Assembly (NCBI GenBank): GCA_944391535.1 | Contig: CALXTY010000001.1 | Coordinates: 20 to 64,019, forward strand | Direction: 5' to 3' | Length of the DNA: 64,000 bases | Source: an uncultured Alphaproteobacteria bacterium | GTDB taxonomy: Bacteria > Pseudomonadota > Alphaproteobacteria > CAAGCB01 > CAG-977 | Shown here: one piece after another, positions 1-64,000 of the stretch | Position numbering within the stretch: position 1 is the first letter of the stretch | Layout: every line of letters begins with the position of its first letter | Notes under the pieces: generated by a model | Seen by the model: the letters and a program-made list of their open reading frames with translations, nothing else | Database searches by the model: none | What the model was told of the DNA's origin: nothing | Translations under genes and position numbers: made by a program

Positions 1-1274
1 GCGTCTTTTGTGCGACAACCGGCTATCCTTCGGTCGGTACGTTCTTTGAACAAAGATTGGTCTTGGGAAAAGGAAACGGTGTCTACGGGTCTAAAACAGG
101 ACAGTACGAATTTTTTTCTCCTACCGCGGCAGATGCCGCAGTAACGTCAGAATACGGTTACGGATATGAGTTGTCTTCTGATCAAATCAATGATGTGTGT
201 TGGTTGTCTTCGGGGAGAGTTCTGGCAATCGGAACCGTCGGCGCCGATTTCACGTTGGAAACCATCGGCGGTGAAGGAACCATCCCGATGAGTGTAAAAG
301 CTCAACGGCATTCCACGTATGGCAGTGAATCGGTCGCGCCGGTTAAAGTCGGCAGCACGACTTTGTTCGTTCAGCATTATGGCAGAAAATTGCGCGCTTT
401 CGCTTATGACAGTAATTCCGACGATTATATCGCCAGAGATTTAACAACCTTGGCACCGCATATTACCTTCAGCGGAATTAAAGAAATGGCCTTGCAACAA
501 GAACCTGTCCCCGTCGTCTGGTGCGCTTTGAAAAACGGAATGTTGGCCGGATTGACTTATGAAGCTTCCGAAGCGGTTAAAGCTTGGCATTTCCATGAAA
601 TATGCAAAGGACGTGTTGAAAGTATCGCTACCGTTCCGGCGGAAAACGGAGGAAATGACGAACTCTTTTTATTGGTTCAACGTAATATTAACGGATCGGT
701 AAAAAGATACATTGAAGTGATGGAAAAGGGAATCGAAGAAGACGCGCAAGATACAAAAGAGTGTTTCTTTGTTGACAGCGGGTTGTCTTATCACGGTGAG
801 GCTGTATCTCAACTTGCCGGATTGGATCATCTGGAAGGGGAAACGGTCGCAATTCTGGCGGACGGAGCCGTTCAAACCGAAAAAGTCGTTCAAAACGGTA
901 TGATTGCTCTGGATACACCGGCGTGTGTCGTTCATGTCGGTTTGCCGTTCGTTTCCATCCTGCAAACAATGCCTCTTGTCGCCGTCGGTCATGACGGTGT
1001 CTCAGAAACGTCAACAAAAAGAATTTCGGGTGTCCTGTTGCGTCTCTATAAGACTCTGGGATTGTCCGTCGGATCCTCGGATCATCTGGAAAAACAAAGC
1101 TTCCGAAATTCCAGTGATCCGATGAATGCTCCTCCGGCTCTTTTCTCCGGTGATAGAAAAGTGTCTTTTTGCGCAAGTTGGAATCGTGTGGCGAATATTC
1201 GCATCGAACAGGATCAACCTTTGCCTTTGACTCTTTTAAGCATTTTCCCTCTCGTCTCAACAAACAGAATTTAA
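1..1274 (+). CDS. Phage structural protein, 5'-partial (ORF runs off the window start; frame 3 is open from nt 3)
   Basis: Long ORF open to the window edge. Sits immediately upstream of a lysis cassette (holin, endolysin, spanins). No recognisable catalytic motifs. Function assigned by context only. Confidence 0.4.
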   Translation, partial: VFCATTGYPSVGTFFEQRLVLGKGNGVYGSKTGQYEFFSPTAADAAVTSEYGYGYELSSDQINDVCWLSSGRVLAIGTVGADFTLETIGGEGTIPMSVKAQRHSTYGSESVAPVKVGSTTLFVQHYGRKLRAFAYDSNSDDYIARDLTTLAPHITFSGIKEMALQQEPVPVVWCALKNGMLAGLTYEASEAVKAWHFHEICKGRVESIATVPAENGGNDELFLLVQRNINGSVKRYIEVMEKGIEEDAQDTKECFFVDSGLSYHGEAVSQLAGLDHLEGETVAILADGAVQTEKVVQNGMIALDTPACVVHVGLPFVSILQTMPLVAVGHDGVSETSTKRISGVLLRLYKTLGLSVGSSDHLEKQSFRNSSDPMNAPPALFSGDRKVSFCASWNRVANIRIEQDQPLPLTLLSIFPLVSTNRI

Positions 1275-1284
1275 GGAGATCTCT

Positions 1285-1695
1285 ATGAGTAAATCATCAC
1301 TCTCAATATTAACAAACAGTGCTAAAAATACGTTTAATCTTTTGAAAGACTGGCAAACCTCTAAAGACAATGAAGATGATTATTATCAACAGGCCGACAG
1401 CTTGTTAAAACAAACCCAATACGAAACAAAAAAAATAAAACGGGAAAATCGTGAAAAAAAAGGAGAAGCCATCGCAAACGCCGGTGCTTCCGGTATTGCC
1501 GTGTCGTCTTTTAACGATGCGTTACTCTATAACGATCTGAAAACGGCTCAGGAAGTCTATCAAAAACAAGAACAAGCCAGAGAACAGGCGTATAATTTAA
1601 GAAAACAAGCTAAAAAAGAAAGCCGTAACAGAAAAAATCAAGCCTTTTCTTATTCGATCGGCCTGTTGACCGATTTCGGCGGATTGAACCGTTAG
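1285..1695 (+). CDS. Hypothetical phage protein, K/E/Q-rich, likely coiled-coil
   Basis: 136-aa ORF between the structural gene and the lysis genes, 10 nt after the previous stop. Charged, low-complexity composition. Confidence 0.35.
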   Translation: MSKSSLSILTNSAKNTFNLLKDWQTSKDNEDDYYQQADSLLKQTQYETKKIKRENREKKGEAIANAGASGIAVSSFNDALLYNDLKTAQEVYQKQEQAREQAYNLRKQAKKESRNRKNQAFSYSIGLLTDFGGLNR

Positions 1696-1727
1696 TCCGC
1701 CTTTGCCCCTAAAAGGAGTCTATAGTT

Positions 1728-1892
1728 ATGGGAAATATTAAAGAAGGAGTCACGATTTCCGCCGGACTGACAGCTCCGGCTTGGATGCCGATCTTTAATG
1801 AATGGGTCGGTTGCCTGATCGGAATTGCAACCTTACTCTATATTTGCGTTAAAATTTATGTCTTGCTTCGTCAATCGGGAGACGCCGAATGA
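1728..1892 (+). CDS. Putative holin (54 aa, single TM; below the ORF-track size cutoff)
   Basis: ATG at 1728 is preceded by AAAAGGAG. The product MGNIKEGVTISAGLTAPAWMPIFNEWVGCLIGIATLLYICVKIYVLLRQSGDAE has one hydrophobic helix and a charged C-terminus. Its stop overlaps the endolysin start (ATGA). Confidence 0.4.
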   Translation: MGNIKEGVTISAGLTAPAWMPIFNEWVGCLIGIATLLYICVKIYVLLRQSGDAE

Positions 1893-2347
1893 TTTCAAAA
1901 AAAAGCATGGATCTGATTAAAACATTCGAAGGTTTTTCCGCTTTGGAATATACCTGTGTCGCCGGAAAAAGAACAATCGGTTACGGCCATGTGTTGGCGC
2001 CGGGTGAAAAGTATGTTTGCGGACTGTCCGAACAAAAAGCCGAATATCTTTTAAAACAAGATCTTGATCTTATGGAAAAAGCTTTAAACCGTTTGGTAAA
2101 AGTTCCTTTGGCTGCTCATCAAAAAGAGGCTCTGCTCAGTTTTATTTTCAATGTCGGAATAAGAGCTTTCCAAAAATCGACGTTATTAAAGGAATTGAAT
2201 GAAGGCAATTACGATCAGGTCCCCAAACAACTTCAGCGATGGATCTATGTTAACGGAAAACCTTGTAACGGACTTATCCGGCGAAGAAAGGCCGAAGCGG
2301 ATTTATTTGAAAAACGAGCGGAACGGAAACGTTCCGTTTTTTTATGA
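1889..2347 (+). CDS. Phage lysozyme / endolysin (glycoside hydrolase family 24)
   Basis: N-terminal motif LIKTFEGFSALEYTCVAGKRTIGYGH matches the GH24 (T4/lambda R-like) catalytic E...D...T signature. Confidence 0.8.
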   Translation: MISKKSMDLIKTFEGFSALEYTCVAGKRTIGYGHVLAPGEKYVCGLSEQKAEYLLKQDLDLMEKALNRLVKVPLAAHQKEALLSFIFNVGIRAFQKSTLLKELNEGNYDQVPKQLQRWIYVNGKPCNGLIRRRKAEADLFEKRAERKRSVFL

Positions 2348-2358
2348 AAGGAAAATAA

Positions 2359-2574
2359 ATGAGTTTTGATAATGTTGTTTCTTTTTTTGAACAGGTCGTC
2401 TTTTGGTTCGGAACGGTGGTCGCCGCCGCTTCTGTGATTGTGAAAGCGACACCGACCCAAAAAGACGATGATTTCTTGGCGAAAATCGTCAAAGTGCTGG
2501 ATCTGGTTTCTATTGTAAATGCTAAAATTCAGGAAAACGAACAAAACGTAAAGAGCGAAAAAAATGTCGTTTAA
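2359..2574 (+). CDS. Small membrane protein of the lysis cassette (putative antiholin or lysis accessory)
   Basis: 71 aa with one hydrophobic segment (FWFGTVVAAASVIV), between the endolysin and the spanin genes. Confidence 0.3.
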   Translation: MSFDNVVSFFEQVVFWFGTVVAAASVIVKATPTQKDDDFLAKIVKVLDLVSIVNAKIQENEQNVKSEKNVV

Positions 2575-2773
2575 TGAATTCGGCATCATCGGTATAGGAG
2601 CAAGCTTGTTAGTGGGATTGCTTTCTTTCTTCGCCTATAAATTTGGACGTGCAAAGGAAAAATTAGATCATGAAGAAGAAAAATCAAAAACTCTGGCCTA
2701 CATTCGCGCTTTACGTCAAAATCTGGATGATTGTGATGTCGTTAAGCGCTTGCACGATACGTTTAAACGGTGA
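2564..2773 (+). CDS. Putative i-spanin (Rz-like)
   Basis: N-terminal TM (IIGIGASLLVGLLSFFAY) followed by a charged periplasmic coiled-coil. Another gene is embedded in its +1 frame. Confidence 0.4.
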   Translation: MSFNEFGIIGIGASLLVGLLSFFAYKFGRAKEKLDHEEEKSKTLAYIRALRQNLDDCDVVKRLHDTFKR

Positions 2774-2879
2774 TTTTTGTGATATATACTCGCCCGTTTT
2801 CCCGGATTATGAAAATGATACGCCGGAAACGATCCGACAGATTGATGAAAACAATATCGTTTATTTGGAATGTTTTTAA
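2670..2879 (+). CDS. Putative o-spanin (Rz1-like lipoprotein), overlapping/embedded architecture
   Basis: Starts inside the i-spanin gene in another frame. MKKKNQK n-region, then lipobox L-S-A-C (MSLSAC). Confidence 0.4.
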   Translation: MKKKNQKLWPTFALYVKIWMIVMSLSACTIRLNGDFCDIYSPVFPDYENDTPETIRQIDENNIVYLECF

Positions 2880-2885
2880 GAAAAA

Positions 2886-2909
2886 CAGCCCGAAAGGGCT
2901 GTTTTTTTA
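2886..2909. terminator. Rho-independent terminator (CAGCCCgaaaGGGCTG + T7), likely bidirectional
   Basis: Perfect 6-bp stem with GAAA loop, followed by TTTTTTT and preceded by AAAAA. Lies at the end of the lysis cassette and the 3' end of the convergent Sel1 gene. Confidence 0.6.
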
Positions 2910-3671
2910 AAAAGATCTTCTTCTTCTGTTGCCGACACGATTCGAATTTTCTTCTTCTTCTTTTTCTTCTTCTTCTTGTGAAAAAAGACGGGAAGAGCGT
3001 TTGTTTTGCTCTTTTTCTTTGCTGGCATTTTTTTCTTCTTTTGCTTTTTGATCTCTGATCAACGCTTCAATCAAAGGATTATCGTAAACATTTTTTTCTT
3101 CGTCTTTGGTTTCGTATTTCGAGATATCAACTCCGAAATCCATATATTGTTGCGCAATTTTATCTTCTAGTTTATCCAATTCCAATTGTTGATGCTGATT
3201 AAACAGATCAATCAAATCCAAAGTGCTTTGAATCATCGGATTAGCTAATGAAATCTCATCCAAATTCATACGGGCTTCCAATCTGTTGCGGAACGGAACC
3301 GCTTTCTGATTCCCTAGTAAAACGGCTGTCTGATACCACTTGTAAGCAAAAATATTGCTTTGACTGACACCGTTTCCTTTTTCGTACAGCTTCCCCAGTT
3401 CCAATTGAGAAGGTGTATGGTTTCTCATCGCAGCAGAAGTAAAACAGTCGGCCGCGGCCATAAAAGCATCTTCGTTAGCGTCGCTTAACAGTAACATACC
3501 GCGTTCGTATAAAGCTTCCGGATCTGTCATTTTTGCGCATACTGCGCTGGCGTTGATATATTTTGCCAAAGTATTTTCCTGTTCCCCTTCAGAAGCTTTG
3601 AAGCTGGTCTGGGCGTAAACAGAACCATTTGCGATAAAAAAAATCAAAAATATCAGAAATGCCTTGAACAC
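2907..3671 (-). CDS. Sel1-repeat (TPR-like) secreted protein with C-terminal poly-Glu tail
   Basis: Signal peptide MFKAFLIFLIFFIANGSVYA. Sel1-type repeats (GxxYxxG..Ax.WYxxAA pattern). C-terminal EEEEKEEEEN is encoded by a (CTT/GAA)n tract at ~2930-2990. Confidence 0.7.
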   Translation of the reverse strand: MFKAFLIFLIFFIANGSVYAQTSFKASEGEQENTLAKYINASAVCAKMTDPEALYERGMLLLSDANEDAFMAAADCFTSAAMRNHTPSQLELGKLYEKGNGVSQSNIFAYKWYQTAVLLGNQKAVPFRNRLEARMNLDEISLANPMIQSTLDLIDLFNQHQQLELDKLEDKIAQQYMDFGVDISKYETKDEEKNVYDNPLIEALIRDQKAKEEKNASKEKEQNKRSSRLFSQEEEEKEEEENSNRVGNRRRRSF

Positions 3672-3740
3672 GAGATCATATCCTTAAATAATAAGTGACA
3701 GTATCATATTTTTATAAAGTTTAAGCTAAATAGGCAAAAA

Positions 3741-5774
3741 ATGAAACGGCTTTTATATTTTTTTTCGTTTTTCTTTTTTTTAATTTTTTTTCAAACTTCT
3801 GTGCAAGCGGCAGTTCAAGCGGATTTGTTACTACAAAAAGAAAATATTTCCGCGGGACAAGAATTTTTTCTTGCGTTGAAGCTGTCTTTACCGTCCGGAG
3901 GACATGTCTATTGGCAAAACCCGGGAGATTCCGGAGAACCGATTGAATTGAAATTAAAGCTGCCGGAAGGATTTCGCGAAATTCAACGTTATTGGCCGGC
4001 TCCTGAAAAATTCACGGTAGGACCGTTCACCGAATACGGTTATAAAAATCAGGCTTATGTCGTGGCGAAAATCAAAGCTTCTGAAAATTTAAAACAAGGT
4101 GAGGTCTTTGTCATTGATGCCAAAGCCACATGGCTGTTTTGCCATAACGAATGCATACCGATGTCTCAGGATTTGTCTGTTTTGGGAATCGGCGGAAAAA
4201 TAAATGAGAGAGAAAACAAGGAAATCAGTCGTGTCATTCAAAATATGCCGAAAGAAAATAAAGAAACGCTCTTTTTTGAAACACCCGATACTTTGATTTT
4301 ATCCCTACCGGCTCATAAAGAGGTAAAAAGTGCTTATTTTTTCTCTAAGAATCTGAAAATTTTGAATTATTCCGCTACGCAAAATTTAAAGGAAGCCGGA
4401 GGAAAATTCTATCTATTCATGAAAAAATCCGATACGATGTCGGCTCAGCCGTTGGATTTGTTGGAAGGAACTCTTGTCCTTTATGATGAACGGCGTGAAC
4501 CGGTATGTTCTTTTGATGTTAAAGCATTGAAAACGGATGAAAATCTTCCTGTTTTTACAGAACCGTTCGTGTGGATCGATTTTTTAACGGCTCTGTTTTT
4601 CGCTTTTTCCGGCGGCGTTTTGTTAAATCTTATGCCGTGTGTTTTTCCGGTGTTGTCATTAAAAGCTTTTCGTTTGTTGAATGCCGCGCGGGATGTTTCC
4701 GTAGCCGATCGGCGTAAGGCGGGGTTAAGCTATACCGCAGGAGTTTTGTTGTCTTTTTGTTGCATCGGTTTAATTCTGATCGCTTTGCGAGCCGCCGGAT
4801 CTGAAATGGGGTGGGGATTCCAATTACAATATCCTCCGTTTGTTTTGGGGTTGTGTTTGTTCCTGTTCTTTTTGGGATTGGTTTTTTCGGATATTGTCAG
4901 CGTTGGCGAAAAATTATCCGCATTCAGTTTGAATGTCGGACGAAACTGGGGGGATTTCGGAACGGGAGTCCTGGCTGTTTTGGTCGCGACCCCTTGTGCC
5001 GCACCGTTTATGGGAACGGCTTTGGGATACGGATTGATGAATCCGGCCGTTGTGACAATGTGTGTCTTTTTTGCAATGGGATCGGGGTTGGCTTTCCCGT
5101 TTTTATTGCTGGATTTCTATCCTGCTTTGGGGCGCTTCTTACCTAAAGCGGGGCCGTGGATGGTGATGTTCAGGCAATTTTTGGCTTTTCCTTTATACGC
5201 CGCCGCCGCTTGGTTGCTTTGGGTCTTGAGCGCTCAAGAGGGAAGTGTGGCATTGGCGGTCGGCTTGAGCTGTGTCGTCGCAGTTTCTTTTGCCGTATGG
5301 TTGGCCGGAGCCGCTCAATCGAAAAACTTAAAAAGAATTTCTGTCTTTGTAACGCTTTTTACGCTCTTTTTAATTATTGTTGGCCTTTATTCTCTTTCTC
5401 CTGTCCGTTTGTCGGAAAAAGAAAAAAACAGGATTGATTGGATTGATTATAATGCCGCAGAAATTCAAGACTACAGACAAGCCGGAGTGCCGGTGTTCAT
5501 TAAATTTTCCGCCAAATGGTGTTTGACTTGTCTGGTCAATGAAAAGACTGTTTTCAGTTCTGAAAAAATCGCAAAAGCCTTTCGTCAAAAAGGCGTTGTC
5601 GCTTTTTCGGCCGACTGGACAAACCGCAGCGATGAAATTACCGCGGCTTTGGAAAGCTTCGGACGAGGGGGAATACCGTTGTATGTGTATTATGCGCCTT
5701 ATTCGAAACAGCCTCGGATTTTGCCTCAACTGGTTACTTCAAAAACGATTTTGTCTTTGGTTGACGGATTGTAA
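3741..5774 (+). CDS. dsbD: Thiol:disulfide interchange protein DsbD
   Basis: 677 aa with a signal peptide, a periplasmic N-domain, a multi-TM core containing conserved Cys residues, and a C-terminal thioredoxin-like domain with WCLTC (CxxC). Confidence 0.8.
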   Translation: MKRLLYFFSFFFFLIFFQTSVQAAVQADLLLQKENISAGQEFFLALKLSLPSGGHVYWQNPGDSGEPIELKLKLPEGFREIQRYWPAPEKFTVGPFTEYGYKNQAYVVAKIKASENLKQGEVFVIDAKATWLFCHNECIPMSQDLSVLGIGGKINERENKEISRVIQNMPKENKETLFFETPDTLILSLPAHKEVKSAYFFSKNLKILNYSATQNLKEAGGKFYLFMKKSDTMSAQPLDLLEGTLVLYDERREPVCSFDVKALKTDENLPVFTEPFVWIDFLTALFFAFSGGVLLNLMPCVFPVLSLKAFRLLNAARDVSVADRRKAGLSYTAGVLLSFCCIGLILIALRAAGSEMGWGFQLQYPPFVLGLCLFLFFLGLVFSDIVSVGEKLSAFSLNVGRNWGDFGTGVLAVLVATPCAAPFMGTALGYGLMNPAVVTMCVFFAMGSGLAFPFLLLDFYPALGRFLPKAGPWMVMFRQFLAFPLYAAAAWLLWVLSAQEGSVALAVGLSCVVAVSFAVWLAGAAQSKNLKRISVFVTLFTLFLIIVGLYSLSPVRLSEKEKNRIDWIDYNAAEIQDYRQAGVPVFIKFSAKWCLTCLVNEKTVFSSEKIAKAFRQKGVVAFSADWTNRSDEITAALESFGRGGIPLYVYYAPYSKQPRILPQLVTSKTILSLVDGL

Positions 5775-5777
5775 AGA

Positions 5778-7235
5778 TTATTTGGGCGGTTTGCCTTTTA
5801 TCGCAACGATTTTTAGACTGTGAGGAAAGATTTTTTTCCCGTCGGGAACCGATTGCGGGACAAAACGAATCACGGCCGTCCCTTCATGGAGAACGGTGAA
5901 TTGTTTGCTCAGCCAGCTTTCTTGACGAGCTGTTTGTGCGGACAGCGGTGTTAAGATAAAAGAGGGATTGGCTCCGAGCAATCCGGACGGATCTTGCAGG
6001 ATGAGGTTATATCCCGTATTTTTAATGTACATATGTCCGCCTTTGCGTGTTGCGTCGTTTTCATATAAAGGCGTATAAACCGATAACCTGATGATGTCTC
6101 CGACCATGACGGGGATAGAGCTGTTTTCTTTTTTTAAAGTCAGATGAATAAATCGTGGATCTGACGGTCTGAAATAAAGCGCCATAATGGCTTCTTGATC
6201 TTCGGGTGTCGGCGCGGGCAGTTTTTTCGTTTCCAGATCTGGGTTTTCTTTTTGTTCGGTATTCATTCCGACCCATGTCGGCATCAATGGGAAAAAGGTT
6301 TTATATTTATTGTCGAAAGCGTCTTTTTTAATAAATTTCATAAAAGGAGTTTCTTCAATCATTTTTTCGGGCGGCAAAGGCAGCGCTTTCGGGATATTAA
6401 ACTGTTTCAGATCTTTTGGAGCCAAGACGGTTTTTAACCAATAAGGTCTGAATTTTTCCAGATAAGCTTTGTGAAAATCGGATAAATTTTTTTGAGATTC
6501 CTCGAACAGGTTTTCAAATCTCAGATAAATTTTTTTATCTTTTTCCCGATTGACGCGATTCATTCCCAGTTCGCTCAATAAGACGGCTTGCAGAAAGTCT
6601 TTTTTATCGGCGTACAATTGTGCCAGATTATAGAAGGCGTAAAGATTGGAGCTTAATACGGCTTGTTTTAAAAGATCTTCGGCTTTTTTTTCATCTTTTT
6701 TGACGCCGATCCCAAATCTGTAATAAACGCCTAATGTATTCATGGCGCCGCTGTGATTGTTTTTGATGGCTTTTTGAAAATAATTTGCGGCGGACGCATA
6801 ATTTCGTTTCACGCCGACACCTTCTTGATAGAGCAGTCCCATTTGAAAAGCGGCATTACGATTATTTGAATCGGCTTGATATTTCAAATGATGAACATAC
6901 ATTGCGCCAGAAAATCCGCTGATTTTTTCTTTAAAACGATCAAGTATGCCGATTTTATCAAGAGCGGACAAATCGCCTTTTTCAAGGTCTTTTAAAAATG
7001 CGGCGTAAGGAATGGTTTTATTTTGCTCTTTTTTCATGATTAACTCGCAGACGCGAACGACATATGCGGCGCTGGGTTGTTCTTTTTCATATTTTTTCAT
7101 GATGCGCAAAGCTTCATTGCAATTTCCCGCATTGAAGGCTTCCACGCCGACGTCGAAAGAGTCTCGATCAACGGTTTGAGCCTGAAGTCCCGTTAAGTCG
7201 GAGAAGAAAAAAAGAGAAAGAAGAAAAAAAATCAT
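5778..7235 (-). CDS. Sel1-repeat protein (EnhC/LpnE-like), secreted
   Basis: Signal peptide, then multiple Sel1 repeats (AxxYFQKAIKNNHSGAMNTLGVYY, etc.). Confidence 0.7.
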   Translation of the reverse strand: MIFFLLSLFFFSDLTGLQAQTVDRDSFDVGVEAFNAGNCNEALRIMKKYEKEQPSAAYVVRVCELIMKKEQNKTIPYAAFLKDLEKGDLSALDKIGILDRFKEKISGFSGAMYVHHLKYQADSNNRNAAFQMGLLYQEGVGVKRNYASAANYFQKAIKNNHSGAMNTLGVYYRFGIGVKKDEKKAEDLLKQAVLSSNLYAFYNLAQLYADKKDFLQAVLLSELGMNRVNREKDKKIYLRFENLFEESQKNLSDFHKAYLEKFRPYWLKTVLAPKDLKQFNIPKALPLPPEKMIEETPFMKFIKKDAFDNKYKTFFPLMPTWVGMNTEQKENPDLETKKLPAPTPEDQEAIMALYFRPSDPRFIHLTLKKENSSIPVMVGDIIRLSVYTPLYENDATRKGGHMYIKNTGYNLILQDPSGLLGANPSFILTPLSAQTARQESWLSKQFTVLHEGTAVIRFVPQSVPDGKKIFPHSLKIVAIKGKPPK

Positions 7236-7951
7236 TATTTTGCTTTTTTAATCGGTTCTGAAGAACGGTTTAGGAAAATATTTTCAAATTTTTTTTGTTG
7301 ATCGATACTTTTTTCCCATCGTTTGGCGGTATGAATATTTTCTGAAATATTTCCGGAACCGTTTTTATAAATAACGGCAAGAGCCATTTTTGCGTTAATA
7401 TCGCCTTGTCTGGCCGCTTTTTGATAAAAGTAAACGGCTTTTTTCATGTTTTTTTCGACATATTCTCCGTTTTCATACCAACGAGCCAACATGATTTGCG
7501 CTTCAGCATCTCCGTTTTCTGCCGCTTTTTGAGCATATTGCAGTCCTTTTTCAAAATCTTGAAGCACATTTTCTCCGTTTATATAAATCAAAGCCATGGT
7601 CATTTGCGCCGGCGCATAGCCTGCATCCGCTGCTTTTTCGTAATAGTCCAAAGCTTTTGTAATATTAACGGGCATTCCTTTTCCCGTAAAATTCATGGCT
7701 CCCAAGGCGAAGGCCGCTTCGGGAAGATTCAGCAGATCGGCTTGAGCAAAATAAACCGACGCTTTTTGATAATCGCCTTTTTCATAATAGCTTAAAGCCC
7801 TGTTTAGCGGATTATAGGAAAAGTTCTTAGGTTGTCGGTTGAGGAAAAAAAAGAAGGTGATTAAACATAAAACGCCGATAAAAATTAAAGCCTTGTAAAG
7901 AGAAATCCGTTCTTTTTTCTGCATTATTGTTTTCCTTTTTCGGACTTTCAC
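7235..7951 (-). CDS. Sel1-repeat protein with N-terminal membrane anchor
   Basis: Contains ALGAMNFTGKG, YYEKAADAGYAPAQ and WYENGEYVEKNMKKAVYFYQKAA Sel1 repeats. Stop/start abuts the upstream Sel1 gene. Confidence 0.7.
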   Translation of the reverse strand: MKVRKRKTIMQKKERISLYKALIFIGVLCLITFFFFLNRQPKNFSYNPLNRALSYYEKGDYQKASVYFAQADLLNLPEAAFALGAMNFTGKGMPVNITKALDYYEKAADAGYAPAQMTMALIYINGENVLQDFEKGLQYAQKAAENGDAEAQIMLARWYENGEYVEKNMKKAVYFYQKAARQGDINAKMALAVIYKNGSGNISENIHTAKRWEKSIDQQKKFENIFLNRSSEPIKKAK

Positions 7952-8053
7952 TGGATAAAAGCAGTATAGACAATCAAAGGTATTTTAAAAGTAAAAAGAT
8001 TGAAAAAACTTTTAATTTTTGCTAATTTTTATTTGTTTTTTATGGAGACCCGA

Positions 8054-9448
8054 ATGTCTTTTTTGTGTCGCGAGCAAATAAAGTCGTTTCATTTCACACG
8101 TTGTTTTTTTGATGAAGAAACTAAAACGGCTCATTTGTTGTACGCGTTTAACGACGGGGCGATAGAGTTTGAAGAAAAAATCCGCTTTTGTGAAGCCCCT
8201 TCAATTCCGGATCCCGCCAGACGTCAGGTTTTGGAAATATGTTTGCGTTTGCTTCATTTGGCCGCCGGTGTCAGTTACTACAAATTATTTGTTCCTGATG
8301 AAATTAAGGTTGATTGCACACGTTTGTCAAAACGGGAGGCGGATTTTTTTAATTTGTTTTATACGGCGGGTTTGGGAGAATTTTCTTACAGAAACAATGT
8401 GGCTTTGAATATCCGTTTTCCCTTTGATGCCGACCGCACGGACGATTCGGTCGCATCAATAACATTGAAAAAGCGGATTGTTGTTCCCGTGGGCGGCGGA
8501 AAAGATTCGATCGTTTCGATAGAGGCTTTGAAATCATCAAGCTTTTCTCCGATTTTATTTTCCGTTGGTTTGCCGCGACCGATTAAAGAAACAATAGAGA
8601 TATCAGGATTGCCGTCAATTTTGGTTCAACGTCATTTATCCGATCAGCTTATAAAAATCAATGAATGCTCGAATAAATATCATGCATTAAACGGCCATGT
8701 CCCGGTCACGGGGATCATTGCGTTTATTTTAATGGTCGCCGCCGTTTTATATGACTTTTCTGCTGCGGCTTTGTCAAATGAACGTTCGGCAAATGTCGGG
8801 AATACGGAAAAAGACGGTCGCGCGATTAATCATCAATGGAGTAAATCTTTGGAATTTGAACGGGCGTTTGACAGTCTGAAATCTTTGATTCTTCCGGAAT
8901 TTCATTATTTTTCACTTTTGCGTCCGCTGTCTGAATTGACGATAGCTTCTTTATTCGCCAAGACAAAAAAATATGATTTCGTTTTTACCAGTTGTAATAA
9001 GGCTTTTAAACTTGATGAAAATAAAAGGTTGGATCGTTGGTGCGCGAATTGTGATAAATGTCGTTTCGTTTTTTTGGCTTTGGCTCCTTTTATGGACAAG
9101 GAAAAGTTGATTCGCATTTTCGGGCGCAATATGCTAAATGATCTCTCACAGCTTCAGGGATACAAAGAGCTGTTGGGCTTGTCGGCCTTTAAGCCTTTTG
9201 AGTGCGTCGGAGAGATTGAAGAATCTGTATTGGCTTTTTTAATGTTGTCGGACAGTCCGCAATGGCGTGATGAAGCTGTTATCAAGACATTGTCAAACGA
9301 CGTTTACCTGCATTATAAGGAAAAAAAAACAGAGTTTATGAAAAGAATTTTTTCGTCATCGTCTGATCACTTGATACCGGAGGAATACGCTAATGTTATT
9401 GGAAACTTTAAAAAACAGACCTGTCACAGTGTGGGGGAACGGTATTGA
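8054..9448 (+). CDS. PP-loop ATP-pyrophosphatase-family protein; candidate UDP-MurNAc-L-Ala-L-Glu epimerase (MurL-like)
   Basis: SGGxDS-type PP-loop (VPVGGGKDS) and C-terminal CxxC(D)KC cysteines. GGAGA RBS lies 5 nt before the ATG at 8054 (the ORF track starts at 8000). The 3' end overlaps a murD located outside a dcw cluster. The MurL assignment is an inference. Confidence 0.45.
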   Translation: MSFLCREQIKSFHFTRCFFDEETKTAHLLYAFNDGAIEFEEKIRFCEAPSIPDPARRQVLEICLRLLHLAAGVSYYKLFVPDEIKVDCTRLSKREADFFNLFYTAGLGEFSYRNNVALNIRFPFDADRTDDSVASITLKKRIVVPVGGGKDSIVSIEALKSSSFSPILFSVGLPRPIKETIEISGLPSILVQRHLSDQLIKINECSNKYHALNGHVPVTGIIAFILMVAAVLYDFSAAALSNERSANVGNTEKDGRAINHQWSKSLEFERAFDSLKSLILPEFHYFSLLRPLSELTIASLFAKTKKYDFVFTSCNKAFKLDENKRLDRWCANCDKCRFVFLALAPFMDKEKLIRIFGRNMLNDLSQLQGYKELLGLSAFKPFECVGEIEESVLAFLMLSDSPQWRDEAVIKTLSNDVYLHYKEKKTEFMKRIFSSSSDHLIPEEYANVIGNFKKQTCHSVGERY

Positions 9449-10670
9449 AGGCCGTGCGGTAACAATTTTTTTGGAAAAACGCAATTGCACGGTAAATGTT
9501 GTGGAAGATCCCGTATCCATCCCTTTTTCCGGCGTTATTGTTAAATCGCCTGGGATCAGTTTGTACCGTCAAGAAATCAAGATGGCAAAACAATACGGAG
9601 CTATTTTTACTTCCGCGACGAATTTATTTCTGGAAGCCGCTCTTTTGCAACCGGAATACAGACCGTTTTTGATCGGCGTGACAGGAACGAAAGGCAAATC
9701 GACGACGTCTTCTTTGATTGCTCATTTGTTAAAAGCGCAGGGACATCGCGTTGCTTTGTGCGGCAATATCGGCGATCCGTCGATTTCTTATGCCGAAGAC
9801 TTGGATAAATATGATATTTTTGTCGTTGAAATGTCCAGTTATCAATGTGCGGATTTGCAATATTCATTTGATATTTCGGTTATTTTGAATTTATATCCGG
9901 AACATATTGATTGGCATAAGACTCATGAACAATATTTTCATGACAAATTAAATATTTTGGCGCATCGCAAACCGGAACAAGGTGTCATATTGAATGCGCA
10001 AGATCCTTTAACGGCGATTTATGTTAAAAAACCGGAAAATGCCGTTTATTTTGACGCATTAAATGCGATACATATCATGGGGGACTATTTTTATGACGGA
10101 ACGAAAAAATTATTTAAAACGGATATCGTTCCGTTACGCGGGGAACATAATTTGAAAAATGTTTGTGCGGCGCTGACTGCTGTTGAACAAGTCAGCGGTT
10201 CATTGATCGGCTGTGAAGAAGCGTTAAAGACGTTTCAAGCCTTACCGCATCGGTTGCAAACGGTGGCTGTTAAAAACGGCGTGACATATGTGGACGACAG
10301 TATTTCAACGACGCCGGAAACGGCGATTGCCGCTTTAAAATCGTTTGGTTATTCCAATGTTGTATTAATAGCCGGCGGTTATGACAGAGAACAAGATTAT
10401 CAAGAGTTGGCCTCTTTTGTTGCTCGAGGAGGCGCTTCGGCTGTTGTTGCTTTGCCTCAGACGGGGCATCGTTTGGCGGAAAGCATTTCGGACAAGGGCG
10501 GAAAAAGCGTTATGGCGATAAATATGAAAGATGCGGTTCAGAAAGCGGCATCTTTGGCTCATTTCGGCGGTGTGGTTCTTCTTTCTCCCGCGGCGCCGAG
10601 TTATGGCACGTACAAGGATTTTCAAGAGCGCGGAGAAGATTTTTTAAGATGTGTCAACGAGTTGGAATAG
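9393..10670 (+). CDS. murD: UDP-N-acetylmuramoylalanine--glutamate ligase (MurD family; possibly the L-Glu-adding MurD2 type)
   Basis: N-terminal Rossmann GNGIEGRA, Mur ligase P-loop GVTGTKGKSTT, and C-terminal domain. Neighbours are not mraY/ftsW. Confidence 0.8.
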   Translation: MLLETLKNRPVTVWGNGIEGRAVTIFLEKRNCTVNVVEDPVSIPFSGVIVKSPGISLYRQEIKMAKQYGAIFTSATNLFLEAALLQPEYRPFLIGVTGTKGKSTTSSLIAHLLKAQGHRVALCGNIGDPSISYAEDLDKYDIFVVEMSSYQCADLQYSFDISVILNLYPEHIDWHKTHEQYFHDKLNILAHRKPEQGVILNAQDPLTAIYVKKPENAVYFDALNAIHIMGDYFYDGTKKLFKTDIVPLRGEHNLKNVCAALTAVEQVSGSLIGCEEALKTFQALPHRLQTVAVKNGVTYVDDSISTTPETAIAALKSFGYSNVVLIAGGYDREQDYQELASFVARGGASAVVALPQTGHRLAESISDKGGKSVMAINMKDAVQKAASLAHFGGVVLLSPAAPSYGTYKDFQERGEDFLRCVNELE

Positions 10671-10675
10671 AACTT

Positions 10676-11263
10676 TTACCGTCTTGCTTTTAAAGCGGTT
10701 TGGATCGTTCCGTCGTCCAGATAATCCAATTCTCCGCCCACGGGAATGCCCTGAGCCAGTGAAGAAATTTTAACGGGCAGTTTTTTAAATCGTTCAATAA
10801 TGTAATGTCCGGTCGTCTGTCCGTCGACGGTGGCGGGCAAAGCCAAAATGATTTCCGAAACTTCCTGTTGCCTGATTCTGTTTTCCAGTACAGGCAGGCG
10901 CAATTCGTCGGGGCCGATGCCTTCTATGGCGGACAGCAATCCGCCCAGAACGTGATATTTTCCTTTAAAAGCCGCGCTACGCTCGATCGCCCATAGATCG
11001 GCGACGTCCTGAACGACGCAGAGAACGGTTTTATCTCGGCGTTGATCTTGGCAAATATGACAAGGGGAGCAAGAATCCAAATTTCCGCAAACAGGGCAGG
11101 TTCGGATATGTTCAATAACGTTCTGAATGCTTTGTGCCAAAGGAACAAGAAGACTTTCCTTTTTTTTAATCAAATGCAGAACGACACGTCTCGCCGATCT
11201 TTTTCCAAATCCCGGCAATCGAGCAAACAGACGGATTAACGACTCCAGTTCCGTTTCAGTCAT
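10676..11263 (-). CDS. recR: Recombination protein RecR
   Basis: C4 zinc finger CPVCGNLDSCSPCHIC, a Toprim domain, and the conserved dnaX-ybaB-recR order. Confidence 0.9.
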   Translation of the reverse strand: MTETELESLIRLFARLPGFGKRSARRVVLHLIKKKESLLVPLAQSIQNVIEHIRTCPVCGNLDSCSPCHICQDQRRDKTVLCVVQDVADLWAIERSAAFKGKYHVLGGLLSAIEGIGPDELRLPVLENRIRQQEVSEIILALPATVDGQTTGHYIIERFKKLPVKISSLAQGIPVGGELDYLDDGTIQTALKARR

Positions 11264-11268
11264 TTTTC

Positions 11269-11577
11269 TTAAAAAGGCAGTTTCATTCCCGGCGGCAGGA
11301 TACCGTTCAGTCCTTGGTTCATTTCCGATACGACTTTTTGTTGCGCATCATTAAAAGCGGCGACAAGCAAGTCTTCCAACACGGCGACGTCTTGCGGATC
11401 AATCAGGGACGGATCGATTTTTACTTTTTTTACTTCGTTTTTGCCACTCATCACGACTTCGACCAGTCCGCCTCCGGCTGATCCCGTTATTTCCGTTTGC
11501 GCCAACTTTTCTTGTTCAGCCAACAGCTTTTGCTGCATTTGTTGAGCTTGTTTCATGATTTGACTAAAATCGGTCAT
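11269..11577 (-). CDS. ybaB: Nucleoid-associated protein YbaB/EbfC
   Basis: 102 aa, Q-rich N-terminus (MKQAQQMQQKL) and the GGGLVEV motif. Lies between dnaX and recR. Confidence 0.85.
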   Translation of the reverse strand: MTDFSQIMKQAQQMQQKLLAEQEKLAQTEITGSAGGGLVEVVMSGKNEVKKVKIDPSLIDPQDVAVLEDLLVAAFNDAQQKVVSEMNQGLNGILPPGMKLPF

Positions 11578-13313
11578 TCGTCATATCCTTCGTTTGTTTG
11601 GGGAGCGATTTGCATTGTTTCATCTGTTTCTTCGATAAAGTCTTCCGATGCGCTTTCATTTTCTTTTAATCGAATTGTATCGATTTTAGCTGACGGGAAA
11701 GCTTTCAGAACAGCCGTCACCAACGGATGTTGCGTCATGGTTTTTTTCAGATTTTCCGCGTTTTGCAACGCTTGTTGACGCAACGTTTGTCCGCCTTGTT
11801 TGTTGACGACGGAAACAACCCAGTTTTGATGCGTCCACAAGCGTAATTTTTCCACCATTTCTCCGGCCAGATGATTCGGCGTCCGTTCCAAGGGGAAGAA
11901 TTCGATTTTGCCTTGTTCAAAAGAAACCACGCTGACAAAATTTTCAACATTGTAAGCAAACATCATTTCGTTTTGCTTATAGGCGTACGCGACGATATCG
12001 GCCAAAGAACGGAACATCACCGACTGTTGGGGCGATATTTGAGGCTGTTCGGCGGGGACAACGTTTCCGATGCTAGGCGCGGCGTTCCAGTTTTTCTGCG
12101 TGACGGCGGACGAAGCCTGCGGATAGCCGTTCGGGATGACGGGAGTTGACGCAGTTTCTGATCTTAACGTTTTAATCAGATCCGCCGGAGTTGGCAGATC
12201 TGCGGCGTAGGCCAAGCGGATCATCACCATTTCGGCCGCCTGTTTTTCCGAGGGAGCTTTGATCGTTTCATCAATTCCCTTGAGCAACATTTGCCATGTT
12301 TTTGTTAAGACGGACATCGGCAAGCTTTCGGCCATTTGCAGACAATGTTGACGTTCTGATGCGGCCATGGATCCGTCATCTGCGAGTTCGGGTGCGATTT
12401 TCACTTTTGTCAACCAATGGGTCAGATCCAACAGATCTTGCAGGACGACGCTCGGAGCCGCGCCGAAGGCATACAGTTTTTCAAAAGTTTCCAGTGCGGT
12501 TTTTATTTCGCCTTTCATCACCTGTTCGTACAAAGAAACAACGGCGGCTCGATCCGCCAACCCGATCATGGATCGCACCAATTCGGCGCTGACTTTTCCG
12601 GCGCCGTGAGCGATGGCCTGATCCAGCAAAGACAGACCGTCTCTGACGGAACCGTCAGCGGCGCGAGCGATTAAATTTAGAGCTTCCTCATCGGCGGAGA
12701 CATTTTCTTTTGCGACGATGTTTTTAAAGTGTTCTGTCAGCAGATCCGGTTCGACGCGTCTAAGATCGAAGCGTTGACACCGGGACAAGACTGTTGTCGG
12801 TACTTTTCGGATTTCCGTTGTGGCAAAGATAAATTTGACGCGTTCGGGCGGTTCTTCCAACGTTTTCAGCAAAGCGTTGAAAGCGGCGGGGGAAAGCATA
12901 TGCACTTCGTCGATGATATAAATTTTAAATCTTGCTGAAGTCGGATTGTAGCGTGTTGTATCAATGATTTCGCGAACATTGGCGACGCCGGTATTGCTGG
13001 CGGCGTCGATTTCGACGACATCGACATGACGGTCTTCGGCGATGGCACGGCAATGTTCGCAAACGCCGCAAGGTTCGGTTGTCATGCCGCCTTTGCCGTC
13101 GGGGCCGATGCAGTTTAATGCCCTGGCGATGATGCGAGCCGAAGTGGTTTTGCCGATTCCGCGAATACCGGTCAAGATATAGGCTTGAGCGATTCTGTTT
13201 GTTTCGATGGCGTTTTTTAACGTTCTGACCAAAGCGTCTTGTCCGATCAGATCGGCGAAGGTCGTCGGTCGGTATTTACGGGCTAAGACGCGGTATTGTG
13301 TATTTTCAGTCAT
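11574..13313 (-). CDS. dnaX: DNA polymerase III subunit tau/gamma
   Basis: AAA+ Walker A GIRGIGKTT, Zn-module CGVCEHC, DEVHML Walker B, and the SRC motif. Confidence 0.9.
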   Translation of the reverse strand: MTENTQYRVLARKYRPTTFADLIGQDALVRTLKNAIETNRIAQAYILTGIRGIGKTTSARIIARALNCIGPDGKGGMTTEPCGVCEHCRAIAEDRHVDVVEIDAASNTGVANVREIIDTTRYNPTSARFKIYIIDEVHMLSPAAFNALLKTLEEPPERVKFIFATTEIRKVPTTVLSRCQRFDLRRVEPDLLTEHFKNIVAKENVSADEEALNLIARAADGSVRDGLSLLDQAIAHGAGKVSAELVRSMIGLADRAAVVSLYEQVMKGEIKTALETFEKLYAFGAAPSVVLQDLLDLTHWLTKVKIAPELADDGSMAASERQHCLQMAESLPMSVLTKTWQMLLKGIDETIKAPSEKQAAEMVMIRLAYAADLPTPADLIKTLRSETASTPVIPNGYPQASSAVTQKNWNAAPSIGNVVPAEQPQISPQQSVMFRSLADIVAYAYKQNEMMFAYNVENFVSVVSFEQGKIEFFPLERTPNHLAGEMVEKLRLWTHQNWVVSVVNKQGGQTLRQQALQNAENLKKTMTQHPLVTAVLKAFPSAKIDTIRLKENESASEDFIEETDETMQIAPQTNEGYDE

Positions 13314-13605
13314 CTTTTTTCGGGAGCGGCGTTAAAATAAAAAAGGAAATCGGACAGCGACCCGCATTGAACCGTTACGGCTGCTTTCTTCCGAACCTGA
13401 CCGGGTTGGCGGCCAAGACGTCCGCGCCGATTTCCGATTTCTATTTATGAGTATTTTTGTTTTAAGTGCAAGCAGAACTTTTTTTATTTTGGAAAATAGG
13501 TTAAAAAAGTCTTATTTTCCGCCGTTTTTTGATCAATGCTTGACAAAAGTCTATTTTGTGTTTTTTCTGTTTGGCACTTAATTTGTTTTTCCAGGAGTAC
13601 GCTTT

Positions 13606-14547
13606 ATGGCAAAAGCTATTGTTTTTCCCGGGCAGGGGTCTCAATCTGTCGGTATGGGGAAGGATTTGGCGGACGCATTTACAGTCGCCAAGGAAGTTTT
13701 TTTGGAAGTGGATGACGCCTTATCGGAAAATCTCAGCAAGAAGATGTTTGAAGGTCCGGCGGAAGATTTGCTGTTGACCGAGAACGCTCAGCCGGCGTTA
13801 ATGGCGGTCAGTATGGCCGTTGTTCGTGTTTTGCAAGAGGAAGGCAAAGTGTCGCTTTCCGAAACGTTTAAATACGCGGCGGGTCATTCGTTGGGAGAAT
13901 ATTCCGCTTTATGTGCGGCAGGCGCTTTTGACATAACGACGGCGGCACGTTTGCTTCGCACGCGCGGTAAAGCGATGCAGCAGGCGGTTCCCGTCGGACA
14001 AGGCGGTATGGCGGCACTGATCGGCGCCGATTTTGAACAGGCTCGCGAGGTGGCGGCGGAAGCGGCACAGGGTGACGTTTGCGTTGCCGCGAACGACAAT
14101 GCCCCCGGTCAAGTGGTTTTAAGCGGGACGACGGCGGCGATAGACCGTGCGGTTGAGATCGCCTCAAAGAAAGGGATCAAGCGCGCCGTCAAGTTGGCGG
14201 TCAGTGCGCCGTTCCACAGTCCTTTAATGCAGCCTGCCGCGGACGTGATGGCGGAAGCGTTGTCAAACGTTCGCATCAAGGCGCCGCGTTTTCCGGTTAT
14301 CGCGAACGTTACGGCGCGTCCGGAAACGGAACCCGAAGAAATTAGCAAGTTGTTAGTAGCTCAAGTCACGGGGTCTGTCCGTTGGCGCGAAAGTATGCTG
14401 TTCGCGCAGGAAAACGGTGTGGATACGTTGGTTGAAGCCGGATCCGGCAAAGTGCTGACGGGTATGGCGAAGCGCATTCACCCCGAATTAAAAGGGATAG
14501 CGTTAAATACGCCGCAAGATATTGAAGAATTTTTGAAGACACTTTAA
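13606..14547 (+). CDS. fabD: Malonyl-CoA:ACP transacylase
   Basis: FPGQGSQ and GHSLGEYSAL active-site motifs. Conserved fab cluster order. Confidence 0.9.
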   Translation: MAKAIVFPGQGSQSVGMGKDLADAFTVAKEVFLEVDDALSENLSKKMFEGPAEDLLLTENAQPALMAVSMAVVRVLQEEGKVSLSETFKYAAGHSLGEYSALCAAGAFDITTAARLLRTRGKAMQQAVPVGQGGMAALIGADFEQAREVAAEAAQGDVCVAANDNAPGQVVLSGTTAAIDRAVEIASKKGIKRAVKLAVSAPFHSPLMQPAADVMAEALSNVRIKAPRFPVIANVTARPETEPEEISKLLVAQVTGSVRWRESMLFAQENGVDTLVEAGSGKVLTGMAKRIHPELKGIALNTPQDIEEFLKTL

Positions 14548-14562
14548 GAGTTAGGAAAAGAG

Positions 14563-15297
14563 ATGGATTTTACAGGAAAATGCGCTCTGGTAACCGGAGC
14601 AACCGGCGGGATCGGCCGCGTCATTGTGAAAAAATTGCATGATGCCGGCGCGACAGTGATTTTAACGGATATGCGTCAGGAATCTCTTGACGAATTTGCC
14701 GCCGAGTTAAAAGAAAGAGTTTTTGCTTTTGCCTGCAACTTAGGGGATCCCGCCGATATTGACGCGTTGGTTTCCAAGGCGGAAAAAGCAGCCGGTGCGA
14801 TTGACATTTTGGTCAATAACGCCGGATTGACCAAAGACAATCTGTTCATGCGCATGAAGGACGAGGATTGGAATTTGGTATTAAATGTGAACCTGACCGC
14901 CGGTTTTCGTTTGGCACGTGCGGCCATACGCGGGATGATGAAACGCCGTTACGGGCGCATCATATCGATGGCTTCCGTTGTCGGCGTGACGGGTAATCCG
15001 GGACAGGCGAACTATTCCGCTTCCAAGGCGGGCATGATCGGCATGACGAAATGCCTTGCGGCGGAGGTTGCTTCTCGCGGCATAACGGCGAACTGTGTGG
15101 CTCCGGGCTTTATCAAGACGGCCATGACGGACGCTTTGCCGGAAGAAGCGAAGGAAAAACTGGCACGCAGCATTCCGATGGCGCGTTTAGGGTTGCCTGA
15201 AGACGTTGCGAACGCCGTTGTTTTCCTGGCCAGTGACGAAGCGTCTTACATTACCGGACAGACGATTCACGTTAACGGCGGAATGGCTATGATTTAA
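14563..15297 (+). CDS. fabG: 3-oxoacyl-ACP reductase
   Basis: SDR family. TGATGGIG cofactor site and the YSASKAG catalytic motif. Confidence 0.9.
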   Translation: MDFTGKCALVTGATGGIGRVIVKKLHDAGATVILTDMRQESLDEFAAELKERVFAFACNLGDPADIDALVSKAEKAAGAIDILVNNAGLTKDNLFMRMKDEDWNLVLNVNLTAGFRLARAAIRGMMKRRYGRIISMASVVGVTGNPGQANYSASKAGMIGMTKCLAAEVASRGITANCVAPGFIKTAMTDALPEEAKEKLARSIPMARLGLPEDVANAVVFLASDEASYITGQTIHVNGGMAMI

Positions 15298-15443
15298 GAT
15301 TTTTTTTCTTTTTGGAAAGAAGTCTTAAATGCAAGCGTGTTTTTTTGACTGGTAAAGGTCAAAAAAGTGTGTTAAAGAATGGCATTCGTGAGTGTCTTTG
15401 TTGCTTTTAACAATGACATCGTGTTTAACAAGAGGAATATAAA

Positions 15444-15677
15444 ATGAGTGATATTGCCGAACGCGTAAAGAAAATTGTCGTAGAACACTTGGGCGTCGAA
15501 CCTTCCAAGGTAACCGATTCTTCAAGCTTTATCGACGACTTGAACGCAGACAGCTTGGATACCGTTGAATTGGTCATGGCGTTTGAAGAAGAATTTTCAG
15601 TTGAAATTCCCGATGACGCCGCGGAAAAGATCCTGACCGTTCAGGACGCTATCGACTACATCAGCAAGAACGCTTAA
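15444..15677 (+). CDS. acpP: Acyl carrier protein
   Basis: 77 aa. [11 protein letters not shown] phosphopantetheine attachment motif. Confidence 0.9.
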
Positions 15678-15784
15678 TAACGTTGAAATATCCGTGCCGA
15701 TTTTTTCCGATGATTCGGAGGGTCGGCACGTCTTGCATTAAATGGGAATAATACTTTTGTTTTAAAACTTTTTTAGGAGTCACT

Positions 15785-17044
15785 ATGAGGAGAGTCGTTG
15801 TTACTGGGATGGGGCTGTTGTCACCGATGGGGCGTGGAGTGGAAACGACATGGCAAGGATTGATTCAAGGAAAATCAGCGATCACACCGGTAACAAGATA
15901 CGACGTTTCGGAATCGCCGGCAAAGATTGCAGGTCAGATTCCTTTTGGGACGCAAGAAGGTCAATTCGATCCTGATTCAGTGATGGCTCCGAAAGAACAG
16001 CGTCGTGTCGATCCGTTTATTTTGTACGGTATTTGTGCCGGAACCGATGCTGTGGAAGATTCCGGATGGAAACCCGAAACGGACGAAGACCGTTTCCGTA
16101 CGGGTGTTATGATCGGGGCGGGGATCGGCGGTTTAAGCGCGATTTCCGATAACGCTGTGATTTTAAAGGAACACGGACCGCGTCGCATCAGCCCGTTCTT
16201 TATTCCGTCCTGTTTAATCAATTTAATTTCCGGACAGTTGTCCATTAAATACGGTTTTTATGGACCGAACCATTCGTGCGTAACGGCGTGTGCGACGGGA
16301 ACGCATGCGATCGGGGACGCCGCCCGTTTGATTATGTGGGGCGATGCCGACGTGATGGTTGCCGGCGGTGCCGAGGCGGCGGTTCATCCGTTGGCGATGG
16401 CCGGTTTTGCTCAGGCAAAAGCACTGTCGACACACTATAACGACACGCCGGAAAAAGCGTCCCGTCCTTGGGATAAGGGGCATGACGGTTTCGTTATGGG
16501 TGAAGGCGCCGGTGTCGTTGTGTTGGAAGAATACGAACACGCCAAAAAACGCGGCGCGAAAATTTACGGGGAAGTGATCGGGTACGGGTTGTCCGGTGAC
16601 GGTTACCATGTAACGGCTCCGGCCGCGGACAGTCGCGGATCAAAACACGCGATGCGCATGGCTTTGAAAAATGCCGGGATTAATCCGGAAGAAATCGGGT
16701 ATATCAACGCGCACGGGACATCAACACCGGCAGGCGATATTTTGGAAGTCAACGCCGTTAAAGACGTGTTTGGTTCATATGCGACGCAGGTGTCCATGTC
16801 TTCAACGAAATCAAGTATCGGTCACTTGTTAGGGGCGGCCGGCGCGGTGGAAGCAATTTTCTGTTTGAAGGCGTTACAGGAAGGTGTTTTGCCTCCGACA
16901 CTGAATTTGGAAGACCCGATCGAAGGCGCCGAAGATATGGATTTGGTTGCATTAAAGGCTAAAGAACGCAAATTAAAAGCCGTTATGTCCAATTCATTCG
17001 GTTTTGGCGGAACGAACGCTTCCGTCATTTTCAAAGCGGTTTAG
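15785..17044 (+). CDS. fabF: 3-oxoacyl-ACP synthase II
   Basis: Active-site Cys context (HSCVTACATG), the catalytic His pair (HGTSTPAGD) and GHLLGAAG. Confidence 0.9.
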   Translation: MRRVVVTGMGLLSPMGRGVETTWQGLIQGKSAITPVTRYDVSESPAKIAGQIPFGTQEGQFDPDSVMAPKEQRRVDPFILYGICAGTDAVEDSGWKPETDEDRFRTGVMIGAGIGGLSAISDNAVILKEHGPRRISPFFIPSCLINLISGQLSIKYGFYGPNHSCVTACATGTHAIGDAARLIMWGDADVMVAGGAEAAVHPLAMAGFAQAKALSTHYNDTPEKASRPWDKGHDGFVMGEGAGVVVLEEYEHAKKRGAKIYGEVIGYGLSGDGYHVTAPAADSRGSKHAMRMALKNAGINPEEIGYINAHGTSTPAGDILEVNAVKDVFGSYATQVSMSSTKSSIGHLLGAAGAVEAIFCLKALQEGVLPPTLNLEDPIEGAEDMDLVALKAKERKLKAVMSNSFGFGGTNASVIFKAV

Positions 17045-17054
17045 GATTTTTTAA

Positions 17055-18311
17055 ATGCCTGCCGGCTGGAAGTTTTTTTTCAGATTATTTGTGCTGGTGG
17101 CGCTTTGTCTGTGCGGCGGCAGTGTATTCAGCTTTTATTCTTTGCTTTACGAGCAAAACGGTGTTGAGGAATCAACGGTTGTTTTGGTTGAGAAGGGTGA
17201 AAGTTTAAATCAGATCGCCCGTCGTTTGAAAGAAAACGATTTATTAAGCAGTATTGCCGTGTTTAAAGTCGCGGCAAGACTTTCAGGAAAATCTACGCGT
17301 TTAAGAGCCGGAGAATATCGTATTCCGGCTCATGCAAGCGCTAAAGAGATTTTGGATATTTTGGTTTCCGGTCAAACGGTCGTGCGTCGTGTCACCATTC
17401 CCGAAGGAAAAACCAGCCGACAAATTTTTGATTTATTGTTACAGACGCCCGGTCTTTATGGCGATTTGCCGTCTCCGCCCCCTCCGAACGGCGCTTTATT
17501 GCCGGAAACATACGTGTTCAGTTACGGTCTGCCGCGCACGATTATTTTGGAACGTATGTTAGGGGGAATGCAAAAAACGATTGAAGAATTATGGCCTTTA
17601 CGGGATCCGGATTTGCCGTATACGACGAAGGAAGAAGCTTTGGTGTTGGCTTCGATTGTTGAAAAAGAGACTTCCGTTCCCGAAGAACGCGCCAGAATAG
17701 CGGGCGTTTTCGTTAATCGTTTAAGGAAGGGAATGCGGTTGCAGACTGATCCGACGGTGATTTATGCGGTCACGAACGGAACGATGGAACTGAAACGTCG
17801 TTTGACGCATAAGGATTTAAGAACGGATCATCCTTTTAACACTTATATGAACAAAGGACTGCCGCCGGCTCCGATTTGCAATCCCGGACGCGAATCGATT
17901 TTGGCGGTATTGCGACCGCAAAAGACGAACGAGATTTATTTCGTGGCGGACGGGACGGGCGGTCACGTTTTTTCAAAAACGTTTGAAGAACATAAACGCA
18001 ATATAGCCAATTGGAAGCGGGCGAGACGTAAAAAACGAACGGCTGCCGTAAAGAAAAAACCGACAGTTCAAAAAACGGTGAAAAAGCCTCAAGCGCAAAA
18101 GACACCGACAAAGAAGACTGTGGCAAAACCGGCGCAATTCGCTCCTGCCGTTGCCGAAACGGCGGAGGAAATAAAGAAAAAAGAGATTTTGGATCAACAG
18201 GATTTGTCATTGGATATTGTCGATGACGCTTTAATCGAAGCGACAAGCGAAAAACCCGTAGATCCGGCGAAAACGCAGACAGGATCGGCGCAGGCGGAAG
18301 GAACGAAATGA
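17055..18311 (+). CDS. mltG: Endolytic murein transglycosylase MltG (YceG) with an atypical C-terminal Lys/Pro/Thr-rich extension
   Basis: N-terminal TM and a YceG-like domain (ETYVFSYG, VTNGTMELKRRLTHKDL). Conserved position after fabF. Roughly 100 extra low-complexity residues at the C-terminus. Confidence 0.75.
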   Translation: MPAGWKFFFRLFVLVALCLCGGSVFSFYSLLYEQNGVEESTVVLVEKGESLNQIARRLKENDLLSSIAVFKVAARLSGKSTRLRAGEYRIPAHASAKEILDILVSGQTVVRRVTIPEGKTSRQIFDLLLQTPGLYGDLPSPPPPNGALLPETYVFSYGLPRTIILERMLGGMQKTIEELWPLRDPDLPYTTKEEALVLASIVEKETSVPEERARIAGVFVNRLRKGMRLQTDPTVIYAVTNGTMELKRRLTHKDLRTDHPFNTYMNKGLPPAPICNPGRESILAVLRPQKTNEIYFVADGTGGHVFSKTFEEHKRNIANWKRARRKKRTAAVKKKPTVQKTVKKPQAQKTPTKKTVAKPAQFAPAVAETAEEIKKKEILDQQDLSLDIVDDALIEATSEKPVDPAKTQTGSAQAEGTK

Positions 18312-19051
18312 AGATTTTATTTCTTTTTGCCATTCTTTTTTGCACACAGGCCTTTGCTTCATTGGAAGCCGGACAAAAAGCCTTTATTCAAGGCGATTAT
18401 AACAAGGCGTTCGAACAATGGCGTCAAGCGGCGGAACAAGGGGATTTAACGGCGCAACGCAACATTGCGCATTTATACCGTTGGGGAAAAGGTGTTCCTC
18501 AAGATTTAATGCAGGCGGCTTTTTGGTATTATACGGCGGCAAAGGGCGGATTGGATACGGCTCAATATAATTTGGGCGTGATGTATTTGCGCGGGGAAGG
18601 CGTTCCCAGAAACGAAGAAGAAGGCATCATTTGGTTGGAACGCGCGGCGGAACAGAACAATGAAAAAGCAAAGAAAAAGTTGGCTCATTTAAAAATCGAA
18701 ATTGATCACGAACTGCCGACGGAAGAAGATTTGCTTAAACCCGTAAAGCATAAACCTCAGCCGTCTTCAAAAAGTCCGTCAATAAAAGTGATGACGGTCA
18801 GTCGAAAAGAACCGCCTTTATACGCTCATTTGGCGTCTTATTATACTCAGGAAACCTTGGAAAAGGGGTGGGAAGAATTAAAGCAGACTTTCCCCGAGCT
18901 TTCAAAATTCAAGACTCTTGAAACGCAGGTGACGTTGCCCGAAAAAGGGAAATACATCCGTTTGTATATCAAGGGGAAACCTGAAGAGATCAAACAAGTT
19001 TGCAGTCTGTTAAATGCGAAGAAACAATATTGCCTGATCAGCTATCCGTAG
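18308..19051 (+). CDS. Secreted Sel1-repeat protein with C-terminal SPOR-like domain
   Basis: Signal peptide, Sel1 repeats (NIAHLYRWGKG, YNLGVMYLRGEGV), and a C-terminal ~80 aa resembling a SPOR fold. Start overlaps the mltG stop (ATGA). Confidence 0.55.
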   Translation: MKILFLFAILFCTQAFASLEAGQKAFIQGDYNKAFEQWRQAAEQGDLTAQRNIAHLYRWGKGVPQDLMQAAFWYYTAAKGGLDTAQYNLGVMYLRGEGVPRNEEEGIIWLERAAEQNNEKAKKKLAHLKIEIDHELPTEEDLLKPVKHKPQPSSKSPSIKVMTVSRKEPPLYAHLASYYTQETLEKGWEELKQTFPELSKFKTLETQVTLPEKGKYIRLYIKGKPEEIKQVCSLLNAKKQYCLISYP

Positions 19052-20105
19052 GCTGTTGCGGTTCGATTTGCGTAATTTTATAAGATTTTTCGGCTTTTTT
19101 ATTTGACCAGATCAATTTGGCATAAGTACGCATATCGATCACTTTATCCGTTTCATCGAGGATTTCTTGTCCGAGGATGGCTTCCAGAACGTCTTCCATC
19201 GTGACGATTCCCAACCATGTTCCCAGTTCGTCATAAACGACTCCGATATGGTTGTGAGAACGGAGCATTTCGCGGAAAACGTAATCGACACTGGAAGTGG
19301 AAGCGATTTCCAGAATGGGGCGAACGGAATGATCGATTTGTAATGTCGGATCTTTTCCCAACATATCGGATTTATGAACATACCCCAAAAAGACTTCTTC
19401 ATCCTCATTTTTCATGACGGGATATCTTGAAAACGAATGTTGCGTAGCGATTTGAATAAATTCTCTGACAGAGATGCCTGCAAGGACGGTGGCGCAGACA
19501 TTACGGGGTGTCAGCAGATTTTTAATTTTAATTTCTTCCAGATTTAAAGTGTTGCAAATCATCTTATATTCATCGTCATCGATGAAATTGGCCGTATGTC
19601 CCATTTTAGTCAAGGCCTTGATTTCTTCGCGAATATCCGTTTTAACGCCGTTTTTCGGCGTGATCATTTTGGTCAGCAATTCAAACAGGATCAGGAAAGG
19701 TTTTAACAGGAATAACATAATTCCCAGAACGAAACACAGGAAACCGACCAATTTATACCAGTAGGTGGCACCGATGGTTTTAGGAATGATTTCGCTACAC
19801 GTCAGAATGGCGACTGTCATGACGGCGGAAGCCACGGCGACATAGTTTGATCCGAACACGACGGCGACTTGTGCGCCGATACAGGAAGCGCCGGCCGTAT
19901 TGGCGATCGTGTTCAACATTAAGATGGCGGCCAGAGGCCTGTCGATGTGTGACTTCAGGAAGGAAATTTTTTTATACAGGTTGGGTTGTTTTTCTTCCAA
20001 TCGGGCGATATAGCTGGGAGTAATGGAAAGCAAAGAGGCTTCCATTAAGGAACACAGAAAGGAAATTCCGACGGTTAAGATGACCAGAATGACGAGAAGG
20101 GTCAT
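19038..20105 (-). CDS. CNNM/CorC-family transporter-associated protein (DUF21 + tandem CBS domains)
   Basis: Four N-terminal TM helices (DUF21) followed by a CBS pair. Typical of the HlyC/CorC family. Confidence 0.7.
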   Translation of the reverse strand: MTLLVILVILTVGISFLCSLMEASLLSITPSYIARLEEKQPNLYKKISFLKSHIDRPLAAILMLNTIANTAGASCIGAQVAVVFGSNYVAVASAVMTVAILTCSEIIPKTIGATYWYKLVGFLCFVLGIMLFLLKPFLILFELLTKMITPKNGVKTDIREEIKALTKMGHTANFIDDDEYKMICNTLNLEEIKIKNLLTPRNVCATVLAGISVREFIQIATQHSFSRYPVMKNEDEEVFLGYVHKSDMLGKDPTLQIDHSVRPILEIASTSSVDYVFREMLRSHNHIGVVYDELGTWLGIVTMEDVLEAILGQEILDETDKVIDMRTYAKLIWSNKKAEKSYKITQIEPQQPTDS

Positions 20106-20171
20106 GAAAAGCCTCTGATAAAAAAAGGTAATAAAGAATAAGTAGCACCAAAGAGAAAGCGGGTAAAGTGA

Positions 20172-20203
20172 AAACGGCGGAAAGAGTTTCCGCCGTTTTT
20201 TTA
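20172..20203. terminator. Hairpin terminator (AACGGCGGaaagagtttCCGCCGTT + T-run) downstream of the antiporter gene
   Basis: 8-bp GC-rich stem, T7 run on the + strand and A-run upstream. Positioned 3' of the minus-strand aaxC-like gene. Confidence 0.45.
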
Positions 20204-20219
20204 ATTTTGAAAAGAGAGG

Positions 20220-21677
20220 TTATACTTTAATGATGCCTCTCCAGAACAGGAAAAGAGCGAAGATCGAAACGATCAGCAACAGCCATGCGAACCATATTTC
20301 GCGTTTTCCGAATATTGTTTGATTCGGATCGTTTTCTTTTCTTGACCAGATAAAGACAGGGATACCGGCGGTCAGGAACAGGACGGCCATTAGCAGATAT
20401 TCCAGTCCCGCCGCATAGATCAGCCATACGGCATAAGCGGATCCGAGGATCGAACAGATCAAAGCTCCGGATCTCGGGACGGCGGCGTTTGCCGGATATT
20501 CACCGTCTTCACAGATTTTCCACAGATAAGCCATACTTGACAAGTAAGCCGGCAGCACCATGACACCCGTAATGGAGAGCATTGTATTCCACGCGTTATT
20601 GGAAAAATAGACCATTAAGATCGCCAATTGCATCAAGGAGCTGGTGACCCACAAAGAAACGGACGGAGATTTATGTTCGTTTTCTTTGGCGAAGACTTTG
20701 GGGAAAGTGCCGTTTTGCGCTGCGGCGAAAGGAATTTCGGCTGTAATCATCGTCCACGCCAACCAACTGGCAAGAACGGCGATCAACAAACCGATATTCA
20801 TCAACCAACTGCCCCAATTTCCGACGACTTTTTCCAAGACGCCGGCGGTGGACGGATTCGGTACGGCGGCCAGTTCGGCTTGGCTCATAAAACCGTACGG
20901 CAGAACGGAGAGCAGCACATAAATAATCAGACAACCCAAAAATCCGATAAAGGTGGCTTTACCGACTTCGGCTTTATTTTCGGCTCTGTCGGACAGCACG
21001 ACGGCACCTTCGATACCGATGAACGCCCACAGCGTGACCAACATCGTTCTTTTGACCTGATCGGGAACGGATCCCAACGCCGCTTGTCCGTGAGAAACCA
21101 GATTACCCCAGAAATCGACTTCGAACTGATGAATTTTAAAGGCGAATATCATAATCAGGATAAAGATGAACAAAGGCAGGATTTTGAATATGGTTGCGAT
21201 TGTGTTAATAAAGCTGGCTTGTTGTACGCCGCGCAGAACGACGAAGTTGAAGAACCAGATCAGGACGGATCCGCCGATAATGGAATAAAGGTTGTTTCCG
21301 CCTTGGAAATAGGGCGGGAAAAAGTAATTCAAGGCGTCCATCGTAATGACGGCATAACCGACGTTTCCGAAGATTTGGCAAAGCCAATATCCCCAACCGA
21401 TTGTAAATCCCATAAAGGGACCGAATCCTTCTCTGGCGTACATATAGATGCCGGCGGTCAGATCCGGTTTTGCATCTGAGAGAATACGGAAAGAGTTTGC
21501 AAGAAAATACATACCGATGCCGGTAATCAGCCAAGCCAATAAAACGGCTCCGACGGATGCGCCGGCCGCCATATTTTGAGGCAAGCTGTAAATCCCTCCT
21601 CCGATCATTGAACTGATCACGACACTGGCCAGAGCAATCAGCCCTAATTTTTTTGTGTCATTTTGTTGCTGTGCCAT
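20220..21677 (-). CDS. aaxC: APC-family arginine:agmatine antiporter (AaxC/AdiC-like)
   Basis: 485 aa, ~12 TM, amino-acid/polyamine/organocation family composition. Lies immediately downstream of a pyruvoyl-dependent arginine decarboxylase. Confidence 0.7.
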
Positions 21678-21749
21678 TTTGATATCCTTTTAAATAAAAA
21701 AAAGCGGTATCGCTTTTTATTTAAAAAACAATACCGCTTGAAATAAAGA

Positions 21750-22331
21750 TTACAGTTTAACGGGGTCTGCCGTTTCGAAATTCAAGAATCCCAAAGCCGT
21801 CAGACAGTAAGCAAACTGTTGTGTGATATTGATATAGTTATGGAACAGTTGGAATTCGCTGTGTTTTTCAACGCCGCGTAATTCCAATTCGTGATTTAAT
21901 GACTTATTCAACCACATTTCGGCGTGTCCTTTGGCGATATCGTCATCAATGTAGGTCGGGAAATATTCGACATATTCCGCAGCCCATCCGCCGATCAATT
22001 TACCGTTTTTGTCTTTTCCCCAACAGATGCCGACGCCGGTGGCAATCGCGCGATGTTCGTTAATGCATGCTCCGTTTCCCGCAATAATGACTTCGAGAAC
22101 GGCTCCGTGTTTAAAGAATTTTGTCACCTTATCGACGGGAACGATATTATTATACAGTTCCGGCGGCAAAACGGACGTATAAGGAACAACGTTGAAATCC
22201 TGAATTTTTGCTTGTGTTAAAGCCGAGTCATAACAAAAAGTTTCAAACGGTTGCGGCGGAATGCCGTCATCTGCCTGTCCGGCTCCGCCTGTATGAAAAG
22301 CCAAAGTCGGATAGCGTGTACCTACTAACAT
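21750..22331 (-). CDS. aaxB: Pyruvoyl-dependent arginine decarboxylase (PdaD/AaxB-like)
   Basis: 193 aa. The VPYT52-S53VLPPE self-cleavage serine context is the same as in Chlamydia AaxB. Conserved GHAEMWL region. Confidence 0.75.
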
Positions 22332-22339
22332 ATCTTACC

Positions 22340-22537
22340 TCCTGAATAATATTAAAACAAAAAAGAAATTTTCCCTTTTCGTGAAAATATTAGAAAAAAA
22401 TAAAAATAAGTCATAGATAGACTTCTTTTCATAAATAATTATATCCCTATACATATATATATATTCTTGTTGTTGTATTCGTTTTTTGTTTTTATCAATT
22501 TATATTTTTTTTATTTGTTTTTATATGCGAGGATATT
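22340..22537. promoter_or_regulatory. AT-rich divergent intergenic control region (aaxB-aaxC operon vs porin gene), includes an (AT)n tract
   Basis: ~200 bp that looks strongly AT-rich by eye, with ATATATATATAT and A/T runs (curved-DNA-like), between divergently oriented genes. Confidence 0.3.
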
Positions 22538-23824
22538 ATGAGATCTATAAATCAGAAAGATGTGAAGAAAACGTCATTTTTTTCATTTGCATGCGCCGCA
22601 CTGCTATTTCCTTGCAGTGTTTTTGCGCAGCAAGTGACAGAATTTGAACTTACGGAACAATTTGACCTATCCGTTCCTCAGACAACAAAAAGCGGTAAAT
22701 TGTCAACACGGTTGAAAAACGCCATGCATCGATTGGATAATGATGTCGAAGGATTTGAAAAAAAATATAACGATTTTAAATCGAAATTATCCGACGACTA
22801 CGGCATACAATATTCTTTAGATGTGTCGTTTATGGGGCAAAAAGGCGTGCCGAACGGGGGAAAAACGGCGACACAAACCATTTATGCGCCGACTATGTCA
22901 TGGCAGATTTTTAATGATGACACATACGGTTCGGGAACGATTAATCTGTCTTATACGGCGGCGCGTTATTGGGGTAATAACGGTGAAAATATCGGGAATA
23001 ACCTCTATGTGGCCAATTCAATCAACGATTTTACGACGCCGTCTAACGCGTTTGACCAATTAAGCTATACTCAGTCTTTGTTTGACGATAAGCTTTCGAT
23101 TACAGTCGGTCAATTTCCGCTATATGATTTTGACGGGACGCAATACGATTCTAATCAACAAACGAATTTTATCAACTACGCCCTTTCTCAGAACGCCAGT
23201 GAAACATATCCGATCGCCGGATTGGGAGCGTATGTTCAGTACAATCCGAACAGTGAATGGTCTTTTGCCGGCGGTTTTCAGAACGCTCGGAACATAACGG
23301 GAGAAACGCTGTCCGCAAAAGGATGGGGGGATCATCGTTTTACAACGTTCGGGTCGATTTCTTATACACCGACGATTAACGGCCAGTCAGGGCAGTATTC
23401 CTTGTTGGTCTATAACCAGCCCAGCGTTGAAACTCAGCCTCAAAACACGACGGGCTGGTCAATCAATATGTCACAGAATTTGACGGAAAAATGGGGCGTC
23501 TTTTTGCGCGCCAACGCCGCGACCGGAGATTCCATGCCGATCACTCAGTCGTATGTCATCGGCGGAGTTTACAATAATCCTTTAAATCGCAATCCGTTGG
23601 ATCAGATCGGATTGGCGGTGGCTTACAACAAAGTCAGCAAGGAATACTTTGATTCCGCCGAACCGATGCGTCAGTATGAAACCGTATTGGAAACGTATTG
23701 GAATATCGGGATCACACAGTTTTTAACCATCGCTCCGGACATTCAGGTTTATATTCATCCGGCATCGAAACGTGACAGGGATTTCGGAACGGTATTCAGT
23801 TTACGCGGCACGATCTTGTTGTAA
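22538..23824 (+). CDS. Outer-membrane porin (OprB/AaxA-like)
   Basis: Signal peptide (AALLFPCSVFAQQ) followed by alternating amphipathic beta-strand-like sequence. Divergent from the decarboxylase-antiporter pair. Confidence 0.5.
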   Translation: MRSINQKDVKKTSFFSFACAALLFPCSVFAQQVTEFELTEQFDLSVPQTTKSGKLSTRLKNAMHRLDNDVEGFEKKYNDFKSKLSDDYGIQYSLDVSFMGQKGVPNGGKTATQTIYAPTMSWQIFNDDTYGSGTINLSYTAARYWGNNGENIGNNLYVANSINDFTTPSNAFDQLSYTQSLFDDKLSITVGQFPLYDFDGTQYDSNQQTNFINYALSQNASETYPIAGLGAYVQYNPNSEWSFAGGFQNARNITGETLSAKGWGDHRFTTFGSISYTPTINGQSGQYSLLVYNQPSVETQPQNTTGWSINMSQNLTEKWGVFLRANAATGDSMPITQSYVIGGVYNNPLNRNPLDQIGLAVAYNKVSKEYFDSAEPMRQYETVLETYWNIGITQFLTIAPDIQVYIHPASKRDRDFGTVFSLRGTILL

Positions 23825-24349
23825 ATTTTCACGAGAGCCTGCATTTATCAGGCTCTTTTTTTTATCTTTTTGCATTCTCCACAGGGTAAAGGAGTAGATC
23901 AAAATATTGGTTGTGTCTTCGATGGCGCCGCCGACGGAATGTCCGGCGATATCGTGGATCAGCCACAGGAAGCAACAAAAAATGAAACAGATTCTCAATT
24001 TGATGCCGCCGGAATAAGCGGCGACGAAAGTCGCAAGGACAACGGCGGCGACAGGTAACAAACTGTAAGGATTTTTATAACTCAGATAACCGGAAATCAA
24101 GGCGATCACCGCAAAAGGATAAGCGATGAGCGCGCCTTTGAAATGAATATTCAAATACATTCTGGTTCCGACGATGATTTTGGAAAGACAAGCGCTGAAG
24201 TTTCCCAACAAGAAATGATGCAGACTGAACAGCCCGTTTGATATGGCGAACAGGAGAAACAGTTTTTTATCGTTTTTTTGCAAAGCGCCGGTCAATGAAA
24301 CGGCGTAGGCCACATACCCCAGAATTTGCGGTAAAGAAAAAAATTCCAT
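23801..24349 (-). CDS. Inner-membrane protein, YgjV-like (183 aa)
   Basis: Six predicted TM segments. Start refined to ATG at 24349 (the ORF track starts at 24469 and would overlap hisF by 108 nt). Last gene of the ubiA-hisH-hisF operon. Confidence 0.45.
   Translation of the reverse strand: MEFFSLPQILGYVAYAVSLTGALQKNDKKLFLLFAISNGLFSLHHFLLGNFSACLSKIIVGTRMYLNIHFKGALIAYPFAVIALISGYLSYKNPYSLLPVAAVVLATFVAAYSGGIKLRICFIFCCFLWLIHDIAGHSVGGAIEDTTNILIYSFTLWRMQKDKKKSLINAGSRENLQQDRAA
23834..23863 (+). terminator. Rho-independent terminator after the porin gene (AGAGCCTGcatttatCAGGCTCT + T8)
   Basis: Perfect 8-bp stem, 7-nt loop, then TTTTTTTT. Confidence 0.6.
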
Positions 24350-24360
24350 TTTCTTAATTC

Positions 24361-25122
24361 CTATATCAGGCGGATATTGATCATGTTTTGCTTCAACGCT
24401 TTTTTCAGATTCGGGATCGGCAACGTTCCGTAATGGAAGATCGAAGCTGCCAAAGCCGCATCCGCGCATCCTTTTGTAAAGACGTCAATGAAATGTTCGG
24501 GATCTGGACCGGCGCCGCCTGAAGCGATGACAGGCAGGTTTGTGTTTTTGGATACCAGAGCCGTCAATTCCAGATCGAATCCTTTTTGCGTTCCGTCGGC
24601 GTCCATAGATGTCAGCAGGATTTCGCCGGCTCCCAAAGATTCGACTTCTTTAACCCAATCCAGCACTTTTTTAGGCGTTTTTTTCTGTCCGGCGTTGGTA
24701 ACGACATGGAAATCATTGTCGTAACGTTTGGCGTCGACGGCAATAACGACGCATTGCGAACCGAATTGTTCCGCGGCTTGCCTGATCAATGTCGGATTTG
24801 TAACGGCCGCCGTGTTTAACGACACTTTATCGGCGCCTGCCAACAATAAGGATCGGATGTCTTCTAATGTTTTAATGCCGCCGCCGACGGTAAACGGGAT
24901 AAAGACTTTTTTAGCGACGCGTTCCACAACGTCCAGCATTGTTTTTCGTCCGTCGTTTGTCGCGGTAATATCCAGAAAGACCAATTCGTCGGCGCCTTCT
25001 TGAGAATACTTTCCGGCCAAAGAAACGGGATCTCCGGCGTATTTCAGGTTTTCAAAATTAACCCCTTTAACGGTTTGACCGTCTTTCACGTCCAGACAGG
25101 GAATGATTCTTTTTGTCAGCAT
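24361..25122 (-). CDS. hisF: Imidazole glycerol phosphate synthase cyclase subunit HisF homolog (isolated hisH/hisF pair, no hisA)
   Basis: TIM-barrel HisF motifs ([23 protein letters not shown]). Directly downstream of hisH, without the rest of the his operon. Confidence 0.8.
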
Positions 25123-25126
25123 CGTT

Positions 25127-25714
25127 TTATCCTTTAATCCAACGTTGAAGGGTATCGTAACCGGTTTTTCCGCTTTTTTCGGGATGGAATTGAGTGGCGG
25201 TCATATGACCGACCTGCACGGCGGCGGTGAAAGGAATATGGTATTCGGCTGTCGCCGATACGATTGAAGGATCGTCGCACACGGCGTGATAAGAGTTGAC
25301 GAAATAATAGAAATCGTCTTTTAAAAAGGTGTTGGCCGAAGTCGTGTTTATTTTATTCCACCCGATTTGAGGTATTTTTCCTTGAGTAAACCGGACATTT
25401 TTTCCTTTTAACAAACACAATCCCTTTACATCGGGCGCTTCTTCGGACGCTTCGAACAAGACCTGCAATCCGACGCAGATTCCCAAGAAAGGAATGCCGT
25501 TCAGAATGACTTTGCGCAACGGTTCCGCCAATCCTTTGGTTGTCAAAGACGCCATGACCTGTCCGAAATGCCCTTGCCCCGGAAAGATCAGACGATCCGC
25601 GTTCAAGAGATCTTTTTCTTTGTCGGACACGATATAGTTGACGGCGAAAGAATCCAACAGATTTGTCACGCTTTTTAAGTTGCCGCCGCCGTAATCAAGG
25701 ATAGTCAGCATCAT
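25127..25714 (-). CDS. hisH: Glutamine amidotransferase HisH homolog
   Basis: Class I GATase with Cys nucleophile GICVGLQ and the catalytic His (HFHPEKS). Confidence 0.8.
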
Positions 25715-25720
25715 TTCCTC

Positions 25721-26641
25721 TCAAAAAAACAAAGAGCCGTACATAAAGAAAGCCATATACAGTCCGTAGCCCAACACCAACAAGATCAGGATTTTATCCG
25801 ACGTCAGGACATCGACCGGATCGGCGTATGTTTTTGATTCGATCAGCAGGCTGTAGCGCATGCAAATCAACAATACCAAAGGAACGGACCACACTCTTGC
25901 GTTTGACGGATCGGGCAGGACGGGAATGGGCGAGATGGCCCACAAAGCATAAAAAGCGATGGTCAGCGTCAAACACATATACATATTTTTATCAAGAAAT
26001 TCAGGGGTGTAGAATTTCAGGACACCGTTGATTTCATGATTATTGTCGATTCTTTTAAGCAATTCGTTACGTCTTTTGCCCAAGCCCAAATAAGCGGCCA
26101 TTGTCGTTACGGTCAAATAAAGCCAGACGGAGACAGTGGTTTCGATCAGGAAAGCCCCGTAAAAGATTCGGATCAGAAAACCGAAAACCAGAATGGCGAT
26201 ATCCAGCAAGGGTATTTGTTTAGCTTTCAGGGAATAAACGATATTTAAGACAAGATAGGTCAGCAACAACGCCGTTGTCGCGCAGACGTTTGAAACGCAA
26301 CGGTTAATGAAGAGCGAGGCGCAGATTAAAATCAGGAACAGGATTTTTGCGGTTTTAGGTCGGACTTGTCCCGCGGCGATGGGGCGAGTTTTTTTAATTT
26401 CATGAATTTTATCTGTTTCGATATCGTTTAAATCATTAAAGACATAGACGCTCGAAGCCATGAAATTAAAGGCCCACCAGCCGATAAAGACGATCAGGAA
26501 ACTTTCGGGATCAAACAGATGTCCGCTGAAGATCAACGGAGCAAAGACCAAAGCGTTTTTCAGCCAATGTTTTGGCCGGCATAACCGTATCAGAGGAAAT
26601 ATTTTAGAAAAAGCCATGATGAACTCCGCGATTTTTTTCAC
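25721..26641 (-). CDS. UbiA-family polyprenyl-phosphate prenyl/glycosyl transferase (DPPR-synthase-like)
   Basis: ~8 TM and the Asp-rich motif NDLNDIETD. First gene of an operon with hisH/hisF paralogs. Confidence 0.65.
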   Translation of the reverse strand: MKKIAEFIMAFSKIFPLIRLCRPKHWLKNALVFAPLIFSGHLFDPESFLIVFIGWWAFNFMASSVYVFNDLNDIETDKIHEIKKTRPIAAGQVRPKTAKILFLILICASLFINRCVSNVCATTALLLTYLVLNIVYSLKAKQIPLLDIAILVFGFLIRIFYGAFLIETTVSVWLYLTVTTMAAYLGLGKRRNELLKRIDNNHEINGVLKFYTPEFLDKNMYMCLTLTIAFYALWAISPIPVLPDPSNARVWSVPLVLLICMRYSLLIESKTYADPVDVLTSDKILILLVLGYGLYMAFFMYGSLFF

Positions 26642-26759
26642 AATAGCATTGTTTTTTTTAAAATGAAAGTGCGGACGGCTTTGTTAAAAAAGAGTGGATT
26701 TTTTCTAAAAATTTATTGCAAAATGGAAATTAAGGGACTATAACCTTTGTTAGATTTAT

Positions 26760-26835
<76 letters not shown>

Positions 26836-26837
26836 AT

Positions 26838-26866
26838 CAAAAGGGTGTCGACAGACACCCTTTTTT
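26838..26866 (+). terminator. Terminator hairpin after tRNA-Lys (AAGGGTGTCgacaGACACCCTT + T6)
   Basis: 9-bp stem followed by a T-run, immediately 3' of the tRNA. Confidence 0.55.
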
Positions 26867-26962
26867 GTTAAGGAAAATCGATTTAAGTGAATTGTTTTGA
26901 TCTTTTTTTTAAAATCTGTTTTTATTGATGCAAAACACCCATTGATTTAAAGGGCTTTTCAG

Positions 26963-27586
26963 ATGTCTGAAAAACTAAATTGCACTTCTTTGGAAACGCC
27001 GCGTCTGATTTTAAACGGTTTTAGCGAAAACGATTTTAACGACCTGGTTCGAATCGCTTTGGATTTGAACAAAGAGGCCATTCAAGGCAAATGTAAACCT
27101 TTTGTCGCTTTTTATAACGGTTTGAACGGTGTGTGCGATGAGAAAAAAACGCAAGAAAATGTCAGAATATATTTGGATCGCGTTTTGGGAAAGACGGACA
27201 CAAACGACGATAAATGGATGCATTGTTACGCCGTTCGGGAAAAACCGGATATGAAATTGATCGGATTGGCCGGTTTTGTTTTTTTTAGAGATTCTCGGGA
27301 TAAATCGATCATTCATCATGATTTGGGATACTTTATGTCTCTTCGTTTTCAACGGCGGGGCTATATGCTTGAAGCGGCAAAAGAGGTTTGTCGTCATTTT
27401 TTCGAACAATTCGATTTGTTGGAAGCGACAATGCATCCCGAAAATAAGGCTTCGTCTTCATTGCTTGAAAAATTAGGATTCCGTATCGTAGGGATTGATG
27501 AGAAATCCAAATATAATGGCGAACCTCGATTAAAATTTAAATTGACGAAGAACGGATTTTTTCATGCAAATAAACAAGCGGGATAA
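26963..27586 (+). CDS. GNAT-family N-acetyltransferase
   Basis: Acetyl-CoA-binding core resembling RimJ/RimL-type GNATs (FQRRGYMLEAAKEVCRHFFE). Confidence 0.55.
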   Translation: MSEKLNCTSLETPRLILNGFSENDFNDLVRIALDLNKEAIQGKCKPFVAFYNGLNGVCDEKKTQENVRIYLDRVLGKTDTNDDKWMHCYAVREKPDMKLIGLAGFVFFRDSRDKSIIHHDLGYFMSLRFQRRGYMLEAAKEVCRHFFEQFDLLEATMHPENKASSSLLEKLGFRIVGIDEKSKYNGEPRLKFKLTKNGFFHANKQAG

Positions 27587-27591
27587 CGCTC

Positions 27592-29301
27592 ATGTATAAG
27601 ATTTATGAAAGATATGAAAAAACATTCAATGCCCTTTTTTTGTTAATTCCGTATTTTCTTCTGTTTTCTTGTTGGGACGGTTTGTTTCGAGATTCGGATA
27701 ATTATACGCATGCTGTTCGTGTTCTTGACTTTTTGAAGAGTGGTGTTTGGGCGGAACAGCCTTTTGTCCACAGCAATTATCCGAAGGGGGAGATTTTGAA
27801 CTTTACGCGCATTGTCGACATGTTGTGGACTTTATGCGCGTTGCCGTTTATGCCGTTTTATTCTTTAAAAGAATCCGTTTTTTTCGGCGGCGTCCTGATG
27901 CAACCGTGCGTGGCGATTTTAACGGCGTGGGCCATAACGGTTCAGTTGAAACCGTATTTTGGCGCGATCGCTCGTTTGTTCGGTTTGATTTTTTTCTTTT
28001 TATTGCAGGCGATATTGCAAATATATATGTTCGCCCGTCCGGATCATCATACGATTGTGATTTGCTTGGGCTGTTGGCAATTGGCTTGTTTTCTGATTTA
28101 CATCAAAGAACGAAAAATCATTTACATGAAGCTTGCCGGCGTTTTGGGCGGCCTTCTTTTATGGGTGACGATTGAAGGCATTCTTTTTTCGTACGCTGTG
28201 GCGGCGAGTTGGGTTCTTTTATGGATTTTCGGTCAAGAAGACTTAAAATCCGTAAAGACATTTATGCTGTTTGCTTTTGTCGGCAGTCTTGTCTTTTTAT
28301 TGTTAAACCCGCCGTATGAAGGTCTGCTTTTCTTGGATAACGGGCGCTTGTCCGTTTTACCGGTGACCGCTTTCGGTTTTTCCGCGTTGGCGTTTTATAT
28401 CGCGGATTTATCCTGCTTTCATTCGGTTATGCAAAAAAATTCGAGCCGTTTCGGCGCAATTGTTTTTTTAACGATTGTGTTCAGTCTTTTATTTTTGGCT
28501 GTTTTCGGAGGCTGGAACGTGGTCTTCGCTCCGTATTTTCCTTCATCGATCAGAAACAGATGGCTTCTTTCCGTCGGGGAGTTCTTTCCCGCAAATCATT
28601 CGGGATTGGCTTTCGCGTCATTTGCTTTGCCGTCGATTTTTGCTTTTCTTTTCGGCGTGTGCGCTTTTAAATCGGCGTCCTCTCAAGAAAGAAAAGGACT
28701 GATTTTAACGCTGATTCCGTTGTTTTTCTTTTTTCTTTTAACACTGAAACATATTCGTTTTTCTGAAAATGCCGCCGTTTTCAGCGTCTTTCCGGTTGTT
28801 TTATTCTGGAATAATTTTATTACGGAAGGAAAAAAGGAAAGATCAAAATTTGACGGGGTTATTTTATTTTCGGCTTTTTGTTTCGGCGTTCTTTACCTAA
28901 GCGTCTGTTTGCTTCAGACTCAGGAAGCTTATTCTCATCATCAACATTCCGTTTATGGATTGGAACGAATTGTTCCGTATCTTTCCGATTTTGAAAAGGA
29001 CGGATCTTTGTTGGTGTATCCGTCTCAAGGCTCTGAAACCATTTGGTCGACGGAGCGGTTTGTAATCGGGACACCGAATCATCGCAATATCGAAGGCGTT
29101 GTCGATTCTCATGCGTTGCTGTACGGCAAAGATCGAAATAAGGTCATTGATCTTTTAAATAAACATTCTGTTCGAGGCGTTTTACTGACGGACGAACAAA
29201 AACCGACAGGCGTTTTGTTGAGCTTGGAGTGTGTGCAAAAAATAGAAAACACGCCCGAAAAACTGGTCTTGTATCGTGTGAATTTGGCAACGTGTCGATA
29301 A
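27592..29301 (+). CDS. Polytopic membrane protein, GT-C-fold glycosyltransferase-like (paralog of 42159..44021)
   Basis: More than 10 TM. First-loop Asp motif DSDNYTHAVRVLDF...HSNYPKGEILNFTRIVDM is shared with the 664-aa paralog. Fold assignment is an inference. Confidence 0.4.
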   Translation: MYKIYERYEKTFNALFLLIPYFLLFSCWDGLFRDSDNYTHAVRVLDFLKSGVWAEQPFVHSNYPKGEILNFTRIVDMLWTLCALPFMPFYSLKESVFFGGVLMQPCVAILTAWAITVQLKPYFGAIARLFGLIFFFLLQAILQIYMFARPDHHTIVICLGCWQLACFLIYIKERKIIYMKLAGVLGGLLLWVTIEGILFSYAVAASWVLLWIFGQEDLKSVKTFMLFAFVGSLVFLLLNPPYEGLLFLDNGRLSVLPVTAFGFSALAFYIADLSCFHSVMQKNSSRFGAIVFLTIVFSLLFLAVFGGWNVVFAPYFPSSIRNRWLLSVGEFFPANHSGLAFASFALPSIFAFLFGVCAFKSASSQERKGLILTLIPLFFFFLLTLKHIRFSENAAVFSVFPVVLFWNNFITEGKKERSKFDGVILFSAFCFGVLYLSVCLLQTQEAYSHHQHSVYGLERIVPYLSDFEKDGSLLVYPSQGSETIWSTERFVIGTPNHRNIEGVVDSHALLYGKDRNKVIDLLNKHSVRGVLLTDEQKPTGVLLSLECVQKIENTPEKLVLYRVNLATCR

Positions 29302-29307
29302 AAGGTG

Positions 29308-30429
29308 TTATTTTTTTTCGATCATCAACAACGGGACGCACATTTCTTTTGACGTCATGCCGGAATGATTGGCTTTAAACAAAATCGGATCCCGTTCGCC
29401 CGTAAAATAACGCAACGCCCTTTTGCCGTAAGCGATCGCAACGAAGTCCCCCAAAAAGTCGGGAACCATAAAGTGCATTTTGCCGTTGCCGATAAGGCCT
29501 GTTTTTAAAAATTCGTCTTTTGTGAACAAACGGAAATCATCGGAAAACAGGCGGTTGAAGCAGGCTTGGAAATCATTCAGGGCGTGTTCTTTGACAAAGA
29601 ACGTGATAAATCTGGATTCCAAAGCCGGCGGACGGATCAGCATCTGACACAGATCGGGATAATCGTTTAACGAGATTTCTTCGACATCGATTTCTCCGTG
29701 ATCCGCGGTGATGATCAGCAGGGAATCTTCGAGCCGATCCGCCAACGCTTTCAGATGAATGTCCAGATCTGACAGGATATCCTTGATTTCCTGAGAATAA
29801 CTGCCGTGTTTATGCGCGCTGGCATCAGGTTCTTTCCAATAAGCCGCAAGTAACTTTGAGTGATCGTTTTGTTTGCACAAGGAAAGAATTTGTTCACAAA
29901 AGGCTTTAAAATCAAGAGGATCGTTTCTGTCAAATTTTTGAATTTTGTGAAATTCGACAGACGGATTGCGCGCGGTTATTTTGTCATAAATGGTTTCATA
30001 TTTCAGAATATCCGTTGCCGGCGGCGGCGTTTGTAATTTTTTACCGCTGTAGCAGGCGGTGTTCGGGAAATTTTCGATGATTTCGTCATATTGCTTATAA
30101 TAACTCGACCACCCCAGCCAACCGCTTTCATACGGCGTCAATCCGGAGTGACAAGCCGTTGTCGCCGCTGTCGTTGTCGGCGGAAAGACGGAAAAGATCT
30201 GCGCGGAGATATGCTGTCGGATAAAGCTTGTTTCGGGCAGATTTTGTTCGATCAGATCCGTTCCCATACCGTCAAGGATCATGAAGATGACGTTTTTATA
30301 ATTTTTAGCCAAGCGTTCGTCCAGAATCTTTAAGGAGGAGTGAAACGTGTCGACATGATAATGCTTCAGTAAAGAGTTGCTGAGGGAAACAAGACTGTTG
30401 TCGTAATCGAATTGAAAAGACTTTTGCAT
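29308..30429 (-). CDS. Alkaline-phosphatase-superfamily enzyme (type I phosphodiesterase / nucleotide pyrophosphatase family)
   Basis: MILDGMGTD metal site, FPPTTTAATTACHSGLTPYESGW nucleophile region, and ITADHGE. Confidence 0.6.
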   Translation of the reverse strand: MQKSFQFDYDNSLVSLSNSLLKHYHVDTFHSSLKILDERLAKNYKNVIFMILDGMGTDLIEQNLPETSFIRQHISAQIFSVFPPTTTAATTACHSGLTPYESGWLGWSSYYKQYDEIIENFPNTACYSGKKLQTPPPATDILKYETIYDKITARNPSVEFHKIQKFDRNDPLDFKAFCEQILSLCKQNDHSKLLAAYWKEPDASAHKHGSYSQEIKDILSDLDIHLKALADRLEDSLLIITADHGEIDVEEISLNDYPDLCQMLIRPPALESRFITFFVKEHALNDFQACFNRLFSDDFRLFTKDEFLKTGLIGNGKMHFMVPDFLGDFVAIAYGKRALRYFTGERDPILFKANHSGMTSKEMCVPLLMIEKK

Positions 30430-30440
30430 AAGGGAACTCC

Positions 30441-31667
30441 TTAGAATTCGGGTAATTTTTCGCCTTTTTTCAATCGGTCGGCATATTCGATCGTTGCGGC
30501 GAACAAAACGTCACCGGAAGAATTCAAAGCGGTTTCAACGGAATCCTGAATAACACCCAGCGTAAAGCCTACGGCGACAACCTGCATGGCGATATCGTTT
30601 CCGATGCCGAACAATGAACAGGCCAAAGGAATCAACAGAATGGAACCTCCGGCGACTCCCGAAGTGCCGCACGCGCTGATGGCGGCAAGAATGCTCATCA
30701 CGACAGCGGCGGGCAGAGTTACATCAATGCCCAAAGTATAAGCGGCGGTCATGGCCATAACCGTAATCGTGACGGCGGCGCCGTCCATATTAATGGTTGC
30801 GCCCAAAGGAATGGAAACGGAATAAACGTCTTTATCGAGCTTCAATTCTTCGCACAGTTCCATATTCACGGGAATGTTCGCGGCGGAACTTCTGGTAAAG
30901 AAAGCGGTGATGCCGCTTGATTTCAGACACTTAAAGACCAGCGGATAGGGATTTCGGCGCAGGTAGCAAAAAACGATCAAGGGGTTGACGACCAAAGCGA
31001 CCAGAGCCATCGTCCCGACCAACAGAGCCAGAATTTGTCCGTATGTCGTAAAGATGCTCAAGCCGTTTTCGGAAACGGTTGAAAAGACGATTCCCATAAT
31101 ACCGATCGGAGCGAAGCTGATGATCCAACGCACGACAATCGTCAAAGCGTCCGAGAATTCGGCGACCGTTTTTTTTGTTTCTTCCGAAGCGACTTTTTTC
31201 AAGGCGATGCCGAAGATCACGGCCCAGCACAGAATGCCGATATAGTTTGCGGACAATAAAGCGTTAACGGGGTTGTCGATCAGTTTGAACAAAATGGAAA
31301 GCGTAATTTCTTTTAATCCGCCGGGGGCGTGTTCCTGAGCGGCCTGAATGAACTGCATTTTAACGGGGAAGGCGAAGCTGGTGATAACGGCGACAACCGC
31401 GGCGGAAAAGGTGCTGAACAGGTAAAGAAAGATGATTTTTTTCAACCGTCCGGCATGATTTCCCTGCGCGTTGATCAAAGCGCTCATGACCAACAAAAGC
31501 ACCAGGACGGGGGCGACTGATTTCAACGCATTGATAAAGAATGTCCCCGGCAAAGCGATAACGGCCGCTTCGGGCAGAAAAAGTCCTGCGATCGTACCGA
31601 TCATCAAACCGATGATAATTCGTCCGACCAGACCGATTTGAGAGAAAAAAGAAACGATTTTTTTCAT
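30441..31667 (-). CDS. sstT: Serine/threonine:Na+ symporter SstT (DAACS family)
   Basis: 408 aa. Dicarboxylate/amino-acid:cation symporter family architecture, with N-terminus similar to SstT. Confidence 0.65.
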   Translation of the reverse strand: MKKIVSFFSQIGLVGRIIIGLMIGTIAGLFLPEAAVIALPGTFFINALKSVAPVLVLLLVMSALINAQGNHAGRLKKIIFLYLFSTFSAAVVAVITSFAFPVKMQFIQAAQEHAPGGLKEITLSILFKLIDNPVNALLSANYIGILCWAVIFGIALKKVASEETKKTVAEFSDALTIVVRWIISFAPIGIMGIVFSTVSENGLSIFTTYGQILALLVGTMALVALVVNPLIVFCYLRRNPYPLVFKCLKSSGITAFFTRSSAANIPVNMELCEELKLDKDVYSVSIPLGATINMDGAAVTITVMAMTAAYTLGIDVTLPAAVVMSILAAISACGTSGVAGGSILLIPLACSLFGIGNDIAMQVVAVGFTLGVIQDSVETALNSSGDVLFAATIEYADRLKKGEKLPEF

Positions 31668-31799
31668 GCTTGACCCCCTCGGTTAAAAACTTTTTTCGCT
31701 ACTATATAAAAAATGACAGGTTTTGTAAAAGGAATGATAACTTTTGTCTTGATTGCGCTTGAAAAACATATTTTCTACCCTGAAAGAAAAGGGGGAAGA

Positions 31800-32294
31800 A
31801 TGGTTATCGTTTTTGATAAGATGCAATCAGGCTATACATATGCATACAGCGCCGCTCCGGGATCTGATTTCGATCCGGATTTCACGCCCGATCTGACGCC
31901 GAAAGAAATGTTGGCTCTCGGTGTTTTTGAAGGACACTATATGACGGACTGTCAAAACGAATTCCCGTCCGATTGGTTTGAAAACGCTAAAATTTCTACG
32001 GATAAACCGGACGTTTCCTGCAATTATTTTAAAGTCAAATCACGCCAGTCTTTAAGCGTGTGGCGTCAAAAAGGGTGGATTCTGGAACCAGATCCGCGCG
32101 GTTGGTTTCAATGGTATTGCCGTTATTATATGGGCAGACGGATTGCCGGACTGGATCGGATTCAAATCAGACGCTGGCGGGCGTTTCGCCGGCATAAAGC
32201 GCAGATCGAACACCATTGCTTGCCGTTGGATATGACGTGCCGTTTGCGCCAACGCCAAGCATTGCTCCAATGGGCTTACGATCCGTTTGTTTAA
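31800..32294 (+). CDS. Hypothetical protein (164 aa, Trp/Arg-rich C-terminus)
   Basis: Strong RBS AAAGGGGGAAG before the ATG at 31800 (the ORF track starts at 31713). No recognisable motifs. Confidence 0.35.
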   Translation: MVIVFDKMQSGYTYAYSAAPGSDFDPDFTPDLTPKEMLALGVFEGHYMTDCQNEFPSDWFENAKISTDKPDVSCNYFKVKSRQSLSVWRQKGWILEPDPRGWFQWYCRYYMGRRIAGLDRIQIRRWRAFRRHKAQIEHHCLPLDMTCRLRQRQALLQWAYDPFV

Positions 32295-32464
32295 AGCGGT
32301 TCAATCTGATATTCCTCTTTTTTGACCGCCGGAAATGTCGATGATCGCCTTTTGTTTTTTTTTCGTCGTGTTAAGCGCGCTACAACAGAGCGGATATCTT
32401 AAAAAAACACCCGTCGCATAAAAAACGGCGTGAAAAACACGCCGTTTAATGTCAGTTTTTGGGA

Positions 32465-33238
32465 TTATATCCCCAGTTTTCTGAATTCTTCCAATTCTTC
32501 AACGGTGTTGATATCGGCGGGAGCCGCTTCGTTTAACTTGATTTTGTCAACGATCAACGCCTGCATGTGATATCCGTTTTGCAAGAAACGCAACTGTTCG
32601 AGCTTTTCGCGTTTTTCCAAAACGGCTTCTTTCATCGTCAGGAACTTTTTCAACACGTCCGTTTTAAAGACGTAAATGCCGATATGATGATAATAATCCT
32701 GATACGCGCACGTTTCCGGATCACGGATGTAAGGCGCCAAAGCGCGGGTAAAGTAAACGGCTCTTCCTTGCGTTTCGCCTTTTTCCAATCCCATGACGAT
32801 TTTAACGTTGTTGGGGTTTTCGGCGTCTTTTAAAGATTTAAACACCATGCCGCAGGTGGCGATATCGCAGTTTGTTTCTTCGATAATCTTAATCAGACGG
32901 TTGTTGATGGCGGGATCGACATTGATATTGTCGCCCTGAAAGTTAACGGCGATATCGTATTTTGTGCCGTCCGGATCGATTTGTTTTAACGCCGTGGCGA
33001 TTCTGTCCGTTCCGGAAGGCAGGTTGGGATCGGTCAAAACGCATTGAGCGCCGAATTTTTCGGCTTCCTGCATAATCTTTTCATCACCGCAGGCAATGCA
33101 GACGTCACCGTCAATCGCCGCTTTGACGTTTTCATAAACTCTTTGAATCAAGGTTTTCCCGTTAATATCCAACAACGGTTTGTTCGGCAGACGCGTTGCG
33201 GCCAATCTGACGGGAATCATTGTAATGACTTTACTCAT
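32465..33238 (-). CDS. kdsB: 3-deoxy-manno-octulosonate cytidylyltransferase (CMP-KDO synthetase)
   Basis: MIPVRLAATRLPNKPL N-terminal signature. Start set at MSKVIT (the ORF track extends to 33292). Confidence 0.85.
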   Translation of the reverse strand: MSKVITMIPVRLAATRLPNKPLLDINGKTLIQRVYENVKAAIDGDVCIACGDEKIMQEAEKFGAQCVLTDPNLPSGTDRIATALKQIDPDGTKYDIAVNFQGDNINVDPAINNRLIKIIEETNCDIATCGMVFKSLKDAENPNNVKIVMGLEKGETQGRAVYFTRALAPYIRDPETCAYQDYYHHIGIYVFKTDVLKKFLTMKEAVLEKREKLEQLRFLQNGYHMQALIVDKIKLNEAAPADINTVEELEEFRKLGI

Positions 33239-33254
33239 CTTTTCCTCTTTAGTG

Positions 33255-33911
33255 TTATTTTTGTGCCAATAACCATGTTTTAAATTCTTCAAGACTGTGC
33301 ATTTCGGGAATCCACTTCATGTCTTCGGGCAGATCGGTCGTAAATTCGCAACGATAACGCACGGGGTGCGCGCCGACATTGATGGCGGCGTGCTGATTGT
33401 AAATTCTGTCATCGACCAAGACGGTTTCTTCCGCCTTTAAGCCGTATTTTTCAAAGCATTCCTTAAGCATATCCTCTTTTGCCGTGTCATGCATGAATTT
33501 GCCGTGTTGCACGCATTCGATCGTCAAAAAATCCGTAACGTCTTTTAACAGCTCGTTGAGTAATTTTTTCTTTGTTTCCACGTCAAAAGTGGCGGATAAC
33601 GTGAACTGCTTATACCCTAATTGATTCAGTTCCTTTAATGTTTCCACGACATGGGGATAAAGCGGACGGTTGTTAAAAAATTCGGGAGAATGACAAAAGT
33701 CGTAATCCATTTGCGTTCCCAAAGTCGGATGCGTTTTTAATTCCAACGCGCCGTATTTCGGCTGGATCGGCAGGACTTTGGGCAGATCTTCCCATTTCAG
33801 GCCGACATAGGACTCTTTATAATTCGGGTGGTTTGTCAGAAAGTTGAAATAAGCGAAGTTCAAATTTGCCAAAACGCCGTCAACGTCCCAGAAAATATTT
33901 TTGATAGCCAA
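33255..33911 (-). CDS. HAD-superfamily hydrolase (5'(3')-deoxyribonucleotidase-like)
   Basis: FWDVDGVL motif I and a downstream Asp motif. Sits between rimO and kdsB. Confidence 0.5.
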   Translation of the reverse strand: MAIKNIFWDVDGVLANLNFAYFNFLTNHPNYKESYVGLKWEDLPKVLPIQPKYGALELKTHPTLGTQMDYDFCHSPEFFNNRPLYPHVVETLKELNQLGYKQFTLSATFDVETKKKLLNELLKDVTDFLTIECVQHGKFMHDTAKEDMLKECFEKYGLKAEETVLVDDRIYNQHAAINVGAHPVRYRCEFTTDLPEDMKWIPEMHSLEEFKTWLLAQK

Positions 33912-33976
33912 TTTTTTTCTCCTGATAAAAAGTAAATTAAAATCAGGATAAACGGGGCTTTCTCTGAATGCAAGTG

Positions 33977-35296
33977 TTAAACGGTTTCGCCAAACAGATC
34001 GTAGTCGTCCGCGTCCGTGATTTTGACGTTGACGAATTGTCCGGCTTCAACGGGTTCGGGGCAGGAAAAAAAGACTTTTCCGTCAACGTCCGGTCCGTTG
34101 GAAAAATCCCGTCCGACATAAAGATCTTCCTCTTCGTCAAAGCCTTCGCATAAAACGTTTCTGATCTGACCGATACAGCTTTGTTGATAGTCCTGACTGA
34201 TTTTCGCCTGTTGCGTCATAAGCAGATCAAAACGCTCTTGTTTGATGTCTTCGCCGATCTGATCCGTAAAATCATAAGCGGGCGTTCCTTCTTCCCGGGA
34301 ATAAGCGAACGCGCCCAATCGGTTGAATTTTGTTTCTTTGACAAACTTGAGCAATTCTTCGAACTGTTCGTCCGTTTCCGCCGGAAAACCGACTATCAGC
34401 GTTGTGCGAATGACGATGTCCGGAATTGCGCGGCGAAGCTTTTCGATCACGGATTTGATCTGCGCTTTGTCGCCGTGTCTGTTCATACGCTTTAAAACGG
34501 GATCGCTGATGTGCTGGATCGGCATGTCGATATAGGGTAAGACACGAGGATTGTCACGCATTTCGGCAATGAGTTCGTCCGTTATTTTATCGGGATAACA
34601 ATAAAAGATCCTGATCCACGGAATGTTTGTTTCCTCTTTTAACCGGCGCAACAGTTCCGGTAAGGCGTTCTTTTTATAAAGATCTTCGCCGTAACGCGAA
34701 GTGTCTTCCGCAATCAGATTCAGCTCTTGAATGCCGGCGGCTTCCAGATCCTGCGCTTCCTCAATGATGCTTTCGATCGTGCGGGAACGATAGCGCCCGC
34801 GTATTTTCGGAATGGCGCAATAAGAACAACGGTTGTTGCACCCTTCGGAGATGCGCAGGAAAGCATAGGGCGCGTCATCGGACAACATTCTTTCGCCTTC
34901 AATGGACGTTTGCTCGTAATCTCCGAAGCTTTGATATTTTTCGTTTTTAAAAGACTGCCGGATCGTGTCAACGATTTGATGAATGCCGGCCAATCCCGTC
35001 ACCGCATCGATTTCGGGCAGCTTTTCCAGAATTTGTTCGCGCCAGCGTTCCGCCAGACAACCGGTGACAACCAGCTTTTTTAACTTTCCCGTTTTTTTCA
35101 GTTTGGCAATCTCTTTAATTGTTTGGATTGATTCTTCTTTGGCGTCGCCGATAAAACCGCAAGTGTTAATCAGAATGACTTCCGCTTCTGCGGCGTTTCC
35201 CGTGATTTCGTAATCGGCGTTATCCAAATGCGCCAACATCATTTCGGTGTCGATCGTGTTTTTGGAACACCCCAGAGAAATAAATCCGATTTTCAT
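33977..35296 (-). CDS. rimO: Ribosomal protein S12 methylthiotransferase RimO
   Basis: MTTase N-domain cysteines, radical-SAM CNNRCSYC, and a C-terminal TRAM domain. Size 439 aa. Confidence 0.8.
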   Translation of the reverse strand: MKIGFISLGCSKNTIDTEMMLAHLDNADYEITGNAAEAEVILINTCGFIGDAKEESIQTIKEIAKLKKTGKLKKLVVTGCLAERWREQILEKLPEIDAVTGLAGIHQIVDTIRQSFKNEKYQSFGDYEQTSIEGERMLSDDAPYAFLRISEGCNNRCSYCAIPKIRGRYRSRTIESIIEEAQDLEAAGIQELNLIAEDTSRYGEDLYKKNALPELLRRLKEETNIPWIRIFYCYPDKITDELIAEMRDNPRVLPYIDMPIQHISDPVLKRMNRHGDKAQIKSVIEKLRRAIPDIVIRTTLIVGFPAETDEQFEELLKFVKETKFNRLGAFAYSREEGTPAYDFTDQIGEDIKQERFDLLMTQQAKISQDYQQSCIGQIRNVLCEGFDEEEDLYVGRDFSNGPDVDGKVFFSCPEPVEAGQFVNVKITDADDYDLFGETV

Positions 35297-35354
35297 GCAG
35301 TCCTGCCCTTAAAATTTTTTCGGTATAATAAACGCCGGTAACGGAAAGTCAAAC

Positions 35355-35780
35355 CTATAAACGATTTATTTTGTTTTTTTCCGATTTAAGCAAGTCTTTT
35401 AAAGAGATTTCTTTCATTTGTTTTCTGATTTTTTTATTCAGCGAAGCCCAGACTTTGCACGCCGAACAATTTTCGGATTTCGGACAAAAATCTTTGTCAA
35501 AGACGCAATCGACCAGAGCGATGTTTCCTTCCATAGCCTCGACGATTTCCAAAAGCGAGATTTCTTTGGGCGGTTTTGCCAGCATGAAGCCGCCTTTTGC
35601 GCCGCGGAAAGAATCAACCAGACCGGTCTGATTCAGTTTCAGGATCAACCGGCTGATATATTTTTCTGAGATTTCTTGAGAAGAAGCGATATCTTTCATC
35701 AGTCTGGGTTCCTCTTTGGCATACAGAGCCAGATCGAGTAAAATTCTTAATCCGTAGCGTCCTTTGGTTGATATTTTCAT
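35355..35780 (-). CDS. Rrf2-family transcriptional regulator (IscR/CymR-like, Cys-containing)
   Basis: wHTH N-terminus (MKISTKGRYGLRILLDLA) and a C-x-x-C-x-x-x-C-type cysteine cluster. Divergent from cysK. Confidence 0.75.
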   Translation of the reverse strand: MKISTKGRYGLRILLDLALYAKEEPRLMKDIASSQEISEKYISRLILKLNQTGLVDSFRGAKGGFMLAKPPKEISLLEIVEAMEGNIALVDCVFDKDFCPKSENCSACKVWASLNKKIRKQMKEISLKDLLKSEKNKINRL

Positions 35781-35849
35781 GACGGAGCCTTTTTTTAAGA
35801 GAAGATGTTTTTTATACTACCATTTCAGTCAGGATTGACAAACGAAATA

Positions 35850-35868
35850 AAAGTTTTATTTCAACTTT
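35850..35868. promoter_or_regulatory. Inverted repeat AAAGTT-n7-AACTTT in the Rrf2/cysK divergent intergenic region (candidate operator)
   Basis: Perfect 6-bp dyad overlapping a putative cysK promoter (TAGAAT -10 at 35877-35882). Confidence 0.25.
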
Positions 35869-35923
35869 AAAAGTCATAGAATGGCGGGCAACGGTCAATC
35901 TTTATTTTGAAAGAAGAAAAACA

Positions 35924-36856
35924 ATGGCGAAGATATACAAGACGGTTTCGGAATTAATCGGTCACACCCCTTTGATGGAATTATCGAAATATGAAAAAGC
36001 CGAAGGAGCAAAGGCTTTGATTTTAGCCAAGTTGGAAATGTTCAATCCGGCGGGATCGGTCAAGGATCGGGTGGCGAAATCGATGATTGACGATGCGGAA
36101 AACAGGGGGCTTTTAAAAGAAGGATCCGTCATTGTGGAACCGACCAGCGGGAACACAGGGATCGGTTTGGCGTGTGTCGGGTTGTCGCGCGGTTATAAAG
36201 TGATATTGACGATGCCCGAAACGATGAGTGTCGAGCGGCGCAGTTTGTTAAAAGCGTACGGGGCGCAGATTGTTTTGACGGACGGATCGAAAGGCATGGC
36301 GGGCGCGGTTGAAAAAGCCGAAGAAATCGCCAAGCAAACGCCGAACAGCTTTATTCCGGGACAATTTTCGAACCCGTCCAATCCGGCGATTCACGAAAAG
36401 ACGACCGGTCCCGAAATCTGGCAGGATACGGACGGGAAGGTTGACTTTTTTGTTGCGGGAGTCGGTACCGGCGGGACATTGACGGGTGTCGGGCGTTATT
36501 TGAAAGCGCAAAATCCGAATGTTAAGATCATTGCCGTGGAACCGGATTCTTCTCCCCTTTTGTCGGAAGGCAAAGCGGGACCGCACGGATTGCAGGGGAT
36601 CGGGGCGAATTTTGTTCCCGAAACGCTGGATCGCGGCATTTATGACGAAATTATTCGCGTTACGGACGAACAAGCGTATGAAACAGGGCGTCTTTTGGCG
36701 CGTCGGGAAGGGCTGTTGGTCGGCATTTCTTCTGCGGCGGCCGTTTATGCGGCTTTGCAAATCGCCAAACGAGAAGAAAATGAAGGAAAGACGATCGTCG
36801 CTTTGTTGCCTGATACCGGCGAAAGATATCTGTCAACGCCAATGCTTTCGGAATAA
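35924..36856 (+). CDS. cysK: Cysteine synthase A (O-acetylserine sulfhydrylase)
   Basis: PLP-lysine motif NPAGSVKDR, the TSGNTG loop, and the GTGGT glycine-rich loop. Confidence 0.9.
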   Translation: MAKIYKTVSELIGHTPLMELSKYEKAEGAKALILAKLEMFNPAGSVKDRVAKSMIDDAENRGLLKEGSVIVEPTSGNTGIGLACVGLSRGYKVILTMPETMSVERRSLLKAYGAQIVLTDGSKGMAGAVEKAEEIAKQTPNSFIPGQFSNPSNPAIHEKTTGPEIWQDTDGKVDFFVAGVGTGGTLTGVGRYLKAQNPNVKIIAVEPDSSPLLSEGKAGPHGLQGIGANFVPETLDRGIYDEIIRVTDEQAYETGRLLARREGLLVGISSAAAVYAALQIAKREENEGKTIVALLPDTGERYLSTPMLSE

Positions 36857-36859
36857 AAC

Positions 36860-37930
36860 TTAGAAAGTTGATTTTTCAAGGGTTACGGTCGTATCCAATC
36901 GTAATAACAGGTCGGTCAGACGTCTCAGGAAATCACCTCTGAGAACACGCAGAGGGACTTCTTTTCCCTGTTTGCTTTGGAAACTGATTTTATCCGGAGA
37001 TTTAATAAAGTTTGCAATCGTTTGCGCGATATCGGCGTTTCTTTGCCTGTGCGCATTGGAAAAAGACAGGTAAGAGACTATTTTTTGAATGCCTTTATTA
37101 CTCAATTCGGCGGGGCTGGGGGTATTGGGTTGACGCAAGTAAAGCGTGTCGATGTATTTTTTATATCCTTGCACCAAAGCTTTTTCCGTATAGGCAAAAG
37201 ACAAAGACGAAACGGAAGCGCCGTCTAAGAAGTTTTTCAAATCCGTCAACGAATTTCCTTTTTGAACCAAGTGTTTAAAGGCTAACAACAGCTGTCCCTG
37301 CTGCGCGTTGGAAATGTTTTCAAAAGTGATTGAGCCGCCCCAATGCCCCAGACATTTATCATCAATATCGGCTTTCAGGATCATTTTTTTAGCTTGCGGG
37401 TAATACGTATATTCTCCTTTAACGTTGGCGGATACATGATTGCATCCGGCCAATAACAAAGCATACAGAGGATTATCAATCAAATCTTGGGCAGGATTGA
37501 AAAAGGCTAAGGTATCAATAACGTTTTCATCCGATTTTTTTAACAGCCGTGCGATATCGATCAGGCGGAAAGAAACGTTTTTTGCACTAAAAGACAATTT
37601 TGTGGCGATATGATTTGTTTCTTTATAGTGGTGAACGACGAAGGTTTTTATAGTATTTTTTAAAGCGGGCAAGTCATTTAAACGAACTGACACATCTTTT
37701 AAGACGGCAAGATCGGAAACGGATAGATCCAAATTTTGATAAGAGATGGCGTTGCTTAGTTTATTGCGGTTTAAAAAGTTATGGATATTTTTTTGTTCTT
37801 CGTCTTTTTGCAAGAAGACCATGAAAACACCGCAAGCCGTAAACAGCAGAAGCAGAATCGTTACGGCGACCCACATACTTTTTGTCATGAATCGTTCTCC
37901 TGTCTGTACGGGGCGTGATAAGGCATCCAA
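36860..37930 (-). CDS. Hypothetical membrane-anchored periplasmic protein
   Basis: N-terminal TM and no known motifs. Overlaps the upstream unknown gene by 46 nt (operon). Confidence 0.4.
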   Translation of the reverse strand: MDALSRPVQTGERFMTKSMWVAVTILLLLFTACGVFMVFLQKDEEQKNIHNFLNRNKLSNAISYQNLDLSVSDLAVLKDVSVRLNDLPALKNTIKTFVVHHYKETNHIATKLSFSAKNVSFRLIDIARLLKKSDENVIDTLAFFNPAQDLIDNPLYALLLAGCNHVSANVKGEYTYYPQAKKMILKADIDDKCLGHWGGSITFENISNAQQGQLLLAFKHLVQKGNSLTDLKNFLDGASVSSLSFAYTEKALVQGYKKYIDTLYLRQPNTPSPAELSNKGIQKIVSYLSFSNAHRQRNADIAQTIANFIKSPDKISFQSKQGKEVPLRVLRGDFLRRLTDLLLRLDTTVTLEKSTF

Positions 37931-39588
37931 TTGGGTTTTTCATGTCTTTTGCGGATCAAACCGATCAAGTCGGCGACTTCGGCACAAGCTTCCTGTTCAC
38001 ACGCGGCGGCGGAAGACAATTCCAGAACACCTTCGGCGAAAGGAGCCGTTTTTTTGTGTTGTTTTTTTTCTTCCGACGTCATCAAACGCAGTCTGCCGCT
38101 GACAATATGCCATCCCGTCCGGTTTAACAAACCGCTGGTTTGCGTGATCAGGAATTCCGACGGCCATTGAGCCCATGCTTTATCCAGTCCTAAAGAAGCG
38201 ACATTTACCAACATATTTACCCTGATGGGTTTTTGTGTGATTGCCGTGGCTGTCAACATTGCGGGCAGGTTATCGATTTTGTCGACGCCGATCATATAAG
38301 CCAGTCTTCCCAAGTAATCGGATTTTGTCAATTCATTATAATCGGCCATCATCAGCTGATGTTCGCGTAAATCTTCGGCTCGTCTGGCATTTTCCCGCAA
38401 GCGTGCCAGATTTTGAGTTTTATCGGAAACGATGGTCCATTTTCCCCCCGGTTTTCGTTCCAGAACAGCGGCATAAATTAATTTTTCTTCCGCACTTTCC
38501 GTATCGGTATTTTTTGTTTCCGGCAGATCCATTCCCGGTATGCCCTGAGGAACGGTTGTCGCAAAGAATTTCATTTGTCTGGCGCCGAGGCAGAAGATAT
38601 CTGCAAAGCTTTCCGCCGTTCTCAGAATGTTATCGGTGACGGTATTTTCCAAAAACAGCTCTTCGTTTTCCGTTACGGCGGCAATTGTGAAAGGCGCGCA
38701 CCCCGACCATGGAGAGTAGCCCCCGTTTTTTTTGTTACGTTGACTTTTTAAGAAACCCAGATAGTGAATTTTTAATTCTGGATCCGAATCGATCAGGTAG
38801 CTGAGGATTTGATTGTTTTTATCTGCGCCGTAACGGTTCAGCAGGACAAGGTTGAGATTTTTTCGACCGGTAAAGCGTCCTTCCGTGAAATAGCCGTCAA
38901 GAGTTGTTTCCAGATGTCCCTTTTCATTAAAAACGGAGACTTCCGCACGTCCATAGATCAGGTTTTCCGAACAAGAATTGCTGCCGACGCTAATGAACCA
39001 GTTTTTAACGTTATCGGCTGTTTTATCGGTTGTATAAAGAATGGAGCAACTTTTATCTTTGGAATAAATTCTGTGTTCCAGAGCCGTTTGCGGATCAATA
39101 TGTGCGACAATTTTTTGTTTTCCCGCCGGCGGAGCCCATTCTTTGACGGGGAAACCGTCTTTGGATCGAGCGGTATTGACGGCGGCGGCTTGTAATTGTC
39201 GGATTTTTACTTTGAGCGTGCCTTTTTCCGGTTTCCAGTTGTCTGTTGCCGAAGCCGATCCCTGATAGACCAAAGTGTTTGCGCTGTATCCGTCAATTAG
39301 TGCTTGCAAGGCGGAAGGGCATTTGTTGTTTAAAACCAATGCGACTTTTGTCATTAAAGCATTCAATGCTTTTTCTTTGAACGCGGATTCTTCTTGCGCG
39401 AAGATTTTTAAATTTAATATGTCGTCGCACCATTGCCCTGAATTGGCTTCGGCGAATACTTCGACGCCTTCTTTTTCGGAATAGGCGATTCTTTTCATTT
39501 CATGTCCAGTTTGTATGTCAAGCGTTTGAGCGCTTGCCCGAATTGTCATGAAAAAAAATAAAGTCGCTGTTTTAAAAAAACTGTTCAT
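37885..39588 (-). CDS. Hypothetical secreted protein (567 aa)
   Basis: Signal peptide MNSFFKTATLFFFMTIRASAQ. No recognisable domains. Confidence 0.4.
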   Translation of the reverse strand: MNSFFKTATLFFFMTIRASAQTLDIQTGHEMKRIAYSEKEGVEVFAEANSGQWCDDILNLKIFAQEESAFKEKALNALMTKVALVLNNKCPSALQALIDGYSANTLVYQGSASATDNWKPEKGTLKVKIRQLQAAAVNTARSKDGFPVKEWAPPAGKQKIVAHIDPQTALEHRIYSKDKSCSILYTTDKTADNVKNWFISVGSNSCSENLIYGRAEVSVFNEKGHLETTLDGYFTEGRFTGRKNLNLVLLNRYGADKNNQILSYLIDSDPELKIHYLGFLKSQRNKKNGGYSPWSGCAPFTIAAVTENEELFLENTVTDNILRTAESFADIFCLGARQMKFFATTVPQGIPGMDLPETKNTDTESAEEKLIYAAVLERKPGGKWTIVSDKTQNLARLRENARRAEDLREHQLMMADYNELTKSDYLGRLAYMIGVDKIDNLPAMLTATAITQKPIRVNMLVNVASLGLDKAWAQWPSEFLITQTSGLLNRTGWHIVSGRLRLMTSEEKKQHKKTAPFAEGVLELSSAAACEQEACAEVADLIGLIRKRHEKPNWMPYHAPYRQENDS

Positions 39589-39649
39589 GTCGGCAACTAT
39601 AAAATATAATTGACAAAAATGACAGTATTAAAACGAAAAGGAAGAAAAA

Positions 39650-40651
39650 TTGATCGTTCCGGATAAAAAAACAGCAACATACCTCAACGAACCGGTTACT
39701 CCGAAAGGGGTTTTGCGTTTATGTCGGGCGGGTGTGGTGTCTGCATTTGACTTTTTAAAAGCGGCGGCATTGTGCCGGTCAGATAAAAAATGGAGCAAAT
39801 TTATTGTTTTGATACTGCGTTTTTTATCAGGACTGAGCTTTTTGTCGGCAATCTTTTTTTTCACCATATCTCAATGGGACTTTTTTTATCGGACAAGCGG
39901 TTTCACTCTTTTGTGCGTTTTGTTTGTTTTGTGCGCATGGTTTCGCGACCGTTTCGGAGCTGCCGATTATGTCGGTGCCGGTTTGATCGGATTTATGATT
40001 TTTTTGCCGGATGTTGTTTTTAGAACCAACGTGTTTTTGTATGAACAGTTTTTTTTATGGTTTGTTTTGTTGGTTGTCTGGTCTTGTTTTGCAAGACAAT
40101 GCGGTCTTTGGCTGTTGAGCTTTTTTGTTCTCAACGTTGCAATTCTTTTATACGGCGTCCAATTTGTCGTGCCTTCTTTTATTTTCAGTTTGTCTGAATT
40201 TTGTCTTTGGTCGGCGCTTTTTAATTTGAGCTGTTTGATCGTACTGGAAAAAGTCTCGGAAAAAAGACCGGATCTCATTTTGAAAGGATTTCGTTTTTTT
40301 CCTCTGTTATGGGCTTTTTCGCTTTTGCTTTTGGGGTGCGTTTCTCAATGTGTCGCGTCGGGAAAAATCAGTTTTTCAGATAGTTGTTTTTTGTTGTGTT
40401 TGTTGTCCTCAGTATTTTGCGGATATGTTTATCGCGTGCGCATACCGGACAGGCGGGTTCAACGATTGGTCTTATTGTTCGGAGCCATATGTCTTGTTTG
40501 TTTGTGCTATCGTTTCATTTATTTTTTTATTTTTGCACCTCGTTTGCAAAACACCTTGTTTTCCTTTGTTTTTTCGGGGATTGTGGGCGGCGCTTTGATC
40601 TGGGAGCGTTTGTCTGCTCTTCAAGTGAAAGGATATGAAAATGTCGACTGA
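39650..40651 (+). CDS. Polytopic membrane protein, DUF2157-like
   Basis: Soluble N-terminal ~55 aa followed by ~8 Phe/Leu-rich TM helices. First gene of a 3-gene operon ending in a GDYXXLXY protein. Confidence 0.4.
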   Translation: MIVPDKKTATYLNEPVTPKGVLRLCRAGVVSAFDFLKAAALCRSDKKWSKFIVLILRFLSGLSFLSAIFFFTISQWDFFYRTSGFTLLCVLFVLCAWFRDRFGAADYVGAGLIGFMIFLPDVVFRTNVFLYEQFFLWFVLLVVWSCFARQCGLWLLSFFVLNVAILLYGVQFVVPSFIFSLSEFCLWSALFNLSCLIVLEKVSEKRPDLILKGFRFFPLLWAFSLLLLGCVSQCVASGKISFSDSCFLLCLLSSVFCGYVYRVRIPDRRVQRLVLLFGAICLVCLCYRFIYFFIFAPRLQNTLFSFVFSGIVGGALIWERLSALQVKGYENVD

Positions 40652-41663
40652 TTTTTCTTTGCGACAATTGTTGGCGTGCCTCAACATTTCTGTTTTTGAT
40701 CCGTTGGTCGAACCTTCCTTAAAAAAAGCGTGTCAAATTGACGCCGAACAAAAAGCGGAAAAGAAAAATCCGTTTCACAGCGTTTTTTCATTAATTGTTT
40801 TGCAAATCGCCGCGTTGTTATGTTTTTACGGTTTTCGTTCGCATTCTTTTTCTGCCGGATTGTTTTTTGTTTTGTTTGGCGGAATGTTTTTATACAAGAC
40901 GACTTCTCAGGGATATCATTATTTTTTTAAAATTTATTTTTTAGCCGGTTTGCTGTTGTGGGGAGAAAAACTTTTTTTGTTTTCCCCTTTTTTGGTTGCG
41001 GTTTTGCTTTTGTTTTTTTTGTTGCGCAATCTGACCAATCCCAAAGCCAGAGATAACAGGGTTTTGTCTGCATTGTGGTTTTTTGGCGTTGTCGTTTGGA
41101 CAGTTTTTTTATTTTATCCGGAATTTTTTTCTTGGACGCTTTGTTTTTTTTCTTTATTGGGTGTTTTAGGACTGTTGTTTCCGTTGAAAAACATTTATTT
41201 TCGAGAAGCGTCCGTCATTTTTTCAGTTATGCCCCTTTTTTTATTATTGGTCAGCGAGTTATTTTGTTTAGAGCAAAAAACGTTTTTTTGTTCAAGGAAC
41301 GAATTTCTGATCGCATTTACGTTTTTCGCCGAGTTTTTTTTGCTGTTCTTTTGTCTTCGAACAGACCTTGAAACGAATGAGACGTTTTCATTTCTGTTTG
41401 CTGATTTTTTGTTGTTTTTGACAGGATTGTTTTTGTCGAACGGGTTGAGTGGAACAATTACTTTGTTTACGATCGCCTTTTTTACCGATGCTCGTGATTT
41501 GGGACGTTCGGCGATAATTTTATTTTCGTGTTTTTTGCTGACTTTCTTTTTATCTTTGCCTCTGTCTTTTCTGACGGCGGGGTGGGTTTGTTCTTTTTCG
41601 GGGCTTGTTTTTGCTTTGTTTTATATTCGCTTAAAACGTTTTTGTCTGCAGGAGAATAAGTGA
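40635..41663 (+). CDS. Polytopic membrane protein, DUF4401-like
   Basis: ~10 TM helices. Overlaps its neighbours by 17 nt and 4 nt (translational coupling). Confidence 0.4.
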   Translation: MKMSTDFSLRQLLACLNISVFDPLVEPSLKKACQIDAEQKAEKKNPFHSVFSLIVLQIAALLCFYGFRSHSFSAGLFFVLFGGMFLYKTTSQGYHYFFKIYFLAGLLLWGEKLFLFSPFLVAVLLLFFLLRNLTNPKARDNRVLSALWFFGVVVWTVFLFYPEFFSWTLCFFSLLGVLGLLFPLKNIYFREASVIFSVMPLFLLLVSELFCLEQKTFFCSRNEFLIAFTFFAEFFLLFFCLRTDLETNETFSFLFADFLLFLTGLFLSNGLSGTITLFTIAFFTDARDLGRSAIILFSCFLLTFFLSLPLSFLTAGWVCSFSGLVFALFYIRLKRFCLQENK

Positions 41664-42214
41664 TGCGTCGTTTTGTCGTCTTGTTTTGTCCTGTGCTTGT
41701 TTTGGTCGTTTTGATCGGTCGATATGTTTCTGATTCTCGATTGTATCATTCGCAAACGATTCTTTTATTGCCGGTATCCGTCTTGCAAATGGGGCAAGAT
41801 ACTTTTTCTTCATATGTTCGATTGCGATATGACAATTTTATTCCGGTTCGCGATTTGTCCGATAAAAAAGGCGTCATTGTCGTGGACAGATTAAACGACG
41901 GTCGCGTTGTTTTTGTCAGCGTTGCATCGGATCGTCCGTTGCGCCCTAGAGAAGTGTTATTAAAATATGAGATTGTTCCCTCTTTATCTTTTGACGATCA
42001 AAAGAAAGAAGCGAACATTCGTTTTGCTTCGGATTTTTTTCGTTTTATCAAAAAGAAAAAACGACACCTTTCAGCCGTTCGATATGCTGTTGTACACGTA
42101 GACGATGCGGGCAATACCGTTTTGACCGGATTGGCGGACGGTAACGGAATTTTATTGGTTAAGGGGTTGAGGGGGGCTTTTTTTGACAGTCATCGAAATT
42201 CACCCAGAAAATAA
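41660..42214 (+). CDS. GDYXXLXY-domain protein (184 aa, N-terminal TM)
   Basis: Size and topology match the family. The motif SYVRLRYDNF corresponds to GDYxxLxYDi. Confidence 0.5.
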   Translation: MMRRFVVLFCPVLVLVVLIGRYVSDSRLYHSQTILLLPVSVLQMGQDTFSSYVRLRYDNFIPVRDLSDKKGVIVVDRLNDGRVVFVSVASDRPLRPREVLLKYEIVPSLSFDDQKKEANIRFASDFFRFIKKKKRHLSAVRYAVVHVDDAGNTVLTGLADGNGILLVKGLRGAFFDSHRNSPRK

Positions 42215-44021
42215 AGTATTTTTCTTTAATTTTATCTGGAACGTTCGGGGCGGGTTTGACGAAACAAAAGCGATCTTTTTGCAACAACAGTTTTCCCAGA
42301 AAAGTTTGAGAGTTAAAAACGACAATCTCTTTTTTGAATTGTTTGGGCAAATAGTAATAAGGATTGTCCAAAATAATCGTTTTGACACGCCTTTCTTGGA
42401 GTAAATTTTTCGCTTCGATCAAATTTTTTCCATGCAGGATCTTGTAAGCGGTGATAATTCCTTGGGCATTGGAATGATAAGGCGATCCGATCACGCCCCG
42501 TCCCGATCCCCAAGCTGTTTCCGGTCCTCTGGAAGAAGATGTTAAAATACTGCCGTTTTCTTTTGAGATATAAGGCAGATATTCATCTGGATATGTCAAC
42601 ATATTTTGAGATTGCAGTTGAGTATCGTAAGACAGGCAGAGCAAAAAGAAGAAAGCGCATAGCAAATAGATGCCACATGGGATGATCAAGACGCTTTTAA
42701 AGCAATTTTTGTGCAGGAAAGTCAATTTTTGATACCAGATATGCAGACAAAGAGACATCAACAATGCGGCAAAGACGGCTCCTGTTCGCCCGAATCTTCT
42801 GCTGAGCAGCGTCATGACGGTAAAGAACAAGACGGGCACAAGAATGATGATTAACAATTTTTTAGATTGTTTTGGGGCGAAGATCAGCGTTGGAACAGAC
42901 AGACAGGTTGCTAGCATCAGCAGACCGTTGAATTTGATCAACGCACTTGTTTTGCCGAAAGTTGGCAATAATTCAGAGATATATTTTGCCCAAATGTCAA
43001 ACAGCTCTGGAGAAATCGGAGACGTAAAAACATTTTTGGCTCCGAACAGGAACAGCAGGAAGCCGAGACACAAAAAGGAAGCAAAAGAAATAAAGAACAA
43101 ACGGGACATAAAAGAGGAAAGGAGACTTTCTTTTTCAAAAAACTCTTCCATATAGAAGGAAACGAAAGCAAGTCCGATAACGGTGACCAACAAGACGGAC
43201 AATCTTCCGTTATCAGGGAAAAGCAATCCCTGCATAGGCGGGTTTATAATCAGACAAAAAGCGGCGGTTAAAAAGAAATATTGAGTAAAGAATCTGATTT
43301 GTGTCATGTTTTGCTTTTTAATCAGCCAGACAAAGATCATTCCGGCGATAATCAGCATATTGTTCAAGAAACCTTCGGGTGTTGTCCAAACAGACAATCC
43401 GGCGATCAAACCGGCGGTTTGAAAGAAAGCGATATTTTGGGTTTTAAAGCCGCGCATCAAACAGCCCAGGATAATGATTTGCAAAAGATTTAACAAGATA
43501 TGGTGATCAGCCCTGCCGGCGGTAAACAGGACAAGAACGGCAAATTGACAGAAATAAAAAGTCAGGAACAGCAGTCTCAGGATAGGGCCGAAGTATGCTT
43601 TTCCCGTCCAGATCAACGCGATCGAAGATAAAAGGGCTATCACGATTTGATACAGGAAACACCCGTACAGGACGGCTTGTTTTACGTCCGTGAACGGCAG
43701 GAAAGGAAGGCTTGTCGCAAACAAGACCATATCCATGGCTCTGGTAAAATGCAGAATTTGTCCGAAAGGATAATTATCATGCATATATCTGATTTCCGCC
43801 CATGAACCGGACTGAATAAAGTCGATTAAGCGCAAGGCGTGAGTATAATTATCGGTTTCCTGTAAACTTAAATTAGAAAAGTGCAACAGAAACAGTTGCC
43901 AGATTAAGATAAAGAAAGAAACAATCACATATTCATATTTAGAATACAGAGAAGGGAAATTTTTTAAAGAAGATAAAGGATTAAAAATCAAAGAGATCTC
44001 CTTGTCTGGTATCAACATCAT
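42159..44021 (-). CDS. Polytopic membrane protein, GT-C-fold glycosyltransferase-like (paralog of 27592..29301)
   Basis: ETDNYTHALRLIDF...HDNYPFGQILHFTRAMDM motif shared with the paralog. The ORF-track start at 44153 would overlap tdk by 173 nt, so the start is set at the internal Met pair (44021). Confidence 0.4.
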   Translation of the reverse strand: MMLIPDKEISLIFNPLSSLKNFPSLYSKYEYVIVSFFILIWQLFLLHFSNLSLQETDNYTHALRLIDFIQSGSWAEIRYMHDNYPFGQILHFTRAMDMVLFATSLPFLPFTDVKQAVLYGCFLYQIVIALLSSIALIWTGKAYFGPILRLLFLTFYFCQFAVLVLFTAGRADHHILLNLLQIIILGCLMRGFKTQNIAFFQTAGLIAGLSVWTTPEGFLNNMLIIAGMIFVWLIKKQNMTQIRFFTQYFFLTAAFCLIINPPMQGLLFPDNGRLSVLLVTVIGLAFVSFYMEEFFEKESLLSSFMSRLFFISFASFLCLGFLLFLFGAKNVFTSPISPELFDIWAKYISELLPTFGKTSALIKFNGLLMLATCLSVPTLIFAPKQSKKLLIIILVPVLFFTVMTLLSRRFGRTGAVFAALLMSLCLHIWYQKLTFLHKNCFKSVLIIPCGIYLLCAFFFLLCLSYDTQLQSQNMLTYPDEYLPYISKENGSILTSSSRGPETAWGSGRGVIGSPYHSNAQGIITAYKILHGKNLIEAKNLLQERRVKTIILDNPYYYLPKQFKKEIVVFNSQTFLGKLLLQKDRFCFVKPAPNVPDKIKEKYFIFWVNFDDCQKKPPSTP

Positions 44022-44622
44022 TCGTTTCAGAGGGTTCATAGACGGAACTGAAAGGATAATGTTTCGCGCATCTGGGCTCATAGATGTCGGCGGCGCCCAG
44101 TTCAATATCGGATTTTGATCCGCTGCATTTATAAGTGAAGATGGCATCTTCATTGCAAATGGCGCATCGTGCGTGCAAGGGGATGCATCTGTCGGCGATT
44201 TTTTTCAGTTTTGCGATAATTTCGAAAGGCTCTCCTTTCCAGTTCATATCAAGTCCGCAACAAACGACATTCAGTCCCCGATCAATCAACGTTTGGATGC
44301 AGGCGATGATGTCTCCGCCGAAGTAAGGTTCCGTAAAGAACTGGATTTCATCAAAAAAGACAGCCTGAGCTTTTTCAATGGCGTCCGATGAAAGAATCTC
44401 GTCCGTGTTTGTCAAATTGAACGCTTCTGCGGCGACGCCGTCATGTGTTTTGATTTCACAGATACCGTATCTGGTATCGAAAGACGGCTTGATCAGCATC
44501 ATTTCTCCGTCAAACGATCGGGCTTTTTTTAACAATGCGGATGTTTTTCCTGCGAACATAGGGCCGGTGATGACTTCGAGCGAACCTTTCGGCATATTTT
44601 TGTTTCCAATTATTGACGACAC
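43981..44622 (-). CDS. tdk: Thymidine kinase
   Basis: P-loop GPMFAGKTS, FFDEIQFF, and a C-terminal Zn ribbon (CxxC...CxxH). Confidence 0.85.
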   Translation of the reverse strand: MSSIIGNKNMPKGSLEVITGPMFAGKTSALLKKARSFDGEMMLIKPSFDTRYGICEIKTHDGVAAEAFNLTNTDEILSSDAIEKAQAVFFDEIQFFTEPYFGGDIIACIQTLIDRGLNVVCCGLDMNWKGEPFEIIAKLKKIADRCIPLHARCAICNEDAIFTYKCSGSKSDIELGAADIYEPRCAKHYPFSSVYEPSETNDVDTRQGDLFDF

Positions 44623-44734
44623 GTTTTACGTAGCATTGCCCGTATCTTTTTGTCATGTCCAGAAAAAAAGAAAAAACGTGAGATTTCTCTTGTTTTTGAC
44701 GGGCGATAAAAAGTTAACGAAAGACGGAAATATT

Positions 44735-44763
44735 TTGAAAAAATATTTAATTCATTATATAAC
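44735..44763 (+). promoter_or_regulatory. Candidate sigma70 promoter for oadGAB (TTGAAA-17-TATAAC)
   Basis: -35 TTGAAA at 44735-44740, a 17-bp spacer, and -10 TATAAC at 44758-44763, about 48 bp upstream of the oadG ATG. Confidence 0.35.
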
Positions 44764-44810
44764 GGAAAAAATAAAGGGGTTCGTTACAATATTTAAGACA
44801 GAGGTTTTTC

Positions 44811-45011
44811 ATGTTGGTGGAAGGATTGGAATTAACGCTGATCGGAATGTTGGGCGTTTTTTTGTTTTTGCTGTTACTGATTGCGTCAATGTATGCGCAG
44901 GCGGCGATTTTTAAATATCTGGGTGTGTCGGACGATCGGGAATCGGACATACGGACCGACGATGAATCATTAATCGCTGCGGCGATTGCGGTTAAGCTGA
45001 AAAACGGCTAA
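44811..45011 (+). CDS. oadG: Oxaloacetate decarboxylase gamma subunit
   Basis: 66 aa, single TM. Immediately precedes oadA and oadB. Confidence 0.7.
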   Translation: MLVEGLELTLIGMLGVFLFLLLLIASMYAQAAIFKYLGVSDDRESDIRTDDESLIAAAIAVKLKNG

Positions 45012-45017
45012 GTTAGG

Positions 45018-46799
45018 GTGAAAAAAATGGCAAAAAAAGTTATTAATTTTATGTGTACGGCATTTCGTGACGGTTTTCAGTCCGTTTTCGGAATGCGGGT
45101 TCTTCCCAAGGATTATTTTCCTGCGATTGAAATGGCGAAAGATGCCGGTATCCGCTATTTTGAAGCCGGCGGCGGCGCGGCGTTTCAGTCGGCTTTTTTC
45201 TACTGTAACGAAAACGCCTTTGATGTGATGGATAAGTTCCGCGAAGTCGCGGGGTCAGACGCGAATTTGCAGACGTTGGCTCGCGGTATCAACGTGGTCG
45301 GCTTGGATTCCATGTCGACCGATTTGATCAAATTGCATGCCAAATTGTTCAAAAAGCACGGCATGACGACGATTCGCAATTTTGACGCGCTGAATGATCC
45401 GAACAATCTGATTGTTTCGGGGCAAGCCATTAAGGATGCCGGTTTGCAACATCAGATGACGATCACGATCATGTCTTTGCCGCCCGGTTGCGAAGGGGCG
45501 CACGATCCCGATTTTTATGAGCAGCGTTTGCGCGCGGTTTTGGACGCGGAAGTTCCTTTTGATTCGTTGTGTTTAAAAGACGCGTCGGGGACGTGCACGC
45601 CGGCGATTGTTCATGAAACGATCAAGCGGATGCGCAAATTGACGGACAAGCCGATATCTTTCCATACGCACGAAACGGCGGGAACGTCCGTTCTGTGTTG
45701 TATGTCGGCGATTGAAGCCGGAGCGGATACGGTGGATTTGTCATTGGCGCCTGTTTCGGGCGGGACGTGTTCTCCGGACGTTTTGACGATGTGGCACGCT
45801 TTGCGCGGAACGGATTATGTTTTGGACGTCGATCCGCAGAAGATTTTGGAAACGGAAGAATTTTTAAAGAACGCTTTAAGCGAATACCTGTTACCTCCGG
45901 AAGCCACGAAAGTCGAACCGCGCGTGCCTTGGTCTCCGTTGCCCGGCGGCGCGTTGACGGCGAACACGCAGATGTTGCGTGACAACGGCATTATGGATAA
46001 ATTCCCCGAAATCGTCAAAGCGATGGAAGAAGTGGTTCGCAAAGGCGGTTACGGAACGTCCGTGACACCGGTTTCTCAATTCTATTTCCAACAGGCTTTC
46101 AACAACGTCATGCAAGGGCCGTGGAAAAAAATCGCCGAAGGGTACGGCAAAATGGTGTTGGGCTATTTCGGACGCACGCCGCATGAACCGGATCCCGAAG
46201 TGGTCAAGATCGCTTCGGAACAGTTGGGGTTGGAACCGACGAAGGAATCTCCGTTGGCGATTAACGACCGCAATCCGAAAAAGCAGGTTTCTCATTTTGT
46301 TGAAGTCCTTAAAGAAAACGGTTTGCCGCAAACCGATGAAAACATCTTTATCGCCGCCGCTTGCGGGGATAAAGGGATCGCTTTCTTAAAAGGGGAAGGC
46401 AAGATCGGTGTCAGATATAAAGAAAAACCGCGTGCGACTTCGGGCGATTTCAATGTGACGGTTGACGGCAAAAATTACAAAGCCTCTTTGAACGGCGATA
46501 CGGTTGTCGTGAACGGAAAATCGTTCAATGTGACGGTGGGCGCCGCGGGGCAGACGGTCGCAAAGCCGGTGAATGCTCAAGGAACGGCGACGGATGTCGT
46601 TTCCCCCGTTCCGGGAACGGTGATCAAATTGTTGGTCAAGGAAGGCGATCAAATTACAAAAGCGCAACCGATCGCGATTTTGGAAGTCATGAAAATGGAA
46701 AATCCCATACCTGCTCCCGCAGACGGCATTGTTGAAAAGATTGCCGTTCATCAAGGTGATCAGGTGGTGACCGGTCAATTGTTGATGACGCTGAAATAA
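45018..46799 (+). CDS. oadA: Oxaloacetate decarboxylase alpha subunit (carboxyltransferase + biotin carrier)
   Basis: Pyruvate-carboxyltransferase TIM-barrel N-domain and a C-terminal biotinyl domain with EVMKME. Confidence 0.9.
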
Positions 46800-46809
46800 G
46801 GGGGGTTCG

Positions 46810-48168
46810 ATGGATTCCGACACACAGATTTTTAAAGCGCAAAGACGCCACAAATTTATCATGTGGACGGTCGTTGCTTTATGCGCGCTGTTTTCATTGT
46901 GTAACATTTTGGCGGCGGCATCCGGCGGACGGATCGGCCAAATGTTTTCAGAATATATGGATAACCATGAATCTTTTGCTCTGTTGGTTAAATCGACAGG
47001 CCTGTACGGCTTTTTTGCCGACACGGGAACGGCGGTGTCTTCGACGGGCAAAGAAATGCTGGTTTCCATGGGGATCGGTCAACTGATTATGATCGGCATC
47101 AGCTTGGTTTTGATTTATTTGGCGATTGCCAAGGGATTTGAACCGTTATTATTGATTCCGATCGGATTCGGCGGTTTGTTGTCAAATGCGCCCGGAGCCG
47201 GCGTGGCCGAAGTTTTAGACGGCGTGACAGGCTTTTTGATGTATATTTATAACATCGGGATCGCGCCTCCGAGCATTTTCCCGTTGATTATTTTTATGGG
47301 CGTGGGAGCCATGACCGATTTCGGTCCGATGATCGCCAACCCCAAAGTCGCCTTGTTGGGCGGCGCCGCGCAGTTCGGTATTTTTGCGACCGTTCTGGGA
47401 GCTTTGGCGTTAACGGATATGGGATTGGTTGATTTTTCATTGAAACAAGCGGCTTCCATCGGGATTATCGGCGGAGCCGACGGCCCGACGGCGATCTTTT
47501 TGACGGGACGCTTGGCACCCGAATTGATGGGGGCTATTGTTGTCGCGGCCTATTCCTATATGGCGTTGGTGCCGATTATTCAGCCGCCGATCATGCGCGC
47601 TTTGACAACGGTTGAAGAACGTAAGATCAAGATGAAACAATTGCGTGAAGTCACACGTAAGGAAAAGATCATTTTCGTGTTCTTGGTTGTTTTGTTGTGC
47701 GTTCTTTTCGTTCCTTCGGCGGCGCCGTTGATGGGAATGTTGATGTTCGGCAATTTGCTCAAAGAAAGTAAAGTTGTTGATCGTTTGGCTAAAACGGCGG
47801 CAAATGATCTGTGCAATATCGTGACGATTTTTATCGGATTGACGGTCGGATCGAAATTGTCGGCGGACAAGTTTTTGGCAAAAGAAACGCTGGGTGTTTT
47901 GATTTTGGGGCTTGTCGCTTTTTCAATAGCCACTGCGGCCGGTGTTTTAATGGCGAAGCTGATGAATTGTTTCAGTAAGGAAAAGCTCAATCCGTTAATC
48001 GGAGCGGCCGGAGTCTCTGCAGTGCCGATGGCGGCTCGCGTTGCCGATCGTGTGGCGAAAGAAGCTGACCCGACGAACTTTATATTGATGCATGCCATGG
48101 GACCGAACGTTTCGGGCGTGATCGGATCGGCTGTTGCCGCCGGTATATTGCTGGTGATGTGCAGTTGA
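46810..48168 (+). CDS. oadB: Oxaloacetate decarboxylase beta subunit (Na+ pump)
   Basis: Polytopic membrane protein of the Na+-transporting decarboxylase beta family, following oadA. Confidence 0.85.
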
Positions 48169-49823
48169 TGACGGAAAACAAAGACTTAACGCAAAAGACG
48201 ACAACCGGCGGGTCGGGGCAATCCCGAGCCGTCGGCTTGTTTTTATTGGGACGCTATAAGGAAGCGGCGGCGGCTTATGATGAGCTGTTGCGCCAAGATC
48301 CTGATAATATTGTTTTTTGGACGAATAAAGTCGTATGTTTTTTACAGATGTACAAGCCTGATTCTGTTTTTTTTGATCAGATGCTCGGTCATGTCAATCA
48401 ATTACCGGCACAGGGTTTTTTATGTTTGGCCGACGTTTTAAACGGTTTGGAACGGCGCGAAGAAGCTTTGATTTTTGTGAATAAAGCATTGGAAATTGAG
48501 CCGGATAATATAGAGGCGTGTTTGTTAAAAGCGTCTTTGCTGGAAAATTTGGATCGTTCGGAAGAGTTATATCTTTTTGTAGAGGCTGTATATTCCCGTT
48601 TAAAGTCTGACGAACGTATTCTTTGTTTGGCGGCATTTTATTCGGCGTTATTTTGGAATATGCGACAATCGGAGTATTTTCTAAAGAAGGCATTGAAAGT
48701 AAATAAGTATGCGGTTTTACAAAGCAATCTTTTTTATGCCAGTCTTTCGGCGGCGGGCAACGATAAAAAAGTTGCCGCTTTCGGGGCTCAAGCTTTAGAC
48801 GAGCGGGAAGATAATCCGGTTGTTTGGTTGGCGTTGGGCGATGCTTATGTTAATTTGGGACATTATGCTGTTGCTGTTGATTCTTATGAAAAACTGTCAG
48901 AATTGACGACCGTGACCGATGAGATCAAGCTGAATTGGGGAAGAGCGCTTCTGAAAGAGAAGCGATACGAACAGGCGTTTGATTTGTTAAATCAGATTAA
49001 TGACGTCAGCGATGATTTATTTATATTGATGTCCGAGATTTTATTTAAGATGCGACAGGTCGGTTTGCGTAAGGAAGCTTGTGAAAAAGCATCGTTTTGG
49101 CGTTTGTCACGTCCTCTGAATGTCGATATCGAGTATCTGTGTTCTGCTTTTTTAAACGATCAAGAAACAGGATCCGCTCCGTTGACATATGTTCGTTTGA
49201 TAAATGACGCGTATGCGCTGGAACAGGCATATCAAACTGCGAATGACAAGAATTATTTCGGGGCGGCTATATTGGATCAGATATTGGATAAAATAAAGTG
49301 TCCGATCGGTCAATCCATGAATGTGTTGGACGCCGGATGCGGGACGGGAGCGGCCGCGGATATTTTAAAAGACGTCAGTCGTCCGAAAGGGTGTTTGACG
49401 GGCGTTGACATTTCGGAGATTGCGTTGGATCTTGCTTCGGATCGCGGGGTTTATGATGATTTAAAGGAAGACGATATGCTGTCGTATTTCAATGCTTGTG
49501 ACGAAGAATACGATTTGATCGTTTGTTTGAATTCATTATGTTATTTTTCGGATTTGGCGGTTGTATTCAAAGCGGCACGGAAAGCATTAAAGCCGAATGG
49601 AATTTTTATTTTTACTGTTTTAAACAGTTCGTCGGAACAAGCTTATTCTGTGGATATTTACGGTTGTTATTCTCATAACGCAGAGTATGTTGACAGGTGT
49701 TTAATGGCAGAGAATTTTCAAAAGCAACATCATTTGAATGATATGCTATGGAAAGAAAAGCAAGGGGAAAAGGTTTATTGCGATGCCTTCGCCGTACAGA
49801 AAAGAAATGATACGGATCAGTGA
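48159..49823 (+). CDS. TPR-repeat protein fused to class I SAM-dependent methyltransferase
   Basis: N-terminal TPRs and C-terminal motif [16 protein letters not shown] with post-I acidic residue. Confidence 0.65.
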
Positions 49824-51210
49824 TATTATCGATCGGGTAAATGAGAAAAACACCGAAGAAGACTATCAATCTGCTTTGTCGATCGGCTTGGCTTTTTTGG
49901 AAAAAGACGATGAAAATTATTCGCTATGGATTGCCATCGGGAATGCTTATTACGGTTTAAAACGGTACGACGAGGCGGAACAGGCATACTTAAAAGCGTC
50001 TGAGCTGTCCTTTCAAGACGTGATATCGTTGTCGAATTTAGCCGGTTTATATTTCGAAACGAACCGTTTTAAAGAAGGCTTGTCCGTCTGTGATCAAGCT
50101 TTGGCTCGTCGATCGGATTACGTAAATGTGTATATACATCGCGGTAATATGTTGTCTTCTTTAAATCGATACGCAGAGGCAAAGAAAGATTATCAAAAAG
50201 CCTTGGAGCTGTCTCCCGAAGATCCGTTGACTTTATTTAATTACGCTTATGCTCTGGTGATGACGGAGGAACCGGAACAAGCCGGAGATCTTTATCGCAG
50301 ATTATTAGCGACGGCGCCGGAAGATCCGGAATATTTGTTTGCATACGCTTCTTTTTTGGAAAAGATGCAAGAATATGAAAGAGCCGCGGAAATTTATTTA
50401 AGACTGCTTAAACAAGAGGATAAATCGATCAATCATATAATTTTGGGCGGTTGTTTATACAATCTGTTATTGTGTAATGAAACGGAAACGGTTTTTCGTT
50501 TAACGGACGAATGGTTGCGGGCTTTTCCGGATAATCCGGTGGCGTTGCATACATTGGAAACATTAAAAAATTCACATGAAGTGGATCGGGCATCCGTTGC
50601 GTATGTTCAGGAGTTGTTTGATGCTTTTGCGGATTCCTTTGATTCTGTTTTGTCCGGATTGTCTTATCGGGCGCCGGAATTGGTGGCGGAGGCGGTAAAG
50701 CAAAAAGGCCAATCCTTTTCTTGCGTTTTGGATTTGGGATGCGGGACGGGATTATGCGGGCAAGCATTACAAGAAGAAGGCATAGAAACGCTTTCGCTGA
50801 CGGGGGTGGATTTGTCAACCGGTATGTTGGAAAAAGCCAGGCAAAGGAATATTTATAACAATTTGATTCAAAGCGATATTTTATCTTTTCTTCCACTGAA
50901 TGAGGGGCGTTTTGATTTGATCATTTCAGCCGACGTGTTTACGTATTTGGGGGATTTGTCCAAATTGTTCAGCGGACTTCATAAAGCTTTGAAGTCCGGC
51001 GGGACAGTGGTTTTTACAGTCAGCGAGAATAAAGAAAATAAAGATCAATATGCGTTTGAACTTTCGGGACGTTTTGTTCACGGCAGGGAATATATTTTAA
51101 AGGAACTGAAAAAAGCTGGTTTCTTAATACAAAGGATTTCCGAAGTTGATTTACGACAGGAATTGGGACAATCGGTTTATGGTTTATTGGTTATATGTAT
51201 GAAAAAATAA
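49783..51210 (+). CDS. TPR-repeat protein fused to class I SAM-dependent methyltransferase (tandem paralog)
   Basis: TPRs plus VLDLGCGTGLCGQAL motif I. Start is ambiguous (49738, 49783 or 49807). Confidence 0.65.
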   Translation: MPSPYRKEMIRISDIIDRVNEKNTEEDYQSALSIGLAFLEKDDENYSLWIAIGNAYYGLKRYDEAEQAYLKASELSFQDVISLSNLAGLYFETNRFKEGLSVCDQALARRSDYVNVYIHRGNMLSSLNRYAEAKKDYQKALELSPEDPLTLFNYAYALVMTEEPEQAGDLYRRLLATAPEDPEYLFAYASFLEKMQEYERAAEIYLRLLKQEDKSINHIILGGCLYNLLLCNETETVFRLTDEWLRAFPDNPVALHTLETLKNSHEVDRASVAYVQELFDAFADSFDSVLSGLSYRAPELVAEAVKQKGQSFSCVLDLGCGTGLCGQALQEEGIETLSLTGVDLSTGMLEKARQRNIYNNLIQSDILSFLPLNEGRFDLIISADVFTYLGDLSKLFSGLHKALKSGGTVVFTVSENKENKDQYAFELSGRFVHGREYILKELKKAGFLIQRISEVDLRQELGQSVYGLLVICMKK

Positions 51211-51283
51211 AAACTTGATCTTTTTTTAACAATCTTGTTAAAAAAAGACGTGAGTTGTTTTTATTTGTCGGAGACAGGAAATA

Positions 51284-52552
51284 ATGACAGAGATAACGGA
51301 AGAAATTGTTGAAGTAAAAGTTGAAAAAAAAAGAATTCGTTTGTTTTCAAAAGCTTGGTTTGAAAAGTTGTTGAATAACGAAGCGACAAGCGGTTTAGTG
51401 ATGATCTTTGCGATGATTGTCGCCATTATTTGTGCGAACACAGCGGCTAGAGAACCTGTGCATCACTTTTTGCTAACGACGATCACTTTGGGGATCGGCG
51501 ATCAAATGTTTCCGAAATCCATTGAATGGTGGGTAAATGATATTTTAATGGTCTTTTTCTTTTTGCAAGTCGGATTGGAACTTAAGCGTGAAATGAAAGA
51601 AGGGTTTTTATCCGATATTCGTCAGGTTTTTGTTCCATGTATTGCCGCTCTGGGCGGGATCTGTTGTCCGGCGGTGATTTATGCGATTATCAATAATTCG
51701 TCTCCGCAATATATGCACGGTTGGGCGATTCCGACGGCGACGGATATCGCTTTTGCCGTTTGCGTTTTAATGTTGGTTGGCAAACACGTTCCGCAGGCGG
51801 CGAAAATTTTCTTGTTGGCGATTGCCATTTTTGATGATTTGGGAGCGATTATCATTATTGCTTTATTCTATAATCAAGGTGTTTATTTGTCTTTATTAGG
51901 CTATGCCTGTATAGCGATTTTTGCCTTGTATTTGCTCAATAAGATGCAGGTGACGTATTTTTTGCCTTATTTATTATTAGGTGTTGTGCTGTGGTTGTGC
52001 TTTTTAAACGGAGGCATTCATACAACAATCGCCGGTGTTGTTGTCGCAATGGCTTATCCGATGCGAGTGGACGGGGAAAAGGAATCTCCGTTAAACCGAC
52101 TGATGAAAGTGTTAAAACCGTGGGTGGATTTCTTTATTTTACCGGTATTCGCTTTCGCCAGTGCGGGACTTTATTTTGGCGGCGTAACGGTAGAAACATT
52201 TACGCATACGTTGACATTAGGGATTATTTTCGGTCTTTTTCTCGGTAAACAGATTGGTATTTTTGCCACGACTTGGGTTTTGATCAAATTAAAAATTGCC
52301 GCTTTTCCGAAGTCTGTAACGATGTTGGATCTGTATGGTGTCGCCGTTGTTGCGGGGATCGGTTTTACGATGGCGTTGTTTGTCGGGAAATTGGCGTTAC
52401 CGGGTGAAACGATGCAACAGGAAATTCGATTGGGCGTTATTTGCGGTTCTGTGATTTCCGCATTATGGGGAGCGGTCGTTTTCCATTATGGTCGCCGTTT
52501 GAAACAGTGGTTTATGGTTAAAGTGTTAAAGAAAGAAAATCTACCGCTGTAG
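51284..52552 (+). CDS. nhaA: Na+/H+ antiporter NhaA
   Basis: NhaA fold with the conserved ATDIAFA and DDLGAI motifs. Confidence 0.85.
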   Translation: MTEITEEIVEVKVEKKRIRLFSKAWFEKLLNNEATSGLVMIFAMIVAIICANTAAREPVHHFLLTTITLGIGDQMFPKSIEWWVNDILMVFFFLQVGLELKREMKEGFLSDIRQVFVPCIAALGGICCPAVIYAIINNSSPQYMHGWAIPTATDIAFAVCVLMLVGKHVPQAAKIFLLAIAIFDDLGAIIIIALFYNQGVYLSLLGYACIAIFALYLLNKMQVTYFLPYLLLGVVLWLCFLNGGIHTTIAGVVVAMAYPMRVDGEKESPLNRLMKVLKPWVDFFILPVFAFASAGLYFGGVTVETFTHTLTLGIIFGLFLGKQIGIFATTWVLIKLKIAAFPKSVTMLDLYGVAVVAGIGFTMALFVGKLALPGETMQQEIRLGVICGSVISALWGAVVFHYGRRLKQWFMVKVLKKENLPL

Positions 52553-52565
52553 TTGCCAGCAAAAA

Positions 52566-52592
52566 AGCCCCGAAATATTCGGGGCTTTTTTG
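52566..52592 (+). terminator. Rho-independent terminator of nhaA (AGCCCCGAAatatTCGGGGCT + T6)
   Basis: Perfect GC-rich stem with a T-run. Confidence 0.7.
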
Positions 52593-52597
52593 TATAA

Positions 52598-53150
52598 AGA
52601 AAACCCCGCGCTAGGCGCGTGGTTCGGGAAAGCTTATAGCTATGCACAAAAAACTCCTTTGATACAATGAAAGTCGGTCTGGTGGAACGACAATCGCTGA
52701 AGTCAAAGGAGCTATCATATGAATGATTTAAATAAACTATCACACACGACATGGAATTGCAAATATCACATAGTGTTTGCACCGAAATACCGCCGAAGAT
52801 GAGCGTGTCAGGATTTATGGGCTTTCTAAAGGGCAAAAGCAGTTTGATGATCTGCGAACACTGGAGCAACATCAAGTTCAAATACCGCAACAGGGAATTT
52901 TGGTGTAAAAGATATTATGTAGATACGGTTGGCAAAAATACGCGGCTAATCGCTGAATACATCAGGAAACAATTGGAAGAGGATGCCGCTTCGGATCAAC
53001 TGACCTTAGATATCACCGACCCGTTTACGGGTAGTAAGTAACGGATTGCACGCACTAAACCGACTTAACACCGTTCAGGCGTCGCCAGTGCCATGAGGGC
53101 TACGCCCGTATATGAAGAACCCCGCGTTTTACGCGGGGATCCCTTTTTGT
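52598..53150 (+). mobile_element. IS200/IS605-family insertion sequence remnant (internally deleted IS200-like)
   Basis: Terminal hairpins (CCGCGCtagGCGCG at the left end, CCCCGCGttttaCGCGGGG at the right). Interrupted tnpA with near-identity to enterobacterial IS200 TnpA peptides. About 150 bp shorter than an intact IS200. Confidence 0.7.
52719..53041 (+). pseudogene. tnpA: IS200 Y1-transposase tnpA, disrupted by an internal out-of-frame deletion
   Basis: Frame a gives MNDLNKLSHTTWNCKYHIVFAPKYRRR*. Frame b continues ...EIPPKMSVSGFMGFLKGKSSLM...KFKYRNREFWC.RYYVDTVGKN. About 40 codons, including the HxH catalytic region, are missing. Confidence 0.7.
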
Positions 53151-53157
53151 TTTGTTT

Positions 53158-54171
53158 TTAACGACCCTTTCCTTTTTGAGCGGCCGCTTTAACTGCGGAT
53201 TTGCTTTTTTCCAGTTTGACCTGTTTAAGAATGACCGCACAATTGGTTTTTTCTCCGTTTGAACGGTTGACGGCGATCTTGTCCAATCCCAACTGTTCGG
53301 CGGTACGTTTGTATTTCGTCATATACGGGAATAAAGCGCGGGACAATTTATAAGCTTGTTTTTCGCTGATGGATAATTTTGCAGACGTTTCCATAATCTT
53401 GTCGTCTTTTAAGAATTGGTTTCCGTCGTAGTCTTTGCATAAAGTATCAACGATCTGCTTTGTCGATCTGTTTTCAGCGAAATATTGCGGTTCCAGTTCT
53501 TTTTGTTTTTTCAGTTCTCGGGCGATCTGAGACATATAATCGACGTATGTATCCGCATAGGAAGATTTTACTTTCAGGTCATACCATGTTAACAAGGCAT
53601 CGGCGCGCGCTTTTTCGACATCACCTGTTTCTTTGAACGTTTTATCAAAAGCCGTGCTCATCGGCGCATAACCGGATTTTTGATGGGCGGCCCAGATTTT
53701 AGGATTTTTTTCACGCATTTCATGAGCGTACATCACTTCGGCTGCGCAAGCGTCTGCTTCGATCGCAAAACCGCTGACCAGAAAAGCCTTGGGGGTCATT
53801 TCGGGAGAAGTCGTTTCCATTTTGGAATCCTGCCAGGCATGACGGACTTCATGGACAAAAGTAACGGCCAAATCTTCGTCCGACATGGCAGGATTAAGAG
53901 CCACTAAATTATTGTCGGGAGAAAAATAACCGTAATAATTCATTTTTTCGAAAATAATTTTCGACCCTTTTTGTTCAAGGAACTCAAGCGTCTGTTGTCC
54001 GGTTTTGCTTTCGGCCAACATTTTTTTCAATCGTTCGAGTCTTTCTGGCGATTGATCGGCTTTTTGTTTTTTAAACGCCTTTGCCAAAGGACGGGAACGA
54101 TCCGCCTGTTGACCGCTGGGATAATGAGAAATGTTTCCGATTGCCAAAAATTCGTGGTAGCTTAAAACCAT
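53158..54171 (-). CDS. Hypothetical protein with HExxH zincin-like motif
   Basis: VTFVHEVRHAWQD (HExxH) with downstream Glu residues. No signal peptide. Confidence 0.4.
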   Translation of the reverse strand: MVLSYHEFLAIGNISHYPSGQQADRSRPLAKAFKKQKADQSPERLERLKKMLAESKTGQQTLEFLEQKGSKIIFEKMNYYGYFSPDNNLVALNPAMSDEDLAVTFVHEVRHAWQDSKMETTSPEMTPKAFLVSGFAIEADACAAEVMYAHEMREKNPKIWAAHQKSGYAPMSTAFDKTFKETGDVEKARADALLTWYDLKVKSSYADTYVDYMSQIARELKKQKELEPQYFAENRSTKQIVDTLCKDYDGNQFLKDDKIMETSAKLSISEKQAYKLSRALFPYMTKYKRTAEQLGLDKIAVNRSNGEKTNCAVILKQVKLEKSKSAVKAAAQKGKGR

Positions 54172-54248
54172 AATAAAGTTCTCCCTGACTAACTAAAGAG
54201 CACTATGAGGGAAAAAATAATTTTTGTCAACTTTTTTGTACATTTTTT

Positions 54249-55490
54249 TTATAAATAAAGTTCTTCCGGCGTAAAACTTTTTCCGGCGGCGCCATTATTG
54301 ACGACGTGCATATACAACTGATAAAGTTTTTGGGCTTTTTGCAGGGCGAAACGGACGACATCTCTTTGAGTATCGAAGCCTTTTTGAGGATCGATCAAAG
54401 GAACCATAATCCTGATGACGGCTGTTTTTCCGTTTTCTTTAAAGAGCATATCGTTGTCCATATAGGGTTGATAAGGGGCTTGTATCGTCGCCAAAGGCGT
54501 CATTGCGAAAGACAGATCCATAAAGCCCTGCGGCATTTTATGTATAATTTTGATTTCACGTGGAAATTCTTGGGGATCGAATTCGACCCATGCCGCTTCT
54601 TCAGCACTTCCGGTCGGTTTTTGCATTCCCAGTTCGGGAAAAAGTTTTTTAACAAAAATTTGCATATCGTTAAAAAATTTCCCCACAATAGTATCTTCGG
54701 CTTCGCGATATCCGGGGGGCAGATTAAAGACGCCTCCGGGGAAGACGCGAAAGTCTGATGCGGAAGCTTTCTTTTTCGGGGTAAAGAGCATTTCACTATG
54801 TTGTGCGGAGATACCTTGCGAGGCAGACTGAAAAGCGAGCGCTTCTGTTGATATGTTTTGACAGGACGTCATTTGTTTTTTATCAGTGGCGGAATCGTTT
54901 TGATTTTGGACAATCGCACAGGATGTGACAGGCGGATTGTCTTGTTGCATTTGTCTGCGCCCTTGTTCGATCGCTTGTCGGATCAGCGTTTTTTTATAGG
55001 CGGATCTTTCGGGGGTGGCGCTGTTAGATTCAGCGGCGGCGCGTAAAAACCAATGTTCTATTTCTTCATAGCTCAGGTAGCTGGAAAAGTATTCGGAAGG
55101 TTCAAGGCTTGAAAAATAGGCTTGAGGAGAGAATAGACAAGTTAGATATTCATCCCAATATCCCTCTTGGACGCCTTTTTCGCCGAATTCAAAATATCGT
55201 TGAGCTTGCAGATTTTGTTTTGGCTGGTCAATTTTGTTTTCAATCAGTATAGCGCATTTCTGTCTGTTTGTCATTTCTTCAAAAACAAACAAGATATCGA
55301 CGGATCCCAGCGGTTCTAAGGAGGGGGTGTGCCATGCGCCGATCATTCGTCTGAATTGGCGCGTGCCGTTATAAAGTTTACTGACCAACCATTTTTTAAA
55401 AGGGTCAGAGGACAGCATTTCTTCTAAAACCAGAAGATCCATGTCTCTTTCGGCCAACAAAGTAAACGGAGGAGCGGCTAAATCAATCAT
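54249..55490 (-). CDS. Hypothetical protein with N-terminal PD-(D/E)xK (RecB-like) nuclease motifs
   Basis: D(ILFVFEE)...ILIENKID...QAQRY, i.e. D / ExK / QxxxY motifs within the first ~110 aa. The C-terminal ~300 aa are unassigned. Confidence 0.4.
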   Translation of the reverse strand: MIDLAAPPFTLLAERDMDLLVLEEMLSSDPFKKWLVSKLYNGTRQFRRMIGAWHTPSLEPLGSVDILFVFEEMTNRQKCAILIENKIDQPKQNLQAQRYFEFGEKGVQEGYWDEYLTCLFSPQAYFSSLEPSEYFSSYLSYEEIEHWFLRAAAESNSATPERSAYKKTLIRQAIEQGRRQMQQDNPPVTSCAIVQNQNDSATDKKQMTSCQNISTEALAFQSASQGISAQHSEMLFTPKKKASASDFRVFPGGVFNLPPGYREAEDTIVGKFFNDMQIFVKKLFPELGMQKPTGSAEEAAWVEFDPQEFPREIKIIHKMPQGFMDLSFAMTPLATIQAPYQPYMDNDMLFKENGKTAVIRIMVPLIDPQKGFDTQRDVVRFALQKAQKLYQLYMHVVNNGAAGKSFTPEELYL

Positions 55491-55547
55491 GCAATGTTAT
55501 CCAATATGAAAGCTTTTTTTCTTTTATATACTGAACAGTATTTTTTA

Positions 55548-56291
55548 TCAAACATTAAAAAAGATTGATTTTCCGTGACGCATAATATTTTCAGCTTGTT
55601 GTGTTCTGGATCCGTCCGAGTGCATCAGGACGATCCCCGCGGATAATGTGGCGGCGGAACGTACACCTTTTCTTGCGATGACGATAAAACGTTTGGCGGG
55701 CAATCCTTCTTTTGTCCATATGGGCACAATCTGCAGGGCTCCCAATCTGGGATACAGCAGGGTCATGATTTCCGGCAATCGGTCGGCTCTGTTAATCATT
55801 GCGAAGCGACCGCGGGCGGAAACGTAGCGCAGACAGTTTAAGATCCATTCGTTCAAGGGACACTCTGATTCTCGGTGAGCGATATCGCGGATTTTAGAAG
55901 GAGAGGGTTGTTTATCAAGAACAAAGGGAGGATTTGTTACGACCCAATCGAAAGTCCCTGTTTGCAAACCGTCGATTTTTTTGGAACGTATATCGGCTTG
56001 CAAGATATTGATTTTGTCGGACAGTCGGTTCATGGCAATATTATCCCGAGCCAAATTGATCATTTCAGTTTGGATTTCGATTCCTTTTATTGTTATGTCG
56101 GGGCATCTGGCCGCTATACATAAGCTGACGGCCGCCGAACCGGCGCCGACGTCAAGGATTTTTTGTCCTTTTTTTGCGTTGACGCACGCTGCGAGCAGGA
56201 CGGCGTCGCTGGTCGCCCGATAACCGTTGACCGGTTGCTTTAGTTTAATTTTACCGCCCAAGAAATCGTCAATTGTAAAAGGATAATCCAT
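55548..56291 (-). CDS. trmN6: tRNA1(Val) (adenine37-N6)-methyltransferase
   Basis: Class I MTase motif I ILDVGAGSAAVSL and the TNPPF catalytic motif. Confidence 0.7.
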   Translation of the reverse strand: MDYPFTIDDFLGGKIKLKQPVNGYRATSDAVLLAACVNAKKGQKILDVGAGSAAVSLCIAARCPDITIKGIEIQTEMINLARDNIAMNRLSDKINILQADIRSKKIDGLQTGTFDWVVTNPPFVLDKQPSPSKIRDIAHRESECPLNEWILNCLRYVSARGRFAMINRADRLPEIMTLLYPRLGALQIVPIWTKEGLPAKRFIVIARKGVRSAATLSAGIVLMHSDGSRTQQAENIMRHGKSIFFNV

Positions 56292-56400
56292 GTGTCACCT
56301 GTAAAGATTGAAGCAGTGTACATTTTTTTTAAGGATAAAGTAACTTTTTTCTTGCAGCTGTGAATTTTTATGTTATTCTCGGCGCTGTATTGAATGACGT

Positions 56401-56476
<76 letters not shown>

Positions 56477-56483
56477 TAAAAAC

Positions 56484-56507
56484 CGCAGGAAACTGCGGAT
56501 TTTTTAT
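56484..56507 (+). terminator. Terminator hairpin after tRNA-Ala (CCGCAGgaaaCTGCGG + T6)
   Basis: 6-bp stem with GAAA loop, followed by ATTTTTTAT. Confidence 0.55.
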
Positions 56508-56625
56508 GCCTAAAAGAAAATGGTTAATTTTTAAGTTTTGCATTTTTTGACTATTTTTTGACCGTTTTGACACCTGAAAACATCTTCTTTGACAATCGAG
56601 AACCGTAAAAATTCTTTTGCGCGGG

Positions 56626-56785
56626 TAATTTCGGAAATTTCGATTTTAACAAAAGCAATCTGTCGTCCTTCTTACGGAATTTCGGTAATAAGGGAAACGA
56701 TAAACCTCTTTTCTTATTTTATCGGCGATTCTTGTGAAAGAGCTATCTTCGGTATTTTCGGGAAAACTCGGAAATCTCGTTTCAG
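56626..56785. repeat. Four copies of a TCGGnAATTTCG-like motif between tRNA-Ala and the HU gene
   Basis: The four copies are tcggaaatttcga, cggaatttcgg, tcggtattttcgg and tcggaaatctcg. They are spaced irregularly within 160 bp. Confidence 0.25.
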
Positions 56786-56791
56786 GCATAA

Positions 56792-56825
56792 AAAAGGCGC
56801 GTCCGAACGGACACGCCTTTATCTG
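56792..56825. terminator. Bidirectional hairpin terminator 3' of the HU gene (GGCGCGTCCgaacGGACACGCC flanked by A- and T-runs)
   Basis: 9-bp stem with one mismatch. A5 upstream and T-rich downstream. Confidence 0.45.
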
Positions 56826-56839
56826 TTTTTGAACCGGTA

Positions 56840-57112
56840 TTAGTTCAAGGCGTCTTTCAGACCTTTACCGGCTTTGAATTTCGGCTGTTTGGAAGCCGGA
56901 ATCTTGATTTTGGCACCGGTGCGCGGATTGCGACCTTCGGCCGCAGCACGCTTGGCAACGCTGAACGTGCTGAAGCCGACCAAGCGAACTTCGTCGCCTT
57001 TTTTCAATGTCGCGGCAACCGTGTTCAACAAGGCTTCCGTCGCTTTTTCGGAATCAACTTTCGTCAAGCCGGTGTTCTTCGCGATTTCAGCCACTAATTC
57101 TGCTTTGTTCAT
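56840..57112 (-). CDS. DNA-binding protein HU
   Basis: 90 aa. Contains MNKAELV, the beta-arm RNPRTGA and KIPA, i.e. the canonical HU/IHF fold signature. Confidence 0.9.
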   Translation of the reverse strand: MNKAELVAEIAKNTGLTKVDSEKATEALLNTVAATLKKGDEVRLVGFSTFSVAKRAAAEGRNPRTGAKIKIPASKQPKFKAGKGLKDALN

Positions 57113-57744
57113 AATGCAACTCCATAATCAAATATAAACAGAAGCACAGCTTATCCTTTTTTCAAGGTTTAAGCAAAGTCTTTTCTTGATTGTCAATGCC
57201 CTGTCGCTTAATAGAAAGGTCATTTTCCTTTTTCTAAATTGATACGTGAAACCAAAAAATATTGTCTAAACAAGAACAATGCATTATAATTACTCCTAAT
57301 AAGAAGTTGCAGTCCTATTGTATAGACTGTTTTTCCCTTCTTCTTTTTCAATATTTTTTAGAATTGAAAGGACGAATGACAATGGAAATATCAGTTTATT
57401 TAATCTGTTCTTCTTTTACAGTTTCTCTGGGCGGGAGATAAGAACAAATCTATACAATTGGACGAAACCCGAGAAGCTGTAAAAACGAAAAAAATCTCCC
57501 ACCAAAATAGAGGAGCCTTTTAATTAAGGCTCCTTTTCTCTTGATTGTCAATTCCCTCCGCCTGACGGAAGAAAAACGGTTTCCCCGACTTTCGCTCCGG
57601 TGTCGTTGCAAGCCGGGCGATTCCCCTCCTTTTTCTTGGAATGACAATCGCTTTCTTCTCCCCGACGAAGCACCTCGTAAGGGTTTCAGGCGCGACGCCA
57701 AAAACCCTTTAACAAGTGCTTTTTACAGAGAAGGAGCTTTCAAA

Positions 57745-58617
57745 ATGACTGATAAATTCGACCTCATCGAAACCGTTTCAAACACCATCATCGAACGTTT
57801 GGAAAACTTTTCGGGCGAATGGGAAAAGCCGTTCATTTCCTCTTTTGCCCGGAACATCACGACAAAAAAGGCTTATCGCGGCATCAATATCCTAATTTTG
57901 AACTTTGCCGCTTTGTTCAACGGATTTTCTTCGTCCGTTTGGGGAACTTATCGGCAATGGCAGGAAAAAGGCTATCAGGTCAAGAAAGGCTCAAAGGCGA
58001 CGACCATCGTTTTCTGGAAGCCGCTTTCGTATAAATGCGAAGTCGAAAACACGGAAACCGGGGACATCGAAGAAGTCGAAAATCAGGCTTTTGTCGCCCG
58101 CGCTTATTCCGTTTTTAACGGTTCGCAAGTCGAGGGATTCGGCGAAGACATCGAAAAAGCCGAATTTAGCGTTGAAAAGGACGTGATGGCGTTCTTTGAA
58201 AACACGGACATCACCTATTTTTACGGCGCGACTTTGGCAGGCTATGACCCGAAAAACAATGTTGTCTTAATGCCGGAAAGAAAAGACTTCAAAACGGAAA
58301 CCGGTTTCGTTTCGACTTTGGCGCACGAAACAATCCACGCGACCGGACACAAGAACCGCTTAAACCGGGATATGAAAGGCCGTTTCGGAAATGAATCCTA
58401 CGCCTTTGAGGAACTGATCGCCGACATCGGCGCGGGATTTGTCGCCGGATATTTAGGCTATGACTATCAATTCAGCAAAAACAACCTTGCATATCTTAAA
58501 TCTTGGCTCAAGGTTTTGAAGAACGACAAAAAGGCGATTTTCAAAGCCTGCTCCGAAGCGCAAAAGGCTTTTGACTATCTGCTGACATTTCAGGAAATCG
58601 GACGGGAAGCGGCTTGA
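57745..58617 (+). CDS. ardC: ArdC-family antirestriction protein (ssDNA-binding N-domain + zincin-like metalloprotease domain)
   Basis: N-terminal YRGINILIL, C-terminal HExxH (LAHETIHATGH). AAGGAG RBS lies 8 nt before the ATG at 57745 (the ORF track begins at 57541 upstream of the RBS). Confidence 0.75.
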   Translation: MTDKFDLIETVSNTIIERLENFSGEWEKPFISSFARNITTKKAYRGINILILNFAALFNGFSSSVWGTYRQWQEKGYQVKKGSKATTIVFWKPLSYKCEVENTETGDIEEVENQAFVARAYSVFNGSQVEGFGEDIEKAEFSVEKDVMAFFENTDITYFYGATLAGYDPKNNVVLMPERKDFKTETGFVSTLAHETIHATGHKNRLNRDMKGRFGNESYAFEELIADIGAGFVAGYLGYDYQFSKNNLAYLKSWLKVLKNDKKAIFKACSEAQKAFDYLLTFQEIGREAA

Positions 58618-58647
58618 CCGCTTCCCGCAAAAAGAGGAGAAAGGACA

Positions 58648-58809
58648 ATGAAGATTGCATTTTTCAGACTGACGGTTTACGGCGCGGACGGCTACGAAAA
58701 AGAACATTTCGATTTTCACAGCAAAGCCGCGCAACTGTCCAAATTTTACGAACTGATAGCGCAGGGCTACAAGCGCAACGATTTGGAAAAGACGACATAT
58801 TACTTCTAA
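58648..58809 (+). CDS. Small hypothetical protein (53 aa) downstream of ardC
   Basis: AGGAGAAAGG RBS and ATG at 58648. Product is MKIAFFRLTVYGADGYEKEHFDFHSKAAQLSKFYELIAQGYKRNDLEKTTYYF. Below the ORF-track cutoff. Confidence 0.3.
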   Translation: MKIAFFRLTVYGADGYEKEHFDFHSKAAQLSKFYELIAQGYKRNDLEKTTYYF

Positions 58810-58903
58810 AAAATTCGGGCAGACACGATGCTGTGTCCGCCCCATTTTTCGCCCGATGCCACACCCGATTGCTTCGCAATCCGCCCGAAAAAAAATTTGT
58901 TCT

Positions 58904-60319
58904 TTAAGCATCTGTATTTTCATCATATTCTTCTGTTGGTAATTTTCTAATCTTATCAGATAAATGATCAACGAAAGACCTTAATTGTTCTAAACATTCA
59001 TCATAAGTAATTATACGCACATTTTTTTGATTATTTCTATAAAGTTCAAATGAGCGTTTATGAGATTTTTCAGTTAAACTGTTTAATTTTCCAACAATCA
59101 ACAATCCTTGAACATTATAGGCTTCAATATTTTTTTCTTCTGTCTCATGTGCTAGATTTGCAATATTAGTTTCAAGGTTATATTTTTGTGCTAAGAATTG
59201 AGATATTGCACCTGATAATTCATCAGACGGCGCAAAAACATCTGTTCCTCTATATGGTGTAATTTCTAATAACTTTGTAGATGGTTTCTTTATTTCAACA
59301 ATAAATGTATTATTTACAATTTTATGTTTTAGCAAAAAGTCAGGATATTTTCCATTGGTATTGTCAAACGATTTTCCACCAACATATGCTTGACTTTTAA
59401 ATTGTATATAAGGAGACCCCGCAAACAACGTCAACAACATAGGATTTTTTTGTAAAAAGTCTTGGTAACATTCCTCTTTGTGATTACCGCTAATTAAAAT
59501 CTCAAATTCATTTTTTAGAGCAGTCAGATATCCGAAGTCGATATTATCTTTTATTGCTAAAAGCCCCTCTTTATCTGCTGATGATATGTTTGATTTTTGG
59601 AAATCAACATTTCTAAGCGTCTTATATATAACATCCTTTTTTAGAGGAACTTTCTTTTCTGGATATTTCGTAGGAGCCAATTTATGTAAAATTTCTGAAT
59701 ACACAAATAAGGATTTACTGAAAGAAATTTCATCTCTCCCCTTTTCAACAATTCTATCAAGTCCACGTCTTATGGCATCTAAGTCCATATCATTTATAGT
59801 TATAGATGTTTCATTTACTTCTGATATACCATTTTTATTTATAATTAACTCAGAACAATTAGGTTGTTCTTCTGATATTTTTCGGGCAATTATATGATAT
59901 TCTCTTCTAAATCCCAATCCCTGAACAAGTGTAGATAAAAAAAGTTTTGGTAATCCTTTTAAAACACTAAATTTTCCATCATCACTTTTTTCTATACTAA
60001 TTTTATATCCATTAAAAATAATTCTTTCTATACCGTATTTTGGGAGTAAGAAATTTGGACTCTGTGCAAAAGTATTAAATGGATAAATTTTTGTAATTTT
60101 GTTTTTTGTATCAATTTCTAAAAGTAATTTGATGTGTTTTTTGTCCGTTTTTTCATCTTCTATAATGACGTCAGTTACGCTATCTATATAGGAATAAAAA
60201 CATTTTATTCTGCCATTATCTTCCTCTATCTTTATTCGTTCTTCTGCTGATTTCACTACGTCAAAATCAAGACCATCAGCGTCAAAATCGTCAAAGTTTA
60301 TTTCTTCTGTTGCATCCAT
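58904..60319 (-). CDS. Shedu-like defence protein (C-terminal DUF4263 PD-(D/E)xK nuclease domain, divergent N-terminal domain)
   Basis: C-terminal YPDFLL...TFIVEIKKP...GAISQ gives D / ExK / Q motifs in the order typical of DUF4263. Looks strongly AT-rich by eye. Lies 168 bp downstream of gajB on the same strand. Confidence 0.5.
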   Translation of the reverse strand: MDATEEINFDDFDADGLDFDVVKSAEERIKIEEDNGRIKCFYSYIDSVTDVIIEDEKTDKKHIKLLLEIDTKNKITKIYPFNTFAQSPNFLLPKYGIERIIFNGYKISIEKSDDGKFSVLKGLPKLFLSTLVQGLGFRREYHIIARKISEEQPNCSELIINKNGISEVNETSITINDMDLDAIRRGLDRIVEKGRDEISFSKSLFVYSEILHKLAPTKYPEKKVPLKKDVIYKTLRNVDFQKSNISSADKEGLLAIKDNIDFGYLTALKNEFEILISGNHKEECYQDFLQKNPMLLTLFAGSPYIQFKSQAYVGGKSFDNTNGKYPDFLLKHKIVNNTFIVEIKKPSTKLLEITPYRGTDVFAPSDELSGAISQFLAQKYNLETNIANLAHETEEKNIEAYNVQGLLIVGKLNSLTEKSHKRSFELYRNNQKNVRIITYDECLEQLRSFVDHLSDKIRKLPTEEYDENTDA

Positions 60320-60487
60320 TGTTCAGACTCCAATCAGCTTTATATTTTCTTTGAGAGATAACCTAAAGTTTAATCGACGTAAAGGTGTAATTAGAATTAA
60401 TTTTTTGAAGCTTTCAAGGCTATTATCAGATTAAAAAAATTGATATACGAAACAATCGAATCTGTTTGATTTTCGACAAAATCTATT

Positions 60488-62242
60488 TTAAGTGAGATTG
60501 GTTTTTTTTTGGAGATATTGAGTATAAGTAAAATAGTTTTTCTCCCCGACAAGATTAAGTAGAAACGATTTGAATTTATCGTCAATAGGTATAGATACAA
60601 ACAGAAATAACCTTTTTTTAGGCCTAGAACAGCATACATAAAACAAATTACGGTTTCTCTCAAAAGAAGGTTTGTCTTTTTCAGGAATGTCAGATTCTTT
60701 TGTAAACAGAGGGACAAACTTTTCAAACTGATAAAGATTCCATCCTTTGCTGATTACGAAAACAACATTTTCATATTCTTCTCCTTTAACGCCATGTTCC
60801 GTAGAAAAGAGAGCTTCGGGATACAAAAAATCTATAGCGGCCAAAAATTGTGAGTAATCTAAATCTAGAAATGATTGAACAGAGGTATCTGAAAAATATA
60901 TTGTTTCAGGCGCATTATGGTAGATACCATACCATTTATCCAATTCTGGGGATGTTGGGATTAGCTTCATTTGATATATAATTTCAATAATATCAATGGC
61001 TTTTTTGCTTCGAGCTTTTTCTAATCTTTTTTGAAAAATTTTCCATTTACTTTTTTCGGATTTCTTAGTAATTGGATATCTCTTAATTTTAAGTGTATCA
61101 AAAAGCAGCTGCATATTGGATGTTTCGAGGGCGTTGTAGATTGGTTCAACTATGTTCATAAAAAACAAAAGAAAAGGATCTTCTTTATTTTTTAAACTAT
61201 CTTTTAGAATGTATAAAAGTTTTTCATAACCTTGTTGCATAGCAAGAACGTTATGCGTAATCATTAAAACTTTCATCTTTTCGTCACTGGCTATATCTTG
61301 CGCTATTTTTTCAGTAATTTTAGTTAATCGGATTTTTAACTCTTCTGATGGTAAATCATCTTTAAAACTACGGTCTGTACGGCGAACACCGGTATAATCC
61401 TCACATGTGATTACAGTAACCTCACCTTGAAAATCATCAATTGCAGATATTTGTGGCAGGCTTGGACGAAGAATACTTAAAAGCTCAACGATTTTTGGCG
61501 CAGATCTAAAATTGGATTTTTTTTCTATGACTTTTAGATTTCCGTGTTCAATAATACCACATGCTTTGTTGGATTGATATATAGTTTGCCACGCATCTCC
61601 GAAAAAACCAAATTGAGGAGCTTTATTTTCAGAAATAAAATATTTAATGAAACGTTCAATAATCGGATTATAAGAATCTTGATACTCATCAATCAGAATT
61701 AAAGGGTATTTACTTGAAAATATATGGCGAAATTTTGCATTATCCAAAAGCTTGCAAAATAAATCCAACACTTCATTGTGGTAAAGAAACCGAATACCGT
61801 TTTCTATATATCGGTGTCCTAAAGTATATGTAACTTCAGAAATCTCGTCTGATTCATCTTGATGATCTATTATGAAGTTTGAATCTGTTTTAACAGCATT
61901 AATAAGAAAGCTCTGATACTGCTTGATTGCATTCCAAGCAAAGGAATGTATTGTAGAAGGAATAATGAAAGAATCTTTTGGTAATCTTTCTGTTATTACA
62001 TCAACGGCTGCATTTGTATAAGTGATGCAAACTATATTCTGCTTTCTTTTGTTATATTCAGCCCATTTGTTCGATTGAAGCCATTCAATGGCCTTATTAA
62101 GGGAGTAGGTTTTACCAGAACCCGCGCCAGCTTCAACACGAAAACTTTTTCCTTCTTGTAATGCTTCTATAATCTGTTGATCCGCTTTATCGGCTTCGGC
62201 TTTTGCGTGTTCATAATTAGAACTGTATTGATTTTTGTCCAT
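60488..62242 (-). CDS. gajB: Gabija GajB, UvrD/PcrA-like helicase
   Basis: SF1 helicase motifs I (GAGSGKTYSL), Ia (CITYTNAAVDVITERL) and II (LILIDEYQDS). Immediately downstream of an OLD-family ATPase-TOPRIM gene. Confidence 0.7.
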   Translation of the reverse strand: MDKNQYSSNYEHAKAEADKADQQIIEALQEGKSFRVEAGAGSGKTYSLNKAIEWLQSNKWAEYNKRKQNIVCITYTNAAVDVITERLPKDSFIIPSTIHSFAWNAIKQYQSFLINAVKTDSNFIIDHQDESDEISEVTYTLGHRYIENGIRFLYHNEVLDLFCKLLDNAKFRHIFSSKYPLILIDEYQDSYNPIIERFIKYFISENKAPQFGFFGDAWQTIYQSNKACGIIEHGNLKVIEKKSNFRSAPKIVELLSILRPSLPQISAIDDFQGEVTVITCEDYTGVRRTDRSFKDDLPSEELKIRLTKITEKIAQDIASDEKMKVLMITHNVLAMQQGYEKLLYILKDSLKNKEDPFLLFFMNIVEPIYNALETSNMQLLFDTLKIKRYPITKKSEKSKWKIFQKRLEKARSKKAIDIIEIIYQMKLIPTSPELDKWYGIYHNAPETIYFSDTSVQSFLDLDYSQFLAAIDFLYPEALFSTEHGVKGEEYENVVFVISKGWNLYQFEKFVPLFTKESDIPEKDKPSFERNRNLFYVCCSRPKKRLFLFVSIPIDDKFKSFLLNLVGEKNYFTYTQYLQKKTNLT

Positions 62243-62256
62243 AAATAAATTCCTTC

Positions 62257-64000
62257 CTATTCAAGAACTTTCTGGTCATTAAGCCACTTTAATCCAGATT
62301 TAATATACGCAGGAATGGTATATTCATGATATTCGTATATAAGTTTAAGGGCAAAAGTCGTTTTGCTTTTTTCATTAAATTCCAGATCGTCTTCGGTTGG
62401 GGGATCATTCAATTTATAATATTCGCGATTAACATTCCTAATTGCTTCCTCTAAAGAATGACCGCACAATCCGTTTTCCATTGTTTGAAATTCAATGTGG
62501 CATTTGTCTTTAGTTTTATCGTCGGGAGACATTGTTACAATGTCATTCAGAGTGATTTTCGTTTTATCATCTTCTGAAGACTGCTTGTTCCTACGAATCC
62601 ACCATTTTAATGTTTCATTGGATGTTGTATCGCCACTAGAAACAGGGGAAGATTTATAATATTTTTTCCCGTTTCTAGTTTGTTCCGACATAGAATCCAA
62701 ATCGGTAAGAATAAGGCATGGAATACCTAAAAACTCAGCAAAAGGAATAAACTTATAAGCATATGCCCCTCCAATTTCTATTAAAGCATAATACTGAGCA
62801 GGCAACTTATATTTTTGAGAATCGAAAATGCCTTCTTCCCCGCACTTTTCAATCATATCAGGTAGCAACAGACGTTCTGACGCACCTTCAACAAAGATAG
62901 CTTTATCAGCAAAAAATAAATCACATTTGGTTAGAGTAAGGTATTTTCTAATAAAATCGATGTTGTCAGAATGTTTCTGAGCAAATGTATTCAAATTTTT
63001 ATAAACAACCCCTGTTTTTGTTTTCTGAGCATACCGTATTTTCGAGAAAACCATAGTATTTGCGATGTGAGCAGAATGAGATGTCAAAAAAGTCTGAATT
63101 TTTACAGAGGTAATTTTTTTTAGAAAAGCTTCTAAGTAATCTGCAAAGGCGTGTTGCATCTGTGGATGCATATGTGACTCAGGTTCTTCAATGAATAATA
63201 ACGGAATGCAAGCTGTTCCGCATTGTTCCACTTCCTTTGCAAACGCTGCGAGAAGAAATTCCATTTTAATCAAATTCTTATACCCAAGACCATTAGAAGA
63301 ACCGGGGAGAAATTCTTCACTGTTCCCAGCTGTATAGGAAAGCCGTGTCTGATTTATTATTTGATCATTAATGTTTAATTGAGTTGTAACGCCTAATTGA
63401 AGTTCTTCGCCATTGGGATACCCAAAACCAATTGCACTACTTACAAGCTCACCCAGAATTTGATCACTTAGTTGCTGAATGTCTTTATTTGCTTTTTCGA
63501 CAGCGGAACGTAATTGCTTTATTTTTTTTGAAACATCTGAACCTAATTCATCTTCACTACGTTCAAAGAATTTTGAAATTAGTTCTAATAAAGAATCTTT
63601 TTGTGTCCCATCTTCTCCGAGAGAGCGTTCTGCTGGAATAATATCGTAAGGGAAAAGCTCTTTTAATTCTTTATATGATTTAAGCTGTTTTTCTTCAGGG
63701 TGCTTAGGGTTTACTGCATATACAGTAAATTCAAAAAGATTTTGAAAATTGGTAATAATAGTATTATGTGCATCTGTTTTAGGGGAAAAGGAGCCATCTT
63801 TATAATAGCTTTCTTCTAAAAGATTAAATAATTTCTTCTCATCTGATTTTAATTTAAATTCCACGCGGATCAGAGCTTCGTTTATACTCTCATCTACATC
63901 AATGATAAAAGGTGATAATGCGCCTAAATTATCACCCGAGGCCTCTAAAGAATAATTTACAAAAAACTCTATAGATATAGGCTCAATCTGCTCACATAAT
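62257..64000 (-). CDS. gajA: Gabija GajA, OLD-family ABC-ATPase + TOPRIM nuclease (5'-partial; N-terminus beyond window end)
   Basis: Walker B/D-loop LLFIEEPESHMHPQMQ, a C-terminal TOPRIM motif FVEGASERLLLPD, and DxD. The reading frame stays open to nt 64000. Precedes the UvrD-like gene by 14 nt. Confidence 0.7.
   Translation of the reverse strand, partial: LCEQIEPISIEFFVNYSLEASGDNLGALSPFIIDVDESINEALIRVEFKLKSDEKKLFNLLEESYYKDGSFSPKTDAHNTIITNFQNLFEFTVYAVNPKHPEEKQLKSYKELKELFPYDIIPAERSLGEDGTQKDSLLELISKFFERSEDELGSDVSKKIKQLRSAVEKANKDIQQLSDQILGELVSSAIGFGYPNGEELQLGVTTQLNINDQIINQTRLSYTAGNSEEFLPGSSNGLGYKNLIKMEFLLAAFAKEVEQCGTACIPLLFIEEPESHMHPQMQHAFADYLEAFLKKITSVKIQTFLTSHSAHIANTMVFSKIRYAQKTKTGVVYKNLNTFAQKHSDNIDFIRKYLTLTKCDLFFADKAIFVEGASERLLLPDMIEKCGEEGIFDSQKYKLPAQYYALIEIGGAYAYKFIPFAEFLGIPCLILTDLDSMSEQTRNGKKYYKSSPVSSGDTTSNETLKWWIRRNKQSSEDDKTKITLNDIVTMSPDDKTKDKCHIEFQTMENGLCGHSLEEAIRNVNREYYKLNDPPTEDDLEFNEKSKTTFALKLIYEYHEYTIPAYIKSGLKWLNDQKVLE

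Follow-up and report, generated by a model that had tools for sequence, protein, structure and literature searches.

The Pfam families DUF2157, DUF4401 and GDYXXLXY together form a three-part membrane module that ranges over Proteobacteria, Bacillota and Fusobacteriota, including Acinetobacter baumannii and Fusobacterium. A literature search by Pfam, InterPro and COG identifiers returned almost no literature and nothing functional on the module, in agreement with a first-pass annotation of the locus described here, which had stated that no function is assigned to the triad. That locus is a diverged triad in the window, i.e., the whole stretch of 64,000 nucleotides that was analysed, from an uncultured alphaproteobacterium.

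In canonical loci, all three Pfam domains were adjacent and co-linear in 33/33 non-redundant metagenomic loci, and with local HMMs the three parts were adjacent, co-linear and on the same strand in 44/44, which bears out the earlier claim that the triad recurs in diverse bacteria. The architectures among the 44 loci were split genes (29), a DUF2157-DUF4401 fusion (12) and a DUF4401-GDYXXLXY fusion (3). The triad also occurs in Pantoea, Acinetobacter, Aeromonas, Fusobacterium and Paenibacillus. It consists of three separate genes in Aeromonas (Aeromonas caviae, L020), and fusions were found in the other four. In Pantoea agglomerans pCB1A (L016), for example, GDYXXLXY accompanies a fused pair, and in Paenibacillus cellulosilyticus (L018) one polypeptide of 762 aa holds all three parts. 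One DNA pattern retrieved at least 585 relatives from JGI metagenomes. Because DPR[SA][LMI][LM]QGD served as the search pattern for the canonical sample, the nine GDYXXLXY residues concerned are invariant partly by design; they are also present in the seven PLSDB examples retrieved by tblastn. The conserved motifs are FFxAxNW and GQxYQTGADxxxLFxxW in DUF2157 (90-100% conserved in a sample of 58), YYYxLxxxLLxKS in the last, C-terminal hairpin of DUF4401 (K 100%, Y 100%), and, in the GDYXXLXY ectodomain, PVDPRSLMQGDY with FFxEG as well as PVDPRSLMQGDYMxL and ARYG.

Flanking the canonical loci, 144 ORFs matched 139 Pfam families with at most four ORFs per family. As no partner family recurs, the module is self-contained. 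These flanks bear on the idea that the module is a Lia/Psp-type envelope-stress sensing or anchoring device, in which the N-terminal four-TM region of DUF2157 would resemble the TM domain of LiaI/LiaF and the GDYXXLXY ectodomain would be the sensor. Ravi et al. 2024 (PMC11237479), according to whom the Pfam DUF2157 model covers the N-terminal TM helices of LiaF, equate those helices with DUF2157 as a 'LiaI-LiaF-TM' sensory domain; a GDYXXLXY protein of Fusobacterium nucleatum co-purified with FtsX and EnvC (PMC5915739), and the same kind of gene was up 1.9-fold in co-culture (PMC9848294). However, PspA/LiaH, LiaSR, Toastrack, histidine kinase and PspC were not among the 25 most frequent families of the 144 flanking ORFs, where Response_reg and GGDEF occurred only twice each, and the fusions carry no output domain. 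Around 35-47 kb of the window, PspA/LiaH, LiaSR, PspC, Toastrack and histidine kinase were likewise all missing. The window proteins share with LiaI-LiaF-TM the character of small multi-TM membrane domains without an enzymatic motif, but they are about 330 aa long, have far more TM helices and come with two partners that are obligate. We therefore consider a Lia/Psp-type role improbable.

Locus and gene calls

The triad and its divergent neighbours are arranged in the window as follows.

36860..37888 (ORF to 37930, 356 aa), minus strand: membrane-anchored protein of about 342 aa, likely start M15, outside known families
37885..39588, minus strand: 567-aa exported protein with a signal peptide and eight Cys, outside known families
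39589..39649, no strand: AT-rich intergenic region of 61 bp, separating the 567-aa gene from the divergent gene 1
39650..40651, plus strand: gene 1, 333 aa, TTG start, polytopic membrane protein, remote DUF2157-type homologue
40641..41663 (ORF from 40635, 342 aa), plus strand: gene 2, 340-aa polytopic membrane protein, remote DUF4401 homologue
41660..42214, plus strand: gene 3, 183/184 aa, single-pass protein with an extracytoplasmic beta-rich domain, remote GDYXXLXY homologue

The three consecutive, overlapping ORFs originally listed (333, 342 and 184 aa) are all present, with the gene 2 product refined to 340 aa. The start of gene 1 is marked by an M-I-V-P-D sequence that is invariant in 25/25 relatives and by a GGAAG ribosome-binding site. 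For gene 2, ATG 40641 is a more likely start than the ORF opening at 40635, because AGGA lies 7 nt upstream of this ATG, M3 does not vary and the homologue in the database has 340 aa; with this start, the overlap with the gene 1 stop is 11 nt. The start of gene 3 is GTG 41660 or ATG 41663, which has AGGAG upstream and overlaps the gene 2 TGA. Because these start/stop overlaps carry ribosome-binding sites, a translationally coupled three-gene operon is well supported. The ORFs are not due to chance, since the homologue clusters of the triad (14, 19 and 26 clusters) share lengths and many invariant columns. The triad is conserved in gut and rumen alphaproteobacterial MAGs; a scan of a genome collection with the gene 3 family of the window had a reach limited to the same MAG clade.

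The divergent orientation relative to two secreted proteins outside known families was confirmed, the genes for the 567-aa and about 342-aa proteins both lying on the minus strand. Presumably both divergent promoters are located in the 61-bp intergenic region, where the consensus promoter matches are weak ones only. The 567-aa protein had no match in Pfam, NCBIfam or PADLOC. On the other side, a 664-aa polytopic ORF is convergent with the triad, its 3' end overlapping gene 3 by 56 nt, and is located between gene 3 and the thymidine kinase (TK) gene. The first-pass annotation was right about a convergent membrane protein at this position, but its label 'GT-C-like' found no profile support, and sequence and profile searches of the PDB with the 664-aa protein gave no match. 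This gene is outside the conserved unit. An N-terminal 'M-[IL]-[IV]-P-D-K' shared by gene 1 and the 664-aa ORF was dismissed as coincidence, as it lies upstream of the likely start and is not kept in L001 and L003. The TK gene is retained beside the triad much as the exported pair is.

Homology of the three proteins

Gene 1 encodes an almost wholly hydrophobic protein, whose TM helices are preceded by an N-terminal cytoplasmic stretch of about 48 aa that is rich in K and R. Residues 24-154 matched positions 3-146 of the Pfam DUF2157 model (PF09925) with 27.4 bits (E 3.2e-6), which is below the gathering threshold of 32.4 bits. Among its relatives, 15/25 matched DUF2157 at E <=0.1 and 5/26 carried a precomputed PF09925 mark. 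In hhalign, gene 1 aligned to 58 canonical DUF2157 sequences with 99.3% probability (E 2e-20, 277 columns), to the Pantoea protein with 94.8% and to gene 1 of the bridging locus L013, which scores 56 bits on Pfam, with 99.2%; the cross-control against DUF4401 gave <1%. A local HMM built without bridging seeds scored 65 bits. The canonical motifs are replaced by FFTISQW and DVVFRTNVF..QF..W, so that only F, F, W, T, F and W are kept, and the protein is identical at 12/31 canonical positions conserved at >=80%, with only 3/9 of the polar ones. Gene 1 is well supported by profile evidence as a remote homologue of DUF2157. Genes 1 and 2 were also considered as paralogues, which was rejected (hhalign probability <1%).

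Gene 2 is also almost wholly hydrophobic, and its AF2 model is all-helical with about 12 membrane helices (pLDDT 78). It had no match to Pfam DUF4401 (PF14351, gathering threshold 30.4 bits) at E <=1, and one of its 19 relatives matched that model (E 5.6e-4). In a search of 1.84 billion proteins, the gene 2 family profile found P0076 at E 4.2e-9, a Pfam-valid DUF4401 protein with 60.2 bits over positions 2-306 of PF14351. When P0076 was left out of both sides, the extended gene 2 family aligned to 77 canonical DUF4401 sequences with 96.8% (hhalign, E 2e-10, 296 columns), and the close clade alone with 87% (E 4e-6). Single canonical DUF4401 sequences were undetected by the gene 2 profiles in hhalign, so alignments were needed on both sides. 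Another protein, P0070, is a natural fusion of gene 1 and gene 2. In place of YYYxLxxxLLxKS, gene 2 has F303 L304 .. A313 G314, and the K of the motif is A in 21/21 family members. Identity extends to 4/15 canonical positions conserved at >=80%, with only 1/5 of the polar ones. The transitive and profile-profile evidence makes gene 2 a well-supported remote DUF4401 homologue.

The structural model of gene 3 has an N-terminal TM helix (residues 3-28) followed by beta strands, at low confidence (pLDDT 53), which makes its PDB matches meaningless. These features agree with the earlier description of genes 1 and 2 as very hydrophobic polytopic proteins and of gene 3 as single-pass. Gene 3 scored 22.4 bits (E 1.2e-4) on Pfam GDYXXLXY (PF14345), short of the gathering threshold of 27 bits; 8/14 relatives matched at E <=0.1, a local HMM gave 38 bits, and hhalign against 84 canonical GDYXXLXY sequences gave 99.0% (E 6e-18, 157 columns). 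The protein carries FSSYVRLRYD at residues 49-58. The SYVRLRYD put forward as the GDYxxLxY signature is therefore present, in a protein whose size (183/184 aa) and N-terminal TM anchor fit the family (about 170-190 aa), but only Y..L.Y of the signature is kept, and its G and D are both Ser. Upstream of it, VSVLQMGQDTF replaces the canonical APVDPRSLMQ, PVDPRS being the sequence that precedes the signature in canonical members. In the gene 3 clade, the signature D is kept in 7/14 members and the G in 0/14. Gene 3 is identical at 13/38 canonical positions conserved at >=80%, with only 3/12 of the polar ones. These data well support gene 3 as a remote GDYXXLXY homologue with the degenerate motif SSYVRLRY.

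Direct Pfam searches, proposed as a check, therefore gave remote matches for genes 1 and 3, none at gathering score, and nothing for gene 2, whereas the profile-profile results uphold the DUF2157/DUF4401/GDYXXLXY identity and point to these families only. Two outcomes had been named beforehand as speaking against that identity, namely assignment to unrelated families and a lack of conserved co-occurrence; neither was seen. NCBIfam had no match for the window's triad, and the PADLOC anti-phage models had none for the six proteins of the window and three canonical proteins. No solved relative turned up: Foldseek against the PDB gave nothing for the models of genes 2 and 3, and neither did a profile search of PDB sequences with the GDYXXLXY alignment.

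The triad of the window thus resembles the canonical module in having the same three parts, encoded in an identical order on one strand by overlapping or adjacent genes, with similar sizes of about 330, 350 and 175 aa, N-terminal cytoplasmic segments, a single-pass ectodomain subunit and significant profile-profile homology for all three proteins. It differs in that all three proteins fall below the Pfam gathering scores, that most conserved polar residues are replaced, that the triad evolves much faster than its neighbours, and that it is constantly paired with two exported proteins that are absent from canonical loci. Judged from sequence comparison, it is well supported that the operon represents a highly diverged alphaproteobacterial lineage of the DUF2157/DUF4401/GDYXXLXY membrane module.

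The bridging locus L013

In the metagenomic locus L013 (ERZ16268204), the triad is Pfam-valid and its genes are ordered as in the window. Like the window, it contains two divergent exported proteins (homologous, E 4e-48 and 4e-7), genes 1-2-3 and a convergent thymidine kinase gene, and its genes 1, 2 and 3 aligned to the window families with 99.2%, 94.9% and 98.8% in hhalign. Unlike in the window, its triad passes the Pfam cut-offs (56, 60 and 27.1 bits), its gene 1 keeps YQT, its gene 2 keeps KS, and no 664-aa polytopic gene lies between gene 3 and TK. Motif erosion in L013 is intermediate. Canonical examples were traced from a weak match of L013 gene 3; tblastn of P0076 and of L013 gene 1 against plasmids gave no match.

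Exported companions and rate of divergence

Homologues of the 567-aa protein occupy the same divergent position in L001, L003, L013, L023 and L025, and both lineage-specific exported companions are kept across these five loci although the outer flanks differ. Neither companion was found in 80 canonical loci. Between the window and L025, identity is 69% for TK, 62% for the 567-aa protein and 49% for the 356-aa protein, but only 25%, 27% and 30% for genes 1, 2 and 3. By this measure, the triad diverges far faster than the neighbouring genes.

This pattern could be read in a simple manner. The fast divergence and the loss of polar residues could reflect relaxed constraint, and its linkage to the exported pair may be synteny that has persisted in a single lineage. 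The operon could also be an ordinary member of the module that performs the canonical job, its low scores and lost motifs being due only to the general fast drift of these membrane proteins and its exported neighbours and TK to plain synteny. In line with this, tblastn hardly picks up the DUF4401 part of one canonical member with that of another, TK is retained beside the triad like the exported pair without a plausible functional tie, and the scaffold positions, gene order and coupling are unchanged. However, all three subunits have together lost residues that are 90-100% conserved in Gammaproteobacteria, Bacillota and Fusobacteriota, and the clade fixes other residues instead (e.g., K to A in 21/21, F49 in 14/14 and D121 in 18/25). 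Furthermore, the five-gene block stays intact while the outer flanks are reshuffled. We regard such an ordinary membership as rather unlikely.

Proposed complex

The adjacency in fixed order, the frequent fusions and the lack of any other partner suggest that the three proteins form one self-sufficient inner-membrane complex. It would combine one TM-anchored beta-rich ectodomain with two polytopic subunits that between them have about 20 or more TM helices. From the natural fusions and the K/R-rich N termini, we infer an N-in/C-in topology for both polytopic subunits with the GDYXXLXY domain outside, which would place the canonical polar motifs of all three parts on the outer side of the cytoplasmic membrane. 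The composition of the GQxYQTGAD loop (mean K+R 0.2, mean D+E 1.4) was counted as support for an outside location, hydropathy segmentation of TM helices being too crude for a full topology. The canonical motifs may jointly make up a single composite site for binding or handling a component of the envelope or outer leaflet, without the use of ATP.

Another possibility is a secondary (pmf-driven) transporter or a lipid/precursor translocator with a periplasmic accessory subunit. MmpL-MmpS, CopD-CopC and PqiA-PqiB would be analogues of this layout. A count of about 20 or more TM helices, joined by very short loops, the single-pass beta-rich partner that is always encoded downstream, and the lack of an ATPase gene nearby in any locus are consistent with transport. 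On the other hand, the gene 2 AF2 model has no structural likeness to solved transporters (best Foldseek E against the PDB 0.13, TM-score <=0.32), the polar residues that are conserved lie in clusters at the predicted boundaries of the membrane and not in its middle, and genes 1 and 2, not being paralogues, form no pseudo-symmetric pair. A transporter or translocator of this kind therefore seems to us a slim prospect.

In the window lineage, most of these polar residues are replaced in each of the three subunits, and the scaffold of hydrophobic, Gly and Trp residues is kept. The polar loss, the fast divergence and the constant presence of the exported pair suggest that the complex has probably been remodelled into a membrane platform for those two proteins, with which it would work instead of performing the canonical activity. 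Our preferred reading, a heterotrimeric complex whose periplasm-facing site is remodelled in this lineage and which serves as a platform for the two exported proteins, is one that we hold with belief and doubt in equal measure. A bolder version would treat the five-gene block as a new envelope system, in which an ancient membrane scaffold lost its ancestral periplasm-facing site and took on the anchoring, assembly or export of the two lineage-specific proteins. Erosion of the three canonical motifs in concert would then also show that they form one composite active site. This version is speculative, and we would expect it to fail more readily than to hold.

Implications

In the canonical sample, the module is established as an obligate three-part unit without accessory genes, and its conserved motifs are defined. 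That so common a module is still without an assigned function indicates the size of the annotation gap. For the window, which comes from an uncultured alphaproteobacterium of the gut, the annotation now comprises three remote homologues and two exported proteins that are orphans. Its lineage may serve as a natural 'experiment' in which the polar motifs were largely lost together and the scaffold was retained, and the two co-conserved exported proteins are candidate partners of the triad.

Organization of the operon

The ORF listing returned three same-strand genes at exactly the coordinates proposed in the first-pass annotation, and the reading of a real three-gene membrane operon was supported.

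39650-40651, plus strand: gene 1, 333 aa, TTG start
40635-41663, plus strand: gene 2, 342 aa as listed
41660-42214, plus strand: gene 3, 184 aa, GTG start

The TTG of gene 1 has GGAAG 5 nt upstream. Database homologues of gene 2 have 340 aa and M3 is invariant among them, suggesting that gene 2 probably starts at its second ATG (40641, with AGGA 7 nt upstream), which gives an 11-nt overlap with the gene 1 stop. Homologues of gene 3 have 183 aa; AGGAG precedes both GTG 41660 and ATG 41663, and the start overlaps the gene 2 TGA. These start/stop overlaps point to classic translational coupling of genes 1-2-3. The 40-42 kb segment (window 40001-42000) has a GC of 0.38 and an AT skew of -0.43, with flanks at GC ~0.44-0.47, because Phe/Leu-rich membrane proteins use T-rich codons. 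The anomaly does not come from recent acquisition, since the whole neighbourhood is syntenic within a clade of alphaproteobacterial MAGs.

A word-indexed search found only 26, 19 and 14 homologue clusters for genes 1, 2 and 3, named 'MAG: Alphaproteobacteria bacterium' where a source name was given. Scanning the gene 3 alignment against one genome per GTDB species revealed eight loci, all in uncultured alphaproteobacterial MAGs, two labelled rumen and one called uncultured Rhodospirillaceae bacterium.

Remote homology to DUF2157, DUF4401 and GDYXXLXY

In the direct Pfam scan, gene 1 scored 27.4 bits on DUF2157 (cut-off 32.4), gene 3 scored 22.4 bits on GDYXXLXY (cut-off 27), and gene 2 had no match. 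Weak Pfam matches among family members (15/25 for gene 1, 1/19 for gene 2, 8/14 for gene 3) fall on DUF2157, DUF4401 and GDYXXLXY, and on no other family consistently. The gene 2 alignment, used in an exhaustive HMMER search, returned 23 proteins. One, P0076 (E 4e-9), reaches 60 bits against the full length of the DUF4401 model, and its bridging metagenomic locus L013 encodes, in the window gene order, DUF2157 at 56, DUF4401 at 60 and GDYXXLXY at 27.1 bits. The window families align with the L013 proteins at hhalign probabilities of 99.2% (gene 1), 94.9% (gene 2) and 98.8% (gene 3). Another protein, P0070 (638 aa), has a gene 1-like N-terminal half and is a natural gene 1-gene 2 fusion.

We compared the families with broad canonical alignments built from 80 metagenomic loci, the bridging sequences being left out.

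Profile-profile comparison (hhalign) of window families with canonical families
Gene 1 family vs DUF2157 type: 99.3%, E 2e-20, 277 columns
Gene 2 extended family vs DUF4401: 96.8%, E 2e-10, 296 columns
Gene 2 close clade only vs DUF4401: 87%, E 4e-6, 116 columns
Gene 3 family vs GDYXXLXY: 99.0%, E 6e-18, 157 columns

Cross-controls (gene 1 family vs DUF4401, gene 2 family vs DUF2157) gave <1% probability. Taken together, these matches indicate that the three proteins are very probably remote homologues of the named families, as first proposed, with every Pfam score below cut-off and no unrelated family emerging. The gene 2-DUF4401 link is the weakest of the three, depending on intermediates.

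The canonical module

The closest known system is the canonical Pfam-defined triad, itself uncharacterised; a literature search on the family names found mentions, none assigning a function, in agreement with the first-pass annotation.

Canonical architectures in PLSDB
Pantoea agglomerans: 735-aa DUF2157+DUF4401 fusion, plus GDYXXLXY
Acinetobacter cumulans: 599-aa fusion, plus GDYXXLXY
Fusobacterium vincentii: 606-aa fusion, plus GDYXXLXY
Paenibacillus cellulosilyticus (L018, 4126-6414): one 762-aa protein with all three domains
Aeromonas caviae: three separate genes

A metagenome scan with the canonical GDYXXLXY alignment found at least 585 relatives, from which 80 loci were kept. Using local HMMs seeded from Pfam-validated proteins, we found a DUF4401-type ORF immediately upstream, itself preceded by a DUF2157-type ORF and both in the same orientation, in 44/44 loci having 2.3 kb or more of upstream sequence, and a DUF4401 part in 68/69 loci having 450 nt or more. 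Pfam itself recovered all three domains in 33/33 non-redundant loci. The expected recurrence of the triad in diverse bacteria, with its three parts co-occurring, was confirmed. The parts were split in three genes in 29 loci, DUF2157-DUF4401 fused in 12 and DUF4401-GDYXXLXY fused in 3; the window proteins, at 333/340/183 aa, have the usual sizes for split loci. Every fusion state was seen, including the single 762-aa polypeptide (L018; L081, L088, L090; L016, L017, L019), which fixes the relative topology of the parts. In Acinetobacter baumannii VB1190 (L021, 5153-6703), the gene upstream of GDYXXLXY is missing from the annotated genes of the record, and no ORF there exceeds 516 aa; a frameshift may have turned a DUF2157-DUF4401 fusion into a pseudogene in this clinical strain.

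The two nearest ORFs on each side of canonical loci (144 ORFs) fall into 139 different Pfam families, the commonest being chorismate synthase (4 times), with no recurring ATPase, kinase, regulator or enzyme. Because no partner family recurs, the canonical module is self-contained. The literature ties DUF2157 to the TM helices of LiaF (Ravi et al. 2024, PMC11237479), which would fit a rival reading as a Lia/Psp-like stress module; however, no Psp or Lia partner occurs among the families recurring in these flanks.

Joint erosion of the signature motifs

The canonical polar motifs are FFxAxNW and GQxYQTGADxxxLFxxW in DUF2157, the C-terminal YYYxLxxxLLxKS in DUF4401, and LAPVDPRSLMQGDYMxL, FFxEG and ARYG...G...L..L in GDYXXLXY. 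At canonical positions at least 80% conserved, mapped through hhalign, the window retains 12/31 residues in gene 1 (3/9 polar), 4/15 in gene 2 (1/5 polar) and 13/38 in gene 3 (3/12 polar). Trp, Gly and hydrophobic scaffold positions are retained. In gene 1, GQxYQTGAD has become DVVFRTNVF, and Ala replaces the invariant DUF4401 Lys in 21/21 gene 2 family members. In gene 3, DPR is QMG, QGD is FSS and EG is KK; the SYVRLRYD noted earlier as matching the GDYxxLxY signature is present (FSSYVRLRYD), but the G and D of that signature are both Ser. A caveat is that the canonical metagenomic sample was selected by the pattern DPR..QGD; however, these residues are also retained in the seven PLSDB proteins found by tblastn. 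L013 is intermediate, retaining YQT, KS and TEY.

An ordinary member of the canonical module undergoing plain fast drift is a rival explanation. The window operon resembles the canonical triad in order, sizes, topology and detectable homology. It stays below each of the three gathering thresholds and matches none of the three signature motifs; we therefore regard it as a sister lineage that has diverged, not as a bona fide member.

Exported companions and flanking genes

33977-36856, upstream: RimO/MiaB-like radical-SAM methylthiotransferase, Rrf2-family regulator and cysteine synthase (PALP)
36860-39588, minus strand: two exported proteins, divergent from the triad
42159-44153, minus strand: 664-aa polytopic ORF, convergent with gene 3
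43981-44622, minus strand: thymidine kinase (Pfam TK, 129 bits)
45018-48168, plus strand: oxaloacetate decarboxylase alpha and beta subunits (Na+ pump type)

The first exported protein has 567 aa, a signal peptide and 8 Cys. The second is anchored by an N-terminal TM segment and has ~342 aa, since the 356-aa ORF of the listing probably starts at M15 (37888). Neither matches Pfam, NCBIfam or PADLOC, and the description of two unknown secreted proteins held. Both occupy the divergent position in L001, L003, L013, L023 and L025, with varying outer flanks (cysK/Rrf2, peptidase M3, radical SAM, or NUDIX plus an unknown protein), and no homologue of either was found in 1700 ORFs of 80 canonical loci. 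Identity to locus L025 is 69% for thymidine kinase, 62% and 49% for the 567- and 356-aa proteins, and 25%, 27% and 30% for genes 1, 2 and 3; the exported pair is more conserved than the triad.

The 664-aa ORF, whose 3' end shares 56 nt with that of gene 3, probably starts near residue 45, because its relatives have 611-613 aa. It has a conserved ETDNYTHALRLIDFIQSGSW loop after TM1, and we take this ETDxYTHAxRL..F..SG.W loop to recall GT-C (ArnT/PMT-type) enzymes. The convergent polytopic neighbour is real, but its 'GT-C-like' label found no Pfam, NCBIfam or PDB support (best TIGR04154, STT3, E 0.29). The gene lies between gene 3 and thymidine kinase only in the nearer clade (L001, L003), being absent in L013, L024 and L025, and is outside the conserved block. 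Thymidine kinase is also convergent just downstream of the triad in L013, L024 and L025; this adjacency persists across lineages with triad proteins only 25-30% identical, for no obvious functional reason. The oxaloacetate decarboxylase arrangement is syntenic across the clade, with a small gamma-subunit gene upstream in L001 and L025. Conservation of the 33977-36856 flank is limited to the nearer clade.

Proposed mechanism

The DUF2157-DUF4401 and DUF4401-GDYXXLXY fusions, together with K/R-rich N-termini, imply that both polytopic parts are N-in/C-in, with the GDYXXLXY domain outside. The GQxYQTGAD loop has mean K+R 0.2 and D+E 1.4, fitting an outside location, and YYY..KS would lie at the turn of the last hairpin, beside the following ectodomain anchor in fused forms. 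From this anatomy we propose a heterotrimeric complex of the three subunits and, tentatively and at somewhat under even chances, one composite site of polar residues on the outward side of the cytoplasmic membrane. Such a complex would need no ATP for its action on a component of the envelope or outer leaflet. A secondary transporter is a rival reading of these polytopic proteins, but no fold match was found.

The joint erosion of three motifs in one lineage fits motifs that work together in the proposed complex, and suggests that the window complex has been remodelled. It is conceivable, if rather unlikely, that this complex was co-opted with the two exported proteins, perhaps as a platform for them.

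Follow-up and report, generated by a model that had tools for sequence, protein, structure and literature searches.

A type I Shedu nuclease, probably stacked as separate cargo beside a two-gene Gabija system on a mobilizable defence island

The window analyzed in this study, a 64,000-nucleotide stretch of DNA from an uncultured gut alphaproteobacterium, carries an open reading frame for a Shedu-like protein directly behind the two genes of a Gabija system. This arrangement raised the question of whether the protein constitutes an immune system of its own stacked beside Gabija, or the third component of an uncharacterised Gabija variant, both of which had been put forward in a first-pass annotation. 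A further question concerned the N-terminal part of the protein, which had appeared unrecognisable. The gene and its parts were delineated as follows.

58904..60319, minus strand: sduA coding sequence, type I Shedu immune nuclease, 471 aa plus stop (ORF list, Pfam, PADLOC, PDB)
60239..60319, minus strand: acidic N-terminal tail, residues 1-27, with 11 D/E and 1 K/R (net charge -10), mostly disordered in AlphaFold2 (AF2) models
59792..60238, minus strand: beta-rich N-terminal (putative sensor/regulatory) domain, residues 28-176, with one helix at 139-151 (AF2, conservation, PADLOC)
59483..59791, minus strand: helical linker, residues 177-279, with helices 177-214, 228-237 and 247-277 (AF2), its C-terminal part homologous to the linker of B. 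cereus Shedu
58907..59482, minus strand: DUF4263/SduA_C PD-(D/E)xK nuclease domain, residues 280-471, with catalytic D327, E342 and K344 and invariant Q374 and Q378

The reading frame starts with ATG, preceded by GGAG approximately 11 nt upstream. The profile search for PF14082/DUF4263 that had been proposed as a check returned SduA_C on residues 280-441 (E = 3e-27; 96.2 bits versus a cutoff of 27), the sole Pfam domain in the 471-aa protein. As many as 21 SduA profiles of PADLOC matched, the best being PDLC00384 (9.3e-100) over essentially the full length and the second-best PDLC00380 (2.5e-61) over residues 61-456, and a search of NCBIfam gave no matching model. In a phmmer search of PDB sequences, the Shedu protein of Bacillus cereus (8TI8) was retrieved at 2.2e-27, with VEIKKP placed opposite LIEIK in the wild-type sequence and LIAIK in that of the catalytic mutant 8TI9; E342 was thus assigned as the catalytic Glu, since it aligns with the Glu changed to Ala in the 8TI9 construct. 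In an alignment of 90 sequences, D327 (within YPDFLL), E342 and K344 (VEIKKP), Q374 (ISQ), and Q378 were all invariant. The 471-aa product at 58904-60319 and its C-terminal PD-(D/E)xK core, both read from the letters in the first pass, were therefore in agreement with the ORF list and the alignment.

The full-length AF2 model (pLDDT 80) led to the same family. Foldseek retrieved 8TI8, 8TI9, and 8PS4 at E = 5e-12 to 3e-10, with TM to target of up to 0.81, and the runners-up were restriction enzymes and HamA at E > 0.008. A homologue search over 5.8 billion proteins revealed a large full-length family with approximately 45-50% identity across more than 90% of the length, chiefly from Bacteroidota, Chlorobi, and Spirochaetes, several members of which are named 'Shedu immune nuclease family protein'. 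Pfam, PADLOC, 8TI8, and Foldseek thus concurred with the original reading of a Shedu SduA having a C-terminal nuclease and an N-terminal sensor region of the variable type, and the ORF is a type I Shedu SduA with an intact D-E-K triad.

In keeping with the type I layout, residues 1-279 precede the nuclease. Pfam gave nothing at E <= 10 on residues 1-280, an HMM of the N-terminal region found nothing among PDB sequences at the same threshold, and Foldseek of the N-terminal model yielded no significant match in either the PDB (best E = 0.12) or BFVD (best E = 0.045). The earlier description of an unrecognised domain, within some 300 aa free of assignable motifs, therefore stood with respect to Pfam models and solved structural relatives, but failed with respect to PADLOC, the SduA profiles of which already contain the domain: the N-terminal residues alone matched PDLC00384 at 4.5e-28 (residues 27-220) and PDLC00380 at 1.8e-15 (residues 61-220). 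A profile of the region collected 524 clusters (50% identity) among 1.84 billion representatives, including 367 at E <= 1e-10. Because PF14082 was present in 90 of the 98 longer matches tested, the domain was counted as Shedu-specific; it is a common module occurring essentially only in Shedu, and is not new.

Structure prediction, which had also been suggested for this region, gave a well-folded beta-rich domain (pLDDT 88 and pTM 0.80 for the N-terminal domain-only model) with no significant relative in the PDB. Confidence was low in the tail, with pLDDT values below 50 at residues 1-16 of the full-length model and residues 1-6 of the N-terminal one; the two 10-residue blocks covering residues 1-20 of the latter averaged 44 and 59. 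Conserved positions in residues 28-176 were P80, K94, Y95, L123-P124, F127, G134-L135-G136, and Y141. Two helices carry conserved basic residues: R139 and K/R142 are on helix 139-151, and R184, R185, R189, and K202 lie near the beginning of the long helix, the linker contributing K257 in addition to the latter four. As a separate observation, one protein among the matches (P0167) was exceptional in having HsdS-like sequence followed by the N-terminal domain at the protein end.

Residues 108-214 read beta-beta-alpha-beta-beta-alpha, one strand short of the Type 1B (NRF1) core, which runs beta1-beta2-alpha1-beta3-beta4-beta5-alpha2 and has a basic cavity between its two helices (Gu et al., 10.1101/2023.08.10.552793). 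The conserved basic residues on two helices of SduA recall this cavity, as a resemblance drawn from AF2 secondary structure. A different identity, that of a divergent sPC4/Whirly/PUR-like binder of Type 1A, would imply activation by ssDNA or RNA and not by dsDNA ends. The predicted secondary structure, with beta-meanders and then helices, points in this direction, as do the Pur-alpha structures 3K44 and 8CHT among the weak Foldseek matches; moreover, the nuclease domain has its closest solved relative in B. cereus Shedu, a Type 1A protein with an sPC4/Whirly N-terminal domain (Gu et al., 10.1101/2023.08.10.552793). However, the Pur-alpha matches lie at noise level (E >= 1, probability 0.02), the match of the family profile to B. 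cereus Shedu begins at linker residue 133 and leaves out its N-terminal domain, and PDB sequences yielded no match to the N-terminal profile. We accordingly regard a Whirly-like binder as rather improbable, and as a weaker alternative to the recognition of DNA ends or another DNA structure.

The neighbouring genes were then compared with known Gabija components.

60488..62242, minus strand: gajB, 584 aa, UvrD-type helicase (PADLOC GajB PDLC00113, 2.9e-196; Pfam UvrD-helicase)
62257..>64000, minus strand: gajA, ATPase plus OLD-type TOPRIM, cut by the window edge (PADLOC GajA PDLC00063, 1.1e-164; Pfam AAA_15 and OLD-like_TOPRIM)

The order, gajA and then gajB at a spacing of 14 bp, is that of canonical Gabija. 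A truncated GajA, as implied by the GTG start at 63864 in the ORF list, was rejected, given that the frame is open to base 63999, that is, to the window edge; in a related metagenomic contig (L083), gajA encodes 661 aa at full length.

In a Gabija variant with three genes, SduA would belong to GajAB as its own third subunit or effector, co-transcribed with it and functionally dependent on it; one possibility under this proposal is that SduA cuts DNA ends produced or exposed by Gabija. The proposal draws on the shared strand and short spacer, on an arrangement kept in six metagenomic contigs of one island, and on reports that both Shedu and Gabija act at DNA ends (PMC12904381; PMC12407980). It predicts that the two partners should keep company in their relatives, and the loci of each partner were inspected in turn. 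The scan of the SduA subfamily, with one genome per species, returned 80 loci with 10-kb flanks. In tblastn searches with the GajA and GajB of the window, a single query pair by which a very divergent Gabija could be missed, neither was found at any of these loci (0/80), the sole weak signal being a UvrD-like one 6 kb away in L020. The immediate neighbours of sduA varied, as befits a single-gene system, and included HsdS (10 loci), a 672-aa unknown protein (9), DUF499 with a HEPN ATPase (8, actinobacterial), and a DUF3644 protein (8). Conversely, the metagenome scan for GajB returned 80 loci with GajA and GajB 67-75% identical to those of the window, and within 6 kb of these no SduA homologue was detected (0/80; 52 of the loci have at least 1.6 kb 3' of gajB). 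The genes 3' of gajB there were heterogeneous and fell into many unrelated clusters.

The order gajA-gajB-sduA recurred only in contigs with 98-100% identical SduA (L081 and L083-L086), and L083 shares 95.7% nucleotide identity with the window over 9 kb. Since the contigs keeping the arrangement are 96-100% identical, they represent one island lineage and do not provide independent support. In the more distant relatives L087 and L082, with 81% and 74% identical SduA, respectively, gajB is absent upstream of sduA, and the convergent ardC is kept where the contig allows. GajA and GajB, for their part, match the canonical two-gene profiles at full length, and Shedu is established as a single-gene system (10.1101/2023.08.10.552793; 10.1101/2023.08.10.552762). 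Taken together, the adjacency belongs to one lineage and is seen in the relatives of neither partner, which makes a three-gene Gabija variant highly unlikely and favours the other alternative that had been raised, two stacked systems. From this synteny, we conclude that SduA and Gabija are most probably evolutionarily independent systems placed side by side.

How the two came together is suggested by the junction between them.

60320..60487, minus strand: gajB-sduA spacer, 168 bp (alignments; promoter/terminator scan)

The ORF coordinates gave exactly the distance of 168 bp from gajB, on the same strand, that had been claimed. The sduA-proximal ~90 bp of the spacer are homologous to the 5' region of sduA in the relatives lacking gajB (L082 and L087), in which sduA is preceded, instead of by gajB, by an element of ~130 bp (element X). 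In the window, element X lies at 57545-57690, behind the start of ardC. Its hairpin was considered as a bidirectional terminator and rejected, because shuffled versions of the sequence fold about as well (z = -0.86). The sduA upstream region of the relatives contains a TTGACA box resembling a -35 element, in place of which the window has CCTTGAAAGC. These comparisons led us to conclude that Gabija probably inserted beside a resident sduA-ardC module, or that two modules recombined at the junction. The junction would thus show cargo being exchanged at the promoter of a defence gene already in place, and would illustrate the growth of defence islands.

A scan of the spacer for terminator-like hairpins found none. 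A sigma-70 promoter scan placed no site in the spacer, and, because its total of 9 sites is at the level expected by chance (9.3), is silent as to whether sduA has a promoter of its own. With no hairpin in the spacer and the TTGACA box replaced, read-through from gajAB may drive sduA, and co-transcription of the three genes is possible in this island. Such read-through, which also counts in favour of the three-gene proposal, would allow a combined account in which Gabija inserted at the sduA promoter, replaced the TTGACA box, and left sduA as part of a de facto three-gene unit whose two end-directed systems synergise. According to published reports, Gabija acts at the ends of phage DNA under RecBCD antagonism (PMC12904381; PMC12407980); if the combined account were true, Gabija would answer phages protecting their DNA ends against RecBCD, and Shedu would attack the ends that are exposed, a synergy found in neither system alone. 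We consider this combination very unlikely.

On its other side, sduA faces a gene of the element itself.

57745..58617, plus strand: ardC-like gene (ArdcN plus zincin metallopeptidase; Pfam), convergent with sduA
58817..58842, no strand assigned: terminator-like GC-rich hairpin with A-run/T-run flanks and a 10-bp stem with 7 GC pairs (scan and sequence)

The hairpin is positioned 3' of sduA, between the convergent sduA and ardC/53-aa ORF units. According to the gene tables of L081-L086, ardC is a conserved neighbour of sduA in relatives 74-100% identical. In L083, sduA is followed downstream by the 53-aa ORF, ardC, an HU gene, and tRNA-Ala(GGC), the tRNA gene lying at 56401-56476 in the window; beyond gajA, upstream, there are two small ORFs, MobC, a relaxase, and a type III restriction-modification (R-M) system. 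PADLOC assigned nothing to the 53-aa ORF, to the two small ORFs 5' of gajA, or to the 672-aa neighbour of the distant loci, and a megablast of window positions 56000-64000 against plasmids matched the tRNA-Ala gene only. The remainder of the window, including dnaX, is chromosomal; the nearest named relatives of dnaX, at about 80% identity, come from 'MAG: Alphaproteobacteria bacterium', in assemblies that are mostly of human-gut type. The setting is thus a mobilizable defence island with relaxase/MobC, type III R-M, and ArdC.

Base composition divides this island. The last 5 kb of the window have a GC content of ~30%, versus ~44% elsewhere; by gene, the values are 28.8% for sduA (29-32% in L082 and L087), 32.4% for gajB, and 34.3% for gajA. 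The low GC of these three genes, compared with 43-47% in the ardC, relaxase, mobC, and type III R-M genes, fits separate acquisition of the two systems.

In such surroundings, sduA might chiefly serve the mobile element, as an end-sensing nuclease that excludes rival plasmids, ICEs, or linear DNA, or that stabilises the island. The gene sits between the relaxase/oriT region and ardC on an island equipped with relaxase, MobC, and ArdC, and its pairing with ardC is kept in the 74-100% identical relatives. Shedu is, in addition, strongly associated with transposable elements and prophages (Gu et al., 10.1101/2023.08.10.552793), and blocks the propagation of linear DNA, for which a role in mobile-element competition has been suggested (Loeff et al., 10.1101/2023.08.10.552762). 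Such a role is, however, compatible with anti-phage defence, and distant members of the subfamily reside in chromosomal operons with type I R-M or DUF499 genes, away from conjugation genes. Service to the element as the chief function is therefore unlikely in our estimation.

All these considerations pointed to a self-contained type I Shedu nuclease stacked, as cargo of its own, beside canonical two-gene Gabija on a mobilizable island, a reading to which we assign a probability of approximately 85%. The solved Shedu enzymes form homotetramers via their nuclease domains, and truncation of their N-terminal part is activating or toxic (10.1101/2023.08.10.552793; 10.1101/2023.08.10.552762); the B. 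cereus enzyme becomes active once its N-terminal domain is removed (Gu et al., 10.1101/2023.08.10.552793). The B. cereus and E. coli enzymes have N-terminal domains with no detectable relationship to that of the present protein. [quoted passage not shown] The ligand might be free DNA ends or another structure of phage or plasmid DNA, a guess to which we give roughly even odds, and the conserved basic residues R139, R184, R185, R189, and K202 are putative contacts. Once activated, SduA would nick or cut the invading DNA. Gabija would act in parallel, so that the pairing amounts to additive stacking in a defence island and not to one machine. Given that Gabija reportedly acts at the ends of phage DNA upon antagonism of RecBCD, Shedu and Gabija may be complementary.

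Beyond correct annotation, the importance of this locus is slight: what it contributes is a further defence island with both Shedu and Gabija on a mobilizable element, and its SduA is a regular representative of a known family, the Shedu anti-phage nucleases. The N-terminal domain comes from a Shedu subfamily that has already been sampled but is structurally and functionally uncharacterised. Being a family of ~500 clusters that is confined to Shedu, confidently foldable, and devoid of a Pfam model or solved relative, it would make a reasonable target in the search for another Shedu sensing mode, and the signal recognised by the domain could be something other than DNA ends.

Compared with solved systems, the protein is nearest to the Shedu of B. 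cereus B4264 (8TI8/8TI9), with which it shares a homologous nuclease and part of the helical linker (family profile 2.8e-60 over chain residues 133-381; Foldseek 5e-12, TM to target 0.65-0.81), the order of N-terminal domain, linker, and nuclease, and the aligned catalytic Glu. The two differ in total length (471 versus 382 aa), in the size of the N-terminal domain and linker (~150 aa plus ~100 aa here versus 117 aa plus ~50 aa), and in the N-terminal domain itself, for which there is no detectable sequence relation. E. coli SduA (8PS4/8PS5) is likewise homologous in its nuclease domain (profile 2.3e-11, Foldseek 2.2e-11), whereas full-length superposition on it is poor (rmsd 22.7 A, TM 0.33-0.38). 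That enzyme, a type I Shedu with the same succession of N-terminal domain (1-145), linker (146-188), and nuclease (195-408), senses DNA ends by means of a clamp (Loeff et al., 10.1101/2023.08.10.552762). As Foldseek of the N-terminal model did not retrieve this N-terminal clamp domain from the PDB, DNA-end sensing by the present SduA would be an analogy only.

Among proteins known by sequence, the closest named members are 46-50% identical and derive from Chlorobaculum, Polaribacter, and Flavobacterium, under the family name already mentioned, and the subfamily of PDLC00384/PDLC00380 is that of the present SduA, with no difference of substance. Shedu has been found embedded in R-M and BREX loci (Gu et al., 10.1101/2023.08.10.552793), with which the HsdS and other neighbours of the 80 SduA loci agree. 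The neighbouring GajA and GajB are the two components of canonical Gabija, of which SduA is no part. Finally, a survey of 5,401 Type 1 Shedu proteins sorted their N-terminal regions into 79 clusters, 59 of them unnamed (Gu et al., 10.1101/2023.08.10.552793), and the N-terminal domain described here is of a kind catalogued among those 79.

The GC content of sduA, the Shedu nuclease gene, was 28.8% and that of gajAB was 32-34% (window 58904-64000), as compared with 43-47% in the surrounding element and 44% in the host. Since these values lie far below those of both the element and the host, base composition points to a recent acquisition of sduA and gajAB from low-GC donors. The closest relatives of SduA were from Bacteroidota, and those of GajAB were found on gut contigs with 33-45% GC. 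The island could be followed past gajA on L083, a metagenomic contig of the same island lineage.

L083:1-5669 (past the right edge of the window): island genes upstream of gajA, namely two small ORFs, the MobC and relaxase genes, and res and mod of a type III R-M system

The two small ORFs (137 and 90 aa) had no assigned role. Because L083 adds MobC, the relaxase and the type III R-M genes, the element is mobilizable, with a cargo of at least three defence systems and ArdC.

Around sduA and the convergent ardC, the following features were recognized.

57545-57690, minus strand: element X, ~130-150 bp, intergenic, behind the ardC start
L082:1-130 and L087:1-100: element X in the relatives, directly upstream of sduA
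58648-58809, plus strand: conserved 53-aa ORF beginning MKIAFFRLTVYGADGYEKEHFDF
60239-60319, minus strand: strongly acidic N-terminal tail of SduA (residues 1-27), with 11 D/E in 27 residues

Element X comprises an A-run, an imperfect hairpin, a T-run and then the box ATTGACAATCAAGA; the box TTGACAATCAAGA, as in element X, also lies upstream of the HU gene (~57195, minus strand). The hairpin showed no excess stability over shuffled sequence (z = -0.86). In L082 and L087, whose SduA proteins are 74% and 81% identical, respectively, sduA is immediately preceded by element X, and both of these short contigs end within it. These breaks inside element X suggest that it is present in repeat copies in the two genomes and that it may flank the sduA-ardC module. 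The 53-aa ORF, placed straight after ardC and ahead of the shared hairpin at 58817-58842, was also found in L083, L086 (the same island lineage) and L087, and gave no match to PADLOC profiles. As for the acidic tail, structure models showed it to be mostly disordered, and it was kept in the 74-81% identical relatives; that it serves as a DNA-mimicking, autoinhibitory segment is pure speculation.

Further genes of interest lie on the other side of tRNA-Ala.

54249-55490, minus strand: gene for a 413-aa protein with sub-threshold matches
53158-54171 and 55548-56291, both minus strand: its flanks, a putative metallopeptidase with DUF6782 and a small methyltransferase of the MTS type
52751-53041, plus strand: 96-aa ORF just after nhaA

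The matches of the 413-aa protein were weak (PDDEXK_4, E = 0.004; PADLOC candidate system PDC-S26, 2e-5), and together with its two flanking genes it may constitute a further defence-like module. By eye, the 96-aa ORF resembled the C-terminal half of an IS200/IS605-type TnpA (…FMGFLKGKSS…FWCKRYYVDTVG…), and could be a transposase remnant.

In P0167 (639 aa), retrieved by a profile search of representative clusters, residues 412-615 form the Shedu N-terminal domain; an HsdS (Methylase_S) N-terminus comes before it, and the nuclease domain SduA_C is absent. Either the two parts are truly fused, or a frameshift or contig end has produced an artefact. Members of the SduA subfamily with ~30-34% identity (L013-L027; Leclercia, Citrobacter, Erwinia, Vibrio, Halomonas and others) lie in a tight operon of HsdS, a 9-bp gap, SduA, a 4-bp overlap and a conserved 672-aa protein. 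The latter, which had no Pfam or PADLOC match, carries GHKL-like DNGCGFD and PD-(D/E)xK-like VIEIKRP motifs, and may be a recurrent SduA partner. In the actinomycetotal loci (L029-L047), SduA is bordered on one side by a ~1130-aa HEPN(Swt1) + DUF499 ATPase, 8 bp away, and on the other by a DUF3644 protein, 5 bp away, a conserved setting that is BREX/Pgl-like.

What the first reader, a model, noticed from the sequence alone, without database searches (positions are those of the whole stretch)
60488..64000. Gabija (gajA-gajB) anti-phage defence system in a segment that looks strongly AT-rich by eye, running off the window end
An OLD-family ATPase-TOPRIM protein (IEEPESHMHP; FVEGASERLLLPD) is followed 14 nt later by a UvrD-like SF1 helicase (GAGSGKTYS; DEYQD). 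This is the defining two-gene architecture of Gabija. The segment looks far more AT-rich than the housekeeping genes in the window (judged by eye, not computed), which suggests recent horizontal acquisition. gajA is truncated by the window, so the Walker A motif and the upstream boundary of the island are not visible.
Basis: partly seen in the sequence, partly recalled or inferred. Interest (0 to 1): 0.7.

Follow-up and report, generated by a model that had tools for sequence, protein, structure and literature searches.

The report
Gabija defence operon on mobile island
The flagged segment is an ordinary but real Gabija anti-phage system (gajA nuclease plus gajB helicase) that sits beside a Shedu nuclease gene in an AT-rich cassette on a horizontally transferred element inserted next to a tRNA-Ala gene.

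Summary
The observation and the interpretation both hold. On the minus strand, gajA (62257 to beyond 64000; residues 82-661 of a 661-aa protein) is followed after a 14-nt spacer by gajB (60488-62242, 584 aa). Both match curated Gabija profiles almost end to end (GajA 8e-208 for the full-length identical protein, GajB 3e-196). The Toprim, ABC ATPase and SF1 helicase catalytic motifs are present and invariant in relatives. The pair is adjacent in 79 of 80 related genome loci. The rival readings (PARIS AriA, stand-alone OLD, housekeeping UvrD/Rep) fail. The AT-richness is real: 31.9% GC against 44.1% for the rest.

A Shedu gene (sduA, 58904-60319) completes the low-GC cassette. The cassette lies on a mobilisable or conjugative element (ArdC, HU; MobC and relaxase just beyond the window). 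The near edge of that element is inside the window, directly after tRNA-Ala (about 56477-56485).

The element is 100% identical in a second metagenome whose chromosomal flank is only 70-85% identical, so transfer was recent. This is a new instance of a well-known, very common system. Its mechanism is inferred by homology only.

The parts
62257..64000 (-). gajA, 3' 88% of the gene (residues 82-661 of 661). It is a class 2 OLD-family protein with an ABC-type ATPase and a C-terminal Toprim nuclease. The Walker A motif lies beyond the window.
   Evidence: PADLOC GajA PDLC00063 scores 1.1e-164 and 8.4e-208 for the identical full-length protein from L001. Pfam finds AAA_15 and OLD-like_TOPRIM. The frame is open to the window end. 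Walker B IEEPE is at 63163-63192 and the H-loop TSHSAH at 63067-63084. Toprim E452/E456 are at 62857-62895 and DxD D514/D516 at 62692-62715. These motifs are invariant in 25 relatives and align with the TsOLD and BpOLD active-site motifs.
62243..62256 (-). 14-nt gajA-gajB spacer (GAAGGAATTTATTT) with a ribosome-binding site; the two genes form an operon junction.
   Evidence: A gajA homologue ends about 14-40 nt upstream of gajB in nearly all of the 80 related genome loci.
60488..62242 (-). gajB, complete (584 aa). It is a UvrD-like SF1A helicase/NTPase.
   Evidence: PADLOC GajB PDLC00113 scores 2.9e-196 over profile positions 4-576 of 579. Pfam finds UvrD-helicase and AAA_19. Walker A is at 62102-62128, the DEYQD box at 61676-61690, motif III GDAWQTIY at 61577-61600, motif V at 60773-60802 and motif VI at 60608-60640; all are invariant in relatives. 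The best Foldseek PDB hit of the AF2 model is B. cereus GajB (8jqb_E, 1.7e-8; 8tjy_B, TMt 0.66).
60320..60487 (-). 168-nt AT-rich gap between gajB and sduA (GC 0.274). No terminator-like site was detected.
58904..60319 (-). sduA (471 aa), a Shedu single-gene defence nuclease with a DUF4263/PD-(D/E)xK domain. It is the third gene of the low-GC cassette but an independent system.
   Evidence: PADLOC SduA PDLC00384 scores 9.3e-100 and Pfam SduA_C 3e-27. The PD...EIK motif is at 59282-59347. Relatives are named 'Shedu immune nuclease family protein'. None of the 80 gajAB loci has an sduA homologue. Two relatives examined stand alone, without OLD or UvrD neighbours.
58817..58842 (-). Terminator-like hairpin followed by a T-run, directly downstream of sduA. 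It is the likely 3' end of the defence transcription unit or units, and GC rises to backbone level here.
57745..58617 (+). ardC-like anti-restriction gene (290 aa; the true ATG is at 57745). It is backbone of the mobile element and convergent with the defence cassette.
   Evidence: Pfam finds ArdcN 1.1e-32 and MPTase-PolyVal 1.8e-37. The start was read from the sequence and from the 290-aa gene calls in L001 and L002. GC is 0.463.
57534..57762 (+). Structured leader of about 228 nt plus the first six codons (MTDKFD) of ardC. It is one copy of a direct repeat. The second copy precedes a 137-aa gene just beyond gajA, so the two copies bracket ardC and the defence cassette.
   Evidence: blastn of the window against L001-L006. 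Four-way alignment at about 95% identity. ssDNA folding z-scores of -4.06 and -4.03 on the two strands.
56840..57112 (-). HU-type DNA-binding protein gene carried on the element.
   Evidence: Pfam Bac_DNA_binding 2.8e-33. It lies inside the tract that is 100% identical between the window and L001.
56401..56485 (+). tRNA-Ala(GGC) and the junction just after it. This is the near edge of the strain-variable or horizontally transferred region.
   Evidence: ARAGORN and Rfam identify the tRNA. Identity between the window and L001 jumps from 70-85% to 100% at the tRNA. Same-host contig L095 diverges 8 nt after the tRNA 3' end, and L092 diverges inside the T-arm.

Best explanation
The segment encodes a two-gene Gabija anti-phage (and probably anti-plasmid) system, gajA followed by gajB, transcribed on the minus strand.

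What is shown:
- GajA has an ABC-type ATPase fused to a Toprim nuclease with a complete two-metal site.
- GajB is a UvrD-like SF1A helicase with all of its NTPase motifs.
- The two genes are separated by 14 nt, and the pairing is conserved across phyla.

What is inferred by homology to the Bacillus cereus system:
- The proteins assemble into a GajA4-GajB4 complex.
- GajA nicks or cleaves invading DNA through its Toprim site and is held in check by cellular nucleotide levels sensed by its ATPase domain.
- GajB is stimulated by DNA ends, hydrolyses (d)ATP and (d)GTP, and so couples end sensing to further nuclease activation.
- Recent work on a Pseudomonas Gabija suggests that the preferred targets are linear DNA ends not occupied by RecBCD.

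The system is one third of a 5.6-kb, 32%-GC cassette (gajA-gajB-sduA). The cassette is carried, together with ArdC, HU and MobC/relaxase genes, on an element located immediately 3' of tRNA-Ala(GGC). It was acquired recently by horizontal transfer.
For: - Profile matches: GajA 1.1e-164 for the window part and 8.4e-208 for the full-length protein; GajB 2.9e-196; both almost end to end.
- Domains: AAA_15, OLD-like_TOPRIM and UvrD-helicase.
- Catalytic residues are present and invariant in relatives: Toprim E452, E456, D514 and D516; Walker B E352/E353; GajB K44 and D185-E-Y-Q-D189. Walker A K36 is invariant in the 25-sequence alignment and present in the identical L001 protein.
- The Toprim motifs align with the class 2 OLD nucleases TsOLD 6p74 (1.8e-13) and BpOLD 6nk8 (3.6e-7).
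- The top structural hit of the GajB model is B. cereus GajB.
- A gajA homologue lies immediately upstream of gajB in 79 of 80 genome loci from Bacillota, Actinomycetota, Fusobacteriota, Pseudomonadota, Bacteroidota and other phyla.
- The helicase is not a housekeeping enzyme.
- Horizontal transfer is supported by GC and GC3, by the identity step at the tRNA, by alternative sequences at the same tRNA in the same host, and by relaxase, MobC and T4SS genes next to gajA on contigs carrying the identical genes.
- The mechanism is taken from PMC8136825, bioRxiv 10.1101/2023.05.02.539174, PMC10781630, PMC10822852 and PMC12407980.
Against: - No experiment exists for this subfamily.
- The subfamily is remote from the characterised B. 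cereus proteins. Sequence searches of the PDB with family profiles found OLD nucleases and UvrD, Rep and PcrA, but not the solved GajA or GajB chains. GajB is only 17-25% identical to BcGajB in the structural alignment.
- The GajB model is mediocre (pLDDT 58.5) and the GajA model was unusable (pLDDT 35.7). Fold-level support therefore exists only for the N-terminal half of GajB.
- The first 81 codons of gajA, including Walker A, are not in the window. Their integrity is inferred from identical contigs.
- One metagenomic variant (L005) carries a frameshifted gajA.
Confidence: 0.88

Rival explanations
1. gajA, gajB and sduA form one integrated three-gene defence module, a Gabija-Shedu hybrid in which the Shedu nuclease acts with or is controlled by GajAB, rather than two independent systems lying side by side.
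For: - The three genes are on the same strand and share the same unusually low GC (0.29-0.34).
- No terminator-like site lies between gajB and sduA, and a single terminator follows sduA.
- All contigs that carry the identical GajB and extend far enough also carry sduA directly downstream.
Against: - None of the 80 loci with 52-75% identical gajAB has an sduA homologue nearby.
- The nearest SduA relatives outside this element (about 50% identity) come mainly from Bacteroidota and Chlorobi-type organisms, a different distribution from the Clostridia-dominated gajAB relatives.
- Two such relatives examined stand alone.
- Shedu is an established single-gene system (bioRxiv 10.1101/2023.08.10.552762 and 10.1101/2023.08.10.552793).
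Confidence: 0.07
2. The OLD nuclease and helicase pair serves the mobile element itself, for example in DNA processing, maintenance or exclusion of rival elements during conjugation, rather than protecting the host from phage.
For: - The pair lies between an ardC leader and the MobC/relaxase genes of a mobilisable or conjugative element.
- More distant relatives (32-35% identity) sit mostly on conjugative plasmids.
- Gabija has been reported to act on plasmids as well as phages (PMC12407980 abstract).
Against: - The cassette has a composition foreign to the element backbone (0.32 against 0.45-0.50 GC).
- It is transcribed in the opposite direction to the transfer genes.
- In 80 other genomes its relatives occur without ardC. 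It therefore looks like cargo, not core transfer machinery.
Confidence: 0.04
3. The locus in this particular genome is a decaying or inactive remnant.
For: The gajA 5' end cannot be seen in the window. A frameshifted gajA (417 + 261 aa) exists in one metagenome (L005).
Against: - The visible 580 codons have no stop and are identical to intact 661-aa copies on nine other contigs.
- All catalytic motifs are intact.
Confidence: 0.04

Closest known systems
Gabija (GajA/GajB) of Bacillus cereus VD045, PDB 8SM3, 8JQB, 8TK0 and others
   Same: - Two-gene gajA-then-gajB operon.
- GajA is an ABC ATPase fused to a Toprim domain with an invariant Glu and a DxD motif.
- GajB is an SF1A UvrD-like helicase with Walker A and a DExQD box.
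- Both are called by the same family of PADLOC models.
- B. cereus GajB is the top structural hit.
   Different: - A very divergent subfamily: GajB is 17-25% identical to BcGajB in the structural alignment, and HMMER profile searches do not detect the solved chains.
- The proteins are longer. GajB is 584 aa against 493-499 residues in the solved chains, and GajA is 661 aa.
- The recognition sequence, nucleotide sensing and the 4:4 assembly are untested here.
Class 2 OLD nucleases TsOLD (6P74) and BpOLD (6NK8)
   Same: These are the best sequence matches among solved structures. The Walker B and H-loop region and the Toprim motifs FVEG..ER and LTDxD align. Class 2 is defined by a neighbouring UvrD/PcrA/Rep-like helicase (PMC10781630), which is present here.
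   Different: Identity is low and the matches are partial (53 bits and 32 bits). Those proteins were studied as isolated nucleases, not as defence systems.
PARIS AriA and phage P2 Old (class 1 OLD)
   Same: The N-terminal ABC ATPase is homologous (PADLOC AriA 9.6e-40, Old 2.7e-32).
   Different: The AriA model covers only residues 1-394. Here the Toprim domain is fused and no AriB follows. Old is a stand-alone protein, whereas this protein has a helicase partner 14 nt downstream. GajA models score 690 bits against 135 bits for AriA and 110 bits for Old.
Shedu (SduA), for the neighbouring gene 58904-60319
   Same: A C-terminal DUF4263/SduA_C nuclease domain with a PD...E-x-K motif, in a single gene.
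   Different: The N-terminal sensor region is subfamily-specific. The closest relatives outside this element are only about 50% identical.

Membership tests
Gabija | GajA matches curated GajA profile HMMs over its full length | tested here: met
   PDLC00063 scores 1.1e-164 for the window part (profile positions 128-664 of 679). It scores 8.4e-208 for the identical full-length protein from L001 (positions 1-664 of 679).
Gabija | GajA N-terminal ABC-type ATPase with Walker A, signature, Walker B and H-loop | tested here: met
   Signature NGLGYKN, Walker B LLFIEEPE and H-loop TSHSAH are in the window. Walker A GRNNTGKTS lies outside the window but is present in the contig L001 copy whose visible part is 100% identical. 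All are invariant in 25 relatives.
Gabija | GajA C-terminal Toprim nuclease with invariant Glu, Gly and DxD (BcGajA E379, G409, D432/D434; PMC10781630) | tested here: met
   FVE452G..E456R, G491-G492 and LTD514LD516 are invariant and align with the BpOLD and TsOLD active-site motifs. Pfam OLD-like_TOPRIM scores 1.3e-16.
Gabija | GajB is an SF1A UvrD-like helicase with Walker A Gx4GK[T/S] and a DExQD box | tested here: met
   PDLC00113 scores 2.9e-196. GAGSGK44T and D185EYQD189, plus motifs III-VI, are invariant. Foldseek's top hit is BcGajB (model pLDDT only 58.5).
Gabija | gajA immediately followed by gajB in one operon | tested here: met
   A 14-nt spacer with a ribosome-binding site. The pair is adjacent in 79 of 80 related genome loci.
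Gabija | GajA4-GajB4 supramolecular complex | not testable with these tools
   Only monomer predictions were possible, and the GajA model failed (pLDDT 35.7).
Gabija | Nucleotide-inhibited, sequence-specific DNA nicking by GajA, and DNA-end-stimulated (d)A/(d)GTPase activity of GajB | not testable with these tools
   These are biochemical properties known for B. cereus proteins only (PMC8136825; 10.1101/2023.05.02.539174).
Gabija | Protection against phage infection | not testable with these tools
   Requires a plaque assay with the cloned operon.
PARIS (AriA/AriB) | ATPase AriA without a nuclease domain, paired with a separate Toprim/DUF4435 protein AriB | tested here: not met
   The AriA model covers only the ATPase half (residues 1-394). 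The Toprim domain is fused in the same polypeptide, and the downstream gene is a helicase.
Class 1 OLD (P2 Old-like) | Stand-alone OLD nuclease with no helicase partner | tested here: not met
   A UvrD-like gene lies 14 nt downstream and is conserved in relatives. The PADLOC Old model scores 110 bits against 690 bits for GajA.
Housekeeping UvrD/Rep/PcrA | Scores above the NCBIfam equivalog cut-offs, with conserved chromosomal synteny | tested here: not met
   Scores are 33.8 against a cut-off of 1144 (UvrD), 30.7 against 1168 (Rep) and 39.2 against 911 (PcrA). The gene lies in a strain-variable region absent from other contigs of the same host.
Shedu (neighbouring gene) | Single protein with a C-terminal DUF4263/SduA_C PD-(D/E)xK nuclease domain | tested here: met
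   Pfam SduA_C scores 96 bits against a cut-off of 27. PADLOC SduA scores 9.3e-100. The PD...EIK motif is present.

The most novel reading that the evidence does not exclude
The 5.6-kb low-GC gajA-gajB-sduA block may be a co-transcribed cassette of two nuclease systems (Gabija and Shedu), both reported to act at DNA ends. It may have been captured into the establishment or anti-defence region of a mobilisable element, between two copies of a duplicated, strongly structured 228-nt leader that drives ardC and a 137-aa gene. On this reading, the mobile element would deliver defence and anti-defence functions as one early-expressed package, and this remote Gabija subfamily could differ mechanistically from the B. 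cereus prototype.
Probability: 0.1. Interest if true: 0.35.

Novelty: new member of a known kind. Interest (0 to 1): 0.17.

Why it matters
Gabija is among the most common defence systems; PMC10781630 reports it in more than 15% of sequenced genomes. One more instance adds little by itself.

The locus has modest value in three ways.

- It is a clean example of defence cargo (Gabija, Shedu, and in sister contigs a type III restriction-modification system) moving at 100% identity between diverged human-gut hosts. It travels on a mobile element inserted next to a tRNA gene.
- It represents a Gabija subfamily that is abundant in gut Clostridia but remote from the only structurally characterised one.
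- Such a subfamily would be a reasonable choice for testing how general the B. cereus and Pseudomonas mechanisms are.

Tried and rejected
- **AlphaFold2 of a full-length GajA proxy.** I used P0121 (94% identical) with a 25-sequence alignment. Mean pLDDT was 35.7, so no fold search was run on it. The alignment was too shallow, with all hits at least 72% identical.
- **AlphaFold2 of GajB.** pLDDT was 58.5. Only the 1A/1B half is confident, and the Foldseek result is used as weak support only.
- **PDB sequence searches.** A single GajA sequence and the family profiles A1 and A2 were tried, up to E = 10. The B. cereus GajA and GajB chains were not retrieved. Only OLD, PtuA and Rad50 (for GajA) and Rep, UvrD and PcrA (for GajB) came back.
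- **DNA searches of the cassette.** There was no match against the plasmid collection (megablast) or the phage collection (blastn).
- **Terminal repeats at the edges of the low-GC cassette.** I looked for direct or inverted repeats that would mark a transposon or an att site. Only short matches of chance quality were found.
- **Rfam scan of 56300-64000.** Only the tRNA reached threshold.
- **Exact-sequence look-ups.** The window's ArdC and the Shedu relative P0283 are not on record.
- **Host identification.** Cluster look-ups carry no organism names. The host is only tentatively an alphaproteobacterium: DnaX passes NCBIfam NF006585 (805 bits against a cut-off of 604), and linking that model to Alphaproteobacteria rests on my memory.
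- **Far end of the island.** It could not be reached. It lies beyond the 10-kb flanks obtainable from permitted look-ups.


Full report
**Observation**

Six-frame ORF listing shows three consecutive minus-strand genes at the right end of the window.

- A 471-aa ORF at 58904-60319.
- A 584-aa ORF at 60488-62242.
- An ORF from 62257 whose frame stays open to the window edge.

The spacer between the second and third genes is exactly 14 nt, GAAGGAATTTATTT, and it carries a ribosome-binding site.

- GC is 0.319 for 58904-64000 and 0.441 for 1-56400.
- No 5.1-kb window elsewhere falls below 0.399 (mean 0.442, sd 0.026).
- Third-position GC is 0.17-0.27 in the three genes and 0.43-0.60 in dnaX, fabF, nhaA and the other chromosomal genes.

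**Identity of the two genes**

Against PADLOC-DB, the truncated upstream protein matches GajA model PDLC00063 at 1.1e-164 (profile positions 128-664 of 679). The downstream protein matches GajB model PDLC00113 at 2.9e-196 (positions 4-576 of 579). Pfam finds AAA_15 plus OLD-like_TOPRIM in the first and UvrD-helicase plus AAA_19 in the second.

An exact-sequence look-up of GajB found ten human-gut metagenome contigs that encode the identical protein. On nine of them gajA is an intact 661-aa gene. The 580 residues visible in the window are identical to residues 82-661 of that protein. The full-length protein matches the GajA model end to end at 8.4e-208. It carries the Walker A motif GRNNTGKTS that the window lacks.

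All catalytic positions are invariant in a 25-sequence family alignment.

- GajA: Walker A K36; Walker B E352/E353; H-loop H389; Toprim E452, E456, D514 and D516.
- GajB: K44; D185-E-Y-Q-D189; motifs III-VI.

The Toprim motifs align with those of the class 2 OLD nucleases TsOLD (6p74, 1.8e-13) and BpOLD (6nk8, 3.6e-7). These are the structures used in PMC10781630 to define the GajA active site.

- PARIS AriA matches only the ATPase half (residues 1-394) at 135 bits, and P2 Old scores 110 bits, against 690 bits for GajA. The Toprim domain is fused and the next gene is a helicase, so neither PARIS nor a stand-alone class 1 OLD fits.
- The helicase scores 30-40 bits against the NCBIfam UvrD, Rep and PcrA equivalogs, whose cut-offs are 911-1168 bits. 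It is not a housekeeping enzyme.

**Conservation of the pair**

A scan of one genome per species returned 80 loci encoding GajB relatives at 52-72% identity. Most are Clostridia, with some from Actinomycetota, Fusobacterium, Sutterella, Oxalobacter, Succinivibrionaceae, Prevotella and Saccharibacteria. In 79 of the 80 loci a GajA homologue lies directly upstream. The exception is a 5'-truncated gajB. None of the 80 has a Shedu or ArdC homologue nearby.

**Distance from the characterised system**

Searches of PDB sequences, with a single sequence and with family profiles, did not retrieve the solved B. cereus GajA or GajB chains.

An AlphaFold2 model of GajB was mediocre (pLDDT 58.5; the first ~215 residues, taken here as the 1A/1B half, are mostly confident). 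Even so, its best Foldseek hit in the PDB is B. cereus GajB (8jqb_E, 1.7e-8). Domain-level matches reach TMt 0.64-0.66 at 24-25% identity (8tjy_B, 8x5n_E). UvrD and PcrA rank just behind. The model of a GajA proxy failed (pLDDT 35.7) and was not used.

The locus therefore belongs to Gabija by architecture, motifs and curated profiles. It represents a subfamily remote from the one whose biochemistry is known.

The 471-aa ORF at 58904-60319 is a Shedu nuclease. PADLOC SduA scores 9.3e-100, Pfam SduA_C scores 3e-27, and a PD...EIK motif is present.

It shares the low GC of gajAB. No terminator-like site separates it from gajB, and a hairpin with a T-run at 58842-58817 follows it.

Three results argue that it is a separate system.

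- Outside this element, its relatives are about 50% identical and come largely from Bacteroidota and Chlorobi-type organisms. Several are annotated 'Shedu immune nuclease family protein'.
- Two such relatives examined stand alone.
- Shedu is an established single-gene system.

I therefore treat it as an independent system that became linked to gajAB in this cassette. I give the 'integrated three-gene system' reading about 7%.

**Genomic context**

Binned identity between the window and contig L001 is 70-85% to the left of tRNA-Ala(GGC) (56401-56476). It is 100% from the tRNA to the window end, except for about 97% in 58001-59000.

Contigs from the same host, 99.9% identical on the chromosomal side, carry different DNA after the tRNA. 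L095 diverges 8 nt past the tRNA 3' end. L092 diverges inside the T-arm and carries a hybrid tRNA. The 3' flank of this tRNA is thus a hotspot for variable DNA, and the near edge of the element is at window position ~56477-56485.

The element carries, in order:

- an HU gene (56840-57112);
- an ArdC-like anti-restriction gene (57745-58617);
- the defence cassette;
- beyond the window on sister contigs, a 137-aa and a 90-aa gene and then MobC and a relaxase;
- after those, either a type III restriction-modification system with DUF4391 (L001, L003) or VirD4- and VirB11-like conjugation genes (L002).

The low-GC tract is confined to gajA with its roughly 190-nt upstream region, gajB and sduA (L001 ~7800-13400). 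The backbone has a GC of 0.45-0.50.

No terminal repeats mark the cassette edges. No plasmid or phage record matches at the DNA level. Distant GajB relatives (32-35% identity) lie mostly on conjugative alphaproteobacterial plasmids, next to genes annotated 'ATP-dependent endonuclease'.

**Mechanism**

The following steps are inferred by homology.

- GajA and GajB form a 4:4 complex (PMC10781630, PMC10822852).
- GajA nicks or cleaves DNA through its Toprim site and is inhibited by nucleotides (PMC8136825).
- GajB senses DNA termini and hydrolyses (d)ATP and (d)GTP (bioRxiv 10.1101/2023.05.02.539174).
- A Pseudomonas Gabija preferentially attacks linear DNA ends not loaded with RecBCD (PMC12407980).

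What is shown here is only that every residue these activities require is present and conserved. None of the activities was or could be tested.

**Verdict**

This is a new instance of a very common, well-described system. Interest is low (0.17).

Noticed in passing
window 58904-60319 (-): A complete Shedu gene (sduA, 471 aa) lies directly downstream of gajB in the same low-GC block. It is not mentioned in the finding. It appears to be an independent single-gene system, recently linked to gajAB on this element only.
   Followed up: yes
window 57534-57762 (+); second copy at L001 7574-7807: A leader of about 228 nt, plus the first six codons (MTDKFD), is duplicated as a direct repeat at about 95% identity. 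One copy lies upstream of ardC. The other lies upstream of a 137-aa gene just beyond gajA, so the two copies bracket ardC and the defence cassette. The leader folds strongly as single-stranded DNA on both strands (z about -4), and a CTTGATTGTCAAT box recurs at 57186 and 57540. It could be an ssDNA promoter or establishment-gene leader like those in plasmid leading regions (PMC11541004); this was not tested. Several short metagenome contigs end near the repeat.
   Followed up: partly
window 56401-56485 (+); L092, L095: The 3' flank of tRNA-Ala(GGC) carries three different sequences in contigs of the same host lineage. In L092 the tRNA T-arm and acceptor 3' strand are replaced, which creates a T5-T68 mismatch, as expected for a different element integrated within the tRNA. 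This marks an integration hotspot.
   Followed up: partly
L001 1-6650; L002 1-6611 (beyond window end): Upstream of gajA, contigs with the identical Gabija genes carry MobC and a relaxase. These are followed either by a type III restriction-modification system with DUF4391 (L001, L003) or by VirD4- and VirB11-like conjugation genes (L002). The same defence cassette therefore sits in at least two element variants. L002 and L004 also replace the HU side with a Y-family polymerase fragment and an IS110 transposase.
   Followed up: partly
L005 2483-4478: In one metagenome contig, gajA is split into 417-aa and 261-aa ORFs (a frameshift) while gajB is identical. This is either a decaying copy or an assembly error.
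   Followed up: no
window 54249-55490 (-): A 413-aa chromosomal protein next to an MTS-family methyltransferase (55548-56291) gives weak hits to PD-(D/E)xK nuclease PDDEXK_4 (0.0043) and to the PADLOC candidate system PDC-S26 (2e-5). It is conserved with the host flank in L001, and may be a further, chromosomal defence-like gene.
   Followed up: no
window 58648-58809 (+): A 53-aa ORF between ardC and the convergent terminator is called as a gene on all sister contigs. It has no Pfam or PADLOC match.
   Followed up: no
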